64,000 nucleotides of DNA from Candidatus Latescibacterota bacterium (GTDB taxonomy: Bacteria; Latescibacterota; UBA2968): assembly GCA_965222605.1 (NCBI GenBank), contig OZ244960.1, forward strand, positions 2,688,001 to 2,752,000, read 5' to 3'. Of this stretch, positions 1 to 64,000 are shown piece after piece. The number at the start of each line of letters is the position of its first letter. Within the stretch, counting starts at the first letter, position 1. The notes under the pieces were generated by a model, which was not told the DNA's origin, did no database searches, and saw only the letters and a list, made by a program, of their open reading frames with translations. Made by a program: the position numbers and the translations under genes.

Positions 1-603
1 ATGGCCCTTGCCCATGCGTGCCTACCTGCACATACCCGCAACTCATCCGTGAACTTCCGCATCTTTCCCGAAACAACCGACCTGTCCAGCATTGACGAAT
101 TTATGCACAACAGCCCACCCGCAGTGGTCCTCGGTGTCACATCTGGCCGCCCCGACAAATCCTGGCTACCCGACCGCTGGGCAAAAATTGCCGATCACAT
201 CGCAAAAGATGGCTTTCGCATCCTCCTCAACGGCGGACCCACAGAAGAAACAGACGTTCTGATGGTGCAATCGCTCATGCACCATCCAGCAGAAAATCTC
301 GTCGGCCGTTTTTCCCTACTTCAGTTCGCTGGTCTGCTCAAACGCTGTGCAGCCATCATCACACTTGACTCCTTTCCCATGCACCTCGCAGCAGCCCTCG
401 GCATCCCAACCATCGCACTCTTTGGCGCCAACAGCAGCACACTGTGGGGACCCTATCCGGGCAACTATCCCCGCATCGTCGTTGAACCGCCACCCGAAAT
501 TCCTCGAAACGCCCAGGCCATGAAATGGATACAAACCACACACGTTATTGACGCCTATAACCGCCTCGACCTCCACGCGCAGCACAACGACAGTACATTT
601 TAA
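1..603 (+). CDS. Glycosyltransferase family 9 (heptosyltransferase-like), 5'-truncated by window
   Basis: Motifs KSWLPDRW, ENLVGRFSL, ITLDSFPMHLAAALGIPTIALFG typical of GT9. Confidence 0.85.
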   Translation: MALAHACLPAHTRNSSVNFRIFPETTDLSSIDEFMHNSPPAVVLGVTSGRPDKSWLPDRWAKIADHIAKDGFRILLNGGPTEETDVLMVQSLMHHPAENLVGRFSLLQFAGLLKRCAAIITLDSFPMHLAAALGIPTIALFGANSSTLWGPYPGNYPRIVVEPPPEIPRNAQAMKWIQTTHVIDAYNRLDLHAQHNDSTF

Positions 604-608
604 CCCCA

Positions 609-1378
609 TTCACATTTGTAAAAAAACGCACGCTTTGCTGAATCAGGGTGGGCAATTAAAGAAAAAGCAGGTCATGGACCGCGTCGATGACCTGCTTACA
701 CAAGCTTGCTTTGTGAGACTTACCTATCAGAGCTTGATGCTCCTTGCACTGCGTAAAAAATGGTGTACTCATTCACTGTTTGCCGCACTCCCATTTTGAT
801 CTTCTAAAGCAGCACGAATGGCTTCTATATCAATATCCGGATACATTTTTTTAACCATTGCTATGGTTTCCTCATGCCCTCTCATTTGACCTTCCTTAAA
901 GCGTTTTGCAAGATATCTTTCAGTCTCAGCACGAATTTTTTGAACTGGAACGATCATGAGATTTACCCCCTCTATAATAAAGAATGCTAAAGTGATAGCA
1001 GAAAGACCTATGGATCCTATATTACTGATTACCGTAATAATTGCATCGTAATCAGGTTTAGCAATTTTGCCCCAATTGTACCAAAGGGCCAGTGATAGAG
1101 AAGAAAAAAAGAACACCGAGGCCAAGATCATTAGCCATGTTCTCTCTGTGTCTCCGGTACTCCAAATAGAGACCCTTTCTTCGTCTGTATTATCTGCCAT
1201 CCTGTCACAATCTCCTACCTGGATATATCTTTGTAAATATATAAAAAATAGATTTCTAACACAATTAAGAACTTGACGTACGCAATCCCAACACCTATAT
1301 CTTAAAATTCAAGTGACTACCCGAAAAAAATACTGATTTCCCGCCCCTTCATATTTGTAAAAAAACGCGCGCTTTGCT
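609..1378 (+). repeat. 31-bp direct repeat pair (609-639, 1348-1378) flanking an AT-rich insert
   Basis: TTCA(C/T)ATTTGTAAAAAAACGC(A/G)CGCTTTGCT in both copies, 2 mismatches. Confidence 0.85.
769..1200 (-). CDS. Hypothetical membrane protein (2 TM + charged C-terminal helix)
   Basis: 143-aa ORF, AGGAG upstream, two hydrophobic segments. Confidence 0.7.
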   Translation of the reverse strand: MADNTDEERVSIWSTGDTERTWLMILASVFFFSSLSLALWYNWGKIAKPDYDAIITVISNIGSIGLSAITLAFFIIEGVNLMIVPVQKIRAETERYLAKRFKEGQMRGHEETIAMVKKMYPDIDIEAIRAALEDQNGSAANSE

Positions 1379-1417
1379 ATCTTTGTGTTTAATTTTCATC
1401 TCTAACCTCAACAACAC

Positions 1418-2353
1418 ATGCCCATGCCCGACCTCAGCCTCGTCATACCCCTGCTCAACGAAGAAGAAAGCCTGCGCCCGCTCATGGCACAAATCCGCGG
1501 CGTGCTCGCTACCCAGGACCTCACCTACGAAGTCGTCTTCATTGACGACGGCAGCACCGATGGGTCAATCCGCGTTTTGGAAGACCTGCACAACACCTAT
1601 CCCGAAGTCAAAGTCATCCAATTTCGGCGCAACTTTGGCAAAGCCGCTGCCTATACCGCCGGATTTCAACGCGCATGTGGCAAATACATCATCACCATGG
1701 ACGCCGACCTGCAAGACGACCCGGCAGAAATCCCCAACCTCCTCGCCAAAATCGAAGAAGGCTATGACCTCGTCTCCGGATGGAAGAAAAAACGCTTTGA
1801 CCCACTGGGCAAAACCCTGCCCTCCAAATTTTTCAACTGGGTCACGGGCTATGTATCGGGCATTGACATACACGACTTTAACTGCGGCCTCAAAGCCTAT
1901 CGCAGTGAAGTCACAAAAGACATACGCGTACTCGGCGAACTCCACCGCTACATCCCCGTACTCGCCCACATGGAAGGGTACCGCATCGGTGAGATTCCCG
2001 TCCAGCACCACCCGCGACAATTTGGCGTAACCAAATATGGCTGGGGGCGCCTGCTCAAAGGATTTTTTGACCTCCTCACCGTCATGTACATCGGAAGATA
2101 CATGGGCCGTCCCCTTCACCTGTTCGGCACCGTGGGCCTCATATTTGGCATCATAGGCATGTTCATCAACGCATTCATCGCATCCCTCTGGTTCCAAACC
2201 GGCACCATTCAAAACCGGTACCCCCTGCTGATGCTCGGGGTCTTCCTCTCCGTACTCGGCGTGCAATTTATCTGCACGGGCCTGCTCGCAGACATGTTGA
2301 CCCGAGGACCACAACCCAACGAAAAATTCAACATTCGAAAAATCCTCAAATAA
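1418..2353 (+). CDS. Glycosyltransferase family 2 (polyprenol-phosphate glycosyltransferase, ArnC/DPM1-like)
   Basis: IPLLNEE, DDGSTD, RNFGK, MDADLQDDP, two C-terminal TM helices. Confidence 0.92.
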   Translation: MPMPDLSLVIPLLNEEESLRPLMAQIRGVLATQDLTYEVVFIDDGSTDGSIRVLEDLHNTYPEVKVIQFRRNFGKAAAYTAGFQRACGKYIITMDADLQDDPAEIPNLLAKIEEGYDLVSGWKKKRFDPLGKTLPSKFFNWVTGYVSGIDIHDFNCGLKAYRSEVTKDIRVLGELHRYIPVLAHMEGYRIGEIPVQHHPRQFGVTKYGWGRLLKGFFDLLTVMYIGRYMGRPLHLFGTVGLIFGIIGMFINAFIASLWFQTGTIQNRYPLLMLGVFLSVLGVQFICTGLLADMLTRGPQPNEKFNIRKILK

Positions 2354-3499
2354 ATGACACCCAAAAATATTCTCGTCACCGGCGGCATGGGCTTTGTTGG
2401 CTCTTACCTCGCCGATGAACTCGTACAACGCGGGCACCGCGTACGCATCTTTGACAACCTGGACCCGCAGGTACACCCCAACCGCAAATTGCCGGACTAT
2501 GCCAACCCCCATGCCGAATTTATCCAGGGCGATGTGCGCGATTACGACGCCTTAAAAAAAGCCCTTCAAGGCATTGAAATAATCTTCCACAAAGCCGCCG
2601 CAGTTGGCATGGGACAATCCCAATACGAAATCAAAAAATACGTTGACATCAACACCGGTGGCACCGCGAACCTGCTCGACATCCTCGTCAACAACAATCA
2701 CAACATTGAAAAACTCATCGTCGCAGCCTCGCAAACCAGCTATGGCGAGGGCCTCTGCACATGTGCAGAACACGGTACACAACACCCTGGTCCTCGCCCA
2801 AATAACCAGCTAAAAAACGCCCACTGGGAACACAAGTGCCCCTTGTGCGACCAGGACATGCCACCAGCACCTATTTCCGAAGACACCGAACGCTTATGTT
2901 ACGCCATATACGCACAAACCAAAACACATCAAGAAGACATGGTCCTCAACATCGGTCGCGCCTACAAAATTCCCTCAGTAGCCCTGCGCTACTTCAACAT
3001 CTTCGGTCCCCGGCAATCACTCTCCAACCCCTATACGGGTGTAACTGCCATATTTATGAGCCGCCTCAAAAACAACAAACATCCAGTCATCTACGAAGAC
3101 GGCAAACAATCGCGGGACTTCATCTCCGTTCACGACATCGTACAGGCCAACATCCTCGCCATGGAAAAATCCGAAGGAGATTACCAGGCATTTAACGTGG
3201 GCAGCGGGACGGGCACATCCATCAAACACATCGCCCTGACCCTATCCAATATCCTGGGCATCGAACACCTCGCGCCCGACATCACCGGAACCTATCGCCA
3301 GGGCGACACCCGCCACAGCATTGCCGACATCTCGCGCATAAAAAAAACACTGGGCTTTCAACCCAGTGTCAGTTTTCAACACGGCATGGAAGAACTCGTC
3401 GAATGGGGCAGAGACCGCGAAGCGACAGATGGCTTTGCAAAAGCGCAAGACGCACTACAACAAAGAGGTCTAACCGCTAAGGTAAGAGGTAAGACGTAA
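2354..3499 (+). CDS. NAD-dependent nucleotide-sugar epimerase/dehydratase
   Basis: TGGMGFVG, YAQTK, LRYFNIFGP, RDFISVHD. Confidence 0.92.
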   Translation: MTPKNILVTGGMGFVGSYLADELVQRGHRVRIFDNLDPQVHPNRKLPDYANPHAEFIQGDVRDYDALKKALQGIEIIFHKAAAVGMGQSQYEIKKYVDINTGGTANLLDILVNNNHNIEKLIVAASQTSYGEGLCTCAEHGTQHPGPRPNNQLKNAHWEHKCPLCDQDMPPAPISEDTERLCYAIYAQTKTHQEDMVLNIGRAYKIPSVALRYFNIFGPRQSLSNPYTGVTAIFMSRLKNNKHPVIYEDGKQSRDFISVHDIVQANILAMEKSEGDYQAFNVGSGTGTSIKHIALTLSNILGIEHLAPDITGTYRQGDTRHSIADISRIKKTLGFQPSVSFQHGMEELVEWGRDREATDGFAKAQDALQQRGLTAKVRGKT

Positions 3500-3527
3500 A
3501 AGGTAAGAGACCACCCAACACCGCCCA

Positions 3528-3573
3528 GGCGGTAAGACGTGAGAGGGGGAGCTTTGTCTCACGTCTCACCGCC
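3528..3573. terminator. Hairpin between convergent genes
   Basis: GGCGGTAAGACGTGAGA...TCTCACGTCTCACCGCC inverted repeat. Confidence 0.55.
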
Positions 3574-3574
3574 T

Positions 3575-3730
3575 TTAAGCAAATTCACGAACGGGAACCC
3601 GTTCCCGTGTATCGTGATCCCAGCGCAGCACTGTCCGAATCTTTTCAGACCGGTCAATATCACCATGAATGGCATAATAAAGCGCGTGATAAGCCATTTG
3701 GTTGCGTTTTTCCAGATCGATGCGCGTCAT
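3575..3730 (-). CDS. Small hypothetical protein (51 aa)
   Basis: AAAGGAG SD upstream of ATG at 3730 (MTRIDLEK...). Confidence 0.45.
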   Translation of the reverse strand: MTRIDLEKRNQMAYHALYYAIHGDIDRSEKIRTVLRWDHDTRERVPVREFA

Positions 3731-3988
3731 GTGTTCTCCTTTTATAGGTGACAGTATTTCGTTACCTATATGCATGAGCAAATCCGGTGCCAGTTCTCTT
3801 GTTTTTTAAAAAATTTTATTTATTTATTGATTTCAAAGAACTTAATTAAAAAATACTCATATCTAATTGTAAAATTCATGTGCCAAAAATGGAACATTCT
3901 GGTCAAAATGACCACATATCGACGAACAAATTGGCACATTTTGCTCTTTTAGCAGTCAGCTATCAGCTCCCGCCCAGTCACCACCCGG

Positions 3989-4020
3989 TGGATCGCGGCT
4001 CAACAACATGCCGCGATGAC
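3989..4020 (+). repeat. REP-like palindrome family A (TGGATCGCGGC-loop-GCCGCGATGAC)
   Basis: Same element at 9681, 12762, 22855, 24401, 59057, 59918. Confidence 0.9.
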
Positions 4021-4078
4021 GGTTTTCACATGCTTTGCTGATAGCTTGTTTTGCTGACCGCTTCTCTTCAGGAGTTTC

Positions 4079-6091
4079 ATGCTCGACAATAAGTGGACAT
4101 CCCCAATCTACATCGTCTTAATGGGCATCCTCGCAGGCATCGCTTATAGTCATTTGCCCACTCTCCCACTCGAAGGCGAAGATAGTGAATACATGGCGGA
4201 TGCTGAAACCGTCTTGCAAAATCCATCGCGCTTGTTCTCGCCAGAAAATGTACATCCTGGCCGACCCGTGGTTCAAATTGTATTTATAGTCGGACACGTC
4301 TTATGGGGCAAAAATCCCGCTGCCTACCATGTATTGCTCGTTGCACTTCACTTTTTTGCAAGCATCCGGCTATTTCAGGCCTTCAAGCTGTCTGGAGCCA
4401 ACACACTTGTAAGCATGCTATCCGGTGCTTTTTTCTTGCTCTATGCCGCCAGCTTTCGCAATCTGCAGTGGATAGAAACGCTGAGTTATCCTCTTGCCCT
4501 GATTTTTATGCTGGAAATGTTGCGTATATACCTGAGTTGGCCCGACAAGCGTCCATGGACAAATAACATACTCGCTATTTTCTATGTGCTCCTGAGCATT
4601 GGTACGCATCCCACATCTATTTTTATTCTCGGTGTCTGTGCGTATCTTGCATGGGAGCGTACGGATTCTGTACGCGAGGCCGTTTTGAGGATCGCGCCTT
4701 CTTTCTGTTTGGGTGGTATGGGCCTGATCTGTCTAATTGTGATTTACCCGCAGGCTGCACAATTTCAAGATATGTCCTCAGCCACAGGAGTGGAACGATA
4801 CTTTCAGTATTTGGGCCACCTGATTTTATATGCCTTTCATTTACCTGTAGAAATGTGGGACAAAACCGAGGGATATTGGGATACGTCCTCGTCGTTGATT
4901 GTCGGTATAGGATTCGCAGCCTTGTTGCTCTGGCTAATTCTGAAGCGAAAAATACCTGTCTGGGCCTTATGGACGCTTCTGGCGTTGCTGCCTTTTATAA
5001 CCAAACCGAATTTTCACTGGCGGTATTTCTATTTTGCCACAGCGGGATCGTCATTGGTGCTCGGTTATTGTATTTATCATGCCTTCACCAGAATAGCCAA
5101 ACTTGCCCTCCCTAAATTTGTCGCGCCTATTGTCGGAATCGCGATCATCGGCATTTTATTCGCATCGAGTATCTTTGCCCACAAAAAAGCCGAAGCCATT
5201 GCGTTGTATTCTTCGGGAAGATCGCATCTCGCCCGCGAGTTTTTGGACGAAGGAATTGAATACTTCACCCTTGCATTACAAAAAAACGCCCGGGGCATTC
5301 CCACAGACGCTTATCAACGCCTATCGCTGGCTTCATTTGGTGAAGGAAAAAATCCAACTCACATTTTGCTCGAAGGATTGAAACACTACCCCAACCATCC
5401 TCAACATACCCCGGAACTCAATCTCATGCTCGGGCTATCCATGTATTTGGACGATACCCAAATTGCAGAAGGTAAAGCACTTGTGCGAAAGATTTATGAA
5501 TCCTCCGCGAACAAAGGAAAATTGCACTTAATTGCCGGCACATGCCTGAGCAACTTAGCCAGGTATTATTCAAATAACAAAAACTACGAAAAAGCTGTGT
5601 CCCTGTGGCGGGAAGCCCTTGTCTTCCAACCCAATCATTACAAGGCACGTTTGAAACTCGTCCCACTACTCTTCAAACTCAATCGCACCAATGAGGCCAT
5701 TCAAGCCACGCGCCAGACCATTGACATGTATCCGAAAAATCAAGAAATAGCTCTATCTATTTTTCTTCCACTCATTGAAGCAAAACAATATGCTGAAGCC
5801 GAAAAAGTGTACCGCCATTATCTCACCCTCAATACTCAGGCTCCGAACGCACACTACAATCTGGGTACCCTCGCATTGGCACAAGGGCGCAATGAAGAGG
5901 CCATTTTGAGTTTGCAACGGGCAATAAAAGATGCCCCTGATGACACTGACGCACATCTATACCTGGCTCAGGCTCTCGAAAAAGTGGGCAAACCACAAGA
6001 GGCGATGCACGCCTATCGTCGGGTTCTTTCTCTGGATCCACACAACAAAATCGCCAATGACCGCGTCCAAGTTACTGAATCACACCCCTGA
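4079..6091 (+). CDS. Multi-TM membrane protein with C-terminal TPRs (GT-C/TMTC-like glycosyltransferase)
   Basis: ~10 TM segments, GRPV...WGKNPAAYH motif, TPR repeats (AHYNLG, AHLYLA). Confidence 0.7.
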   Translation: MLDNKWTSPIYIVLMGILAGIAYSHLPTLPLEGEDSEYMADAETVLQNPSRLFSPENVHPGRPVVQIVFIVGHVLWGKNPAAYHVLLVALHFFASIRLFQAFKLSGANTLVSMLSGAFFLLYAASFRNLQWIETLSYPLALIFMLEMLRIYLSWPDKRPWTNNILAIFYVLLSIGTHPTSIFILGVCAYLAWERTDSVREAVLRIAPSFCLGGMGLICLIVIYPQAAQFQDMSSATGVERYFQYLGHLILYAFHLPVEMWDKTEGYWDTSSSLIVGIGFAALLLWLILKRKIPVWALWTLLALLPFITKPNFHWRYFYFATAGSSLVLGYCIYHAFTRIAKLALPKFVAPIVGIAIIGILFASSIFAHKKAEAIALYSSGRSHLAREFLDEGIEYFTLALQKNARGIPTDAYQRLSLASFGEGKNPTHILLEGLKHYPNHPQHTPELNLMLGLSMYLDDTQIAEGKALVRKIYESSANKGKLHLIAGTCLSNLARYYSNNKNYEKAVSLWREALVFQPNHYKARLKLVPLLFKLNRTNEAIQATRQTIDMYPKNQEIALSIFLPLIEAKQYAEAEKVYRHYLTLNTQAPNAHYNLGTLALAQGRNEEAILSLQRAIKDAPDDTDAHLYLAQALEKVGKPQEAMHAYRRVLSLDPHNKIANDRVQVTESHP

Positions 6092-6124
6092 CCACTAACC
6101 GTTTCCTTTCAGGAGTACCTCTTC

Positions 6125-7408
6125 ATGCTCGACATCAATCTCATTCGCAAAAACCCCGAACAAGTCGCTCAGGCATTGCAAAAACGCATGGACGACATCG
6201 ACTTCACAGACCTGCTCACCTGGGATGAAAAACGCCGCACGCACATCGCAGAAGCGGGACAGCTACGCGCAAAACGCAACGCAGTCTCCGCCCAAATCCC
6301 CCAAATAAAAAAAGCGGGCGGAGACATAGCCCAGATACAAATAGAAATGCGCGAAGTCTCAACCCGCATCAAAACCATTGAAACCGAACTCGCAGAAACC
6401 GAGCAAAACATCCACACATTTATCGAAAACCTCCCCAACATACCCGCAGACGACGTACCCCCCGGAGACAAAGAAAACAACCGGGTCGCACGCACCTGGG
6501 GCGAAAAACCCGCACCCGACTTTGATCCCCAGGACCACGTCGATCTCGTCACCCATCTTCGCCTGATCGACTACGAACGCGGCGTCAAAATGGGTGGGAC
6601 GGGCTTCTGGCTCTACATCGGCGACGGCGCGCGTCTCGAATGGGCCTTGCTCAACTACTTCATCGACAGCCACATCAACGACGGATACGAATTTGTATTG
6701 CCCCCGCACATACTCAACGAAGCCTGCGGATTTACCGCCGGGCAATTCCCCAAATTTGCCGACGACGTATTCCACCTCAAAACCGGCGACGACAAAGTGC
6801 AATTCCTCTTGCCCACCTCTGAAACCGCACTGATCAACTTCTACCGGGACGAAATCATTCCAGAAAAAGACCTGCCCAAAAAATTCTTCTCCTACACCCC
6901 CTGTTATCGCAAAGAAGCCGGCAGTTATCGGGCGCAGGAAAGAGGCATGATTCGCGGTCACCAATTCAACAAAATCGAAATGTTCCAATTCACCCGTCCC
7001 GAAGATTCCGAAGACGCGCTTGAAGAACTCATCAACAAAGCCGAAAAACTCACCCAGGGCCTGGGCCTGCATCACCGCGTATCCATGCTCGCCGCAAAAG
7101 ACGTCAGTGCCTCCATGGCCAAAACCTATGACATCGAAGTCTGGATCCCCAGCATGAACGAATACAAAGAAGTCAGCTCCGCATCCAATGCCAGCGACTA
7201 CCAGGCAAGACGCGGCAGCATCAGATTCAAACGCACAGAAAGCGGCAAAAACGAACTCGTACACACCCTCAACGCCTCGGGCCTGGCGACCAGCCGCATC
7301 ATCCCTGCAATCGTCGAACAAAATCAAAACAAAGACGGCAGCGTCACCATCCCCGAAATCCTGCGACCTTATCTGGGGGGAAAAGAAATTTTTGAACCTG
7401 ATGTATAA
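6125..7408 (+). CDS. serS: Seryl-tRNA synthetase
   Basis: MLDINLIR, LLPTSE, CYRKEAGS, RGHQFNKIE, HTLNASGLA. Confidence 0.98.
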   Translation: MLDINLIRKNPEQVAQALQKRMDDIDFTDLLTWDEKRRTHIAEAGQLRAKRNAVSAQIPQIKKAGGDIAQIQIEMREVSTRIKTIETELAETEQNIHTFIENLPNIPADDVPPGDKENNRVARTWGEKPAPDFDPQDHVDLVTHLRLIDYERGVKMGGTGFWLYIGDGARLEWALLNYFIDSHINDGYEFVLPPHILNEACGFTAGQFPKFADDVFHLKTGDDKVQFLLPTSETALINFYRDEIIPEKDLPKKFFSYTPCYRKEAGSYRAQERGMIRGHQFNKIEMFQFTRPEDSEDALEELINKAEKLTQGLGLHHRVSMLAAKDVSASMAKTYDIEVWIPSMNEYKEVSSASNASDYQARRGSIRFKRTESGKNELVHTLNASGLATSRIIPAIVEQNQNKDGSVTIPEILRPYLGGKEIFEPDV

Positions 7409-7563
7409 TCTGACCTTTTGTGCACAAAAAGCACCTGGGACAACGGTGCCAGCCGCTTTGATTGCCCCATGTATTCAATTTCTTTATATTGATTTGGCTC
7501 AGGCAAGTTATTTCCCAGTTCCGCTGATTGGACGATGGATAAAACGGCCATTGAGGAAAACCT

Positions 7564-8376
7564 GTGAACACCACGATTCATACAATAGAAGACCTCATTC
7601 GCATCCTGGACGACCATCCTGAGTGGACGGATGCCCTGCGTGCCCGGCTGCTGACGCGGGAACTGATTGAACTGCCCGAAAAGTTCACCCAGTTTGTCGC
7701 TGAAGTAAACAGGTTTGTTGAAGCCACGAACCGGCGCTTTGACACACTCGAAAATAGAGTGACGTCTATCCAGGAGGATGTCGGCACACTCAAAGAAGAT
7801 GTCGGCACACTCAAAGAAGATGTCGGCACACTCAAGGGAGATGTCGGCACACTCAAGGAGGATGTCGGCACACTCAAGGGAGATGTCGGCACACTCAAGG
7901 GAGATGTCGGCACACTCAAAATCGGGGTGAAATCCATTCAAGATGATCTCGGTCCGCTCAAAGGGTCCCACGCCCGGGATGCCGCTCTGCGCGAGGCATC
8001 CATCATTGCCGAGGACATGGGCTTTCAACGGACGAAGACCCTTACCCAGGATGATCTCGGAGCACTGCTTGCCCGCGCTGACACATCGGGTATTCCCACA
8101 AACGAGTTGAGAAGCTTCCGACGTGCCGACTTGATTATAGAGGCTACGGATCCAAATGGCGCAACGTGCTATATCGCCGTGGAAATCTCCTTCACCGTTA
8201 ATGGTCGAGATACCGCGCGCGCACGCCGCAACGCTGCGTTCCTGACCAAGTTCACTGGTGATCGGTCCTATCCCGCTGTTGCCAGCCTGCGCCAGGATGA
8301 CCGGATACATGGTCTCATCGACTCTGGCGAGGTGTTCTGGTATCAACTGGATCCAGAAGTTCTGGAAGCGGAATGA
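7564..8376 (+). CDS. Coiled-coil heptad-repeat protein with C-terminal PD-(D/E)XK-like domain
   Basis: GTG start after GAGG; 7x DVGTLK(E/G); ADLII...IAVEIS motif. Confidence 0.7.
   Translation: MNTTIHTIEDLIRILDDHPEWTDALRARLLTRELIELPEKFTQFVAEVNRFVEATNRRFDTLENRVTSIQEDVGTLKEDVGTLKEDVGTLKGDVGTLKEDVGTLKGDVGTLKGDVGTLKIGVKSIQDDLGPLKGSHARDAALREASIIAEDMGFQRTKTLTQDDLGALLARADTSGIPTNELRSFRRADLIIEATDPNGATCYIAVEISFTVNGRDTARARRNAAFLTKFTGDRSYPAVASLRQDDRIHGLIDSGEVFWYQLDPEVLEAE
7777..7920 (+). repeat. Intragenic 21-bp tandem repeat x7
   Basis: GATGTCGGCACACTCAA(A/G)G(A/G)(A/G) units. Confidence 0.95.
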
Positions 8377-8421
8377 CCACCTGATATAGTTTGACCACGA
8401 CAATCGAAATACAAAAAATAT

Positions 8422-8445
8422 GCCCCAGCACAACAATGCTGGGGC
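8422..8445. terminator. Hairpin downstream of repeat-protein gene
   Basis: GCCCCAGCA-caacaa-TGCTGGGGC. Confidence 0.6.
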
Positions 8446-8884
8446 GTTCTATTATTAAAAAAGTTGGATGAAGAAATTAAAGATTTTATCTTGAAAATAG
8501 ATGACTCAGACCCAAGACTAAGTTTCCTGACTGTATATCGGTTGCAGCCGTTATTCCAGCTTGAAAGCAAGGAGAGACAAAGAAGGAAATTTTGGAAAAT
8601 GATCCAAGAACAATATCCAGGACAAAGCACCTGCTATGAGCAGGTTGCGCTATCAGGACTTGATAGCTAAATAAAATGGGTTGGACTTGACAGGTTTTGG
8701 TGTATAACAGTTGGCATAAGATGCTTGGGTAGAACCTTCTACCCTGTATAGCAAAATGAAAAATTGGGGATTAAACGTCCTTAAACTGAGGATCAAACAC
8801 TCTTGATATATCGTTAATAGCAATATATCGCTTTTTTTATTGTAAATATTTGAGAATAAACTTTTTCAGAGTCAATCCAAATTG

Positions 8885-8908
8885 TTTTTAACGATATATC
8901 GTTAAAAA
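8885..8908. promoter_or_regulatory. Perfect 24-bp palindrome, candidate operator/enhancer
   Basis: TTTTTAACGATATATCGTTAAAAA; partial copy GATATATCGTTAA near 8806. Confidence 0.65.
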
Positions 8909-9001
8909 TATAAAATTTAGATTGGCTTTTTTTATAATCTTTTTCCTATATATCATTTAAAAATAATACTTTACAAATAAAATTGTTTAGGATATTGATG
9001 T

Positions 9002-9017
9002 TGGCAAGGATATTGCA
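9002..9017 (+). promoter_or_regulatory. Candidate sigma54 (-24/-12) promoter
   Basis: TGGCAAG-GATA-TTGCA, GG-N10-GC spacing. Confidence 0.6.
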
Positions 9018-9035
9018 CTTAATTTATTCTTCAAC

Positions 9036-9638
9036 AATGAGGGCGTCAAACTCACCCAGTTCTACGTCCAGCCGATCTGCTCTCCGACTCGGGCGTGTCT
9101 GCTCACAGGCCGGTATGCGTGGAAGAATGGCATGGAGACTGAAATATCATTCTTCGACGACGATAACATCGTGTCCGTCAGCCAGGACGTGTTGGACAAA
9201 ATCAAGTACGTGGACTTCAGCTTTTCTCTCGAAACCTATGACCTTTCTCCATTGCCGGAAGAGTTCTATTCGGAAGACAGTAGCATGAGTACTGGTCTTT
9301 TGGACGCATATATCCATTTGAATAACCCCGGCATTTTGTCTTCACCCGGCAAATGGGGCTGGGACACGCCCGGCAGTCCTGACTGGGGAAAATTTCTGTC
9401 GAAGTATAAATATCCTTTGAAAGAAGGTGAATACGAGTTGCCGGAAGACCATTACATGGACGCAAAGCATGCTCAGGAGGCATTTCGCCGCCTGCTCTGG
9501 CGTTACCACAACAAAGAGGAATTATTCGTTAGCAACTGGTTCGATATTCATCATATGCGCGTGAATCCGGGCGGCATCCTGGACCTGATCCGCAAACACA
9601 GTCCTGAAGCCTACGCCGAGATCATGGAAAAAGAATAA
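9036..9638 (+). pseudogene. Sulfatase N-terminal fragment fused in frame to a hypothetical ORF (9132-9638)
   Basis: Frame upstream of ATG 9132 reads NEGVKLTQFYVQPICSPTRACLLTGRY (CxPxR signature); TAG at 8988 and no ATG/GTG/TTG start before the motif. Confidence 0.7.
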
Positions 9639-9680
9639 AGTAAGTGAGAAGTAACGATCAGCATTCAGCAAAAAACCTTC

Positions 9681-9754
9681 TGGATCGCGGCTGAACACCA
9701 TGCCGCGATGACAATTGGTACTCGTCACGCCTGCATGCTTGAAGCAGGCGTCCA
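9681..9754. repeat. REP family A copy plus inverted variant (doublet)
   Basis: TGGATCGCGGC..GCCGCGATGAC at 9681-9712; GTCACGCCTGC..GCAGGCGTCCA at 9724-9754. Confidence 0.8.
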
Positions 9755-9820
9755 GGATGGGTGGGATGCTAAAAATGATAGCTGCCCCTGACAACTTAAG
9801 ATACAAGAAGGAGAGACAAG

Positions 9821-10645
9821 ATGTATCGTCACTGTATTTGTATAGGAGCATTAATTTTTCTGAGCTTTCCCCTTTGGTCACAACAGAACACCGGGGATAG
9901 TGGGCCTTCACCTGGCGAGACTTTTCAAGATTGTGCTGAATGTCCAAAGATGGTGGTGGTGCCGTCGGGATCGTTCACGATGGGATCATCCAGGGGTGAG
10001 GCGAGTCATGATGATGATGAAGAACCGCTGCATAGGGTGCGTATAGATTACCGGTTTGCCGTAGGCGTATATGAGGTGACATTTGCCGAATGGTATGCCT
10101 GTCTGGATGCAGGTGGTTGTGGAAGCCGTATTCCGGATGATATGCGCTGGGGCCGCGGGAATCGTCCCGTGATGAATGTGAGTTGGGACGATGCGCAGTC
10201 TTATGTGCGTTGGTTGTCAGCACGGACGGGGCAATCATATCGTTTATTGAATGAATCGGAATGGGAGTATGTGGCGCGTGCAGGTACGGAGACAGCGTAT
10301 AGCTGGGGGGACAGCATAGGTGTCAACCGCGCCAATTGCAGGGGTTGCGGCAGTCAGTGGGACAGTACGCGGACGGCGCCTGTGGGATCGTTCGCAGCCA
10401 ATGCCTGGGGCGTTCACGATATGCACGGGAATGTGTGGGAGCTGGTACAGGACTGTTGGAAGTCCGGTTACGAGGGCGCACCTACAGACGGTTCTGCGTG
10501 GGAGTCTGAGGACTGCGACTATCGCGTGTTGCGTGGTGGTTCGTGTTACAAGTTGCCGGGGGACTTGCGTTCTGCGAATCGCGGTCCGGCTTCCACCGAT
10601 TCCCGGATCAGCCACTTCGGTTTTCGAGTTGCCCGGTCTTTTTAG
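9821..10645 (+). CDS. Secreted FGE-sulfatase (SUMF1/C-type-lectin-fold) domain protein, probable DGR target
   Basis: Signal peptide, FQDCAECPKMVVVPSGSFTMGS, DMHGNVWE, RVLRGGS...GFRVAR; avd directly downstream. Confidence 0.88.
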   Translation: MYRHCICIGALIFLSFPLWSQQNTGDSGPSPGETFQDCAECPKMVVVPSGSFTMGSSRGEASHDDDEEPLHRVRIDYRFAVGVYEVTFAEWYACLDAGGCGSRIPDDMRWGRGNRPVMNVSWDDAQSYVRWLSARTGQSYRLLNESEWEYVARAGTETAYSWGDSIGVNRANCRGCGSQWDSTRTAPVGSFAANAWGVHDMHGNVWELVQDCWKSGYEGAPTDGSAWESEDCDYRVLRGGSCYKLPGDLRSANRGPASTDSRISHFGFRVARSF

Positions 10646-10668
10646 CTCCTGATTCTTTACATCAGGAG
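10646..10668 (+). other. Hairpin just 3' of the putative variable region
   Basis: CTCCTGAT-tctttac-ATCAGGAG. Confidence 0.6.
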
Positions 10669-10676
10669 TCTATCTT

Positions 10677-10823
10677 TTGAATGATCTATCAAGAGTCAGC
10701 GCACGTCAAACTGGACCGACATTGAAGTCACATTACCAGTTTATCCTGTGGCTGGTGCCCACGCTGGAGCGATTTCCTCGCAATCAGAAGTTTCTTCTGG
10801 GCGACCGCATTCAAAGTACTGCC
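10677..10823 (+). pseudogene. avd: Truncated DGR accessory variability determinant (Avd)
   Basis: ARQTGPTLKSHYQFILWLVPTLERFPRNQKFLLGDRIQSTA matches the Avd N-terminus as recalled; similarity stops after ~49 aa. Confidence 0.8.
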
Positions 10824-10966
10824 CCGAAAAATGAGAGACTCGGGTGTACAGTTAATCTTCTAATAGATTTATTTTTACCGATTTTGTCAACCAGTTGTGC
10901 AGGCGTCCACGTTGCACAACCTCAATTTCAAATTTCAAATTTCCACGCTACAAAAAGGAGAAAACC

Positions 10967-11512
10967 ATGTGTAAACGAATCAGGGCTTTTGGTATTATCG
11001 CCTTGGCACTGTTGATTGCCATACTGTCCCCTGTTTATGGGAATGGGATAGCTAATCCGCCGAAGAATCAAGCACCTGTAGCGTTGGGCAAGATTGATCC
11101 CGTGACGATAGGTGTTGGTCCCGTGACTGTGGATGTATCGGGCAAATTCAGTGATGTGGATGGAGACACCTTGTATTTTACAGCGGCGGTGAGTGATACA
11201 GCCATTGCAACGGTGAGCGTGGATGGTAGTAAGGTGATCATCAAACCTGGGGCGAAGGCGGGCAATACGACGGTGACGGTGACAGCGACCAATCTATGGG
11301 GGTTGCGAGCGACGCAGAACATTGGCGTGGTACGTGAGGAGAACACAGTCCTGGAAAACATAGCCTGTTATGTGTTGGCACCGATTGGATTAGTAGGGAT
11401 CTCTTTACCTATCTTCTTAAATTTTAGTGTCAATATAAGTCCAAACTTTAATATTAATATTGGTCCAAAATTCAAGATTCGAAAAAATTACATGAACAAG
11501 CCGCGATCCTGA
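10967..11512 (+). CDS. Secreted protein with one cadherin/Ig-like domain
   Basis: AAGGAG SD, signal peptide, NQAPVA...FSDVDGDTLYF...TVTVTAT. Confidence 0.75.
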   Translation: MCKRIRAFGIIALALLIAILSPVYGNGIANPPKNQAPVALGKIDPVTIGVGPVTVDVSGKFSDVDGDTLYFTAAVSDTAIATVSVDGSKVIIKPGAKAGNTTVTVTATNLWGLRATQNIGVVREENTVLENIACYVLAPIGLVGISLPIFLNFSVNISPNFNINIGPKFKIRKNYMNKPRS

Positions 11513-11525
11513 ACCGGAAATCGCA

Positions 11526-12422
11526 TCATTCATCTAACAGATGCTGAAATGCTTCAAGACTGACCACCTGGACCGCCGCGCGGTGCAACTGCTTGAGGCG
11601 TTGCAAATCGTCGATGGCCGCGATGCGAGCAGATAGGGGATCTGTCTCGCGGAGATCAAATCGAATTTTCAACACGTCGAGGATACTTTCCCTGAGTCCT
11701 TGTTCAATGCCTTCCTCTCTGCCTTCCTCTCTGCTTTGTTGGGTAAAGCGTTGGATAAGGGATGATTCGCGGATGAGATCCATGATGCCCTCCTTGAATA
11801 TGATATCAGAAATGGTTTCGGACTCATATACCAACTCACTCAATGCCACCATGCCAGCGAGATAATCGGCCCTGGACGACCGAGCGATGGGGCGCGTCCG
11901 AGCCGTGTGAATACACTGATGTAACCACGCATCTGAGGTCATCTCTTCAGGTGGCTTCATCAACGGCGTGAAAGGAATCAGACCCGAATGCCCCGCATCG
12001 AGGACGCGCTGACCTTCTATCTCAATCAGTCTGATCACCTTGTACTGAATCGCGATGTGGTAGCCGCGCCGCTCCTGGACATAGTGCCCCGGATCGCGCC
12101 GCCCAGCATCGGGACGCAGGTAGATCACGTTGGAATATATCGGCAGGCCATGATGCTCAATGGCACGTCCGATATAGCCGACCATGCGGCGCGGCATAGG
12201 CGGATTGGTGCTATCAGTCGTTTGAAACTCGTTGTGAACTAATGCTTCCTCGCCATCGATGCTCACGCGAATCAGGCTATCGGTTCGGTGTGCTTCAACA
12301 GTGAGTTGCTCTGTGTCAATGACTGCAAGAACTTCAACGTCCTCGCGTCCGAGGGTGAAGTTAGCGAAGTCGTCGGGATAAGTTTGAATCAGGTGTTTTG
12401 AAATCGTATCAAATTCTGCCAT
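11526..12422 (-). CDS. Rpn-family (recombination-promoting nuclease/YhgA-like PD-(D/E)XK) protein
   Basis: FDTISKHL, RTDSL, HNEFQT, RRMVGY, C-terminal REEGREEGIEQG. Confidence 0.85.
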   Translation of the reverse strand: MAEFDTISKHLIQTYPDDFANFTLGREDVEVLAVIDTEQLTVEAHRTDSLIRVSIDGEEALVHNEFQTTDSTNPPMPRRMVGYIGRAIEHHGLPIYSNVIYLRPDAGRRDPGHYVQERRGYHIAIQYKVIRLIEIEGQRVLDAGHSGLIPFTPLMKPPEEMTSDAWLHQCIHTARTRPIARSSRADYLAGMVALSELVYESETISDIIFKEGIMDLIRESSLIQRFTQQSREEGREEGIEQGLRESILDVLKIRFDLRETDPLSARIAAIDDLQRLKQLHRAAVQVVSLEAFQHLLDE

Positions 12423-12761
12423 GTGAGATGCCCTGGTCTGAAGGTTGGTCGTATTTTGGACAAACGCAACAGTCAGAACCCAAGCAAATATCAAGCCAAA
12501 AATGTAAATATCACAAAATTGCGCGATAAAAGAGGCTCGACAGAAACGCAGGCACCTCATTATGCCTTCAATATGCAGTATCGCACCGTTGTTCACAACT
12601 TGAATTTGTGGATTGCCTGTTGAAGCGGAGATAGAGGAGCACAAGTGTTGGCGGTAAAAGTGTACATTTTGAGCGATAAATGAGCGGTATGGTGAAAGAA
12701 TTATCCCTTACTTCAGGGAGAAAATTGCCAGGGCGCGATTGAGATGACAGGCAAAAATCAC

Positions 12762-12829
12762 TGGATCGCGGCTTAAACCCTGCCGCGATGACGGGAGCTG
12801 AGGACTGCTCAATACCCTGCCGCGATGAC
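12762..12829 (+). repeat. REP family A, full plus partial copy
   Basis: TGGATCGCGGC..GCCGCGATGAC, then ..CCCTGCCGCGATGAC. Confidence 0.85.
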
Positions 12830-12855
12830 GGCGATGTTGATGCAGAGCCAAAACA

Positions 12856-12901
12856 AAAGGCCGTAAGTGTTGCTCAGTTGCAACAGAAACTTACGACCTT
12901 T
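12856..12901 (-). terminator. Hairpin downstream of tRNA-Gln
   Basis: AAAGGCCGTAAGTGTTGC...GCAACAgaaACTTACGACCTTT. Confidence 0.6.
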
Positions 12902-12935
12902 GAAGATAGATCACAGTTCAGCGAGAAGAGACAGT

Positions 12936-13009
12936 TGGTTGCCCCCCAGGGATTCGAACCCCGATTCTACGGTCCAGAGCCGCATGTCTTGCCATTAGAC
13001 CAGGGGGCA
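12936..13009 (-). tRNA. tRNA-Gln(CTG)
   Basis: TGCCCCC/GGGGGCA acceptor stem, CTCTGGA loop, GTTCGAATC, encoded CCA. Confidence 0.95.
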
Positions 13010-13044
13010 ACAATGTAATCAGCGTTTCGGGATGACACGCACCA

Positions 13045-14466
13045 TCACGACCCCAAAACCTCCAGCGCCTTTTTCAGCCGGCGAACACAGGTTTCCCTTC
13101 CAAGCACAGCCATCAACTCAAACAACCCTGGCCCAAACCCAACGCCGCAAAGCGCGAGACGCGTAGGATGAATAAGCCTGGAAGCCGATATGCCCAATTC
13201 ACCAGCCAGCGTGCGCGTCACACCTTCGATATCGCCTTCGCCAAACGAATCCAAATCCTGCAAACGCTCAATCATCATATCAACGCGCTCGGGCGTATCC
13301 GTCTTCCAATTCTTCTTTGCCGTCTTTGCATCATACACTTCCGGGTCCACAAAAAAATAACTCGTATGCTTCAAATCCTCGAGCGTATGCAATCGCGGCT
13401 GCAACAACTCGGCAATCTTCATCAACTCATCCCGCCGCTCAGACGCCTCTGCCTCCGTAAGCCACCCCTCCGCAATCCAAATCGGTATCGCATCGTCCAA
13501 AACCGCACCCACCGGACGAAGACGCATCTGCTCGCCATTGAGCCAGACCAGCTTCTTCTCGTCGAAAATCGCGTCCCGCTTGAGCAACCCCTCAACCGAA
13601 AACACCTCCGCCAACTCACCGCGCGCAAACACCTCGCGCTCATCCCCGGGTGCCCATCCCAACAACGCGAGATAATTAAACATCGCATCCGACAAAAAAC
13701 CCCGCTCCCGATACTCCGAAATCGTCGTCGCACCATGGCGCTTTGACAACTTGCTACCATCAGGACCCAAAATCAGCGTCGAATGCCCATACTCGGGCAC
13801 CATCCATGAAAGCGCCTCAAACAGCATAATTTGTTTGGGCGTATTCGACAAATGGTCCGCAGACCGCAACACCAGATTCACACCCATATTGTGATCATCA
13901 ACCACCACCGCAAGATTGTAAACAGGAGAACCGTCGGGCCGCAACAAAACAAAATCTTCAACCTCGGCATTATCCCACCGCTGCACCCCCCGAATGCGAT
14001 CATGCCAGACCGTCTCACCCGCAGGCACCTTAAACCGCACAACCCTGGGCCGCCCCTCGGCTTCATAAGCCGCCTGCCGTTCGGGCGTCAAATCCCGATT
14101 GTAGCGCACGCGCCGCTTCTCAATCTGAGCCTGCCTGCGCATCGCATCGAGCTCTTCAGCAGTCTCATACCCATAATACGCATGCCCAGTTTCCACCAAA
14201 CGCGCCGCTGCTTGCTTATGCGCCTCGGCATTATCCGACTGAAACACTGGCTCGGCGTCAAAATCAACACCGAGCCAGTTCAAACCATCCAGAATCGTTT
14301 GAAGAGACGACTCTGTAAAACGCTCTCGATCCGTATCTTCAACGCGCAACAACAACCTTGCTTTATAGTGCTTCGCGTAAAGATGATTAAAAATCGCCGT
14401 TCGCGCATTCCCCACATGAAACCCACCAGTGGGAGACGGCGCAAATCGCAAAACCGTATCAGACAT
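13045..14466 (-). CDS. gltX: Glutamyl-tRNA synthetase
   Basis: RFAPSPTG, HVGN, LRVEDTD, KLSKRHG. Confidence 0.98.
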   Translation of the reverse strand: MSDTVLRFAPSPTGGFHVGNARTAIFNHLYAKHYKARLLLRVEDTDRERFTESSLQTILDGLNWLGVDFDAEPVFQSDNAEAHKQAAARLVETGHAYYGYETAEELDAMRRQAQIEKRRVRYNRDLTPERQAAYEAEGRPRVVRFKVPAGETVWHDRIRGVQRWDNAEVEDFVLLRPDGSPVYNLAVVVDDHNMGVNLVLRSADHLSNTPKQIMLFEALSWMVPEYGHSTLILGPDGSKLSKRHGATTISEYRERGFLSDAMFNYLALLGWAPGDEREVFARGELAEVFSVEGLLKRDAIFDEKKLVWLNGEQMRLRPVGAVLDDAIPIWIAEGWLTEAEASERRDELMKIAELLQPRLHTLEDLKHTSYFFVDPEVYDAKTAKKNWKTDTPERVDMMIERLQDLDSFGEGDIEGVTRTLAGELGISASRLIHPTRLALCGVGFGPGLFELMAVLGRETCVRRLKKALEVLGS

Positions 14467-14499
14467 CAAAAATCAACCTATCAATTAACCGCGAATATT

Positions 14500-14591
<92 letters not shown>

Positions 14592-14648
14592 GCAATCAAA
14601 AACAGACCAGCAGAAAGTAACAAAGGACCTGTATAAATGCAAGATAAA

Positions 14649-14736
14649 TGGCGGTGGGGGTGGGATTCGAACCCACGGACCCGTGAAGGTCAACGGTTTT
14701 CAAGACCGCCCGATTCGACCGCTCTCGCACCCCACC
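14649..14736 (-). tRNA. tRNA-Ser(TGA)
   Basis: GGTGGGG acceptor, CTTGAAA loop, long variable arm, CCA. Confidence 0.95.
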
Positions 14737-14920
14737 GCATCATCCGAAAAGTATAGACAAGCGCACCATCTCTGTCAAGCGGTTTGTATCAACTCAGCTT
14801 AACCACACTTAAACTTTGTTTTTCTTCTATTTAGCAAACAAATACCCAATAAATACATCCACCAAAAAAGAATTTGCTTTGCCCGTGCCCTTCCTGTATT
14901 TTTAGGCACAAACCTGTAAC

Positions 14921-16558
14921 ATGACCCAGAGAAACTCATACCGCACACTTGACCTCGCACCCTCCCCTATGATCGCGCTAATCACCGGCTCCCAGATGGC
15001 ATCCATTGACCGTCGGGCAATTAATAGTGGTATGCCGGGCATTAAACTCATGGAAGCCGCCGGACAAGGCATAACCCGGGTAGTAGAAAACCTCCTGGGC
15101 GAACTCCAAAACCGGCACATCGTCATCCTGTGTGGCAAAGGCAACAATGGCGGCGACGGATTTGTCGTTGCCAGGCAAGCTGCCCAATGCGGCGCCAGAG
15201 TCCAGGTATTCACAGCCACATCCGCAAATGAAATAACAGGCGATGCCAAAACCAACTTCAACCGACTGCCCCCAGACATTGTGCAGTCGGTTGACCGTAT
15301 CGCAACAGTACAAAACGCGCTAACCAATGCCGACATCGCCATTGACGCGCTCCTGGGCACGGGCATTCGAGGTCCCGCCCGCGGCATCTACGCCGACCTC
15401 ATAAACGCCCTCGCCCGCGCAAAATGCCCCATTGTCGCCGTAGATATACCCTCTGGACTCAACGCCGACACGGGCAAAATCGAAGGACCCTGTGCAACCG
15501 CAACATGCACAGTCACATTTGCACAGCCTCGCATTGGACACTTTTTTTACCCCGGTCGCGCCCAATGCGGCAAATTGCACCTCATCGACATCGGGATACC
15601 CCCTGCGGCAATTGAGCGCGAACGCATCAGCACGTACCTGATCGACAACCGCCGCTGCGCGCGCCTGCTTCCCCACCGGGAACCCGACGCCCACAAAGGG
15701 GATTGCGGCAGAGTATATATCCTCGCCGGATCCGTGGGACTCACAGGCGCGGCCGCACTCTCTGCAAACGCGGCAATAAGAGGAGGCGCGGGCCTCGTCA
15801 CACTCGGCGTACCCAAAAGCCTCAACGACATACTCGAAACCAAAGTCACCGAAGCAATGACCCACCCGCTTCCCGAAGTAAAACAAGTCAGATGCCTGTC
15901 CCTGCGCGCTCGGGGCGATATTCAACGCGCATGTCGCACAGCCGACAGCATAGCCATTGGGCCAGGCCTGGGTACCCATCGTGAAACCGTCGAACTCATC
16001 CGCCGCCTCGTGCGCGACCTGAGCTGTCCCGCAGTCATCGACGCCGACGCACTCAACGCACTCGCCGGCGACCTCGATGCGATTCGCGCCTGCGAAACAC
16101 CCCTGGTACTCACCCCGCATATCGGGGAATTTGCGCGCCTGACCGACACCGCCGAAATACAGCGCGACCCCATTGCACTGGCACTGGAATTTGCCTCCGA
16201 TGTCGATGCCACCATAGTCCTGAAAGGCGCGCCAACCATTGTCGCAACACCAGAAGGCGAGGCCCACATCAACCCAACCGGCAACCCGGGAATGGCCACC
16301 GGCGGCACAGGAGATGTACTCACGGGCCTATTGGCCGCACTCATCGGTCAAGGACTCAACACTTCAGACGCTGCATGCACAGCCGTCTATCTTCACGGCC
16401 TCGCCGCCGATATCGCAGCCCAAAAAACCGGACACATAAGTCTGATAGCCAGCGACATCATCGAAAATTTTGCCGCCGCCATTCACCAGATTCTCAACGA
16501 TGACACACGGGACGGCACAGGGACCGTCCCCTACAATCGAATACGATCATTGCAGTAG
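14921..16558 (+). CDS. nnr: Bifunctional NAD(P)HX epimerase/dehydratase (start may be 14969)
   Basis: LMEAAG, CGKGNNGGDG, VDIPSG, HKGDCG, LTPHIGE, MATGGTGDVL. Confidence 0.95.
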   Translation: MTQRNSYRTLDLAPSPMIALITGSQMASIDRRAINSGMPGIKLMEAAGQGITRVVENLLGELQNRHIVILCGKGNNGGDGFVVARQAAQCGARVQVFTATSANEITGDAKTNFNRLPPDIVQSVDRIATVQNALTNADIAIDALLGTGIRGPARGIYADLINALARAKCPIVAVDIPSGLNADTGKIEGPCATATCTVTFAQPRIGHFFYPGRAQCGKLHLIDIGIPPAAIERERISTYLIDNRRCARLLPHREPDAHKGDCGRVYILAGSVGLTGAAALSANAAIRGGAGLVTLGVPKSLNDILETKVTEAMTHPLPEVKQVRCLSLRARGDIQRACRTADSIAIGPGLGTHRETVELIRRLVRDLSCPAVIDADALNALAGDLDAIRACETPLVLTPHIGEFARLTDTAEIQRDPIALALEFASDVDATIVLKGAPTIVATPEGEAHINPTGNPGMATGGTGDVLTGLLAALIGQGLNTSDAACTAVYLHGLAADIAAQKTGHISLIASDIIENFAAAIHQILNDDTRDGTGTVPYNRIRSLQ

Positions 16559-16581
16559 GGGCGGTGCCCCTGTGCCCGCCC
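16509..16581. repeat. GTAG-type REP family B, inverted doublet overlapping the nnr 3' end
   Basis: GGGACGGCACAGGGACCGTCCCCTAC and GTAGGGGCGGTGCCCCTGTGCCCGCCC; relatives at 28759, 59092, 59949. Confidence 0.85.
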
Positions 16582-16609
16582 GCTGACCGCTAACCGCTGA
16601 AAGCTCTTC

Positions 16610-18058
16610 ATGCCCAAACGAAACGACCTGAAAAAAATAATGCTCATCGGCTCTGGTCCCATCGTCATCGGACAAGCCTGTGAATTTGACTACTCGGGCA
16701 CACAAGCCTGCAAAGCCCTCAAAGAAGAGGGATACGAAGTCGTGCTGGTCAACAGCAATCCCGCCACCATCATGACCGACCCCGAAATGGCTGACCAGAC
16801 ATACCTCGAACCCGTCACACCCGAAGTATGCGCAGCCATCATCGAAAAAGAACGCCCAGATGCCCTCCTCCCAACACTCGGCGGACAAACGGGCCTCAAC
16901 ACAGCCATGGCCCTGCACGAACAGGGAACACTCGAAAAATTCGATGTCGAAATGATCGGCGCAAAACCACACGCCATTGAAAAAGCGGAAAACCGCGAAG
17001 CCTTTCAAAAAGCCATGGGCAAAATCGGCCTCGACTTCCCCAAAGGCCGATTCGCCTACACCCTCAAAGAAGCACTCGCCATCACTGCTGAAATCGGATT
17101 CCCAGCCATCATCCGCCCATCCTACACCCTGGGCGGCACAGGCGCTGGCACCGCGTACAACATCGAAGAATTTAGACACGCTGCTGCACACGGCCTCAGC
17201 CTATCGCCCACATCTGAGATCCTCGTAGAAGAATCCATCATCGGCTGGAAAGAATTCGAACTCGAAGTCATGCGCGACCAAAACGACAACGTCGTCATCA
17301 TCTGCGCCATAGAAAACTTCGACCCAATGGGCGTTCACACGGGCGACTCTATCACCGTGGCACCAGCGCAAACGCTCACCGACAAAGAGTACCAGGAAAT
17401 GCGCGATGATGCCATCGCCTGCATCCGCGAAATCGGCGTGGAAACCGGCGGCTCCAATATCCAGTTTGCAGTAGATCCCAACACGGGCCGGCGCGTCGTC
17501 ATAGAAATGAACCCCCGCGTATCCCGCAGTTCTGCACTCGCCTCCAAAGCCACGGGCTTTCCCATTGCCAAAATAGCCGCCAAGCTCGCCATTGGATACA
17601 CCCTGGACGAAATACAAAACGACATCACGCGCGAAACACCCGCCTCATTTGAACCCACCATCGACTATTGCGTCATCAAAATCCCGCGCTGGACATTTGA
17701 AAAATTTCCCCAAACCGCTGACATCCTGGGCACACAAATGAAATCAGTAGGTGAAACCATGGCCATAGGTCGCACGTTTAAAGAAGCACTGCAAAAAGGC
17801 TTGCGCTCTCTCGAAATCGGGCGCGCGGGTTTTGGCGCCGATGGCAAAGACATCCCCCCCAACACCCTCACCCGCGAAGCCCTCGAACGCGGCCTGCGCG
17901 AACCCAATTCGCAACGACTAACCTATCTCAAAACTGCTTATGACGCGGGATTGTCTGTACAGGAAATTTTTGACGCCACCAAAATTGACCCCTGGTTCCT
18001 CCACAACATGCGACAACTCGTCGAAATCGAAAAAGAACTCGCCGCCCTAATGGACTAA
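16610..18058 (+). CDS. carB: Carbamoyl-phosphate synthase large subunit, N-terminal part
   Basis: [48 protein letters not shown]. Confidence 0.95.
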
Positions 18059-18060
18059 CC

Positions 18061-19878
18061 ATGAAAAAACAGCACACCCTCAATGACTTAAAATCGCGTA
18101 TCTCCCGCGCTGACCTGCACAAAGCCAAACGCCACGGCTTCTCCGACCGCCAACTGGCACACCTGTGGCGCAGTGATGAATGGGCTGTTCGCGCCTTGCG
18201 AAAAGAACTCGGCGTCGCGCCCGTTTTCAAAACCGTAGATACATGCGCGGCCGAATTTGAAGCCTATACACCGTATCACTACTCAACTTATGAGACAGAA
18301 ACCGAAGCCGTGCGATCCAATCGCCAAAAAATCATGATCCTGGGCGGCGGTCCCAATCGCATTGGACAGGGCATCGAATTCGACTATTGTTGTTGCCACG
18401 CCTCCTATGCCCTCAAAGAAGACGGCTTTGAGACCATCATGGTCAACTCCAATCCCGAAACCGTCTCCACGGACTACGACACATCCGACAAACTCTACTT
18501 CGAACCGCTCACTGCCGAAGACGTACTCAACATTGCCGATGTTGAACAACCCGACGGTGTCATCGTTCAATTCGGCGGGCAAACACCCCTCAACCTCGCG
18601 CGCGACCTCGAACGCGGGGGCCTCAACATCGCCGGCACATCGCCCGACGCCATTGACCTGGCCGAAGACCGCAAGCGCTTTGGCGCCCTCATCAAAGAAC
18701 TGGGCATCCGACAACCCGAAAACGGCACCGCAGTAAGCACCGACGAAGCAATCGCCATTGCCAAACAAATCGGATATCCCGTCCTCGTGCGCCCCTCTTA
18801 CGTACTCGGAGGCCGCGCAATGGCGATCGTATATGACCGCGACGCCCTCATCGCCTATATGCGCAATGCCATAGAAGCCTCTCCTGAACGGCCCATCCTC
18901 ATCGACCGGTTCTTAGAAGACGCACACGAATTTGATGTCGATGCCGTAGCAGACCCAACAGCAGTCGTCATCGGCGGCATCATGCAACACATCGAAAGTG
19001 CGGGCGTTCACTCTGGCGATAGCGCCTGCGTATTGCCCCCCTATCAGATCTCCGACGCCAACCTCGATGAACTGCGACGTCACACCCACGCACTCGCCAG
19101 AGCACTCAATGTAGTTGGCCTCATGAACATTCAGTTTGCAATTCAAGGCGAAGACGTATTTATTATCGAAGTCAATCCCAGGGCATCGCGCACTGTCCCC
19201 TTTGTCAGCAAAGCCATTGGCGTACCCCTGGCCAAAGTCGCTGTCCGCGCAATGGTCGGGCGCACACTTGTAGAACAGGACTTCACCCGGGAAGTACCCA
19301 TCAATCACATCGCCGTCAAAGAAGCCGTCTTGCCCTTCAACAAATTTCCCGGCGTTGACACCGTCCTCGGTCCCGAAATGAAATCCACCGGCGAAGTCAT
19401 GGGCATAGATACCGACTTTGGCCTCAGCTTCCAAAAAGCGCAACTCGGCGCAGGCGTGCGCTTGCCCCAGGAGGGAACGGTATTTTTAAGCGTCAACGAC
19501 CGCGACAAAGAAGGGCTTGTACCCATTGCCCAACAACTATCCGACATGGACTTTCGCCTGATTGCCACACGAGGAACGCACGCCTTTCTCCAAAACCACA
19601 ACATTGCCTGTAATTTGATCCTCAAACTTCAAGAAGGGCGCCCAAATATCCTCGACGCCATCAAAAACGGCGAAATATCTCTCATGATCAACACGCCCGC
19701 GGGAGAGCAATCCCAGGCCGCTGATCCTGAAATTCGCAAAGCCGCCGTTCAATACGGCCTGCCCTACACAACCACCTTATCGGGCGCGGCTGCCGCTGTT
19801 GCCGGCATCCAATCGCTCAAAAACAACAGCACAATTCGCATCCGTTCACTCCAGGATTTTCATAATGAACTGGTCTGA
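18061..19878 (+). CDS. carB: Carbamoyl-phosphate synthase large subunit, C-terminal part
   Basis: GFSDRQLA, KTVDTCAAEF, GPNRIGQGIEFDY, EVNPRASRT, MGS domain. Confidence 0.95.
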   Translation: MKKQHTLNDLKSRISRADLHKAKRHGFSDRQLAHLWRSDEWAVRALRKELGVAPVFKTVDTCAAEFEAYTPYHYSTYETETEAVRSNRQKIMILGGGPNRIGQGIEFDYCCCHASYALKEDGFETIMVNSNPETVSTDYDTSDKLYFEPLTAEDVLNIADVEQPDGVIVQFGGQTPLNLARDLERGGLNIAGTSPDAIDLAEDRKRFGALIKELGIRQPENGTAVSTDEAIAIAKQIGYPVLVRPSYVLGGRAMAIVYDRDALIAYMRNAIEASPERPILIDRFLEDAHEFDVDAVADPTAVVIGGIMQHIESAGVHSGDSACVLPPYQISDANLDELRRHTHALARALNVVGLMNIQFAIQGEDVFIIEVNPRASRTVPFVSKAIGVPLAKVAVRAMVGRTLVEQDFTREVPINHIAVKEAVLPFNKFPGVDTVLGPEMKSTGEVMGIDTDFGLSFQKAQLGAGVRLPQEGTVFLSVNDRDKEGLVPIAQQLSDMDFRLIATRGTHAFLQNHNIACNLILKLQEGRPNILDAIKNGEISLMINTPAGEQSQAADPEIRKAAVQYGLPYTTTLSGAAAAVAGIQSLKNNSTIRIRSLQDFHNELV

Positions 19879-19912
19879 ACTGCGACCAGTTGTACACCGT
19901 TCCTTAATTCCT

Positions 19913-22027
19913 ATGTCTCGTCTCATCTACATCGCGTCCCTCTGCTTCCTCTGCCTGTCTTGCAAAAGCGTGTATTACAACACCTTTTACAACGCCAAAC
20001 AACAGTACAATATAGCCGAGCAAAAACGCGCCGAATCCGCAACCCCAGGCAGCAGAATAACGCCCACGACCTATCGCGCGCTCTACCAGCGGGCCATTGC
20101 CAAAGCATCCATCGTCCTCAAACACTTTCCCGACAGCAAATGGTTTGACGACAGTTTGCTGCTCATCGGCAAAGCGTCTTATTGGCGCGAGGACTACGCC
20201 GAAGCACTGACCAAATTTCAAGAACTGCAAAAACTCTTCCCACAAAGCGAACTGATCCCCGAAACGCGCTACTGGCAGGGCCTCGCGCTCTGGGCAATGA
20301 ATCGCACCAATGAAGCCCGGACTTCATTTTCTCTCTTCGAGAAAAAAACCGATCCCGAATTGTACGGTCTGGCAAATCTGGCACTCGCGGAAATGGAAGC
20401 CTCACAGGACAATAGAGAAAACGCGATTATATCCTATAGCGCACTGCTCGAAACACTCGACAAAAAGCACAAATTGCGTGCGCGGGCCTGGCAAGGCGTG
20501 GGCAATAATCTACTCGAATTAAACCGATACGATGAAGCACTTGAAGCCTACGAAAATGTGCTAAAATCAAAACCCGATACCAGAACAAATTTTGAAACCC
20601 GCGTCAAAATTGGCGATACCCTCGAGCGCCAGCAGAAATACGACGGTGCATTGGACACGTACAAAAAAATATTAAAAATCAAACGGCTTCGCATTTACGA
20701 AGCCGAAATCCAACTCAGACAAGCCCATATATATCAGCTAAAAGATCAAGTTGAAACCGCGGAAGAAATTTACAGCGACGTTGGAAAAAAATATCCCCGT
20801 AGCGAATACAGCGCAGCAGCTTTTTATCGCCTGGGCCTCATAGAACAAAAATCGCGCAAGAACCTGGAAAAAGCCAAAGAGCTATTTGAGAAAGCCGTCC
20901 GCGAAGACCGAAGCTCGGATGAAGGGAAACTCGCTTTGCAACGGCAAAAAGACCTGGTAGCACTCGAACGCTATCAGAAGCAGGTCGAAAAAGCCAAAGA
21001 CCCGCAAAAAGCACTGGTACCGCTTTTTGACCTCGCCGAACTATACCTCTTTAATCTCGGCGAACCCGATTCGGCCCTGAGTATTTATCAGCGCGTATTG
21101 AGCCTGTCCGACAGTTCTGATCTCGCGCCCAAAGCGCATTATGCCATTGGGCTTATTTATGCCGACAGCCTGAAAAACGAAAGCGCAGCGCGCGAACAAT
21201 TTCAACTGCTCCTCGACCAACATCCCAGCACGCCTTATGCCGTTGAAGCCCGGACGCGCCTCAATCAAAATCACGCCGATGATGCGCTGGCTGAAACGCA
21301 ATTTTTAGAAGCTGAAAACCTCATCCAGGAAGGCACACCCGCACAGGATATCGCACCCATCTATCGACAAATAGCCGACGAATATCCCAACAGCCTCTTT
21401 GCCCCAAAGGCACTTTTTGCCCTCGCCTGGACCTACGAAAATGACCTGGACCAACGCGAACAGGCAAAAACCATATACGAACAAGTGCAGGAGCGATACC
21501 CCCTCACACAATACGGCAAAATAGCAACCGACAAACTCAAGGGCAAATTTCTCGACCCTCCCGCGCCAGCGGACTCCACCCAAACGCAACCGTCGGATGC
21601 TCAGCCCGATACAACGCGATCTGAGACAACGGATGCACAGCCCGACACAACAAAGACGAGAACACAAAAAATAATCCGAACACAAAAAACAGTCTCCCCG
21701 AAACCCGCCTTCAAACCCAATGTAACTATCGGAGGCGGTATCATGGAGGCTGTAGATGCCGACGAAGAACCTCAAGTTATAGATGAAATCGAACCCGAAT
21801 ACCCCGAAGAAGCCAGAGCCGATGGCAAACCCGCCACCGTCATCCTGCGATTGCTGGTCTTAAAAGACGGCAGCGTGGGCGAAGTCCATGTGGCCTCTGG
21901 ACCCGAATTATTTCACAATGCCGCAGTGGAAGCCGTAAAACAATACACCTTTGAACCCGGCATACACGAAGACGCCCCGCACGATATGTGGATAGACATA
22001 GCCATCTACTTTGAACCCCCAGAGTAA
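19913..22027 (+). CDS. TPR lipoprotein with C-terminal TonB-like domain
   Basis: Lipobox LCLSC, YYNTFYNA, many TPRs, P/T-rich linker, PEYPEEARADG...FEPG. Confidence 0.8.
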   Translation: MSRLIYIASLCFLCLSCKSVYYNTFYNAKQQYNIAEQKRAESATPGSRITPTTYRALYQRAIAKASIVLKHFPDSKWFDDSLLLIGKASYWREDYAEALTKFQELQKLFPQSELIPETRYWQGLALWAMNRTNEARTSFSLFEKKTDPELYGLANLALAEMEASQDNRENAIISYSALLETLDKKHKLRARAWQGVGNNLLELNRYDEALEAYENVLKSKPDTRTNFETRVKIGDTLERQQKYDGALDTYKKILKIKRLRIYEAEIQLRQAHIYQLKDQVETAEEIYSDVGKKYPRSEYSAAAFYRLGLIEQKSRKNLEKAKELFEKAVREDRSSDEGKLALQRQKDLVALERYQKQVEKAKDPQKALVPLFDLAELYLFNLGEPDSALSIYQRVLSLSDSSDLAPKAHYAIGLIYADSLKNESAAREQFQLLLDQHPSTPYAVEARTRLNQNHADDALAETQFLEAENLIQEGTPAQDIAPIYRQIADEYPNSLFAPKALFALAWTYENDLDQREQAKTIYEQVQERYPLTQYGKIATDKLKGKFLDPPAPADSTQTQPSDAQPDTTRSETTDAQPDTTKTRTQKIIRTQKTVSPKPAFKPNVTIGGGIMEAVDADEEPQVIDEIEPEYPEEARADGKPATVILRLLVLKDGSVGEVHVASGPELFHNAAVEAVKQYTFEPGIHEDAPHDMWIDIAIYFEPPE

Positions 22028-22029
22028 TA

Positions 22030-22830
22030 ATGCTCGAAATCCCAAACTTCATCTCCGAATCTGCTATCGTACAAAAAAACGACCCCATTGCACAGGGCGT
22101 TTATCTCATGCGCCTGCACGCGCCCGAACTCGCAACCATCTCTCGCCCAGCACAATTCCTGCAAATCCTGACTGACCCGGGTCTATCGCCATATCTTCGC
22201 CGACCATTTAGCGTATTGCGCACAGATCGCAAAGCCGGCTGGCTCGACCTCATCTACGACGTCATCGGTCCCGGCACCGAGCGCTTATCCGCCGCCCAAT
22301 ATGGCGACCAATTTGACGTCAGCGGACCACTGGGTCGTCCTTTTGACCCCCCGAAAACCAAACGCATCCTATTAGTCGCCGGTGGCGTCGGCCTCGTCCC
22401 CCTCGCATTTTTGGCGTGGGAACACCCCGACCGCCGCCCCGATATGATCTACCTGATGGGCGCGGCAAATGCCTCGCGCCTGCCCGACATGTCCGCACTC
22501 TTACCCGCCGATCTACCCCTTCACATCGCCACAGACGACGGCAGTGTGGGACACCGCGGTTTTGTCACAGAACTCATTGCCGAACACACCCTTCCAAACC
22601 ACACCACCATCCTCACCTGTGGTCCCCATCCCATGATGGCGCGCGTAGCCCACATCGCCGCCGAATTAAACACCCCCTGCTTTGCCTCCCTCGAAAACCA
22701 CATGGCCTGCGGTTTTGGAGCCTGTGTCGGATGCGTGGTCGAATACAAAACCTATCCCACCGAAGACCGCCGCTATCGCTGCGTCTGCCTCGAAGGACCC
22801 GTCGTCAACGCCCACGAAATTGTGTGGTGA
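22030..22830 (+). CDS. pyrK: Dihydroorotate dehydrogenase B electron-transfer subunit
   Basis: LRRPFS, VAGGVG, TDDGS, CGPHPM, MACGFGACVGC...VCLEGPV. Confidence 0.92.
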   Translation: MLEIPNFISESAIVQKNDPIAQGVYLMRLHAPELATISRPAQFLQILTDPGLSPYLRRPFSVLRTDRKAGWLDLIYDVIGPGTERLSAAQYGDQFDVSGPLGRPFDPPKTKRILLVAGGVGLVPLAFLAWEHPDRRPDMIYLMGAANASRLPDMSALLPADLPLHIATDDGSVGHRGFVTELIAEHTLPNHTTILTCGPHPMMARVAHIAAELNTPCFASLENHMACGFGACVGCVVEYKTYPTEDRRYRCVCLEGPVVNAHEIVW

Positions 22831-22854
22831 GAGCGGTCAGCAGTCAAAACCTTC

Positions 22855-22885
22855 TGGATCGCGGCTAACACCCTGCCGCGATGAC
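22855..22885 (+). repeat. REP family A
   Basis: TGGATCGCGGCtaacaccctGCCGCGATGAC. Confidence 0.9.
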
Positions 22886-22910
22886 AAGCAAAACCTTTCT
22901 TTTTATTCAC

Positions 22911-22951
22911 AAAAACACCCGCTCAGTATAAGCGGGTGTTTTTGTTTTTTT
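22911..22951. terminator. Bidirectional intrinsic terminator
   Basis: AAAAACACCCGCT-cagtata-AGCGGGTGTTTTT plus T-run. Confidence 0.85.
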
Positions 22952-23211
22952 TAGCGTTGATATACGTCGCGACGATGAGCGATACGGTGGATGATAACGC
23001 ACTGATTTGTATCATCAATTTCATAAAGAATGCGGTAGTCTCCTACGCGAATACGCCACGAATTTGGGCGACCAACCAGTTTTTCCACTCTTGAAGGACG
23101 TGGCTCTGATTCCAGTTGGAGAAGATGTCGGTTAATACGTTGACGAATATGGCCCTGCAACCTACGGCGTTCTCGTTCTGCTGCTGAACGCATATGAACA
23201 GCGTAAGCCAT
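22951..23211 (-). CDS. RelE/ParE-family toxin
   Basis: EPRPSRVEKL, WRIRVGDYRILYEI, HRRDVY. Confidence 0.92.
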   Translation of the reverse strand: MAYAVHMRSAAERERRRLQGHIRQRINRHLLQLESEPRPSRVEKLVGRPNSWRIRVGDYRILYEIDDTNQCVIIHRIAHRRDVYQR

Positions 23212-23213
23212 TT

Positions 23214-23468
23214 CTAAGATACTTCTCCGGTTTCACGGAGCAAATCGCGCAAAGGTCGCGTTTCGCTATTCTCCTCGTTCGCCTCTTCCATTAACATGGC
23301 GTCAACAGCATCCTGCAAGTGCAGAGGAAGCGTCTCCCAATCTGTTTCCCGAGCTACCTTTTGAAGTAACGTCTTGAAATCGTCATATCCAAGTATCACC
23401 TCAATAACCTCACCCGAGTCATCATATACCCATTTTGGAGAACGAGGTTTTTCGAGAATGCGTGTCAT
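23214..23468 (-). CDS. Putative cognate antitoxin
   Basis: Small acidic ORF 2 nt upstream of toxin; TTGACA-17-TATTTT further upstream. Confidence 0.75.
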   Translation of the reverse strand: MTRILEKPRSPKWVYDDSGEVIEVILGYDDFKTLLQKVARETDWETLPLHLQDAVDAMLMEEANEENSETRPLRDLLRETGEVS

Positions 23469-23728
23469 ATTACCCTCAATCTGATTTGTATTGACATGAT
23501 AACCTTTTTCACCTCTCGCTTATCTTCATAGGCTCAGGCATCTCACAGCAACAACAGTTTGGACACTTTTTTCGCCACAACGGTCCGAATATTGACCAAG
23601 TTGCATCTCAAAATAAGTTGAATTTCTATTGATGTCAATGCAGGACAGCAGGATTAAGCGCGATTTGTATTGATACCACGCCAGACCGTTCACTCGCCTT
23701 CATACACCGATTCTCAATTCGTCAAACG

Positions 23729-24358
23729 ATGACCGCACCCACACACATAGCATTTGGACTGCTCACAGCAGCGGGATCCTTTTCGCTCTTTTATACCCCT
23801 TCACCGCAATCTCCCCGCGGTCGCATGCGCCATCCTGGGCAGCGTGCTCCCAGATATAGATTCTCCGAACAGTTATATCGGTCGCGTGCTCCCATTCGCG
23901 TCCATCCCCATCGAGCGGCCTGTGTTTTCCCCGGCAGCGCGAAATACAGAATCAAAACCGGATCTATGGGAGAAAACTATCTGTTAATCGGACTTCTGCT
24001 TATGCTCCTGGTATTCATACCCATATTGCACATGGGTGGTATCTGGAAATCATTCAGATACCTGATGGCCACGCCCTCTGCTGCATACGCAAATTATCGC
24101 AAAGCCGACACAGAAACCGTCTTAACCTTTGAAGGACGCTGGCGACACACGCGGGAGCACGTGCGCGGAGAAGGCGTAATCCTCGATGCCAGACCCGCCC
24201 TGTTCTGGATCATAAGGACTCGCCCGCCCGTTCATTACCTCGAACTGAGGCGGATGGAGCAAGAACTGGAAGAAAAAAAGCAAGAAATCGAAGCCTTGAA
24301 ACGCGCACAGGTGCGATTCAGCGGCACATTATACATTCGCATACTCGGAGACATGTAA
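23729..24358 (+). pseudogene. Decayed membrane-bound metal-dependent hydrolase (YdjM-like)
   Basis: MTAPTHIAFG and LGSVLPDIDSPNSYIGR are in different frames; central part missing. Confidence 0.75.
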
Positions 24359-24400
24359 TGCGCCGTCGAGATAATGTCAGTAATGACAACCAAAACTTTC

Positions 24401-24432
24401 TGGATCGCGGCTCAAAAACATGCCGCGATGAC
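24401..24432 (+). repeat. REP family A
   Basis: TGGATCGCGGCtcaaaaacatGCCGCGATGAC. Confidence 0.9.
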
Positions 24433-24436
24433 GGCT

Positions 24437-25840
24437 TTACAACCCATCCCTCTTCATCCTATTTCTCAAAACCATCCTCGAAATACCCAGAAGCGCGGCA
24501 GCGTGAACCTGATTCCCCTCTGTTCGCCGCAACGCCTCTTGAAGCAGTGCCCTCTCAAACGCGGGCAGATTCATTTGATCCTCTAATAGAGATTGCACCA
24601 CCTGTTCAACCCCACTATCTACAATCGGGGCACTCTTAAAAAGATCAAAACCCAGGTCATCCGCCTCAATTTCCCCATCACCGCACAAAATCGCTGCCCG
24701 CTCAACCGCATTCTTCAACATGCGAACATTACCCGGAAACACCTGTCGCTGGAGCAAATCCTCAGCCTCTTTCGAAAACCCCATCAGCGGCTTCCGCAGA
24801 TCGCGGGCATAGTCAGCCAAAAAATGCCGCGCCAGGAACAGAACATCCCCCGCCCGCTCGCGCAACGGCGGCACCTGAATCGCGAACACATTCAACCTGT
24901 AATACAGATCCTCTCTAAAAGCCCCTTCCCTCACCGCTGCAGCAAGCACCCTATTGGTAGCTGCAACCACGCGCACATCTACTTCCATCTCACGACTACT
25001 CCCCACGGGTCGGATGCGTCGATCCTCCAAAGTCCGCAACAAACGCACCTGCATCTCAAGCGGCATATCCCCAATCTCATCCAGAAACAGCGTACCCCCG
25101 TGTGCCAGATCAAAATGGCCCTTCTGATCTGCCTTCGCGTCTGTAAACGCGCCCTTCTTGTGCCCAAAGAATGCGCTCTCAAATAAATTGCCCGGAATCG
25201 CAGAACAATTCACGGGAATAAACGGACCGCCAGCGCGAACACTCTCGCAATGCACAGCCCGAGCAACCAGTTCTTTCCCCGTACCCGTCTCCCCAACAAT
25301 AAGCACCGTCGTATGATCAGTCGCGGCCACCTGCTGAATCTCCGCCTTCATCTTCACAACCGCCTGACTCTCCCCTATCAGCGCATTCAAACCGCCTCTC
25401 TCCCGCTCCCGCGCCTCAAACCGGTCCAGCCTCGCCTGCACCCTATTCTTCTCTTTCCGAAGCACCTGATAGCGCACCGTGCGCTGGATAGCAGCATTCA
25501 GATCCTCCACCTTGAAGGGTTTATTAAAAAAATCAAACGCCCCTTCTCGCAGCGCGCGAAACGCATTCTCGGACTCCTTAACCCCAGTGATCACAATCAC
25601 CTCGGTCTCAGGAGCAACAGATCGCACCCGCCGAAGCACCTCAAACCCATCCATACCCGGCATCTTCACATCTGTAATCACAATATCCACAGCCTGGCTC
25701 TCCACCACCTCCACGCCCTTCTCCCCATTCGCCGCTTCGATGACCGTATGCCCCCTCGCAATGAGAAACTTCCCAATCGCAGCCCGGATATGTGCATCAT
25801 CATCAATCACCAAAATCGTCATGCTGACCTGCTCACCCAT
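24437..25840 (-). CDS. Sigma54-dependent response regulator (NtrC/AtoC family)
   Basis: REC (ILVIDDD, TDVKMPGMDG), GETGTGKE, GAFTDA, LFLDEIG, Fis HTH. Confidence 0.95.
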   Translation of the reverse strand: MGEQVSMTILVIDDDAHIRAAIGKFLIARGHTVIEAANGEKGVEVVESQAVDIVITDVKMPGMDGFEVLRRVRSVAPETEVIVITGVKESENAFRALREGAFDFFNKPFKVEDLNAAIQRTVRYQVLRKEKNRVQARLDRFEARERERGGLNALIGESQAVVKMKAEIQQVAATDHTTVLIVGETGTGKELVARAVHCESVRAGGPFIPVNCSAIPGNLFESAFFGHKKGAFTDAKADQKGHFDLAHGGTLFLDEIGDMPLEMQVRLLRTLEDRRIRPVGSSREMEVDVRVVAATNRVLAAAVREGAFREDLYYRLNVFAIQVPPLRERAGDVLFLARHFLADYARDLRKPLMGFSKEAEDLLQRQVFPGNVRMLKNAVERAAILCGDGEIEADDLGFDLFKSAPIVDSGVEQVVQSLLEDQMNLPAFERALLQEALRRTEGNQVHAAALLGISRMVLRNRMKRDGL

Positions 25841-25956
25841 TCTTATTCCCCCACATTTACATGCTTTGCTCCTGGAAAAATAAGACGGGATTTGCAAAAA
25901 GCAAGATCACTCATTCAGAATACGGGCATATTATGTTTTCGTGCATTTTGATGTCC

Positions 25957-28413
25957 TTATGCATTGCGACAAAACGCAATCCGCTTGTTAATATCCCTCG
26001 CGACCTCAAGAACCTCCACCGGCGCGCGAACGACTTCACCAGTACGCTGTCGCAGGGCAACGACAAGAGGTGCCAACGCGACGGCATTCGCTCTCGACAG
26101 GACCTCGACAAGATCGCGCTCCGAGACGCCATTAGCGATCAACTCGGGCACAAACTGTAGCATCTCGGACATCATCATTTCATTATCAGGTACGAACACA
26201 GAATACGCCGAACGGAACACACCCATAGCCATCATATGTCTTTTCTTTAGCAGTAGTGCCAAAGCATGTACATACCTTGTTCGCCATGTAAACACCACCT
26301 TCTCATTATCGGTCAAGGCACCAAGTCTTCCTTCAAGCTCTTCACACATCTGCAGAGCTTCTTCCGCACGCCCCATTTTGATTTGCATCATACCCTTTTG
26401 GGACAACGCCCAGGCGACCAGAACCTGAATCTCTGGTGCATCGCTGCTGCCAAAGCGGGTGATCACCTCATCATACGCCTCTATAGCCAATCTCAACTCT
26501 CCCAGTTGGACTTGCATATCTCCCCTTTGGGACAACGCCAGCGCGACCAGAACCTGGATCTCTGGTGTATCGCTGCTGCCAAAGCGGGTGATCACTTCCT
26601 CATACGCCCCTACCGCCAGGCCCAACTCTCCCAGTTGGACTTGCATATCTCCTTTTTTTAACAACGCCAACGCGACCGGAAACTGAAAGTCGGGAGATTT
26701 GCTACTGCCAAAGCGGGTGATCACTTCCTCATACGCCGATACCGCCAAACCCAACTCGCCGAGTTCATCTCGTGCTCTTGCCCCATGGATCAACACGCGG
26801 GCCATCCGCGCCAGAAGTGTTTGGTCGCCCGTCTCGTCGAATCGCTCGACCATCTCGTTGCACACCGCGACCACCCCCTGGAAATCTCCCAATTTCTCAT
26901 AAGCAATCGCCTTCATATGCAATATGTAGGCGATGAGGGACTCTGGCATTAGAGATGAATCCACGCCTCCTGAAGCCATAAAATGGTCACCTATCTCGAT
27001 AACCCTTTCGAATTCTCTCTCCTTGAGTGCCGTTTGGATTTCCTCTTTCAAACGCAGTTCCGCCGTAAATTGAACATTTTCCGTCGCTTTATCCGATATA
27101 TATCTGATAGCCGACCATGCCACGCGTAAAAAACTATCCTCAGAACGCGGCTGTTCGGCGAGCGCACGCTCGATACCCTCGCGAATAACCTTTGACCCCG
27201 CCGCCTCCAAACTCAGCCGACCAAACACCTGGTACAATTCGCCTATCCCGTAGAACGCCACCATGAAATGAATCAGATTTCTCACAACCGTCACCTCGTC
27301 GCGCTCGCGTCGCAGCTTGTAGTAAATACTGTAGAGAGGTTCCGCGGCGGCGTACAATCGCTTCCTGCCAGTCCCCTCCACAATGACCGCACCCCGGTTG
27401 ACGAGTCGTCCGAGCATAGTCGATACAGGCCGAACCTCCATACGCGCGCGCGCCGCAATCTCGCCCGTACTCGATGGTCGCCAAAGGTCAATCAACGCGA
27501 GATACACGCGGCGTTCTCCCCTGCCCAGGACCTCCAGATGACCGCGAAAATACTCGGTATGATCGTCGATCAGCATCACCAGTTCTTCCATCAACTGGCG
27601 CAGTGATCGGTGTTGCGCGAACCCGGCAACGATGACCAGAAGGCGGGGATTGCCACCCGTCAAGATCTCGAGCGGCCTGATCTCGTGCTCGCTCACCTCA
27701 TCGCCGCTGACCACCTCCCAAAGGTGACGGCATTCTTCGGTACCCAGCGGTTCCAGATCGATGATTCGGAACAACTCAAAAAACGGCTCGCCCGCGTCTT
27801 CCAAACCCTCAAAGCGACTCGTCGCAGTAGCGAGCAGCATAATCCGAGGCTCTGACTCCAACGCGTCGCGCAACTGCCAGCCAAAATCATCTTCCACATT
27901 TTCGCAAAGCGCCTGCAGGTTTTCCACCATGAGAACGAGTTTTTTACCCAACCGGTCCGCCGCATCCAGGACAGCGGCAAGGACGCGATCCGCGAGCATC
28001 TCCTCGCGCCAGCGATCGGTCAGATCGGCATGCGTCTCTCGCAGTTCCCCTGCCAGATCGGGATCGTACTTTACACTCTCCCGCGCAAGATGGAACAGGG
28101 TATCGAGCCAGAAATCCGCGAGATTAAATACCTCGTGACTCTCTTCCATAAACCGAACCGGCAAAAAACATCTACAAAGTTCGTCATCAGTATTCAACTC
28201 CGCCGCAACCCGCGCGAGCAACATCGTCTTTCCCCGACCCCGAGACGCGACCACCAGAACATCCTGACACGATGGGGAATTGATATTCCCGCGCAAAACC
28301 TCAAGCACCATATCGAGTTCGCGCTCCCTCACCGCGAACTGCTCAATCACCTCCTCATCGGACTGAAACGTCCCCGGATTGAACTTGCGGATTGGGCGAT
28401 CAAGTTTGTTCAT
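25957..28413 (-). CDS. STAND-like ATPase - winged HTH - TPR protein (paralogue B, 818 aa)
   Basis: ASRGRGKT, LVLMVEN, LTGGNPR, wHTH GEIAARAR..VSTMLGRL, 43-aa TPR-like repeats. Confidence 0.85.
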   Translation of the reverse strand: MNKLDRPIRKFNPGTFQSDEEVIEQFAVRERELDMVLEVLRGNINSPSCQDVLVVASRGRGKTMLLARVAAELNTDDELCRCFLPVRFMEESHEVFNLADFWLDTLFHLARESVKYDPDLAGELRETHADLTDRWREEMLADRVLAAVLDAADRLGKKLVLMVENLQALCENVEDDFGWQLRDALESEPRIMLLATATSRFEGLEDAGEPFFELFRIIDLEPLGTEECRHLWEVVSGDEVSEHEIRPLEILTGGNPRLLVIVAGFAQHRSLRQLMEELVMLIDDHTEYFRGHLEVLGRGERRVYLALIDLWRPSSTGEIAARARMEVRPVSTMLGRLVNRGAVIVEGTGRKRLYAAAEPLYSIYYKLRRERDEVTVVRNLIHFMVAFYGIGELYQVFGRLSLEAAGSKVIREGIERALAEQPRSEDSFLRVAWSAIRYISDKATENVQFTAELRLKEEIQTALKEREFERVIEIGDHFMASGGVDSSLMPESLIAYILHMKAIAYEKLGDFQGVVAVCNEMVERFDETGDQTLLARMARVLIHGARARDELGELGLAVSAYEEVITRFGSSKSPDFQFPVALALLKKGDMQVQLGELGLAVGAYEEVITRFGSSDTPEIQVLVALALSQRGDMQVQLGELRLAIEAYDEVITRFGSSDAPEIQVLVAWALSQKGMMQIKMGRAEEALQMCEELEGRLGALTDNEKVVFTWRTRYVHALALLLKKRHMMAMGVFRSAYSVFVPDNEMMMSEMLQFVPELIANGVSERDLVEVLSRANAVALAPLVVALRQRTGEVVRAPVEVLEVARDINKRIAFCRNA
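26378..26764 (-). repeat. Three intragenic 129-bp tandem repeats (43-aa TPR-like units)
   Basis: CCAAAGCGGGTGATCAC recurs at 26450, 26579, 26708. Confidence 0.9.
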
Positions 28414-28500
28414 TGCGCGTCTCCTAATGATTCTCAGCGGTCAGCAGTCAGCTTTTAGCTCCCCACCCATCCACCCCAGAGCAACAGTGCTTAATTGGCA

Positions 28501-28565
28501 TTGTCAACTAAATCGTTGACAAAATAATATCTGACAAATTTTTGTCAATAAAATTGTTGACAAAA
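28501..28565. promoter_or_regulatory. Operator-like palindromes upstream of paralogue B
   Basis: CAACTAAATCGTTG (28505), TGACAAATTTTTGTCA (28532), CAATAAAATTGTTG (28546). Confidence 0.55.
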
Positions 28566-28635
28566 ATTGAGAGGCGATACAAGTTGTTATATATTATTGG
28601 GATATGGCACGCAATATCGCGCATGGAATGAGAAT

Positions 28636-28686
28636 AAACCACACAAAAAGCCCAATGGTCTCCTCTAAACCGTTGGGCTTTTCTTA
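28636..28686. terminator. Hairpin duplicated at 32830-32880
   Basis: AAACCACACAAAAAGCCCAA(T/C)GG(T/C)CTCCTCTAAACCGTTGGGCTTTTCTTA in both. Confidence 0.8.
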
Positions 28687-28758
28687 GCCTGACTGCGATA
28701 GCAGCTCATCAGCTATGGGGTCGTAGGGATAAACCTCGACGGATGGTTGACCTGTATT

Positions 28759-28785
28759 GTAGGGGCGGCGCCCCTGTGCCCGCCC
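28759..28785 (+). repeat. REP family B
   Basis: GTAGGGGCGGCGCCCCTGTGCCCGCCC. Confidence 0.85.
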
Positions 28786-28866
28786 GTAGGATGGCAGCCC
28801 CCGTGTAAAAGCGCTACGGGGCAGTCCTGAGGAGTTTGATGTACGATTCACAAACGATTATCGACA

Positions 28867-30969
28867 TCATTTTAATCCGTCAATTCTTGTCTCAATATTC
28901 TTACAGATATCCGCCGCGACCTCAAGGACTTCCACAGGCGCGCGAACCTCCTCGCCAGCACGCTGTAGCAGGGCAACGATGAGGGGTACCAACGCGTCCA
29001 ATTTCTCCTTGTCGCTCGACAGGATCTCGACAAGGTCGCACTCCGAGGCACCATGCGCGATCAACTCAGGCACAATTTCTTGCATCTCGCGCATGGTTAC
29101 TTCGTTGTTGAGTGGAAATGCGGCATACGCAGAGCGAAATGCTTCCAGGGCACCCCGACTTTTTTTTTGGACCATCAGTACCAAAGCTCGCACACACCTT
29201 GCACGCCATGTAAACTCAATTTCTTTGTTGTCGGTCAAGGCACCAAGCCTTCGTTCAAGCTCTTCACAGGTATGTAGAGCTTCTTTTGCATGGCTCATCT
29301 TGATTTGTGTCATACCTTTGTCGAACAACGCCCAAGCGGTCAGATACTGGAGATTGGGTGCATCGCTGTCACCAAAGCGTACGACCACTTCATCATAAGA
29401 CGTTACCGCAGACGCGAACTCGCCGAGTTCCCCGTGCGCTAATGCCTTGTAAGTAAATGCCAGAGCGATTAATGGCTCTGGCACTCGAGACCAATTTGCG
29501 CTCCGATCAGTAAAAGCTTGCCCCAAAGTCTCGATAACCTTCTCGAATGCCCCCTCTTTTAACGCTGTAGTAATCTCTTCGAACAGTCGTTCGACGTTCT
29601 CATTGTCGATTGACGCAGCGAGGTTAGATGCCTGGTCAGTGCTTGGCCGCACTATGTTAGAGAATACACTACCGACTTGAGGTTGTTTTGCGATTGCTCG
29701 TTCAATACCCTCGCGAATCACCGGCAATCGCGCCGCTTCCGAAATCAGTCTGTCGGACATCTCTGCCAGTTCCGCTTCGCTATAGAACACTGCCATAAAG
29801 TGGATTAGATTTGCTACAACCGCCGCCTCGTCGCGCTCACGCCGTAGCTTGTAGTAGATGCTGTAGAGACGTTCCGCGGCAACGTACAGCCGTTTTCTAC
29901 CAGTCCCCTCCACGATGACCGCACCCCGGTTGACGAGGCGGCCGAGCAGGGTTGATACGGTTCGAATGTCCTTGCGCGCGCGTGCCGCGATCTCGCCCGC
30001 GTTCGACGGTTGCCAAAGGTCAACCAACGCGAGATACACGCGGCGTTCGACACTGGCCAGGACCTCCAGATGCCCGCGGAAATACTCAGTATGGTCGTCA
30101 ATCAGTGTCACCAGTTCTTCTATCAAATGGCCTAACGACCGGTGATTTGCAAACTGAGCAACCATAACCAAGAGGCGAGGATTGCCGCCGGTCAGAATCT
30201 CGAGCGGCCTGATATCACGATTGCTCACTTCGTCGCCACTGACTATCTGCCACAAACGACGGCAGTCCTCAGTAGTCAATGGTTCCAGATCGAGGCTTCG
30301 GAACTGCTCGAAGAACGGCTCCTCCGCGTCGTCCAGCCCTTTGAAACGACTCGTAGTGGTGGCAAGCAGCATGATCTGAGGCTCTGATTGCAACGCGCTG
30401 CGGAGTTGCCAGCCGAAATCGGCGTCCACGTTTTTGCAGAGGTCCTGTAGATTTTCGACCATGAGTACGAGTTTTTTGCCCAGCCGATCCGCTGCGTCCA
30501 GGACAGCAGCAAGGACGCGATCCGCGAGTTCCTTCTCGCGCCAGCGATCAGTCAGGTCGGCGTGTGTCTCTCGCAGCTCCCGTGCGAGCGCGGGATCGTG
30601 CCTGGCACTCTCGCGCGCAAGGTGGAACAAGGTTTCGAGCCAGAAATCGGCGATATTGAGTACCTCGTGACTCTCTTCCATAAACCGAACCGGCAAAAGA
30701 CACTCAGAGAGTTTGTCATCAATTTTCAAATCCACCGGAACCCGAAGGTTCAACTCCGCCGCAACCCGCGCGAGTAACATGGTCTTTCCCCGACCACGAG
30801 GCGCGACTACCAGAACGTGCTGACACGATGGTGAATCGATATTCCCGCGCAGGACCTCAAGCACTATATCGAATTCGCGTTTCCTGACCACGAACTGCTC
30901 AACCACCTCCTCGTCGGATTGGAGCGTCCCCGGATTGAACTTGCGAATTCGTTGATCGGACTTGTTCAT
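28867..30969 (-). CDS. STAND-like ATPase - winged HTH - TPR protein (paralogue A, 700 aa)
   Basis: Start MNKSDQRIRKFNPG by alignment with paralogue B; APRGRGKT, LVLMVEN, LTGGNPR; ATGA overlap with upstream ATPase. Confidence 0.85.
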   Translation of the reverse strand: MNKSDQRIRKFNPGTLQSDEEVVEQFVVRKREFDIVLEVLRGNIDSPSCQHVLVVAPRGRGKTMLLARVAAELNLRVPVDLKIDDKLSECLLPVRFMEESHEVLNIADFWLETLFHLARESARHDPALARELRETHADLTDRWREKELADRVLAAVLDAADRLGKKLVLMVENLQDLCKNVDADFGWQLRSALQSEPQIMLLATTTSRFKGLDDAEEPFFEQFRSLDLEPLTTEDCRRLWQIVSGDEVSNRDIRPLEILTGGNPRLLVMVAQFANHRSLGHLIEELVTLIDDHTEYFRGHLEVLASVERRVYLALVDLWQPSNAGEIAARARKDIRTVSTLLGRLVNRGAVIVEGTGRKRLYVAAERLYSIYYKLRRERDEAAVVANLIHFMAVFYSEAELAEMSDRLISEAARLPVIREGIERAIAKQPQVGSVFSNIVRPSTDQASNLAASIDNENVERLFEEITTALKEGAFEKVIETLGQAFTDRSANWSRVPEPLIALAFTYKALAHGELGEFASAVTSYDEVVVRFGDSDAPNLQYLTAWALFDKGMTQIKMSHAKEALHTCEELERRLGALTDNKEIEFTWRARCVRALVLMVQKKSRGALEAFRSAYAAFPLNNEVTMREMQEIVPELIAHGASECDLVEILSSDKEKLDALVPLIVALLQRAGEEVRAPVEVLEVAADICKNIETRIDGLK

Positions 30970-32216
30970 TGCGCGTCTCCCGGTGTTTCGTCGTCGGAAT
31001 GGCGGTTTTCGAGAGATATATAGTGATCGCTGAAACGCGCCGACCACCAGTCCTTCAGCAGACGCGATGGAAAGCGATGTCCCTCGTCGCTGACTTCGAG
31101 ATATCCGTCGTGCATCAGAATTTCAAGTGTATCTGCGATGCGCCCCTGTGCATCGTCAACCACCATGGCGTATAACCCTTCGAGGCAACGACGGGCTCCT
31201 GGCGTGAATACGTCCTGGGTAGCTGCCTCGGCGAGGATCTCCATGGCGATGGTGTGGTTCTCATCTTCCAACGCCTCCTTGAGGCGCGTCTCGTAGTGTA
31301 CAAGGTCGTTCTGTCCGGAAGGACCGAGAAGCCCCGTACGATAGACCTTCTCAACATCTTCCATCGTCACCCGGTCTCGTCCCTGCATGGTGGCATGGTC
31401 CCCCAAACGGGCAAAGAAGGACTGCACATGGTGAGGGATGCCAACACCGAGTGCGTCATACACTACGTTTACCACCCCGTCCTCAACCCGTAATTCGTAG
31501 CTCTCCGCGAGACTTTGGAAACACTCTACACTGGTGTCGCGGTCCCACGGTCCCAAACGAAAAGGTTCGAGATGATTGATGCGATCGGGTATGCCCAACC
31601 GATTTACGAAAGGCGTAAGCCCAATGCTACCAGATACGATGAGGACCAAAGAACCGTCTTCGATATCTTGAAGCACTCCGCGCAACCAGCTCAGAAACTC
31701 ATCAACCCGTTGGAATCCATCTTCATCGCGAAGCACACGCTTGAGGAATATCGGCAACTCGTCAATGACGAGGAGAACAGATTGCTTGCGCGCAGCACAA
31801 TGCCGAAGTAGCTCTTCTCCTTGGCGCCGCCAGTTCCCGGCATTCAGAATGGCCCGGAACTTCACGCTAACGTCGTATGCACCGATCTCCTCGACCCTGC
31901 CGAACAAGCGTTTCATGGCGGTACCGACACGCACGACACGCGATGTGATGGGACGAATGGGATGCACGGCCTGTGCGATGTCTGCGATTACGTCCTCAGC
32001 GCAAGTCGCTCCCTCGACATCAACAAAAAGAAATATCCATCCCTTAGTCTCAAGCCGTCGCCCGAGTTCCCGTGCAATACTGGTCTTCCCCATGCGCCGT
32101 TGACCAGTCAACAATATGTGGTTGCGGTCGCGGACGCGTGTCTCCAGTATCCGCAACTCACGCTCACGATTAAAAAAATTGTCGCCGCTTACCCAGCGGC
32201 CGGTCGATGAATTCAT
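30966..32216 (-). CDS. Small STAND-like/AAA ATPase without sensor repeats
   Basis: FFNREREL, GQRRMGKTS, LLVIDELP, VSGSIGL, GVGIP. Confidence 0.85.
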   Translation of the reverse strand: MNSSTGRWVSGDNFFNRERELRILETRVRDRNHILLTGQRRMGKTSIARELGRRLETKGWIFLFVDVEGATCAEDVIADIAQAVHPIRPITSRVVRVGTAMKRLFGRVEEIGAYDVSVKFRAILNAGNWRRQGEELLRHCAARKQSVLLVIDELPIFLKRVLRDEDGFQRVDEFLSWLRGVLQDIEDGSLVLIVSGSIGLTPFVNRLGIPDRINHLEPFRLGPWDRDTSVECFQSLAESYELRVEDGVVNVVYDALGVGIPHHVQSFFARLGDHATMQGRDRVTMEDVEKVYRTGLLGPSGQNDLVHYETRLKEALEDENHTIAMEILAEAATQDVFTPGARRCLEGLYAMVVDDAQGRIADTLEILMHDGYLEVSDEGHRFPSRLLKDWWSARFSDHYISLENRHSDDETPGDAQ

Positions 32217-32241
32217 TGCTCCTCGCTTTCTTTTTTCAATT

Positions 32242-32313
32242 CGACAGAATTGTCGTCAACAGAATTGTCGAAAAATATATCAAACAACAAAATTGTTGTC
32301 AACAGAATTGTCG
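32242..32313. promoter_or_regulatory. Four 14-bp palindromic operator-like boxes
   Basis: C(G/A)ACA(G/A)AATTGT(C/T)G at 32242, 32257, 32285, 32300. Confidence 0.75.
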
Positions 32314-32498
32314 AAAACCCAAAAAGCAATATAAATCGTTCTTTGTCATTGGTATATGACACGCAATACCGCGTATTGCCACTGCGTGAGCACTATGCAA
32401 AATCGGTCTTGATAAATTCGATTCTCAATATATCTTCATTGTATCTACTACCTAGAAGAGGAAAGATGTCGATCAGCTATAATCAATTGGAGACAATC

Positions 32499-32789
32499 AT
32501 GCTACCAGAAAACCGTATTCCGACGCATCCTGGGAAAATCCTTTTGGAAGAATTTCTGAAACCCTCAGGAATAACCCAGGTGGCGTTTGCCAAACACATT
32601 GAAGTGCCACTTCAAAGAGTTAACGAGATCATCCGTGGCAAGCGGGGCGTAACACCTGAAACAGCCTGGTTATTTTCTCAAGCACTGGGTACAACACCTG
32701 AATTATGGATGAATCTTCAACGGAATTACGATCTGGCTAAGACCCGACGACAAAAAAAGATCTCAAAACTTCAACTTGATCCGTTTTAA
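32499..32789 (+). CDS. higA: HigA-family antitoxin (no adjacent toxin)
   Basis: PTHPGKILLEEFLKP, RVNEIIRGKRGVTPETA, WMNLQ. Confidence 0.9.
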   Translation: MLPENRIPTHPGKILLEEFLKPSGITQVAFAKHIEVPLQRVNEIIRGKRGVTPETAWLFSQALGTTPELWMNLQRNYDLAKTRRQKKISKLQLDPF

Positions 32790-32980
32790 GGACTCGTATC
32801 GCATTCTCACCAAACAGAATAGAAATAGAAAACCACACAAAAAGCCCAACGGCCTCCTCTAAACCGTTGGGCTTTTCTTATTTTGGCCTCAATGAAACAG
32901 GTCAAATACGCTTGCCTATCGCCCCTGAAAATATATTTTGGGCGCGAGTCTCTTTTCAACAACGCACAGAAAGGTGCAGA

Positions 32981-34519
32981 ATGAAGCGTTTGTGTATCCT
33001 GCTTGTGGTCGTTGCAAGCTGTCTATGGACCTGGCTACCTCTGGCGCACGCATCACAATCCAGACCTCTCCCCGACTTTGACGGAAACGGCGTTGTGGAT
33101 CTTCCAGACTTTTTGCTATTTGTCGAACACTTCGGGACAAGTCGTGGTGATGAGACGTATGAAGACCGATTTGATCTGGATAGCGATGGCGCGATTGAAT
33201 TTTCTGATTTTCTGATCTTTGCCAGCAACTTTGGCAAAACAGTGCCCCAGACGGTGGACGCGATAATAAATTTGCCGCTACGCGCCATTCATGCTGCGGG
33301 GAATTGGGGAGATACTGGCTATGTTGTAGATAAATGGGAAGCCGCGGGGAGGGTCGGAGCACTCATACCTCTGGACTATATCGAATGGCTAAAGAGCCTG
33401 CATGTCAACTGGATCGGCCTTTCCATTGCGCTGCATTACAACGACAGCATGGATAGCACGGTCGAGCGCGTGTACTCATCAGATGTAGATATTCGCACTT
33501 TTTCAGATAAAGCACTCAGACAATTGATCCGGGAATTTAGAAATCACGGGATTGACGTATATCTGACCCTGGCATTCGAAGCCTATAAGGCTGAAACCGC
33601 CGCACGCCCGGTACGAAGGTGGCAACTCGGAGACCCGGCACCTGGCGGCGTTCCTCCTGATGATCCGAATGTCTTCGGATTGATATTGCCCCAATTCTGG
33701 CCCTGGCGTCCAGATCATCCGAATCACCGGCGTTTTGTCGCCGAGTTCTGGGCGACCTATACGCAACAGGCGGTACATTTTGCCAGAATTGCCGAGGACG
33801 AGGGGGTGCGTTTATACTCGTTGGGCACGGAGACTGACCGGCTCTTTCGCACGCGTTCAGGACGTTATATGACGAATGATTTTGGTCGAGAACTCAGATT
33901 AATGGTGGAAAGTGTGCGCGCCGTGTACAGTGGCCTGCTAACCTATGACATGCACTACGACGTACTCGTAGCATCCCACTTTTACGGACCGGGATCGGGA
34001 GCAGGTCATCTATGGGCAGATCTGGATCTCGACATCGTTGGAATCAGTGCGTGGTTTCCACTGACGGACTCGCGTCCATCAACGGTACTGAGCGTCGAAA
34101 GTTTCCAGGCGCGTTACAGGCAGATATTCCAAAACCAGCTTATTCCGCTTGCGAACACAAATCCCGACCGGCCCATTGTGTTTACCGAATACGGTGCTAT
34201 GGATGTGGTTGAAACATCCGAAAGACCAGGTGATACATCAGCGCAAAACCGGCGATTCGTATTTACCGACTCGAACCGCAATGGGCTGGATGACGGGCGA
34301 GAAACTCAGGCCAACATCTACGAGGCACTCATCAACACCATAGCTCAGTACCCCGGGATAGTAACTGGTGTCTTCTTTTGGGATAATTGGATAACCAGCG
34401 ACGAACTGTGGGCGGGATACTGGGCACGTCGCCGCAATTATGCCATCCGTCGCAAGCGGTCCGAGGAAATCGTGCGATCAGCTTATGCGTCCTATGCGGA
34501 ATCATCTCAGAGCGACTAA
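32981..34519 (+). CDS. Secreted protein: EF-hand/dockerin-like module plus GH113/GTA-type TIM-barrel glycoside hydrolase
   Basis: Signal peptide; PDFDGNGVVDLPDF / FDLDSDGAIEFSDF; LGTE, DIVGISAWFPL, IVFTEYG. Confidence 0.75.
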   Translation: MKRLCILLVVVASCLWTWLPLAHASQSRPLPDFDGNGVVDLPDFLLFVEHFGTSRGDETYEDRFDLDSDGAIEFSDFLIFASNFGKTVPQTVDAIINLPLRAIHAAGNWGDTGYVVDKWEAAGRVGALIPLDYIEWLKSLHVNWIGLSIALHYNDSMDSTVERVYSSDVDIRTFSDKALRQLIREFRNHGIDVYLTLAFEAYKAETAARPVRRWQLGDPAPGGVPPDDPNVFGLILPQFWPWRPDHPNHRRFVAEFWATYTQQAVHFARIAEDEGVRLYSLGTETDRLFRTRSGRYMTNDFGRELRLMVESVRAVYSGLLTYDMHYDVLVASHFYGPGSGAGHLWADLDLDIVGISAWFPLTDSRPSTVLSVESFQARYRQIFQNQLIPLANTNPDRPIVFTEYGAMDVVETSERPGDTSAQNRRFVFTDSNRNGLDDGRETQANIYEALINTIAQYPGIVTGVFFWDNWITSDELWAGYWARRRNYAIRRKRSEEIVRSAYASYAESSQSD

Positions 34520-34604
34520 AGATCTTAACAACGCAGAAGCCAAATCACCGCTTGACATTTTATTTTTAATTGCACACATTATGTGTACACTTTAAGGAGG
34601 AATT

Positions 34605-34850
34605 ATGAAAGCATCTATTCTCGACTTAAGACGACGCATGAAAGATGTCTTGCTCGCGCTTGACCGCAACGAATCCGTCACCATTTTTTATCGAGGCAAG
34701 GAAAAAGCCATCCTGTCTCCCACCCGACAGCGAACAGACAAATCTGTAAAAGACCATGAAGCTTTTGGGATGTGGCGGGACAGAAAAGATATGGCAGACG
34801 TCGATGCTTACGTCCGCAATTTGAGAAAAGGCCGCTTGAATGATTTTTGA
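34605..34850 (+). CDS. Phd/YefM-like antitoxin
   Basis: AAGGAGG SD; ASILDLRR...VTIFYRGKEKA; overlaps PIN gene; upstream palindrome TGCACACATTATGTGTACA. Confidence 0.8.
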   Translation: MKASILDLRRRMKDVLLALDRNESVTIFYRGKEKAILSPTRQRTDKSVKDHEAFGMWRDRKDMADVDAYVRNLRKGRLNDF

Positions 34851-35217
34851 TACCGATGTCATAATATGGGTTTTCAGAGGCCATGAAGGGGCTGCAAAAC
34901 TCGTTGAAAGTACCGATGATCGTCAGATATCAATTGTTACGTATATGGAATTTATCCAGGGTGCGAGAAATCGGCAGGAGTTAAAAACGATCAAGAATTT
35001 TCTCACTGAGCACGCCTTTCAGACCTTACCTCTCACTGAAAATATCGGACACAGAGCATCTGTATATATGGAAGAATATACCCTTGAGACAGCACTGTAT
35101 ATGGCAGATGCCTTGATTGCAGCAACAGCTATTGAAAATCATTTAACACTTTGTACAGCGAATAGAAAACACTACCGCCAAATCAACGAACTCAATCTAA
35201 AAATCTTTCGGCCCTGA
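34840..35217 (+). CDS. vapC: VapC (PIN) toxin
   Basis: IFDTDVII, TYMEF, DALIAATA, TANRKHY. Confidence 0.92.
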   Translation: MIFDTDVIIWVFRGHEGAAKLVESTDDRQISIVTYMEFIQGARNRQELKTIKNFLTEHAFQTLPLTENIGHRASVYMEEYTLETALYMADALIAATAIENHLTLCTANRKHYRQINELNLKIFRP

Positions 35218-35308
35218 CCCTGGTACTGGCGAGCCGTTTGGCGGTGTGGAGTTCCCCCGTTTTGGTGGAGTATTTAGGGCTTGGGTTCAAGCCTGTGATT
35301 GATGCAGT

Positions 35309-35508
35309 TTGCCTTTTCATCACTGGATAGAACCCTCCCGTGCGGGCTTCTGTAAATCCTAATCCGCCTTTAATCCGCGTTCATCCGCTCCATCCGCGTT
35401 CAACATCACTCTAAACGTCGTTCCCACGCCCTGCTCGCTCTCCACAGTAATCTCCCCATCGTGATTGCGAACAATGGCGTAAATAATCGACAACCCCAAA
35501 CCCGTGCC
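35309..35508 (-). pseudogene. Duplicated 3' end and downstream flank of the histidine-kinase gene
   Basis: Aligns with ~35891-36100 (encodes GTGLGLSIIYAIVRNHDG...GVGTTF). Confidence 0.85.
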
Positions 35509-35634
35509 ACGGTCAGCCTGCAAACCCATCTTTCCAAAAAACTACTTGCACAGATAGAAAAACGCCATACATTGAAGTTTGTTGAGTTGCTTTTTGAAAG
35601 TAAACTCCCATTACACACAACGGAAGAAAAGCCC

Positions 35635-35853
35635 ATGCAGATTCCGACACCACAAGACAAGTTCGCAGAATTTGACGCCCGTTTGTCCCGGATCGAGGGC
35701 ATTGTTGAGCAAATTGACAAGCGTTTGTCCAGTCTTGAAACGCGCATGGCAAATCTTGAGACTGGTCAGCGTTGGATTGTGGGGTTGCTCTTTACACTTC
35801 TCATTGCCAACGTCGGCGCGGCCATCACAATCGTTTTGACGCTTTCCAAATAA
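35635..35853 (+). CDS. Small coiled-coil protein with C-terminal TM helix
   Basis: 72 aa, heptad pattern then RWIVGLLFTLLI. Confidence 0.65.
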   Translation: MQIPTPQDKFAEFDARLSRIEGIVEQIDKRLSSLETRMANLETGQRWIVGLLFTLLIANVGAAITIVLTLSK

Positions 35854-35962
35854 TGGGAGATACCACTGCTTCTGTGTTCTCTGTGGTTCCTTGCCTTTTC
35901 ATCACTGGATAGAACCCCTCCAATGCAGACTCTATAAATCCTGATCCGCCTTTAATCTGCGT

Positions 35963-38900
35963 TCATCTGTGGTTGCTTTCGTCCACCACCGGCAACATCA
36001 CCTTAAACGTCGTTCCCACGCCCTGCTCGCTCTCCACGGCGATCTGTCCATCGTGATTGCGAACAATGGCATAAATAATCGACAAACCCAGACCCGTGCC
36101 CCGGTCGGCGTCCTTTGTCGTAAAAAAAGGCTCAAAAAGACGTTGTCGGATCGTTTCATCCATCCCAACCCCATTATCCTCCACCTCAATAACAACCGCA
36201 TCGTTCTCAGCGCGCGTTCTGATCTGGATCCGCTTGTCATAACCCGCCCCTTCCATCTCAGCGCGCTCATCCACTGTATCCCGGGCATTTGACAGCAAAT
36301 TGAGAACCACCTGCTCGAGCGGATGCGGATGCCCCCAGACCTTTGGGAGCGCGTCAGAAAGATCCACCGCGAGATCGATCCCGTGATACTCGAGCTGCGT
36401 ACCCATCAACTTCAGACTGCTCTCAATCACCTCATTCACATCCATCGCCTGGCGCGGCTCCTCGGACACATCGCGCGAAAACACGCGCAAGTGATCAACA
36501 GTACCCGCCATCCTATCGACCACACCCCGAACATCCTCCATCATCTCCCTCAACTCGTCTGTCTCAAGCGGCATACCCTCCATCAAACGCAGGCAAATAT
36601 CCCCAGCCGTTGTCTCGACAACTGTCAGCGGCTGGTTGAGTTCGTGCGCCACGCCCGCAGTCATCTGCCCCAGCGACACCAGACGCGCGGACTGCAAAAG
36701 CTGCGTCTCGTTAGCAGATGCAAGATCTTCATTTGCTTGCCGCAATCTCCGATCCCTCACAATAATCCGTGTGACCAGGTAGCCCGTGATGATCACAAAA
36801 CCCAGGATCAGCCCAATAAACCACGGGCGGCGCCACACCTGCGGAACAACGCTAAACGACTTCACAGCCGGTGTGGGATCTTCGTTAAACGCCAGATCGC
36901 GCGCCTTAACCTCAAACAGATGCGTCCCTACATCCAGATCCTCAAAAGATCGGATCATATTCCCGCCATACGGCGACCACTCCCCACCGTCCAAACGATG
37001 AGCGTATTGCAGATCTTCGCGCAATGTACTTCGCCAAAGGTCTTTCCCTGTCCAGGCGAAAGTTATCTTTCCGCCCTCAGAGACTTCATCCGGAGCAATG
37101 GTCATCAGGGCCTCAGGTGGATCGGTCTCTGGCACATATCGGATAGTACGCAGGGTATAAGGAGTTGCTACACGCTCAGGTTCTGATCGTCTGATCCAGG
37201 CACCTGTATCAGATACAAAATTGAGCCAGAATTTTCCATCTCCAGACTGAAGAATCGGATCATAAAACTCCGTGCGCGGGAGCTTACGAGGTAAGGCTTG
37301 CGGGAACCAGGTGCGCCCATCAAACCGGCTGACACCCTCTGCTGTCCCCACCCAGATCGCGCCATCCCGATCCTGGAAAATGCTGTGAACCTTATTACCC
37401 GCCAACCCGTCTCCATAATCGAACCGCTGCCAGGTCATCCCATCATACCGGGATATCCCATAAGCTCGGGACCCCAGATAGAGGTCTCCCTGTGGCGCGG
37501 TATAAACAACATCGACAAAGTCTTTGGTCAGTTCCCCCGGTCCAGTAAATTGCACCTCTCGCATCCCGTCAAAACCGAACAGTTGCCCGCCAAACCACAA
37601 GATCCCATCAGAACTCTGCCCGATCCCATAAGCATAACTCGTCATCCCCGGAGGAATGTGATGCGTCCAGCTTATCCCATCAAATACCACAACCCCGCCG
37701 AGAAAGCCATATAACCACCAATCCACCGCCGCGGCAAACCACAAAGTGCCATCGAACGCTTCGTAAACCGCACGCGGATCAATACTCCATGAAAGCTGGG
37801 GATGGCGTTCCATGACCCATTTAGAACCATCCAACCGCGCTGTAGCGGCGACATGCTCATGACTCCCCACAGCCCAAAGCGCGCCATTGCGAGTCACAAA
37901 AAGCTTACTCGGCATATCCATCAAGCCATCCGCCACGCCAAACCGCGTCCACCCCTGCCCATCATAACGCACAACACCGTTATCCTGTGCAATAAACCAC
38001 TGTACTCCATCCGGTGTATCACACTGAAAAATGAGACCCTCATAAGTCTGATAGTATCTCTCGGCCAGATCCAAACGCACGGCCTCCTCTCCCCTTCCCA
38101 TAATCCATAGCGCGCCATCCGCCGCCTCGTGAAGTTCCATGCGGTTCGAAGGCAAAGGTACAGTATCCTTCGGATCATAGATGCGCCACACACCGTCCCT
38201 ATGGACAATCAGACGACTACCGCCGATCCAGAGCGTCCCATCGCGGCTTTCTATGATCGAGGTATAATAGTGGACACGCCTGACATCACCAATTTCAAAA
38301 GCTTCCCACTTCTCGCCGTCAAACCGGTTGATGCTCTTGCTATTATCGCCATACACAACCCAAACAGCGCCGTCCCTTGTCACACAGATACTCGGATACA
38401 CGCCCTGATCTATCTCCCCATCAAAACGCTGATAAACATCTTCTGATGCGAATCGAATCAGATCGCCGTGGAGATCTCCAAACCAGATCGCTCCGTCGGG
38501 TGCTTCACACACATCATACACCATAAAACGCTGATCGGGCCTCCCGGGCAAAACGCGACCTGGAACCACAACAAAAGTCACAGCATAGGATACCATCTCC
38601 CGAATACCTGTTGTATCTTCCGCAGCCACATACAGCCTCGCCCCATCCGGCGTCAACCTGAGCGCACCCCATTCCGTACCCGCCCACAGACTCCCATCCT
38701 GTGCCTCCATCAAATCCCAGGTATTCCATTTATCCCCTTGTGAGGAAAATACCCGTTCCCATATCCCATTCTCGAATCGACTAATACCCCGCTCCGACCC
38801 CACATAAACACTTCCATCCCGAGCGACATAAAGCGTATTGATCCGCGTCCCAACCATCCCCTCATCAAACGGAAAGAGATGCCAACTCATCCCGTCATAG

Positions 38901-39115
38901 CGATAAATACCCTTATCCGTCCCAAATAAGAAATTACCATCCCCATCCTGCGCCAAACACGACAACCCCTGCCCCTTCAATTCCGGAAAAGATCGCCAGC
39001 GCCAGGACTCATGCACGGGATCCGGATGACGAGGTGTAAAAGGCGTCGCCGCAAAACACGCACTCGCGCCCATAAGTATCAGGAGAATCAGACATTTTGT
39101 ATATTGTTCGGTCAT
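35963..39115 (-). CDS. Sensor histidine kinase with periplasmic beta-propeller/Y_Y_Y region
   Basis: Signal peptide, QDxDG..W.GT propeller repeats, TM, AHELNQP, NLLSNA, DNGVG, FEPFFTTK, GTGLGL. Confidence 0.92.
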   Translation of the reverse strand: MTEQYTKCLILLILMGASACFAATPFTPRHPDPVHESWRWRSFPELKGQGLSCLAQDGDGNFLFGTDKGIYRYDGMSWHLFPFDEGMVGTRINTLYVARDGSVYVGSERGISRFENGIWERVFSSQGDKWNTWDLMEAQDGSLWAGTEWGALRLTPDGARLYVAAEDTTGIREMVSYAVTFVVVPGRVLPGRPDQRFMVYDVCEAPDGAIWFGDLHGDLIRFASEDVYQRFDGEIDQGVYPSICVTRDGAVWVVYGDNSKSINRFDGEKWEAFEIGDVRRVHYYTSIIESRDGTLWIGGSRLIVHRDGVWRIYDPKDTVPLPSNRMELHEAADGALWIMGRGEEAVRLDLAERYYQTYEGLIFQCDTPDGVQWFIAQDNGVVRYDGQGWTRFGVADGLMDMPSKLFVTRNGALWAVGSHEHVAATARLDGSKWVMERHPQLSWSIDPRAVYEAFDGTLWFAAAVDWWLYGFLGGVVVFDGISWTHHIPPGMTSYAYGIGQSSDGILWFGGQLFGFDGMREVQFTGPGELTKDFVDVVYTAPQGDLYLGSRAYGISRYDGMTWQRFDYGDGLAGNKVHSIFQDRDGAIWVGTAEGVSRFDGRTWFPQALPRKLPRTEFYDPILQSGDGKFWLNFVSDTGAWIRRSEPERVATPYTLRTIRYVPETDPPEALMTIAPDEVSEGGKITFAWTGKDLWRSTLREDLQYAHRLDGGEWSPYGGNMIRSFEDLDVGTHLFEVKARDLAFNEDPTPAVKSFSVVPQVWRRPWFIGLILGFVIITGYLVTRIIVRDRRLRQANEDLASANETQLLQSARLVSLGQMTAGVAHELNQPLTVVETTAGDICLRLMEGMPLETDELREMMEDVRGVVDRMAGTVDHLRVFSRDVSEEPRQAMDVNEVIESSLKLMGTQLEYHGIDLAVDLSDALPKVWGHPHPLEQVVLNLLSNARDTVDERAEMEGAGYDKRIQIRTRAENDAVVIEVEDNGVGMDETIRQRLFEPFFTTKDADRGTGLGLSIIYAIVRNHDGQIAVESEQGVGTTFKVMLPVVDESNHR

Positions 39116-39127
39116 TCTCAATCCATT

Positions 39128-39170
39128 CATAAAAAAAGGCGGCACTGGCGATAAATATAACCAGCGCCGC
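39128..39170 (-). terminator. Intrinsic terminator, duplicated at ~44121-44159
   Basis: Minus strand GCGGCGCTGG..CCAGTGCCGCC followed by T7. Confidence 0.75.
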
Positions 39171-39388
39171 ACCATGGGGTCAGCGACTCAGACGATCTTT
39201 ATATAGTTCCGCACCGTCGCCGACAGCATGCTGGATCACTTCTCCGAAATTCCACTTCACCTCTTCGCATGATTTCAAGAACAGAGAACCTATTGCGAAA
39301 AAGCAAGGACTGGTTGGTTACCGCCAGCGGCGGAACCTCTTCTAGAAGCTGCAGGTCGTAGGGACGCCACATTCATGTCGGAAGGACG

Positions 39389-39830
39389 TTGGTGCACTCG
39401 GAATCAGGTTATTCTGCGGCAGTGGTGGTGGCGGTTGTGGTGGTGACGTACCTTCGCCACCTCCACCTGGAAATATTGGTCCTGCTGCCGGTATCACCGG
39501 AATGCCTAAAACCGGTTACAGAAGGCTTGCCCTCCTCGTCTGGCACTGCATCCCAGCGCACCGTTAATTTGCTATCACCGTTTTCCACGACCACATTCGA
39601 AGGCACTGTCGCAGTCGGTTCGTCACTGTCGCGGTTCACTGCCTTGCCGAAGCTATCCACAAAGATCAGAAAATCGGGAATATCGACAATCCCATTGCCG
39701 TCAAAATCCGGTGAAGGCGGGCTACTATCCTGGGAAAAAAGAGACCGCGGGAATAGCGAGATCAGGAGGCTCAGTAAAATGAAGATACCGAGCGTGAGGA
39801 GGAAAGTTTTAACACGGGAAGGGATCATAT
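39389..39830 (-). pseudogene. Internally deleted copy of the adhesin-like gene 5' part (cf. 47743-49030)
   Basis: Shares SQDSSPPSPDF, VPSNVVVENGDSKLTVRWDAVPDEEGKPSVTG; lacks one EF-hand and the cadherin domain; frameshifted. Confidence 0.85.
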
Positions 39831-40120
39831 AGGCGACAAATAGCGAAAATACCATGTAAGGAATTATTTTTTATTAAACTGACAACCGTTTGTATTTTGA
39901 AACAAAATATATATGGCAATTTCTGCCAGGTCAATCTCTTTTGCGATCACCTTTTTTCGTCCATGACCCTGCATTGGCTTATTGTGCGAGTCAAATATGA
40001 CGTGCTGAGTTGCACAGTGATGTTCTTTGCGTCTTGCATTGAATTGCATTTCAACATAACTTTGGGTATATTCCAAATCGTTGATGTGTGCTTTGGATTA
40101 CATGGTGAGGAACGAATGCG

Positions 40121-40366
40121 ATGACCGATACATATACAGCAACTGGAACACTGGTTGATGGCCGCACAGTAACACTGAATAGAGAAATTCCAATACCAAA
40201 AGGCAAGGTGCGCGTTGTCGTCAAATCTTTGGAAGAAATCTCAAAACGTCCTGTGCTCGATGTGCTTTCAGATATTCATAAAAAACAAAATGCCCGTGGT
40301 CACACACCTCCAGTGCGCGAGCAAGTAGATATATATTTGCAAGCTGAACGCGATAGTTGGAATTGA
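40121..40366 (+). CDS. Putative antitoxin
   Basis: 81-aa ORF directly upstream of PIN gene, ends LQAERDSW. Confidence 0.7.
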   Translation: MTDTYTATGTLVDGRTVTLNREIPIPKGKVRVVVKSLEEISKRPVLDVLSDIHKKQNARGHTPPVREQVDIYLQAERDSWN

Positions 40367-40372
40367 TTGATC

Positions 40373-40768
40373 ATGCGACTGTATTTGGATACAGCCCCGG
40401 TCATTTATGTTGTTGAGCAGGTACCAGATTTTTCAGAAAAAATTTTGCACTATATCCAAAAACCCGATATCGAGCTTGTTGTGAGTGATTTAACGTGGAT
40501 GGAGTGCCGCGTTAAACCATTGACAGAGAATAAAGAACCCCTTTTGGCTGATTATGATAAATTTTTTAGCCAATCCATTATTGAAATTGTCGAATTGTCC
40601 CGAAGAGTCCTGGAACGCGCCGCACATATCCGTTCACAATATAACATCAAGACGCCTGATGCCATTCATCTGGGGGCGGCTATTATCTCGAAATGCGATA
40701 TATTTTTAACGAATGATCGCAGGTTAGAGCGTTTTAAGGATATTCACATCACGGTGAAAAGGATTTGA
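40373..40768 (+). CDS. vapC: VapC (PIN) toxin
   Basis: LYLDTAPVIY, TWMEC, KTPDAIHLG, FLTNDRRL. Confidence 0.9.
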   Translation: MRLYLDTAPVIYVVEQVPDFSEKILHYIQKPDIELVVSDLTWMECRVKPLTENKEPLLADYDKFFSQSIIEIVELSRRVLERAAHIRSQYNIKTPDAIHLGAAIISKCDIFLTNDRRLERFKDIHITVKRI

Positions 40769-40769
40769 T

Positions 40770-41139
40770 GGAAATACCCGTTCCCATATCCCGTTCTCGA
40801 AACGACTAATACCCCGGTCAGACCCCACATAAACACTTCCATCCCGAGCGACATAAAGCGTGTTGATCTGCGCCCCCACCATCCCTCATCAAACGGAAAG
40901 AGATGCCAGTTCATCCCGTCATAGCGATAAATACCCTTATCCGTACCAAATAAGAAAATACCATCCCCATCCTGCACCAAACACGACAACCCTTGCCCCT
41001 TCAATTCCGGAAAAGATCGCCAGCACCAGGACTCATGCACGGGATCCGGATGACGAGGCGTAAAAGGCGTTGCCGCAAAACACACACTCGAGCCCACAAG
41101 TATCAGGAGAATCAGACATTTTGTATATTGGTCAATCAT
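40770..41139 (-). pseudogene. Duplicated 5' fragment of the histidine-kinase gene, frameshifted
   Basis: MIDQYTKCLILLIL...AATPFTPRHPDPVHESW aligns with 38745-39115. Confidence 0.9.
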
Positions 41140-41218
41140 TTAATGAATTTAATTTGTATGACTTTCTACAGAACATTTCTGCGAGAGTTGCTGTGAATTT
41201 TAGCATATAGCGAGCGAT
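41139..41218 (+). repeat. Imperfect direct repeat, partner at 50745-50810 (att-like)
   Basis: Shared AATTTAA..GTATGACTTTCT..AGAGTTGCTGTGAATTTTAG..ATAGCGAGCGAT. Confidence 0.8.
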
Positions 41219-41225
41219 TTTGATA

Positions 41226-41254
41226 TTGACGAGTGCTCAAACGTTTAGTATGAT
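41226..41254 (+). promoter_or_regulatory. Sigma70-type promoter of the methyltransferase
   Basis: TTGACG-17-TATGAT. Confidence 0.7.
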
Positions 41255-41292
41255 CTGGACAGAATATAACCCGACCGTGCGATGAGGAAATA

Positions 41293-42984
41293 ATGACAAG
41301 CACCCATTCAGAACAGAAATCAACCGGATCGCATTACACGCCTCCTGCTCTGGCTGCATTCGTTGCAAAAGAAATGCTGAAATTGTGGCAGCCACCAGAG
41401 AACACGCGCAACATCAATGTATTCGATCCCGCTCTCGGTGACGGTGAATTATTACTTGCTATTCTAAAAAATTTACAGGAAATGGATGTAAATCTATCCG
41501 TAAGCGGATACGAAACCAATAAGTCCGAGATGCTTGCTGCGAAAAAAAGAATAAAGGACCAGTTTCCAAAAACTGCCATTGAGTTCCACAATCGGGACTT
41601 CCTCGCTCAATCAGCGAGCTGTTTCTCCCATCCCGACCTTTTCCAAAGCCAACCATCAGAGCAATTCGATCTCGTAATCTCAAATCCACCTTATGTGAGA
41701 ACCCAGGTCATGGGGACAAAAAAATCCCAGGACATAGCTCGCCGATTCGGATTGGCAGGAAGGGTAGATCTCTATTATGCGTTCATTGTTGCGATAGCCC
41801 AATATATTCATCCAAAGGGCATTCTTGGAATAATCGTATCTAATCGATTCATGACGACCAGATCCGGGGAAACTGTAAGAGCCAGAATTAAAGAAATGTA
41901 TGAGATCGAACATATTTGGGATCTTGGCGACACAAAACTTTTTGAAGCGGCTGTGCTTCCCGCAGTCCTGATGCTAAAACCAAAAACCTCTAAAAAGCCA
42001 CCAATTACTGCCAAATTCACTTCAATTTACGCTTCTGATCCCGTCAAAAAAGCGCGCAATTGCGAGAGTCCAATCGAAGCCCTTCGACGCAGCGGGTATG
42101 TCAAAACAAAATCTAACGGATACTTCAGGGTTTTGAAGGGAGAGTTGGATTCAGGGCGAAGACCAGAGGACATCTGGCGAATCACCACAAAGGAAAGTAG
42201 AGAATGGCTAAGTAGAGTTCGCAGAAACACTGCTGCCACCTTCAAGGATCTTGGCAAAATCAGAGTGGGCGTTAAAACAACCGCTGATCGCGTATTCATA
42301 AGATCAGATTGGGATGACATGCCTTTGGATAAACGACCGGAATTGCTAAAAGATTTGACAACCCATCACATCGGAAATCCGTACAGGTCAAAGCCCCCAA
42401 AAAGCAAGATTCTCTACCCTCACACCATTCTTGAAGGAAAGCGTTGTGCCGTCAACCTGGCGAGTTACCCAAAATCGAAAGCCTATCTCGAAGAACACAG
42501 AAATCAGCTTGAGAGCAGAAAGTATGTCATTGAGGCAGGAAGAGAATGGTATGAAATATGGGTACCTCAAGATCCAAAAGCCTGGGAAAAAGCCAAAATC
42601 GTTTTTCGGGATATAGTTGAACATCCAACATTTTGGCTGGACCTAAATGGCACCGTAGTAAACGGAGACTGCTATTGGATTTCATGCTCTGAAGAAAACG
42701 AACTTACCTATCTGGCTCTTGCTGTAGGCAACTCCTCTTTTATAGAGTGCTTTTATGACCGGAGTTTCAACAATAAATTATATGCCGGAAGAAGACGATT
42801 CATGACTCAATATGTTGAGCATTTCCCTCTCCCAAGAATAGATTCGGCACCAGCAATCCAACTTATCAAAATGTCAAAACAGACTTTTGAATGCACATCT
42901 GACAAAAAAGCTGAACTTATTCACACAGTTGATAAACTGGTTTGGAAAGCATTTGGTTTTTCAGATAAAGAAATCCGCAGGTAG
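41293..42984 (+). CDS. Type II N6-adenine DNA methyltransferase, gamma class (BseCI/BanIII-like)
   Basis: TGSHYTP, FDPALGDG, SNPPYVRTQ, GRVDLY, DLGDTKLFEAAVLPA, TaqI-like C-terminus. Confidence 0.9.
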   Translation: MTSTHSEQKSTGSHYTPPALAAFVAKEMLKLWQPPENTRNINVFDPALGDGELLLAILKNLQEMDVNLSVSGYETNKSEMLAAKKRIKDQFPKTAIEFHNRDFLAQSASCFSHPDLFQSQPSEQFDLVISNPPYVRTQVMGTKKSQDIARRFGLAGRVDLYYAFIVAIAQYIHPKGILGIIVSNRFMTTRSGETVRARIKEMYEIEHIWDLGDTKLFEAAVLPAVLMLKPKTSKKPPITAKFTSIYASDPVKKARNCESPIEALRRSGYVKTKSNGYFRVLKGELDSGRRPEDIWRITTKESREWLSRVRRNTAATFKDLGKIRVGVKTTADRVFIRSDWDDMPLDKRPELLKDLTTHHIGNPYRSKPPKSKILYPHTILEGKRCAVNLASYPKSKAYLEEHRNQLESRKYVIEAGREWYEIWVPQDPKAWEKAKIVFRDIVEHPTFWLDLNGTVVNGDCYWISCSEENELTYLALAVGNSSFIECFYDRSFNNKLYAGRRRFMTQYVEHFPLPRIDSAPAIQLIKMSKQTFECTSDKKAELIHTVDKLVWKAFGFSDKEIRR

Positions 42985-43989
42985 CGGTATTTGAAGTTTT
43001 TTATTCAAAACTTTGCCTTCAAAACGTCTGAATCTTAAAAAGAAGTCTCTTCCGGTGGTCAGGTAAAAGTTCGTAATCCTTACGCGATTTCCAGTCAATT
43101 CACCATAAAACAATGCATATCTAACATCACAGTGCCGAAGAACAATATTTCCATCCGTCGCTGGATAGTCAAGTGCCTGCAAACTGTCGGGCGTCACAAG
43201 ACCCAAATCTATGGTCCGCGAAGTCTGGAGTTTAATTTCCAAAAGTTGATGTGGAATATCCGGGAATGTGCCCTTGTCGGCATATCCAGGATAACCCAAT
43301 AGCTTCGCGACAATCTCGTGCAGTAATGATCCGCGATTTCTCTCTTGATCCATTCCTACGTAGTCAATTTCCATCCCAATCGTGCATTTTAGAATTCCAA
43401 AGAGCATTTGAATGGAAATAAGCGAACTCAATGAAGGATCTTCTGTCGGATCAATTAGATGCGCTGACGATTCCCGCCCAATGAGTTCCGCTGGTATTGT
43501 ATCCTCCCTTGATACCAATTCACATGCCTCGGCGCCAACATCGAGAGTAGCCTGGTATTTTTGAGTTAATGTGCCCGTCCTGTCCATTTTCGCGAGTTCT
43601 GCACCGGAAATCACCCTGACATTTCCTATCCGATTGTCCTCATCTACCCGCACAATGACGTACCTGCGCGATGCATCCAGTTCCTCGTTCCAAATCTGCA
43701 GGTTATTCGACTTCTGGATATATACATCAAAGTTCTGTCCGGGGAATCTCGGCTGTGTCCTCTTGAATGATCCAGGTACTGGATAACCTATTGCTTTGCA
43801 TACTTCAGTCTTAACAACTTTTGATCTGGTCCGTAACGCAAGGCCACTGAGAGATAGTCCAACGAGACTCTCTTCCAGCATTTCTTCGAGCTTCTTGCTT
43901 GCTATGTACAGATCTGGTCGCCCTGAAGGAATACGGTCGTAAATCGTGAGGCCGCTTCTTCTAATGGCATTTTTATCCGGATGGACCAT
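42961..43989 (-). CDS. Cognate type II restriction endonuclease (putative)
   Basis: Convergent 24-bp overlap with MTase; FPDIPHQLLEIKLQ PD-(D/E)XK motif. Confidence 0.8.
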   Translation of the reverse strand: MVHPDKNAIRRSGLTIYDRIPSGRPDLYIASKKLEEMLEESLVGLSLSGLALRTRSKVVKTEVCKAIGYPVPGSFKRTQPRFPGQNFDVYIQKSNNLQIWNEELDASRRYVIVRVDEDNRIGNVRVISGAELAKMDRTGTLTQKYQATLDVGAEACELVSREDTIPAELIGRESSAHLIDPTEDPSLSSLISIQMLFGILKCTIGMEIDYVGMDQERNRGSLLHEIVAKLLGYPGYADKGTFPDIPHQLLEIKLQTSRTIDLGLVTPDSLQALDYPATDGNIVLRHCDVRYALFYGELTGNRVRITNFYLTTGRDFFLRFRRFEGKVLNKKLQIPLPADFFI

Positions 43990-46841
43990 GTCTTATTTAC
44001 TCCTGTTTTCGAGAGCTAACGCCTGTCTATAATTTGGAGAGACACCATAAATATACCAGGAAAATCACGGCCTGCTATATTTTTGCCGATTCTTAAATCG
44101 ATCATTCTCAATCCGTTCATAAAAAAAGCGGCACTGGCGATAAATATCACCAGCGCCGCAACACGTTATCAGCGGCTCATCGTTTTCCTGCGACTGTATA
44201 GGCTTCAGGATGAGCCTGCAAAAGCTCTCTCGATCACATCAGTTATTCCGTCACCGTAATCGTGGCCGTACCTGTAATATCTCCTAAGTGCCGCCCTGTG
44301 ATGGTAACGGTACCGGCAGCCACCGCGGTAACCGTGGCAGTGCCGCCCCTATTCCCATCCTCGCCTTTAGTAACACCATCGACCGTCGCCACCGCCGGGT
44401 CGCTCGTTTCCCAATACACGACTTTACCACCGTCGCCCACGTCCACCGTCCCCACGTCATAGCCGTTCGCGTCCGCGATTGCCGCACTCAGCGTCGTCGT
44501 CCCGCCTACCGTCAGGTCCGCCGAACTAGGCGAGAGCGTCAAGGACGCCGGGTATTGATACACTCTTAGGAGCAGAATGGCTGGTGACGCGTCTCCCGAA
44601 TTTATCTGAACCTGTCCCCTTCCAGTTACGCCCGCCGTGATCTCCAGGCCGCCATCCACCTTCTCGGTGTGGTTGCTTCCGGGGGGGTTTTCAGGGCTGA
44701 AGCCGCAACACGGGGAGAAAACGGCAATCAAACTAAACGACGCGTCAGTATCCTCATCGCCGTTCGCATCCAGGACCTTGACTGTCACCGACTTCGTTTC
44801 GCCCAGCGCTTCGAAGGTCAGCGAACGAGGTGAGATCTCCACTCGGGGCCCGGATACCGTCACCGTCACCGTGGCTGTCCCGCTCGCCTCCCCTCCTCCT
44901 CCGCTTGCGCTCAGTGTTATCGTGGTCGTCCCGGCCCCGATCGCTTTTACCCATCCACGCACCCCCGTTCCCACTAGGCCATCCACCGTCGCCACTTCCT
45001 CGTCGGCTGACGACCACCCCCAGGACGTGGGCCGAGTCTCGTTGCCGTTCTCGTCAAGGATCCGTGCCGTCAAGGTTTTGCCGGCGCCCACCTCCGTGAA
45101 GTCCACCGAGCTGGGATCGATCTCCACGGAAGCCACCGGCGTCGGATGGTCATTGTTCTCGATGACCACGCGCGCAGAGGAGGAACTACCCACCGAGTAG
45201 CCTGTCCCGGTCTGAACTTCCGCGATTACCTGGCCATTGATCTCAATTACATCATCATCCTCCGTTGCGACCGTCAGCGTAGCAGTGGTCGCGTTCGCGT
45301 TGATGGTCACTGTCGAGGGCGGTGTCCCACTGGTCAGATGGTCGGCATAGGTGACGTCCACATCCACATTCACCGTCAGGGCAGACGTCGGGGCAGGGGA
45401 CGCGGTGATCGTAAAAGTCACATCTGTGCCTTCAGTCACAGGTGTAGTACCTGCCGAGATCGTCACCTGTGGGTTCACCTGTGGGGTTTCGTCGACCGGG
45501 TTGTCCTCCCCTTGGAGCACCTTCGGCAGCACGACCGTCACCCTGGTCGTCGCGTTCAAGCGCACGCCGTCTTCAGTCACCGCAGCCACGGTCACGTCGG
45601 TCATCCCGGCGCCGACTGCCCGCACCTGCGCCCTCGGATCTATGATCAGGAAAGGATGTACGGTCGCCACGTTCGGGTTGGCTGATTGCCACCGCCAGGA
45701 CGTGATGTTCCCTCTGCCGGGGGCTTCGTGGCCGTTGGCGTCAATGGCGCGCAACGTCACCGTGGCAGTGCCGCCCACCGACGTCAGCTCCACCACGCCG
45801 GGATCGATTGCCGCGGATGCCGCCCGCTGCCACACGGTTACGGTTGCCTCACCGGAGACGCCGGACGCGGACGCCATCACCGTCGCAATACCATTCGCGA
45901 CGGCCGTCACCACGCCCGCCGCATTCACGGTCGCCACCTCGGGAAAGACGGAGGACCACGACACCTCCTCCCCGAGGATTTCATTGTCCTGCGCGTCCAG
46001 GACGCGCGCCGTCAACGCGGCGGTAGCGCCCAGCGACGCGAACGTCACGTCGCGCGGGGTAACCTCCACGCGCGCCGGTAGCGGAGGTGGATTGTCGTTG
46101 TCCTCAACGGTCACGCTCGCCGAAGATGAACTCCCCACTGTATAGCCTGTTCCGGCTTGCAATTGCGCGGTTACCACACTATTCGACTCATCCGTTTGAT
46201 CATTGTCGGTACTGACCGTCAGTGTGGCACTGGTCTTGTTAGCGTCAATAGTCACTGTCGAGGACGGTGTGCCACTGATGACATCGCCGGTCTCACTGAC
46301 ATCCACATTCACTGTCAGTGCTGTTGCCGGTGCAGGATCCGCTGTAATCGTAAACGTCGCAGCAGTGCCTTCCGTCACTGGTGAGGTACCTGCCGAAATG
46401 GTCACCTGTGGAACATCGTTATCGTTCACCGTCACGCTCGCCGAAGATGAACTCCCCACTGTATAGCCTGTTCCGCCTTGCAATCCCGCGGTCACCACAC
46501 TATTGGACTCATCTGCCTCATCATTATCCGTCGCTACTGTCAGCCTGGCGGTGGTCTCACCAGCATTAATGGTCACTGTCGAGGGCACCGTGCCGCTGAT
46601 AATATCGCCAGTCTCAGTCACCTTCACACTCACTGTCAGTGCTGTTAGCTGCGCTGGGGATATAGTAATCGTAAACGTCGCAGCCGTCCCTTCCGTAACA
46701 GGGGTAGTACCCGCAGAGATGGTCACCTCTGGGGTCCCTGGTGGAGGAATGTCGTTGTCCTCAACAGTCACGCTCGCAGAGGAAGAACTACCTACGGTAT
46801 AGCCTATTCCACTCTCCACTTGCGCGGTCACCACGCTATTA

Positions 46842-47742
46842 ACCTTTGGTGCTAGTGTTATATTCTGAAGTGTGCGATGGCAAGGTTAATGAACCCATCT
46901 TCATCGGGTTTAAAGCCCTGCCATTGTACCAAGATATTGAAGGCGGCCATGGTAAAAGCCAATCGCATTGCAAAATAGCTCCAGACCCGATGCATGACTT
47001 TCTTAAAATGCCACACGAGCGTCATCATAGATAAGATGGTTTCAACCACCATGCGCTCATTCCAAGTGCCACGCGGACAGATTTTTAAGTTTTCTGGGTT
47101 GTCTTGCGCTTTTTGAAAGCCGACATCGGCAAAGACGACCATGTCTGATTGCACCTGCTTGATGAGATGGTGGAAGGTGGTATCGTGAACATTAGCTGTC
47201 TGACAGTCCCAATCCACGATGAGACCCCATTGATTGATCAACAGACAGAGCTTGCCACCGACAATCCAGCGATAATTCGATTTGCCTTTCTTCCCGATCT
47301 GAGCAGGACTTCTGCCTTCTCGGATCGGATGAATCAACTCAATGCCATAGCTATCAATGATGCCCAACACGCTCTTTTCGGCTAAAAATCGGCTTGTGGC
47401 GTGTTGATGCCTTAAAAAGAGGCGAAACAAGCGCGTGCGATGAGGTAAGTTAGGAAACAGGTGCTGCCAATCGTTTATCAGCCAATCATAATAGGCGCGA
47501 TTGCCCACCCCTTTAATCGCAAAAAGCAAGGCCAACGTGATGACTTCGCTGGGATAGAGCTTGGCTTGAGGATGTTTCTCAAGGTCTTGCGTTTGATCAT
47601 CTACCCGACAGAACAGGTCAATGATCAGCATTTCAGTCGTCATGAAGTTTACCTCCCTGCTGTGAATGAATGAGGTGCTAACTCATTCAGCATAGGTAAA
47701 CTTCTGGCGACTTACAACTTCTTATCTACTAGCACCAAAGGT
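46842..47742 (-). mobile_element. IS982-family insertion sequence, 901 bp
   Basis: 15-bp perfect TIR ACCTTTGGTGCTAGT/ACTAGCACCAAAGGT; 5-bp TSD TATTA (46837-41, 47743-47). Confidence 0.9.
46858..47643 (-). CDS. DDE transposase
   Basis: IDLFCRVDD, SEVITL, IIDSYG, TANVHD, FADVGF, RMVVET. Confidence 0.9.
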   Translation of the reverse strand: MTTEMLIIDLFCRVDDQTQDLEKHPQAKLYPSEVITLALLFAIKGVGNRAYYDWLINDWQHLFPNLPHRTRLFRLFLRHQHATSRFLAEKSVLGIIDSYGIELIHPIREGRSPAQIGKKGKSNYRWIVGGKLCLLINQWGLIVDWDCQTANVHDTTFHHLIKQVQSDMVVFADVGFQKAQDNPENLKICPRGTWNERMVVETILSMMTLVWHFKKVMHRVWSYFAMRLAFTMAAFNILVQWQGFKPDEDGFINLAIAHFRI

Positions 47743-47989
47743 TATTAGGCTCATCTCCCTCATCATTGTCCGTCGCTACTGTCAATGTAGCGCTGGTCGC
47801 GTTGGCATTGATCGTGACACTCGAAGAAGCCGTGCCACTGATGACATCACCATCCTCGCTGACATCCACATTCACAGTCAGGGCTGTTGCCGGTGCAGGA
47901 TTCGCTGTGATCGTAAACGTCGCAGACGTACCTTCCGTCACAGGCGTAGTACCCACCGAGATTGTCACCTGCGGGGTTGGAGGTGGTGG

Positions 47990-48088
47990 TTGAGGCGGTT
48001 GAGGCCGTGGTGGCGGTTGAGGCCGTGGTGGCGGTTGAGGCCGTGGTGGCGGTTGAGGCCGTGGTGGCGGTTGAGGCCGTGGTGGCGG
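47990..48088 (-). repeat. 18-bp tandem repeat encoding PRPQPP
   Basis: GGTGGCGGTTGAGGCCGT units x~5. Confidence 0.9.
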
Positions 48089-49585
48089 TGACGTACCTCC
48101 GCCACCTGTAAATATTGGCCCCGCTGCCGGTATCACCGGGATGCCCAAAACAGGCGAGGACCACTCACTCATGCCCCCATCGACAAGTGTGCGAACGCTC
48201 ACCAAATACGCCTGACCGTTGAGCAAACCCGTGATCGTCACACTCGTCTCCAACCGACTGCTCGTAGGCTCACCAACTGCCCATTCAACACTATCCTCGG
48301 CATCGCGCTCCCGATAACCCACCTCATACCCGGTCACAGAAGGTTTGCCCTCCTCATCGGGCACCGCATCCCAACGCACCGTCAATTTGCTATCACCATT
48401 CTCCACAACCACATTCGAGGGCACTATCGCAGACGGTTCTTCAATGTTATTGATGGTAATGTTCACGACAAGGCTCGCACTACCACCGTTACCGTCGCTG
48501 ACGATCACCGTCACGGAATAGCTGCTCTTTTCCTCAAAGTTGTATGTCCCCTGTGTCGTTATCTGTCCTGTGCTCGCATCAATGGCAAAGTTGTCTGAAT
48601 CGTCCCCGCTGAGGCGATAGGTCAGCGTATGGCCATCGGCATCGGTTCCTGAGATGGGGTCGCCTATGGGCTGTCCGGATGGGATGTTTTCATCTACTGA
48701 TCGCATCACGGGAGGTTCTGATGTGAAGACCGGTGCGCGGTTCACCTCTTTGCCAAAGCTATCTATAAAGATCAGAAAATCGCCAGTCCCAATCTCACCA
48801 TCGCCATCCAGATCGTATTTTGCATCATATTTCTCTTCACCTTCCTTTGACCCGAACACATCGACAAAGAGCAAAAAATCGGGAATATCCACAACACTAT
48901 TGCCATTAAAGTCCGGGGAAGGCGGGCTACTATCCTGTGAAAAAAGAGACCACGGGGAAATTAAGAGCAAAAGGCTCAGCAAGCAGGCGGTGCCGAGCGC
49001 AAAAGGGAGCGGTTTAATACGGTGTCTCATCTATCAATCCTTTTGTAAAATGTGGTTTACGTTGTGCATTTGGGTCGAACGGGGTTTGTCTGGGGTTGTT
49101 TGGCAGAACCTGTGAGACTTCAATCATCAATCGTTTGCACCAGATTGCATTATTAAAAATATACTTAAAATCATACGTGATGTGTGACTTCAAGAGTGAC
49201 CGAGTCCATCTCAGTTCAATTATAAACACGTTTACATTTCACAAGATACAAACAGGCCTCAGCAATGCAAGAGAAATGTCGCACGTCTGCAATTGTCAGC
49301 GAATTGATGCCTTGCTCAAAGAGATTCAGCTCGACAGGCACAGCACTCGTTGTACTGGTCGTAGAAAGAGACGATCTCTCTTACTTGACATAAACAGGAG
49401 AAGTTCAACTAACTATACTTATACGGATATGAGTTGCTTCTTTGACCACACTGAGAAGCCTGTCAACCTTTTGCTTTGTTCTTTTTAAACGCTCAAACGG
49501 TTTCGTCCGTTGCACATAGATGTGGTTCCGTTTTGGTATCAGACCCTATCCGCAACGGTCACCGCCTCGCCAAACATTTTTTCGT

Positions 49586-49614
49586 TTGACAAAATAGCTT
49601 TGTATAAGTATAGT
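49586..49614 (+). promoter_or_regulatory. Near-consensus sigma70 promoter of the recombinase
   Basis: TTGACA-17-TATAGT. Confidence 0.75.
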
Positions 49615-49703
49615 TATATTGATTGAAATATCGGATTGCCGTACACGAAGCCAACAGCTTGACCCTCTGCAGGTAGCCACAGTCGAGCAGCCCAGGAGCG
49701 ACT

Positions 49704-50642
49704 ATGCAACGGAATATCTCCCTACAATCTGCCTTCGACACCACGCCTTCGGCAATATCCATCGACATAGCCCGATTGATGCAGGCCAGCATCGCGCCCA
49801 ACACGGCGAAGGCGTACCGCGCTGCCCTTGACAAGTTGACCAAACACCTGAACGGGCGACCACCAACCGACAGGACACTGGCCGACTACTTAGCCCACTT
49901 ATATGCCAGAGGACTGGCCCCTGCTTCTGTCGCCTTAGTGGTGCAAGCCGTCCGCTTTTGGGAAAAAATAGAAGGCCGTCCGTCGAGTGTTGGCCCGTTG
50001 ACGACTCGCACTTTGGCCGGAATCCGCCGCGAAGGTCGTGGCCGTGGTCGTGGGCAGGTAACCGGATTGACCCGAGAGGCGGTCAAACTCATGGCTCATA
50101 ACGCCGCCAGGACCAACACCCTGGCCGGATTGAGAGACGCCGCCCTGTTGCGCGTGATGAGCGACGCCCTGTTGAGGATCGGCGAGGCCGTAGCCATCGA
50201 CTGTGAGCACATCACGACCGAAGCCGACGGGACCGGGCGCCTTGATATCCACCAGAGCAAGACCGACCAGAATGGGAAAGGCGCGAGCCTCTACTTGACT
50301 ACTCGCACCGTCGATGCCATCCGCCAGTTGCAGGCCCGCGCTGGATACACAGCTGGGCCTCTCTTTCGCCGGATGTTGAAGGGCGACCACATGAGCAACA
50401 ATCGCTTGACGGTCGATGGCGCGCGATTAGCCATCAAAGCGTCCGCAAAACAAGCCGGTATTGAGGGCGTAAGCGGACACAGCCTCCGAATTGGAACCGC
50501 CCAGGAACTTGCCCAGCGCGGCGCTACCCTGGTCGAGTTGCAAAACGCTGGCCGCTGGACAGATAGCCAGATGCCAGCCCACTATACCCGCAATCAGGCC
50601 GCAGGTAAGGGAGCCGTGGCCCGCTTGCTGCGAGATGACTAA
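49704..50642 (+). CDS. Cre-like tyrosine recombinase
   Basis: APNTAKAY, LRDAALL, LLRIGE, SKTDQ, SGHSLRIG, AGRW, HYTR. Confidence 0.92.
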   Translation: MQRNISLQSAFDTTPSAISIDIARLMQASIAPNTAKAYRAALDKLTKHLNGRPPTDRTLADYLAHLYARGLAPASVALVVQAVRFWEKIEGRPSSVGPLTTRTLAGIRREGRGRGRGQVTGLTREAVKLMAHNAARTNTLAGLRDAALLRVMSDALLRIGEAVAIDCEHITTEADGTGRLDIHQSKTDQNGKGASLYLTTRTVDAIRQLQARAGYTAGPLFRRMLKGDHMSNNRLTVDGARLAIKASAKQAGIEGVSGHSLRIGTAQELAQRGATLVELQNAGRWTDSQMPAHYTRNQAAGKGAVARLLRDD

Positions 50643-50744
50643 GGGAGATAAAGACGACTTCTCTTATTGGTATAAGCAGATCGAGTATGCATAAATACAC
50701 ACGTTTGTTGTTAAAATAAATTACAAAAAAATTAAATACAAAAC

Positions 50745-50810
50745 TTTAGTAAATTTAAGGCGTATGACTTTCTCTACAAGAGTTGCTGTGAATTTTAGAT
50801 AGCGAGCGAT
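50745..50810 (+). repeat. Second att-like repeat copy, overlapping the 3' end of the next gene
   Basis: See 41139-41218. Confidence 0.8.
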
Positions 50811-51483
50811 ATGGAATAAAAAGCACGTAAAATAACACCAGCGCTACACCGTCAAGGAATAAGAGATACCACGGCCACGGCAAAAAGAAAAAAGGCGATT
50901 TTGTAATGGGCGGATGGCAGAGAAACATATAATTGCTCCCCAGCATCAAATTGACGCCGATCAAAATAACAGCCAGAACATTGAGCAAAACAAAAACGCG
51001 CAACACCGATCTGCCTGTCGGCCGCATGCCCAGGCCCCATGTGGCGAACAGCGCAGCAGCGACAATACCGCCATGCGCGATAAAATATTGAAAAAAGCGA
51101 TACTGAGGAAAGCCTATATCGAGTTGAGGCGTAACAACCGCATTCGTCGCGCCGACAAGCCCCCAGAAATAGGCAATCTCATAAGCCGTCTGCCGCCGGA
51201 AAACGAGCATAGCGACAACCGCAAAAACAGTAATCCCACAAACATGCAATGGCATATACTCCTGCACAAACTCGTGTACCCCAACCGTCGCTATGCGATA
51301 GCTCCAATTCAGCACCTCGTTGACCGCGATCACCCCCGCAAACGCATAGCAGATAGCCTGAGTCACCCTCGCCGAATCGAGCCGCTTAACAACAAGAGTC
51401 AAAATAATCGGCACAGCAAGTACCACGCCCATCGCGACAACATGGGCAAAACCGAAAAACTCAAACTGGCTTGAAGGCATCAT
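50755..51483 (-). CDS. TIGR02206/YwaF-family integral membrane protein
   Basis: MPLHVC, YFWG, QYFIAH, GSNYMFL, PWPWY. Confidence 0.85.
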   Translation of the reverse strand: MMPSSQFEFFGFAHVVAMGVVLAVPIILTLVVKRLDSARVTQAICYAFAGVIAVNEVLNWSYRIATVGVHEFVQEYMPLHVCGITVFAVVAMLVFRRQTAYEIAYFWGLVGATNAVVTPQLDIGFPQYRFFQYFIAHGGIVAAALFATWGLGMRPTGRSVLRVFVLLNVLAVILIGVNLMLGSNYMFLCHPPITKSPFFFLPWPWYLLFLDGVALVLFYVLFIPYRSLSKIHSNSCRESHTP

Positions 51484-54452
51484 TTCTCCATCGATTTCAC
51501 AGTCACTCGATTATTCACTCGCGTAATCTCTTCCAACTTCTCCTCGGGATCCAGCACCACTGCAATGGAATCCGGCATATCAGAGCCAATGGAAAACGCG
51601 ACCTGCTTTGTTCTCGGCAGCAGATCCAAAGGCGCTTCCAAATTCTGAATTTGCATACGGCCGAGCGCGTTTTCACCATCGTACAGAGCAACCGTTAAAT
51701 TTTCAACATCCACTGTACCAATATTGTGTACCGTCACCCGTACGCTATCGCCATCCACCACCACATCGCGCGTGGAAATACCAGCATCTGGTAAATGCTC
51801 AGCCACCTTTTGAACTTCCCCTGTAAGATCAATCGAAATCCGCGTCAAAACCCGTGGGGGTAGATCAACCTCAACCCCCGTCCCCCGTCGGATACGCACC
51901 CCATCCCGCCGAAAAACATCTGCCTGCCCCATCCCTTTCACGACGACAGAATAAACCCCATCCTGCAAACGCCACAGACGTATACCCACTGTCTTCTCTT
52001 CGACCTCAAAATTATATGCCAATACACTGAGCGCTTCATCGGTACTCTCTGTCACCAGCGCGGCAAAATCTTCACCCGTATTCTTCCAGGTCACGACAAA
52101 ACTCGGAAAATCGCCCGCCCGAGTCACATCACCCGTGTACATTGCCAGTAAATGCTCAGCCCCTCGAACAAACACGCGATCCGTAAAATAAACTTCTGAA
52201 GTCAGAAATGGGCGGTTAATCCGCATGCTATTAATACTACTTTCACAACCCGAAATGAGATACGACACATCTCCTGTCAATCGCCAGCGCAAATAATTTG
52301 AACCACCCTCTCGAAACAAAGCATCGTATCGCGCATCACCCGTAAGCAACCGATAGCTCGAAAAGCGCTGCGGACTCAGCACCCGGCGCAAAGCCCATGC
52401 ACGAGAACCGACCTCGGCATCTGCGGGTAGATCATCCAAATTCTCGAGAATCGCCAACCCATCGCGGTGCGGTTGCAAAAAATCCTCATCTCCCGTAATC
52501 CACCAAACAGACAAAAGATGATCGTAAATCATCCCCGAAGCACTCGGAAAAGAATAAAGCCATCCCATACCCGTATCATACCACGTATCCCCCGGACCAC
52601 TCAGCTTATTCTCCGGAAATGTAATCGCCGCAGGAATCACCCCCGCGGGCTTTCCATCTCCCTCCCGACTGATCGCATCAATCCAGCTTTTTCCCCACTC
52701 GGAAATCAGACGCACAGCCTCTGGATGTCGATTGTACCAGGCCAACCAGCGAATCGGTTTTACCGCCCGTGCATTATAGGGCAGATCAACATTATAAGGC
52801 GTCCGTTCATCCACCTCGTGCGCCCCAATGCGCATCGACTTAAAATGCAAATTGCCCTGTTCGGTCTTACCCACCCACACATCGCGCATCACCCTCGCCG
52901 TTGCCATCGCGCGTTCCACATACTCCGGATTCCCGTATTCCGCCGCCAGAAGAATCGGATGCGTATCGGAAATCAGCTCTGAAGAATGCTCCACATCATA
53001 CGCGCGTTTGCTGTATCCATCCGCAATCAAATCGCTATTCCAAACACCATCAGCCATACGCCGTATTGCCCTGATCGCGCGGGCATCATCTGCCGCAAAA
53101 AAGGCGGGCTGCCAATGCCGAAACATCTCACAATCATCTTCATAATGCCCACCCATCTCGCCATTTTCAGCCTGCCGCTCATCCGTCCAGTAATGAATCA
53201 CATCGAGCAACCGCTTGAGTGCCTCGCGCTGTTTTGCCGCCCAGACCGGCGCACCTTCAGCGCCTTCGGTATATTTGGGATCGTCATAAGCGAAACGCTC
53301 GCCCAAATACATGCGAATCATCTGATCTTCTAAAAATGCCTCTCGAAGCTCCAAAAAAATTTCATCCGACGCCGCGACAAAACGCACATCATGCAGTTCC
53401 ATAAAATAGCCAAAATACACCTTGCCCAGAGCATACAACGCGCGAAACCGCAGGGGATCTCCGGGATCGCCCGCAACCAATCGAAGATGCACTTGTGCAT
53501 ACCACAGACGGCTGCTCTGGCCCATCCCAAACTTCTCTCTCGCCCAACTCCAATTGCGCGCTTCAACCCGGTCCAATCCCTCTAAATAGGTCAAAACATC
53601 CCGCACGCGATTTTGAGCGCGAACATCCGCAGTATCTCTTTTTAATACACCCAGAGCCTCCTCTATTAAAACGCGGTGATTCGGACAAGACACATGGCCT
53701 GCTATCGACAACAGAAGCTCAGCTTTCACATAAGATGCAACATCCACCTTTCGAAAATCCGATGCAGCACCCTCAAAATCTCCGCGATCATACCGGGCAA
53801 GCCCCTGCTGTAAATCAGGTGTTAGTACAACATCCGGATCAACCGGCTCTAAACGACCACCCACCCGTTGAAACAAATGGGGATAGCTGGGACGCAATGC
53901 CACGGACATCAGCCCCACGCGCTGTGCCTCATAAAGCTTGCCACTGCCCACACCCTCAATGCGAATCAGCACAGAATCTCCCGACACAGTCACCGGAAAA
54001 CGCAACAGTGTCGGTGGTATTTGATCCCACCGATGCATGGGACTATCCTGAGTACGCGCCGCAAAAACGCCATTGACATAAACCTGCAGTGACCGCGCAC
54101 TGGGACCATCGGGCACACCGACTTCAGCCATATAATACCCCGCTGGCACATCCACTCGAAACATCAGACCCTCTCGCGCATAGTCCCGACGCCCATAACG
54201 CCCACCAACACCATCCGTCAACAATGCGCCAAACCAGGAAAACGCCTCGGCAGCTTCAAACGAACCGGAAACCCGCGTGGTAAACCCATACCCGCGTTCG
54301 GCTGTATAAACATCACCTGACGTCACCCGTGTATAGCCCGATGCCACCTTTGAATCTGCAGCACCCATATCGAACAAATAGTTCTTCAATTCATCAGCAC
54401 TCGCCAAACCTGTCCCGATTACAAAACCTGTAAACAGAATTAAAATCCGCAT
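51480..54452 (-). CDS. Large secreted protein with N-terminal carbohydrate-binding-like module and C-terminal CARDB
   Basis: Signal peptide; YLFDMG..YTAERGYGF; VTVHNIG..VLDPEEKLEEITRVNN. Confidence 0.7.
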   Translation of the reverse strand: MRILILFTGFVIGTGLASADELKNYLFDMGAADSKVASGYTRVTSGDVYTAERGYGFTTRVSGSFEAAEAFSWFGALLTDGVGGRYGRRDYAREGLMFRVDVPAGYYMAEVGVPDGPSARSLQVYVNGVFAARTQDSPMHRWDQIPPTLLRFPVTVSGDSVLIRIEGVGSGKLYEAQRVGLMSVALRPSYPHLFQRVGGRLEPVDPDVVLTPDLQQGLARYDRGDFEGAASDFRKVDVASYVKAELLLSIAGHVSCPNHRVLIEEALGVLKRDTADVRAQNRVRDVLTYLEGLDRVEARNWSWAREKFGMGQSSRLWYAQVHLRLVAGDPGDPLRFRALYALGKVYFGYFMELHDVRFVAASDEIFLELREAFLEDQMIRMYLGERFAYDDPKYTEGAEGAPVWAAKQREALKRLLDVIHYWTDERQAENGEMGGHYEDDCEMFRHWQPAFFAADDARAIRAIRRMADGVWNSDLIADGYSKRAYDVEHSSELISDTHPILLAAEYGNPEYVERAMATARVMRDVWVGKTEQGNLHFKSMRIGAHEVDERTPYNVDLPYNARAVKPIRWLAWYNRHPEAVRLISEWGKSWIDAISREGDGKPAGVIPAAITFPENKLSGPGDTWYDTGMGWLYSFPSASGMIYDHLLSVWWITGDEDFLQPHRDGLAILENLDDLPADAEVGSRAWALRRVLSPQRFSSYRLLTGDARYDALFREGGSNYLRWRLTGDVSYLISGCESSINSMRINRPFLTSEVYFTDRVFVRGAEHLLAMYTGDVTRAGDFPSFVVTWKNTGEDFAALVTESTDEALSVLAYNFEVEEKTVGIRLWRLQDGVYSVVVKGMGQADVFRRDGVRIRRGTGVEVDLPPRVLTRISIDLTGEVQKVAEHLPDAGISTRDVVVDGDSVRVTVHNIGTVDVENLTVALYDGENALGRMQIQNLEAPLDLLPRTKQVAFSIGSDMPDSIAVVLDPEEKLEEITRVNNRVTVKSMEK

Positions 54453-54554
54453 ATATTACCCCTGTTAAACTGAGTGTTTAAGCCACTTTTCTTCAAAATA
54501 TGAAAAAATTCAAAAATCATTAAAACTTTTCGCCTCAACCAAACGTCTTGAAGG

Positions 54555-55154
54555 ATGAATATATACACAGAACCCCAAACAGGTCTCTCATTAATGAACG
54601 ATGCGGAATTGATTGCCCAGTTCCGAGCCGGGCAAATCGCGGCCTTTAACACCCTGGTCAAACGCTGGGAATGTCCGATCTACAACTTTGTCCTGCGCTA
54701 TGTGGGCAATCGAGACGACGCCCGCGACCTGTGCCAGCAAACCTTTATTCGCGCGTACAAAAACATGCGGCGTTTGCGCGACCCCGACAAATTCACCTCC
54801 TGGATCTATCAAATCGCGCTCAACGCCTGCCGAGACGCAGGCCGCCGTCGCACCCTCGTCTCCCTCGACACACTCGCCACCCCTATTGCAGACACAACAT
54901 CTCCCCCAGACGCGCTGATACACGAACAAAGCGTTCGGGACCTGCTCAACCGCGCATTGCAAAATCTACCCGAAGAACAACGCGTAGTCATCATCATGAA
55001 AGAATATCAGGGACTAAAATTCACCGAAATTGCCGAAACACTCAAAGTGCCCATCAACACGGTCAAATCCAGAATGTATTACGGCCTCTCTGCCCTGAAG
55101 AAAATTTTTGACCGCTGGCACATCAGCGAGGACATGGTGCGTTATGAACTGTGA
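54555..55154 (+). CDS. ECF sigma factor
   Basis: DAELI, DARDLCQQTF, FTSWIYQIALN, EIAETLKVPINTVKSR. Confidence 0.93.
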   Translation: MNIYTEPQTGLSLMNDAELIAQFRAGQIAAFNTLVKRWECPIYNFVLRYVGNRDDARDLCQQTFIRAYKNMRRLRDPDKFTSWIYQIALNACRDAGRRRTLVSLDTLATPIADTTSPPDALIHEQSVRDLLNRALQNLPEEQRVVIIMKEYQGLKFTEIAETLKVPINTVKSRMYYGLSALKKIFDRWHISEDMVRYEL

Positions 55155-55899
55155 CATCACCCGCGAACAACTCATCGCCTACCTCTACGACGAAGACATC
55201 CGTCCAGATGCGCGTGAACGCCTCAAAGCTCACATCGAAACCTGCCCTTCATGCAGCCAAACCCTTGAAGAACTGGGCAGCACATCCCGCATCCTCAATG
55301 CCTGGGGCGACGAAAAACCCAACCTGGACCTCGTCTTTGTACAAGAACGTCAAACCCCCTGGCAAAACCTGCTCCCCACGCGATATCCCAAAACCTGGGC
55401 AGCCGCGGGCGTAGCCATCGCCGCAATCCTCATCTTCACCTTTCTCAACATCGAATTTGCCATTCGAGACGGCGCATTCCACACCGCCATTGGCCTGCGA
55501 TCCAGCGACCCACCGGAACGGGTCGCCATTGCCGACACCTCTGAAGTCTCCACATTAGACGACCCCATCACCCTCGGTGAATTTATCGCCCATCAACAAA
55601 ACTTGATCGACTACACCAACCGCCTCGTCCAAACATCGCAAAACCAACAGCGCGATGAAGTCAACAACACCTTCATCCGCCTCGTAGGCGAACTCAAAAC
55701 CCAGCGCCAACAGGACCTCCTGCGCATTGACCGCGGACTACAAATCCTCTACAATACCCAGGAAACCCGCTATGACCACATCCTGCGACAGATAGCCCCT
55801 GTTAAAAACATCCTCTATGATAACGCAGTTGAAGTTTACGAGATACCTGTAGATAACCGACCATACCGCACGATACCCACAAGAAGAAAAACCCCATGA
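55144..55899 (+). CDS. Zinc-finger (HxxxCxxC) anti-sigma factor
   Basis: HIETCPSC, one TM, overlaps sigma gene. Confidence 0.85.
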   Translation: MNCDITREQLIAYLYDEDIRPDARERLKAHIETCPSCSQTLEELGSTSRILNAWGDEKPNLDLVFVQERQTPWQNLLPTRYPKTWAAAGVAIAAILIFTFLNIEFAIRDGAFHTAIGLRSSDPPERVAIADTSEVSTLDDPITLGEFIAHQQNLIDYTNRLVQTSQNQQRDEVNNTFIRLVGELKTQRQQDLLRIDRGLQILYNTQETRYDHILRQIAPVKNILYDNAVEVYEIPVDNRPYRTIPTRRKTP

Positions 55900-56357
55900 A
55901 GCGCGAACTCAAAAAACTCACATTACTGATGACAGCGCCGATCTTGCTATCCCTGGTCTGGAATATTCACGCATCTGACAAAGCGCCATCAGACACACGC
56001 GCAAAAGCCGCGCAACCTGATACAATATCAATATCAGTACCCCATACAGCACAACTCGATTCCCTAAGCAAAGCACTCTCCGATTCCATACGCAGGAGAG
56101 TTAGAATTTCTATCTTAGAACGCTATACATCCAACACCCGCGATCTGCTCCTCCGCCCGGCTGACAAAGCCATCTACACCGCAAGCGACCTGCTTCTGAG
56201 ACCCGGTGACAACATAAATTCTATATTTATCTTGCGTCACCCCGCACGAGTACAACGCAGAGTGTATCCTGGAGCAAGTCATATCCCTTATCGATTGACA
56301 CCAGTGGCACACCGCAACCATGGCTCAGCCACATCCGAAGACCAGAAGGAGCCATAG
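55896..56357 (+). CDS. Hypothetical secreted protein
   Basis: ATGA coupling, signal peptide. Confidence 0.6.
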   Translation: MKRELKKLTLLMTAPILLSLVWNIHASDKAPSDTRAKAAQPDTISISVPHTAQLDSLSKALSDSIRRRVRISILERYTSNTRDLLLRPADKAIYTASDLLLRPGDNINSIFILRHPARVQRRVYPGASHIPYRLTPVAHRNHGSATSEDQKEP

Positions 56358-56405
56358 CCGGAGACGGTTCACATGTATCACTCTCATTACCAAAAGGAGA
56401 TATCA

Positions 56406-57623
56406 ATGTATCACTCTCATCTACTGAAAATCGCAATAATTGTTCAGATATTTGCTACAAGTGTGATGGCGCAGGAGATCTCAGTTGAGAAGGCCAAAGA
56501 AGTGTTGGCTATGAATGTAATGGGAAAGCAGAGCTTGATTGGACAGGCTGCACCAGAATTGAACATTGAAAAATACCTGCAAGCACCAGAAGGTAAAAAA
56601 AGCTTATCGGCATTAAAGGGCAAAGTTGTCGTCCTGGAATTTTGGGCAACCTGGTGCGCCCCCTGTGTGGCAGAGATTCCACATCTGAACCAGCTAAGCG
56701 AGGAATTTCGCGACAAGCAAGTGCAGTTTATCTCGGTAACAGATGAAAGTGAAGACATAATTGCGCCATTTCTGAAACGACAAGAAATGAAATCGTGGAT
56801 TGGACTGGACACGGATCGATCAGTCTTTGAAGCTTATGGTGTCAGGGGAATCCCACGGACATTTTTGATTGACCAAAAAGGCATAATCGCCGCATCGCTT
56901 CACCCAGTAGGACTCTCGTCTGACATGATCAAAAAGGTCATCGCCGGAGAAAAAATAGAGCTTCCCAAATTGCCAAAACCAAAAACTGTCGAAAACGAAG
57001 GCACCGACCCCATCTTCAAAATTTTGATAGCTCCTACAGAAAAAGAAGGCGGCCGCAGTTCAAGCAAAATTTCAAAAGGATACAAACAACGGGAAGCAGA
57101 GAGCAAAACATTGCACCAGATTTTAAGCATGGCTTATGGTGTTCCCACAACGCGGATTCTGGGGCCAGAGGCACTTTTAGAGTCGCGGTACGAGATTTCA
57201 GTCAGACTGCCGACCAATCAGTTCGAATTACTATTCCAACAAGCGTTGACGGCATCACTAAAGTTGCGCGTTTCCAACCAGAAAAAATCTGTTGAAGTCT
57301 TCGTGCTCACGGCTGGAGAAGACGGCGCAGAAAAATTGAAGCCCACAGTAATGGGTTCGTCGGGATCTATGACAAGCGGTGGGCGTGGTAAGATAAAGAC
57401 AATGAACGGTGCAATCAGCAGACTGGCGCAGTCATTGGAGTACGTTTTAGAGCGTGTCGTAGAGGATGGTACCGGGATAGAGGGAAAATACGACTGGGAA
57501 ATCACCTATGACGAAGACGATCCCAATTCAGTGCTCGCGGTTCTGAAAGAACAACTCGGTTTACGAATTCGGAAAGAACAGCGGGAAATTGAGTTTTTGG
57601 TTGTGAATGATACCAATCATTGA
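56406..57623 (+). CDS. TlpA-like thioredoxin fused to TIGR03435/DUF3738-like domain
   Basis: EFWATWCAPC; VEDGTGIEGKYD, LKEQLGL; AAGGAG SD. Confidence 0.8.
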   Translation: MYHSHLLKIAIIVQIFATSVMAQEISVEKAKEVLAMNVMGKQSLIGQAAPELNIEKYLQAPEGKKSLSALKGKVVVLEFWATWCAPCVAEIPHLNQLSEEFRDKQVQFISVTDESEDIIAPFLKRQEMKSWIGLDTDRSVFEAYGVRGIPRTFLIDQKGIIAASLHPVGLSSDMIKKVIAGEKIELPKLPKPKTVENEGTDPIFKILIAPTEKEGGRSSSKISKGYKQREAESKTLHQILSMAYGVPTTRILGPEALLESRYEISVRLPTNQFELLFQQALTASLKLRVSNQKKSVEVFVLTAGEDGAEKLKPTVMGSSGSMTSGGRGKIKTMNGAISRLAQSLEYVLERVVEDGTGIEGKYDWEITYDEDDPNSVLAVLKEQLGLRIRKEQREIEFLVVNDTNH

Positions 57624-57640
57624 CGAAAGGAAAAATCATC

Positions 57641-58978
57641 ATGAGACATATCGTGACAAAAATCGCGCAAACCATCCTATTTACAGGAATAGCTCTCTTT
57701 GCACTTTGCACTTCGGCCCTCGCCGACATAGACTGGAAACGCATGAAACGCGACCTCTCCATTCAGGAAAGCATACTCGACCAATTTTTTGACGAAAAAA
57801 AAGTTTCCACAACCGGTCTTTATATCGAAAATCACGGCGTCTTGCTCATTGCCAGCGGCGGGATACACAAATACGAGATTCAGGTGCATGCGATTGGTGA
57901 CGAAAACGTTAATATTGTTGCTACACCCGACAAGGGTGTTTTTCGAATACAGAAGATTAAACGCGACAAAAACAATGAAAATGAAGAGGAAGAAATTCTC
58001 GAATTTTCTATGACCGAAAAGAAACCAGAAGCCTCAAAAGATCAAAATGAAGCCACAAAAAAACAAATCACCGAATTTTTAAGTCTCTATGGGAATACCA
58101 TTGGACAACTCAAAGATGACGATCGCATAACCATTCTCTTGCACTCGGCAGAACGCTACTTCCACAGCTTTAGTGCCTCACACTTTGATAAACAGATGGA
58201 GACGCTGAAGAAACAGCACGAAGCGTTGAAAAAACGGATGGAGACGCTGAAGAAAACGTACGCATCATCCGAAAAACAAATGGAGGAAGCCTACAAAAAA
58301 CAACTGGGAACCCTGGGAATACGGATAGGGGCTTTGCAGAAAGAACAGGAAGCCTCTAAAAACATAATGTTCAAAATTGCCCATCCCAAGGGCATCCTCC
58401 TTGAAGCCACCGTCACCAAACGCGACATTGATGCGTATAACCGGGGTAAAATTGACGAACAAACCTTCCATAATCGAATCACCTTTCGCGAGCACAAACC
58501 ACAGCCTGCACGTGACAAAACCATCGACATCATGGCCGACATTTTGACCACTATTCTCAAAAAGGATACGGATCTTCACTTCTTGACTGGTACTCAATGC
58601 ACGGGCTTCTATCAAAAAGGCATAGGCGCACTCTTTCTCATATCGCAAAAGGGCAATCTATTTGGGTACGATTGGGACAAACAAGAATCCGATCAAGATG
58701 ACGGACTCGACGCATTCAAAAACTCCGTTATTGAAACCCTCGCCGACTACGGTTCAACCCTGCGCGGCTTATCATCAGAGGAATCCATCATCGTTCACAC
58801 CAACCTCATCGGTGATAGCCACTTCAAAATCGGTCGCACAAACAAAGACAAAACAACCGATATTAAACATCCCGACCGCATCCTTTTCCGCGTTGCCAAA
58901 CGCGATATTGAAGCCTACGCCAGCCAAAAAATCGACCTCGACACATTCCGAAAAAGAGTTGCAATTACTGAGATGTAA
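57641..58978 (+). CDS. Hypothetical secreted protein with two repeated domains
   Basis: Signal peptide; KRDIDAY/KRDIEAY and YGNTI/YGSTL duplicated. Confidence 0.7.
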   Translation: MRHIVTKIAQTILFTGIALFALCTSALADIDWKRMKRDLSIQESILDQFFDEKKVSTTGLYIENHGVLLIASGGIHKYEIQVHAIGDENVNIVATPDKGVFRIQKIKRDKNNENEEEEILEFSMTEKKPEASKDQNEATKKQITEFLSLYGNTIGQLKDDDRITILLHSAERYFHSFSASHFDKQMETLKKQHEALKKRMETLKKTYASSEKQMEEAYKKQLGTLGIRIGALQKEQEASKNIMFKIAHPKGILLEATVTKRDIDAYNRGKIDEQTFHNRITFREHKPQPARDKTIDIMADILTTILKKDTDLHFLTGTQCTGFYQKGIGALFLISQKGNLFGYDWDKQESDQDDGLDAFKNSVIETLADYGSTLRGLSSEESIIVHTNLIGDSHFKIGRTNKDKTTDIKHPDRILFRVAKRDIEAYASQKIDLDTFRKRVAITEM

Positions 58979-58996
58979 GACAAAGGATAAATCACT

Positions 58997-59032
58997 AAAG
59001 AATCCCACCCTGAATACAGGATGGGATTCTTT
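58997..59032. terminator. Hairpin between convergent genes
   Basis: AAAGAATCCCAcCCTG..CAGGaTGGGATTCTTT. Confidence 0.7.
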
Positions 59033-59056
59033 GTAGCAATGACAAACAAAACCTTC

Positions 59057-59117
59057 TGGATCGCGGCTAAAATCCTGCCGCGATGACACACGGGACGGCA
59101 CGGGGACCGTCCCCTAC
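59057..59117. repeat. Composite REP A + REP B
   Basis: TGGATCGCGGC..ATGAC then GGGACGGCACGGGGACCGTCCCCTAC. Confidence 0.85.
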
Positions 59118-59165
59118 AACACCTCGACGCGATGACGAGAGTCGGGAAAAGGATTTCCCTCCTAC

Positions 59166-59837
59166 TCAATTCCCGCCACCACCGCGACCACCACCACGAC
59201 CACCTTGACCACCGCGCCCGCCGCCACCGCGACGGCCCTGCTGGCTCTGAGGCTGTCTGGGCGGACCTGCCTCAATCGCAATACTCACACGCACCTCATC
59301 CCCCAGCACATTGGCAAAATTCGCCCAGCTATTCACGCCAAAATCCGAACACAACAGCGTCAACTCAGTCTCAAAACCAGCCAGAGGTGTATTGCGCTGC
59401 GGATGCGTGCCAACGCCGAGTACTGTCACCGGTATCGTAATGCTCTTCATCACGCCGTGCATCGTCAAATCACCCGTCACCAGAATCTTTTCACCATCCA
59501 TTTTGGCCGACTTGCTCTTAAACATAATCGTCGGATAAGTCTCCACCTCAAAGAAATCTGCACCGCGCAAATGACCGTCGCGACGCTCATTCCCCGTATC
59601 GATACTCCGCGTCTGGATCGTCGTTTCAATCATCATCTTTTCGGGCGCAGCCGGATCGTAATCAATCATGCCATTAAACTGATTAAATCTGCCCGTCGTG
59701 CGGCTCACAAAGTGCCGAATCGAAAACCCGACCGACGAATGCGCCCGATCGATCTGGTACTTCTCGGCAAAACTCGTATCCGCCATCACAAGCGACGACA
59801 CCAGCCCCAAACACAACAAGCGTATGACTCTTAACAT
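59166..59837 (-). CDS. yceI: YceI-family polyisoprenoid-binding protein
   Basis: IDRAHSSVGF, RDGHLRGADFF, GDLTMHG; Gly/Arg-rich tail. Confidence 0.9.
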   Translation of the reverse strand: MLRVIRLLCLGLVSSLVMADTSFAEKYQIDRAHSSVGFSIRHFVSRTTGRFNQFNGMIDYDPAAPEKMMIETTIQTRSIDTGNERRDGHLRGADFFEVETYPTIMFKSKSAKMDGEKILVTGDLTMHGVMKSITIPVTVLGVGTHPQRNTPLAGFETELTLLCSDFGVNSWANFANVLGDEVRVSIAIEAGPPRQPQSQQGRRGGGGRGGQGGRGGGRGGGGN

Positions 59838-59917
59838 TACATCCTCCTGTAACTTTAGAACTCTCAGTAGAGTCCCGTGAAAAATTATCCCCGGCGTTAT
59901 TAACCAAACGACAACCC

Positions 59918-59972
59918 TGGATCGCGGCTAAAATCATGCCGCGATGACGGGCGAGGCATGCCTCGCCCCTAC
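59918..59972. repeat. Composite REP A + REP B
   Basis: TGGATCGCGGC..ATGAC then GGGCGAGGCATGCCTCGCCCCTAC. Confidence 0.85.
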
Positions 59973-59994
59973 GGTTGTTCCCACTTCCTCCTTC

Positions 59995-62274
59995 CTACTT
60001 CACACTTCCTACTTCATCCATCACCACCCGCGACGCTGCCAACCCATCTACACTGGCGATCTGCCCGGTTGCAGGATCGATCTGCCCAAACGACAACACA
60101 CCCGTCGGACAACTCTGCACACATGCCGAACACCGCACGCACTCCGGGTCCTCCATAGGCAAACCCTTATTCGCAAAATTCATCACATCAATACCCTGAT
60201 GGCACACCGACGTACACACACTACACGAAATGCACTTCTTCTTATCCGCAAAAATCCGAAACCGCGAAAACCGCGCGTAAACATGCATCAGCGCAGCTAA
60301 GGGACACGCAAACCGACACCACATCCGCCCGCTAAAATGCCAATAAAAACCCACCCCAATAATACCCGCCAAAAACAAATCCACAAACCACTGATAATTC
60401 AAAAACGTCAGCGGAAACACCAGACCGCCCCAATTCACATCCTTCCCCATAAACAGCCCCATATACCCCGCATTCACCCAGTGGTCATAAGGCAACAACC
60501 AGCCCGCAATCCGCAACGCCAAAAGCACAAAAGCCAGAACCAAAATCACCTGCCCCACCATATTCATCCGATTCCAAACGGGGCCGTGCGGCATCTTCTG
60601 CCGGTGCATATCCCCCATCGTCTCTGCCAGTGCCCCACACGAACAAATCCACCCACAATAAGCCCCCTTACCCCAGCGCCAGATAATCAATGGAATCACC
60701 ACAAATGTCTGCACCAGACTAATGCCCAACCACCACCCCAGCGGCTGACTCGTAAACACATTCCAAAAAAACAGCGGCCACGCCAGAATAAAGCCCAAAC
60801 TCCGCCAGTATTCCCGCCCGTGTGCATCCCACTCCGTCGCAGGGAACAACGCATCGGCCACAGGCTTGAAAAAAGCACCATCGGAAAACCAGCCATTATG
60901 CCCCAGCCACGGCAAGAAAAAATAAGGCAACAAAAACAGAGGCACACACTGAATAACCATCAGCGTCGCCGTCTGCACCGTCACATAAGGCGTCTGCCGC
61001 CGCTTAATCCTGCGAAACCCAAACCCCACGACACACGTGCAATAAGCCAGCGAATAATAAAACCCCGGCTGCGTCATCGACGTCCAAACCGTCCCGAAAA
61101 GATCCGACTTATCCTCCGCAGGCGTCAGATTAAACGGAAACAGATCTGCCCCCTTAAACCACTCGTAAATCGGAATACCCGCACCCGTCTTCCAGTGATA
61201 CACAAACACACACGCCAGCATAATCAACCCAAAAGACACCCATGTGCCCAAACGCCATTCCCCTCTAATCGGCACACCCGACCGCCTGAAAAAATCCAGC
61301 GGAGCCTCGCGCCCAATCATGGCAAACACCGCGTCATTGGGCATCGCCTCATCACCCTCACCCGTCGAAAGCACCACATCTTTCTCACCAATCGCCTTCA
61401 CCTCGCTCGCCAGCGCCATCCGCAAATGTTCCCCACCCGAAAGCACGTCAATCTTATCCACATTCTCCGGCTTGGGACGACTCAATTCCGCGCGCCGATA
61501 CGACAGCGTCACCCGCCCACCGGACTCGGCAATCGCAATCGCCGTCTCCAGCGCACTATCACCGCCACCAACGACCAGCACATCCTGATTCGCATAATCT
61601 TTTGGATCGTGCAACCGGTTCATCACCTTATCCAGATCCTCGCCCGGCACATTTAACTTTCTAAAATTGCCCGACCGACCAATCGCCACAATCACCCGGT
61701 GCGCCAGCAAGTCCTCACCATCGGGAATCACCACCCGCAACACATCCCCCTCCCGCTGCACACACTCTGCGCGCGCAAACACCGGTTCGATATCCTCGGT
61801 CCGCTCTTCCAACTCCTCCAACAACCGCTCCTTCACATCTGCCCAATCTGAAAACTGCAAATCACCTGCCGGGACCATATCCGTCGGATACGTATAAATC
61901 GGTTTTGCCTTCGGAAAATTCACCACCGTAGAAAACCGCTCTGCCGCCTCCAACAGCACAAAATCCAATCCCCGCTTCTTCGCCTCAATACCCGCCGCCA
62001 TACCCGACACACCCCCACCTATAATCACCAGATCGCGCACCCCGTCCCTTTGCGTCCGCCTCTCAAACCCCGCATCATCCACAATCGTCTGCACCGCCCG
62101 CGCCCCCGTATCCGACGAAAACTTCAACAGCGGAATCCCCGTCAAATCCCCCACAATATAAAGCCCCGGCACCGCCGTTAACCCATCCTCCTGCATCTCT
62201 GGCAACTTCTCCACCGCGCCCGAAGGCCACCGCGTGTGCAACCAGTGCATATACCGCTTCAAAAATCCAAACAT
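59995..62274 (-). CDS. FAD/NAD(P) oxidoreductase fused to a NapH/MauN-type membrane 4Fe-4S domain
   Basis: GGGVSG, GGGDSA, YCGWICSCG, WCRFACP, CISCSVCTSVC, CVRCSACVQSCP. Confidence 0.82.
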   Translation of the reverse strand: MFGFLKRYMHWLHTRWPSGAVEKLPEMQEDGLTAVPGLYIVGDLTGIPLLKFSSDTGARAVQTIVDDAGFERRTQRDGVRDLVIIGGGVSGMAAGIEAKKRGLDFVLLEAAERFSTVVNFPKAKPIYTYPTDMVPAGDLQFSDWADVKERLLEELEERTEDIEPVFARAECVQREGDVLRVVIPDGEDLLAHRVIVAIGRSGNFRKLNVPGEDLDKVMNRLHDPKDYANQDVLVVGGGDSALETAIAIAESGGRVTLSYRRAELSRPKPENVDKIDVLSGGEHLRMALASEVKAIGEKDVVLSTGEGDEAMPNDAVFAMIGREAPLDFFRRSGVPIRGEWRLGTWVSFGLIMLACVFVYHWKTGAGIPIYEWFKGADLFPFNLTPAEDKSDLFGTVWTSMTQPGFYYSLAYCTCVVGFGFRRIKRRQTPYVTVQTATLMVIQCVPLFLLPYFFLPWLGHNGWFSDGAFFKPVADALFPATEWDAHGREYWRSLGFILAWPLFFWNVFTSQPLGWWLGISLVQTFVVIPLIIWRWGKGAYCGWICSCGALAETMGDMHRQKMPHGPVWNRMNMVGQVILVLAFVLLALRIAGWLLPYDHWVNAGYMGLFMGKDVNWGGLVFPLTFLNYQWFVDLFLAGIIGVGFYWHFSGRMWCRFACPLAALMHVYARFSRFRIFADKKKCISCSVCTSVCHQGIDVMNFANKGLPMEDPECVRCSACVQSCPTGVLSFGQIDPATGQIASVDGLAASRVVMDEVGSVK

Positions 62275-62357
62275 AGTTTCCCTTCCGATAGAGCCTATAA
62301 AAATTTGCCCGCATAGGATAGTTACGCGATCTCACATCGTCAACTCCAAAATTCGCA

Positions 62358-63377
62358 TTACCCATAAACATCATCAATCAACGCACGAATATATCCAATC
62401 GCATACGCCTTCCCGTGCAATTGCGTATGGGCGGAGTGGGCAAAGCCCGGCGTGTGATCCATCATATAAGGACCATTGAATCCATTATCGCGATAAACCT
62501 CCATCGCGCGCTTCATATCAATATCGCCTTCGTCCATAAAAGCTTCCACAAACCGCGGCAACTGGCCCTTCACATTGCGGAAATGCACCCAAACAATTTT
62601 GTTATTTGAAGCCATCTCGGCAATCGCATCATAAACACCCTCACCCAGCAACTCCGTCATACAACCCTGGCAAAATAACATCCCGTTGTGCTCGCCCGGC
62701 GCGATCTCAAAAAGCGTGCGCCTGAACTGTTCCAACGAAGAACAAATCTGTGCAATACCACCCAGAGGTTCTGGAACCGGCGGATCATCCGGATGCAGTG
62801 CCATACGCACCCCCGCTTTCTCTGCAACGGGAATCACCGCTTGCAAAAATGCCTCCATATTTGCCCACATCGTCTCTTCTGAAACAGGGGGATGGTGTTG
62901 CTCTGGACGGTTCTGGCTAAAATAGTCATAGTCAAACGTGCTATATCTCACCCCACCGCGGCCCGTATCTGAAGGCGTACGAAAATTGCCCATCGGTTTA
63001 AAATTCCAGCCCAAACACGGAATCCCCGCCTTGCCCAGCGACTCCAGCATCTGACACCAGAACCCGATCTTTTCATCCCGATCTTCCATAGCCAGTGCAA
63101 TCTCTTCCCAGCACGGCATAAAAATATTATTCAACTTCATGCCATGGGACGCCACCAACTCCCGCGCCTTCTCAAACTCCTCCGTACAATCCTTCCCCGC
63201 GCGAATCCGCTGCGCCAGCGCCGTATTCGCCACGCCCGTGCCACTGCGCTTCGCTGATTTTGCAGGCGGGCGACCACCCCGCAACTCGAGATGAATCGAA
63301 TCCACGCTAATCGCCCTGTAAAAGCTCAAAATCTCATCGCCCAAATCGTCGTAATGAACCTGATCTTGAATGTACAT
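62358..63377 (-). CDS. uxuA: Mannonate dehydratase-like protein
   Basis: WNFKP, MALHPDDPP, FCQGC, HFRNV, DH, YAIGYIRAL. Confidence 0.85.
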   Translation of the reverse strand: MYIQDQVHYDDLGDEILSFYRAISVDSIHLELRGGRPPAKSAKRSGTGVANTALAQRIRAGKDCTEEFEKARELVASHGMKLNNIFMPCWEEIALAMEDRDEKIGFWCQMLESLGKAGIPCLGWNFKPMGNFRTPSDTGRGGVRYSTFDYDYFSQNRPEQHHPPVSEETMWANMEAFLQAVIPVAEKAGVRMALHPDDPPVPEPLGGIAQICSSLEQFRRTLFEIAPGEHNGMLFCQGCMTELLGEGVYDAIAEMASNNKIVWVHFRNVKGQLPRFVEAFMDEGDIDMKRAMEVYRDNGFNGPYMMDHTPGFAHSAHTQLHGKAYAIGYIRALIDDVYG

Positions 63378-63389
63378 TTTTACCGCCTC

Positions 63390-64000
63390 TCACATCTCAA
63401 CCTCGGCATCAGACACCCGCCGTTGACCACCTTGCCGTTCTTCCGCATCGACAATCTCGGGAACATACCCTTCAACATCCCGAATATAGCCGAGCAACCG
63501 CGCCTTCATTCGGTCTGCAACCGGACGGTGGCTACTATAGCCAATCAAATTGCGCAACTCGTACGGATCTGCCTCCAGATCGTAGAGATACGCCTCGTCA
63601 TAACTCCTCGCCCCTTCCGCACCGGGCGGCACCGCATCGCTGTGGACCGCGTATTTCCACCGCCTTGTGCGAACAGCGCGACCAATACCACTCTCTGAAA
63701 TCTGCACAAACACATCATCCGGCCATGGATCTGCGAGCGACTTGCCCCCACCGCCCAAAATGGAAAGCGCGGAACGCCCCGACATCTGATCGGGAATCTC
63801 CAAACCAGCGCCATCCAACAACGTCGGCGGCAAATCCACCAAACTCACCAATTCGCCCAATGTACCACCCCCCGCAAACGGGCCACCCGTCAACACCGTT
63901 GGAACGCGGATAGAACTCTCGTGACACGAACGCTTGTATTCCCGATTTCGGGTGCGAAAATGACAGGCGTGATCAGAAGTGAACAACACAATCGTATCCT
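63390..64000 (-). CDS. Sulfatase, C-terminal part (5' beyond window)
   Basis: FTSDH, ESSIRVP, DLPPTLL, YLYDLEADPYELRNL. Confidence 0.85.
   Translation of the reverse strand, partial: DTIVLFTSDHACHFRTRNREYKRSCHESSIRVPTVLTGGPFAGGGTLGELVSLVDLPPTLLDGAGLEIPDQMSGRSALSILGGGGKSLADPWPDDVFVQISESGIGRAVRTRRWKYAVHSDAVPPGAEGARSYDEAYLYDLEADPYELRNLIGYSSHRPVADRMKARLLGYIRDVEGYVPEIVDAEERQGGQRRVSDAEVEM

Follow-up and report, generated by a model that had tools for sequence, protein, structure and literature searches.

An adjacent AAA+ and STAND-TPR gene pair as a candidate NLR-like conflict module in Latescibacterota and other bacterial phyla

Results

Organization of the locus

Three ORFs on the minus strand of the window (the whole stretch of 64,000 nucleotides analyzed here, from a Candidatus Latescibacterota bacterium) were studied, and all three were present where the initial annotation had placed them. 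Gene A (30966-32216) encodes a 416-aa AAA+ ATPase with a C-terminal winged helix and gene B (28867-30969) a 700-aa STAND-type NTPase, counted from its ATG; both were assigned from the ORF and its translation. Gene C (25957-28413), assigned from its ORF and Pfam matches, encodes a paralog of B that has 818 aa and a longer TPR array, and it forms a separate transcription unit. The TGA stop of A overlaps the ATG of B (ATGA) at the junction GCGCAATGAACAAG, and B is translationally coupled to A through this overlap, as had been annotated. B and C do not form one operon: the 453-bp spacer between them holds a terminator hairpin as well as a promoter-like site separate from that of A-B.

For the A-B operon, a sigma-70-like promoter (TTGACA-17-TATATT, 11/12, with TG; 32274-32302, minus strand) was predicted by a consensus scan alone and is surrounded by short repeats, and the candidate C promoter, also sigma-70-like (TTGACA-16-TATTTT, 10/12; 28521-28548, minus strand), lies inside TTGTCAA/TTGACAA inverted repeats; both calls are consensus matches and do not constitute functional evidence. 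The terminator-like hairpin directly downstream of B (28647-28681, no strand assigned) is one copy of a direct repeat of ~57 bp. Together with the second copy (32841-32875, no strand assigned) it brackets the segment that comprises B, A and a 107-aa HTH_3 (HigA/XRE-like) gene divergent from A (32466-32789, plus strand; Pfam HTH_3, E 8e-10). Among the 24 related loci collected by searching with A, both repeat copies were also found in L003, L009 and L021, and the HigA-like gene was matched upstream of A in four (L001, L005, L009 and L021). Being conserved in only 4/24 loci, the latter was dropped as a possible regulator of the pair and is regarded as a variable neighbor.

Protein A

Protein A carries the Walker A motif GQRRMGKT (residues 38-45), the Walker B motif LLVIDELP and the GxP motif G-I-P at 259-261, in agreement with the annotated Walker A, intact Walker B and GxP. 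The P-loop and D152/E153 were invariant across 32 homologs of A, and with fully canonical motifs the protein is apparently an active ATPase. Pfam matches were to AAA_22 (33.6 bits, above the cut-off of 27), AAA_16 and ATPase_2 (PF01637; 31.0 bits, below the gathering cut-off of 33.2). A weak match to 2qen was the sole result of the PDB sequence search, and the ESM Atlas returned only generic 'ATP-binding protein' clusters. When the AF2 model of A (pLDDT 83.3, pTM 0.80) was compared with solved structures by Foldseek, the best matches were the archaeal PF01637 ATPases PAB2304 (2qen, E 1.9e-11) and SSO1545 (2fna, 8.5e-11) and Orc1/Cdc6 (2qby_A, 1.3e-9), with ~396-425 aligned columns and, for the best ones, over ~396 of the 416 residues; by this fold match A consists of an AAA+ core, a lid and the C-terminal winged helix. 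It also has in common with these proteins the pre-P-loop motif FF(D/N)RE.EL, but differs from them in an invariant extra N-terminal STGRWVSG tail and in being always partnered with B. Judged from the modeled fold, an AAA+ protein of the Orc1/Cdc6 or PF01637 kind is a better description of A than the STAND ATPase of the initial annotation. A recent paralogy of A and B was also considered and was dropped, as hhalign aligned the P-loop region alone with a probability of 40.

Proteins B and C

In both B and C, a STAND-type NTPase is joined to a winged helix and a TPR array, and the C-terminus forms a conserved cap; in B the winged helix is accompanied by a helical arm, the TPR array is short and the helical cap comprises ~100 aa. 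Pfam assigned AAA_16/AAA_22/ATPase_2, a TrmB-type wHTH (~300-365) and TPR families to both, with AAA_16 at 36.8-37.0 bits (cut-off 32.6). The two proteins thus possess a P-loop NBD, a GxP helical domain with winged helix, and a C-terminal repeat sensor, all of them features of the STAND superfamily. The winged helix of B is the standard STAND wHTH and need not bind DNA. The PDB sequence search with B gave TPR matches only and none to the NTPase, and the ESM Atlas scores for its C-terminal cap (<=0.80) were uninformative. For the AF2 model of B (pLDDT 76.1, pTM 0.41) the top Foldseek match was 6mfv (PH0952, a STAND protein with TPR; E 1.7e-9, with a low TM-score of 0.22-0.24), followed by Avs3, CED-4, Apaf-1 and NRC3; MalT also matched.

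The annotated paralogy of B and C was borne out, with 62% identity over 633 aligned residues, 54% in a second segment covering the last ~226 residues, and 78.5% (tblastn) within the N-terminal 400 residues; the TPR part was the divergent part, as had been noted. Conservation among B/C proteins was ~0.8 in the NTPase-wHTH part versus ~0.45-0.55 in the TPR part. The reading LMVEN at the Walker B position was likewise found in both proteins. A canonical Walker B (hhhhD[D/E]), a further feature of the STAND superfamily, was absent from all 34 B/C proteins, each of which had E-N at this position together with a GxGKT Walker A; the GxP motif GG[NSD]PRLL was found in 32/34, and its first G was altered in the other two. 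Among distant partners of A encoded on plasmids, that of Clostridium estertheticum kept E-N (IVENLQDL) and those of Moraxella osloensis and C. tagluense had D-N, so that E-N or D-N, never D-E, occurred in every homolog examined. As read from these alignments, B has an intact P-loop, and across the family Asn stands in place of the catalytic acid of its Walker B.

Tandem TPR units of 129 bp (43 aa) were detected within C by TRF (26393-26765, minus strand; 2.9 copies, 85% nucleotide match). Of 32 B/C genes in related loci, 16 showed the 129-bp period again (2.5-14.5 copies, 75-95% match), and B ranged from 516 to 1232 aa across these loci. By these comparisons the repeat array of B expands and contracts. 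In L006 and L010 the B proteins had no TPR at all, which indicates that the sensor can be done without, at least for some time.

Orthologs of C (815-819 aa) were present, beyond the window itself, in 8/24 loci, all of them syntenic Latescibacterota loci. The C sequences formed a single clade (SH-aLRT 99), and on this phylogeny C appears in one Latescibacterota lineage only. TA modules occupied the B-C spacer in related loci.

Pairing, distribution and mobility

A B-type N-terminal module started 0-55 bp after A in 24/24 loci, and the two genes were always adjacent and usually overlapping; as all 24 loci were found by searching with A, this count refers to A-seeded loci. The loci came from 4-5 phyla, including Latescibacterota, Binatota, Pseudomonadota and Gemmatimonadota. 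Distances among A and among B sequences were correlated (r = 0.93; Mantel, 0/2000 permutations), which indicates that A and B co-diverge. Distant pairs with 19-27% identity to A were found on Clostridium and Moraxella plasmids; the partner on the C. estertheticum plasmid matched B over 453 residues (E 2e-18), and hhalign probabilities were 99.5 for the Moraxella partner and 99.8 for that of C. tagluense. A pair on a Segatella plasmid was left out of the count, its partner being only weakly B-like (probability 16). The distribution of the sequences shows horizontal transfer of the A-B pair between phyla and onto plasmids. At E<=0.001 the family comprised 3951 representative clusters, with close clusters of A and of B numbering in the thousands; the close relatives were from uncultured lineages and a single one was named ('tetratricopeptide repeat protein'). 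No relatives of A were found in the phage records searched, which is neutral evidence.

The initial annotation had proposed that one active ATPase serves several sensors. The pairing itself was upheld by the 24 loci and the distant plasmid pairs, but the general unit is one A to one B, and C, with its own candidate promoter and its narrow distribution, does not support several sensors per ATPase. A was degraded in 3/24 loci, once through a DDE transposase. These were three of the nine syntenic Latescibacterota loci, and B and C were still intact ORFs there; they can thus persist without A, which weakens a strict dependence. A search for fusions of A gave four matches; an A-B fusion (P0244, an N-truncated A plus B on one contig) was not used as Rosetta-stone evidence, as it was too rare and possibly an artefact of sequencing or gene calling. 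A complex prediction for the L006 pair (A of 414 aa and TPR-less B of 522 aa, with alignments for each), run without controls, scored 0.00 and says nothing either way.

Effector domains and genomic context

Pfam gave no match of A, B or C to a nuclease, TIR, SIR2, protease or TM family. In 148/150 family representatives the NTPase began no more than 17 residues from the N-terminus, and with no N-terminal extension these have no fused effector, so that the annotated absence of an effector extends beyond the window. When 94 flanking ORFs of 16 loci were compared, no third gene was conserved and no integrase, transposase or replication gene was consistently linked.

The TA and R-M neighbors that had been annotated are real: the window encodes ParE (22951-23211), PIN genes (34840-35217 and 40367-40768) together with a type II MTase (41293-42984) and its REase (42961-43989). 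Flanking genes of related loci included R-M, Abi, TA and candidate defense genes. PADLOC matches (E<=1e-8) were obtained for 19 of the 94 flanking ORFs, spread over 10 of the 16 loci, one of which had a generic RtcR-like sigma-54 activator only; in the control, a crude one drawn from one genome, 0/31 outer-window ORFs matched (Fisher p = 0.003). A defense-like context of the A-B pair is therefore supported.

At E<=0.1, PADLOC v2.0.0 matched none of A, B and C to Avs. Matches of the three proteins to PADLOC v2 and NCBIfam were at the level of the P-loop (mad8 with E 1.7e-5 at residues 21-112, PDC-S01, BrxF and others) and none was accepted as membership. No model in either collection names the pair, in line with the view that it belongs to no named system. 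A full-text literature search of partial coverage returned no paper on the pair, and a term search of Kaur et al. 2020 (PMC7159879) gave nothing relevant.

Discussion

Comparison with known systems

Among published concepts, the nSTAND2 two-gene STAND operon comes nearest to the pair. It is described as a mobile bacterial operon with a constant core of two STAND-type NTPases, one active and the other with impaired, eroded NTP-binding motifs and fused to variable effectors such as GT4 and HEPN, and its authors predict a hetero-multimer with a counter-invader role (Kaur, Iyer, Burroughs, Aravind 2021, eLife, PMC8195603). The A-B pair resembles it as a mobile operon of two adjacent NTPase genes. 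However, A resembles Orc1/Cdc6 more than a classic STAND, B keeps its P-loop and loses only the second (catalytic) Walker B acid, and B is fused to a TPR sensor and not to a GT4 or HEPN effector of the kind described there. Pfam gave no nSTAND2 match for A or B and weak nSTAND1/3/5/6 matches only, from a set that may have no nSTAND2 model.

With Avs/AVAST, B has in common a STAND NTPase with a large TPR-like C-terminal sensor, a defense-island context and horizontal transfer, and its fold matches Avs3 (8dgc) and Avs5 (9jap) by Foldseek. Avs proteins have N-terminal effectors, the removal of which abolishes cell death, and the paper distinguishes 589 clades (Lee et al. 2026, Nature, PMC13581612). 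In contrast, B is without a fused effector and has an obligate separate AAA+ partner instead, and no curated PADLOC Avs model matches A, B or C. The best structural match of B, PH0952, has the same domain order (NBD, HD with GxP, WHD, arm, TPR sensor) and, in addition, a domain for DNA binding that is ArsR-like and lies at the N-terminus (Lisa et al. 2019, NAR, PMC6468293). By analogy, autoinhibition through sensor-NBD contacts is plausibly common to both proteins.

In NAIP/NLRC4 and plant sensor/helper NLR pairs, a diversifying sensor goes with a conserved partner NLR, which it activates, and the pairs begin as linked genes; unlike eukaryotic helper NLRs, A has neither a death nor a pore-forming domain. 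This likeness is one of logic and not of ancestry, and activation of A by B would be conjectural.

Possible function of the pair

Taking sequence, context and distribution together, the A-B pair may well be an NLR-like conflict module of two genes that is self-contained and horizontally mobile and is most likely directed against phages or mobile elements. A defense role, the binding of A to B and the output are unproven and candidate only; no experiment or named family ties either protein to defense. B would be the ligand sensor and switch, binding nucleotide and hydrolyzing it poorly. Binding of a trigger by the TPR array would free B from autoinhibition, and because of the poor hydrolysis it would then remain 'on'. 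Activated B could recruit or nucleate A, as in NAIP-NLRC4 or sensor/helper NLRs, and A could provide an ATP-dependent step, either as executor (through its winged helix on DNA or by draining ATP) or as a reset factor, giving an output without any enzymatic effector domain. Whether the signal would run from B to A or from A to B, and what the output would be, is purely conjectural. C might be an extra sensor paralog that has lost its own A, and it may share A in its Latescibacterota lineage. Considerably more doubtful is the fully specified form of a sensor/helper NLR pair without enzymatic effector, in which hydrolysis-dead B is locked by its trigger and nucleates A, an A oligomer on DNA or runaway ATP use arrests growth, and orphan sensors like C share A in a small NLR network.

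Alternatively, the pair could be a split regulator of the MalT/PH0952 type, with the B TPR sensing a small molecule or protein and the winged helix of A or B controlling transcription, including that of its own promoters. PH0952, a predicted STAND-TPR transcription factor, is the closest solved fold to B, and A resembles DNA-bound Orc1/Cdc6 with its C-terminal winged helix; yet Pfam found in B or C no dedicated DNA-binding effector domain such as the N-terminal ArsR of PH0952 or that of MalT. Both predicted promoters have repeat-rich, operator-like sequence, but TTGTCAAC, tried as an operator motif and rejected, was not significantly enriched in the window (five matches, equalled in 11/100 shuffles). 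Close by in the window lie a response regulator of the sigma-54 type and a histidine kinase; however, the former, located downstream of C, was dropped as a part of the system because it is merely a syntenic neighbor in 6/24 loci. Furthermore, there are no conserved target genes, the pair occurs in 16 unrelated contexts, and repeat-array turnover and cross-phylum transfer are atypical for housekeeping regulators. Such a regulator is unlikely, though still to be taken seriously.

It is improbable that the pair serves mobile elements as a selfish module for addiction or maintenance, in which A would be harmful unless restrained by B (TA-like) or the pair would serve replication or partition of the element. 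A was never found without B (24/24), yet was lost with B intact in three loci, the order of loss expected if A were the harmful partner; this pattern, however, is from three loci found by an A-seeded search. The presence of the pair on plasmids, the ~57-bp repeat around the segment, the TA modules and IS elements clustered nearby and the Orc1/Cdc6-like fold of A also fit such a module, but nothing in a simple TA or replication module calls for a large TPR array that diversifies, and a consistently linked integrase, transposase or replication gene was missing from the flanks. A non-defense host-interaction or housekeeping chaperone-type system of symbionts with 'eukaryote-like' TPR proteins, suggested by the uncultured origin of the close relatives, the one name among them and the frequent classing of TPR proteins as symbiosis factors in sponge-microbiome papers, is very unlikely, given that B is built upon an NTPase switch with no signal peptide or secretion-linked Pfam domain, that the distant plasmid pairs of Clostridium and Moraxella are from unrelated habitats, and that the gene context is one of R-M, Abi and TA.

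The characterized antiviral STANDs considered here carry a fused effector, the removal of which abolished cell death, and a large effector-free family would point to a different output mechanism. Such a family, invariably accompanied by an active AAA+ partner encoded separately, would be an exception to the usual design of antiviral STANDs. The pair is a compact candidate for defense catalogs, absent from PADLOC v2 and NCBIfam, and the invariant Walker B Asn of B amounts to a natural 'trap' mutation whose meaning is directly testable. If the conflict-module reading is true, the A-B pair would represent, in prokaryotes, an equivalent of the sensor/helper NLR pairs of eukaryotes.

Structure of the locus

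Three ORFs, all on the minus strand, are present as the initial annotation had described: A (30966-32216, 416 aa), coding for a small AAA+ ATPase; B (28867-30969, 700 aa counted from the ATG, with an upstream GTG opening the longest form of the ORF), coding for a STAND-type NTPase-wHTH-TPR protein; and C (25957-28413, 818 aa), a paralogue of B. The three-gene ATPase locus as a whole is real. A and B are coupled by a stop-start overlap, the ATG of B overlapping the TGA stop of A (GCGCAATGAACAAG), and B and C are separated by a 453-bp spacer with a terminator-like hairpin and inverted repeats. A strong sigma-70-like site was found upstream of A (32302-32274, minus strand; TTGACA-17-TATATT, 11/12) and a weaker one upstream of C (28548-28521, minus strand), both being consensus scan matches only. 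From these predicted promoters, A and B would form a single operon and C a separate transcription unit.

A direct repeat of ~57 bp, which includes a bidirectional terminator-like hairpin (hairpins at 28647-28681 and 32841-32875; extended copies at ~28633-28690 and ~32826-32884), brackets a 4.2-kb segment with B, A and a HigA-like gene. Its core has four matches in the window against 0.38 expected, and the element also flanks the A-B segment on both sides in three other loci (L003, L009 and L021). It may mark the edge of a cassette, or may simply be a terminator that has been reused.

Pairing and distribution of A and B

The genome scan seeded with A retrieved 24 loci (given L numbers here) from Latescibacterota, Binatia, Alphaproteobacteria (including Roseovarius and Rhodospirillales), Pseudomonadales and Longimicrobiales. 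The adjacency was obligate, with a B-type module beginning 0-55 bp past A in all 24 of these A-seeded loci. A is intact in 21 of them, at 52-83% identity to the A of the window, and broken in L021, L023 and L024. It is interrupted in L021 by a ~1.3-kb insertion (10640-11918) encoding a DDE transposase (DDE_5, DDE_Tnp_1) and truncated in the other two; B and C remain open in all three. The distances among A proteins followed those among the first 400 residues of B (r = 0.93; 0 of 2000 Mantel permutations reached this value), and such co-divergence shows co-inheritance, not interaction.

The pair is also mobile. Distant relatives of A (19-27% identity) occur in seven plasmid records, four of which were examined. 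An overlapping B homologue lies downstream of the A relative in the plasmids of Clostridium estertheticum (E 2e-18), C. tagluense (probability 99.8) and Moraxella osloensis (probability 99.5; beside QatC/QatD), and in the Segatella plasmid the partner is only weakly B-like. The co-occurrence of homologues as a pair, a check suggested by the initial annotation, was thus found in the A-seeded loci and on plasmids. In a single database protein entry (P0244; 1092 aa, from one contig), a full B follows in frame on an A truncated at its N terminus; this could reflect either a rare fusion or an artefact of assembly or gene calling. Relatives at E<=0.001 numbered 3142 among 8000 scored candidates for B and 2605 among 7999 for A; only one relative among these candidates was named, as 'tetratricopeptide repeat protein'.

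Domains and conserved motifs

In the Pfam scans, A matched AAA_22 (33.6 bits against a cut-off of 27), and AAA_16 and ATPase_2 each slightly below cut-off. The AlphaFold2 model of A (pLDDT 83.3, pTM 0.80) was closest to the archaeal PF01637 ATPases 2qen and 2fna, followed by DNA-bound Orc1/Cdc6 and RuvB, with CED-4 lower in the list; by these matches, A consists of an AAA+ core followed by a lid and, at the C terminus, a winged helix. Across 32 A homologues, little or no variation was seen in the P-loop (GQRRMGKTS), Walker B (D152-E153), the SGSIG segment, G-I-P and the N-terminal STGRWVSG tail.

B and C matched AAA_16 above cut-off, a TrmB-type winged helix at ~300-365 and TPR families. The domain arrangement in the AlphaFold2 model of B (pLDDT 76.1) is uncertain because of its pTM of 0.41. 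The best structural match was 6mfv (PH0952, a STAND protein with TPR), and subsequent matches were Orc1/Cdc6, Avs3, CED-4, Apaf-1, NRC3, Avs5 and MalT; with low TM-scores of 0.2-0.3, the modelled matches support the fold class only and not close kinship. Recent paralogy of A and B was rejected, as the profile comparison aligned the P-loop region only (probability 40).

All 34 B/C proteins have GxGKT and, at the position of Walker B, E-N; GG[NSD]PRLL is found in 32, the first G being altered in the remaining two. A distant plasmid homologue of B (IVENLQDL) retains E-N, and two others have D-N (LLLIDN and ILLIDN). With E-N or D-N in every homologue examined, the missing second, catalytic Walker B acid is a trait of the B family. 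In P-loop ATPases, such a loss predicts nucleotide binding with poor hydrolysis, and B is likewise predicted to bind nucleotide and to hydrolyse it poorly.

With Pfam, A, B and C showed no match to nuclease, TIR, SIR2, protease or membrane families. A full-library search with residues 1-400 of B gave 3951 representatives at E<=0.001 (895 at E<=1e-30), and just 2 among the best 150 of the 3951 had an N-terminal extension of >25 residues. The description of the system as lacking a recognisable effector agrees with both results.

Turnover of the TPR array

The TPR region undergoes repeat turnover. In C, a 129-bp unit (43 aa) is repeated in tandem 2.9 times (85% match), and the 129-bp period recurs in 16 of the 32 B/C genes from the loci, where copy number is 2.5-14.5 and nucleotide match 75-95%. 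B varies from 516 to 1232 aa, and the C orthologues are constant at 815-819 aa. B and C of the window are 62% identical overall, 78.5% over the first 400 residues and 54% across the last ~226, with a divergent middle part; column conservation among B/C proteins is ~0.8 at residues 1-400, 0.45-0.55 at 426-600 and 0.65-0.72 in the C-terminal cap. Diversifying NLR sensors are characterised by arrays of near-identical repeats that gain and lose units, as established for fungal NLRs.

Natural B proteins without any TPR array are encoded in L006 (11242-12810, 522 aa) and L010 (11242-12792, 516 aa), and in both the NTPase-wHTH part is retained, as are the ~100 conserved residues at the C terminus. 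L006, L010 and L022 are flanked by genes of the PADLOC candidate defence system PDC-M03 (HipA-like, HIRAN), with a copy of PDC-M03B on either side of the pair in L006.

Origin of C

C was found only in the window and in the 8 of 24 loci sharing its synteny (gene order GH113-A-B-C-sigma-54 regulator). A quick, midpoint-rooted maximum-likelihood tree built from the N-terminal 410 residues placed the nine C proteins in one clade (SH-aLRT 99), nested within Latescibacterota B proteins and sister (support 94) to B of Latescibacterota loci in other contexts, not to the neighbouring B. From this placement, C looks like the leftover of a second module whose A was lost. That one ATPase serves several sensors, as had been proposed, may hold for this lineage, but the family as a whole is not designed in that way.

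Genomic context

Genes for ParE, for two PIN-domain proteins and for a HigA-like protein are found within ~12 kb in the window, together with a type II R-M system that is complete. ParE with an upstream 84-aa ORF (22951-23468) and the PIN-domain genes (34605-35217 and 40367-40768, one with a preceding 81-aa ORF) are probable type II toxin-antitoxin (TA) pairs. The R-M genes (41293-43989) are convergent and overlapping: a methyltransferase (41293-42984, plus strand; PADLOC MTase_II, E 1.5e-186) and a restriction endonuclease (42961-43989, minus strand; REase_II, E 7e-129). Outside the synteny group of the window, 94 flanking ORFs (three per side where present) from 16 loci were collected. PADLOC models matched 19 of them at E<=1e-8, in 10 of the 16 loci (PDC-M03A/B, PDC-M38/AbiLi, PsyrA, PDC-S32 and type I, II and IIG R-M), the sole match in L008 being a generic RtcR-like sigma-54 activator. 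No match was seen among 31 control ORFs in the outer regions of the window (Fisher p = 0.003), this control being crude, from a single genome and unmatched. The TA and R-M neighbourhood that had been taken to point to defence or signalling is thus real, and the context is of defence type elsewhere too. No neighbour shared by the A-B pairs was found in Pfam scans of the 94 ORFs from these 16 loci.

The B-C spacer, empty in the window, is occupied by differing TA modules in loci of related Latescibacterota (Fic/Doc, MazEF, HigBA or a lone MazE; L001 13899-14641, L002 13854-14611, L021 14335-14925, L023 12297-12650), and it looks like an insertion hotspot. The adjoining GH113-family glycoside hydrolase (32867-34519) has a dockerin-type module, and this ~63-residue N-terminal segment recurs as a 59%-identical copy at 48743-48931, as well as in several of the related loci. 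Two adjacent ORFs of 482 and 605 aa (16610-19878) apparently divide the large subunit of carbamoyl-phosphate synthase between them, and both have pre-ATP-grasp and ATP-grasp domains of their own. A 233-aa ORF (25250-25951, plus strand) antisense to the sigma-54 response regulator appears 'conserved' by tblastn in related loci; most likely, it is no gene and only mirrors the conserved coding sequence of the regulator on the opposite strand.

Interpretation

The nearest published concept to A-B is nSTAND2, a mobile two-gene operon of two NTPases, the inactive one fused to GT4 or HEPN effectors, for which the authors predicted a hetero-multimer (Kaur et al., PMC8195603). The two-NTPase logic is the same; however, B retains its P-loop and is fused to a sensor, whereas the inactive nSTAND2 partner is fused to an effector. 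In the Pfam scans, neither A nor B gave an nSTAND2 match. The pair matched no PADLOC Avs model and lacks the effector that characterises Avs/AVAST (PMC13581612). That paper, by Lee et al., catalogued 589 STAND clades, so the clade of B may be included there, unnamed. A full-text literature search, of incomplete coverage, found no description of the pair, in line with its not having been recognised as a named system.

The best-supported reading, in which our confidence is about evenly balanced, is that A-B is an unnamed conflict module of an NLR-like sensor and a partner ATPase. The TPR array of B would sense the trigger, the hydrolysis defect would turn B into a latch, B would then engage A, and the ATPase and winged helix of A would supply output or reset. 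Counter to strict dependence, B and C are intact despite a broken A in three of the nine syntenic loci, and B proteins without a TPR array occur.

A split MalT/PH0952-like regulator is unlikely: both proteins are among the structural matches of B, but their DNA-binding domain, as described in PMC6468293, is absent from the pair. An addiction or maintenance module is rather improbable; the order of loss, A first and B never first, also fits A as a harmful partner, as seen in three loci only, all retrieved by the A search. A symbiosis-related TPR system is very improbable indeed. The A-B pair itself is real and occurs widely; as a candidate conflict module, it is a variation on the STAND conflict-system theme that has apparently not been described.
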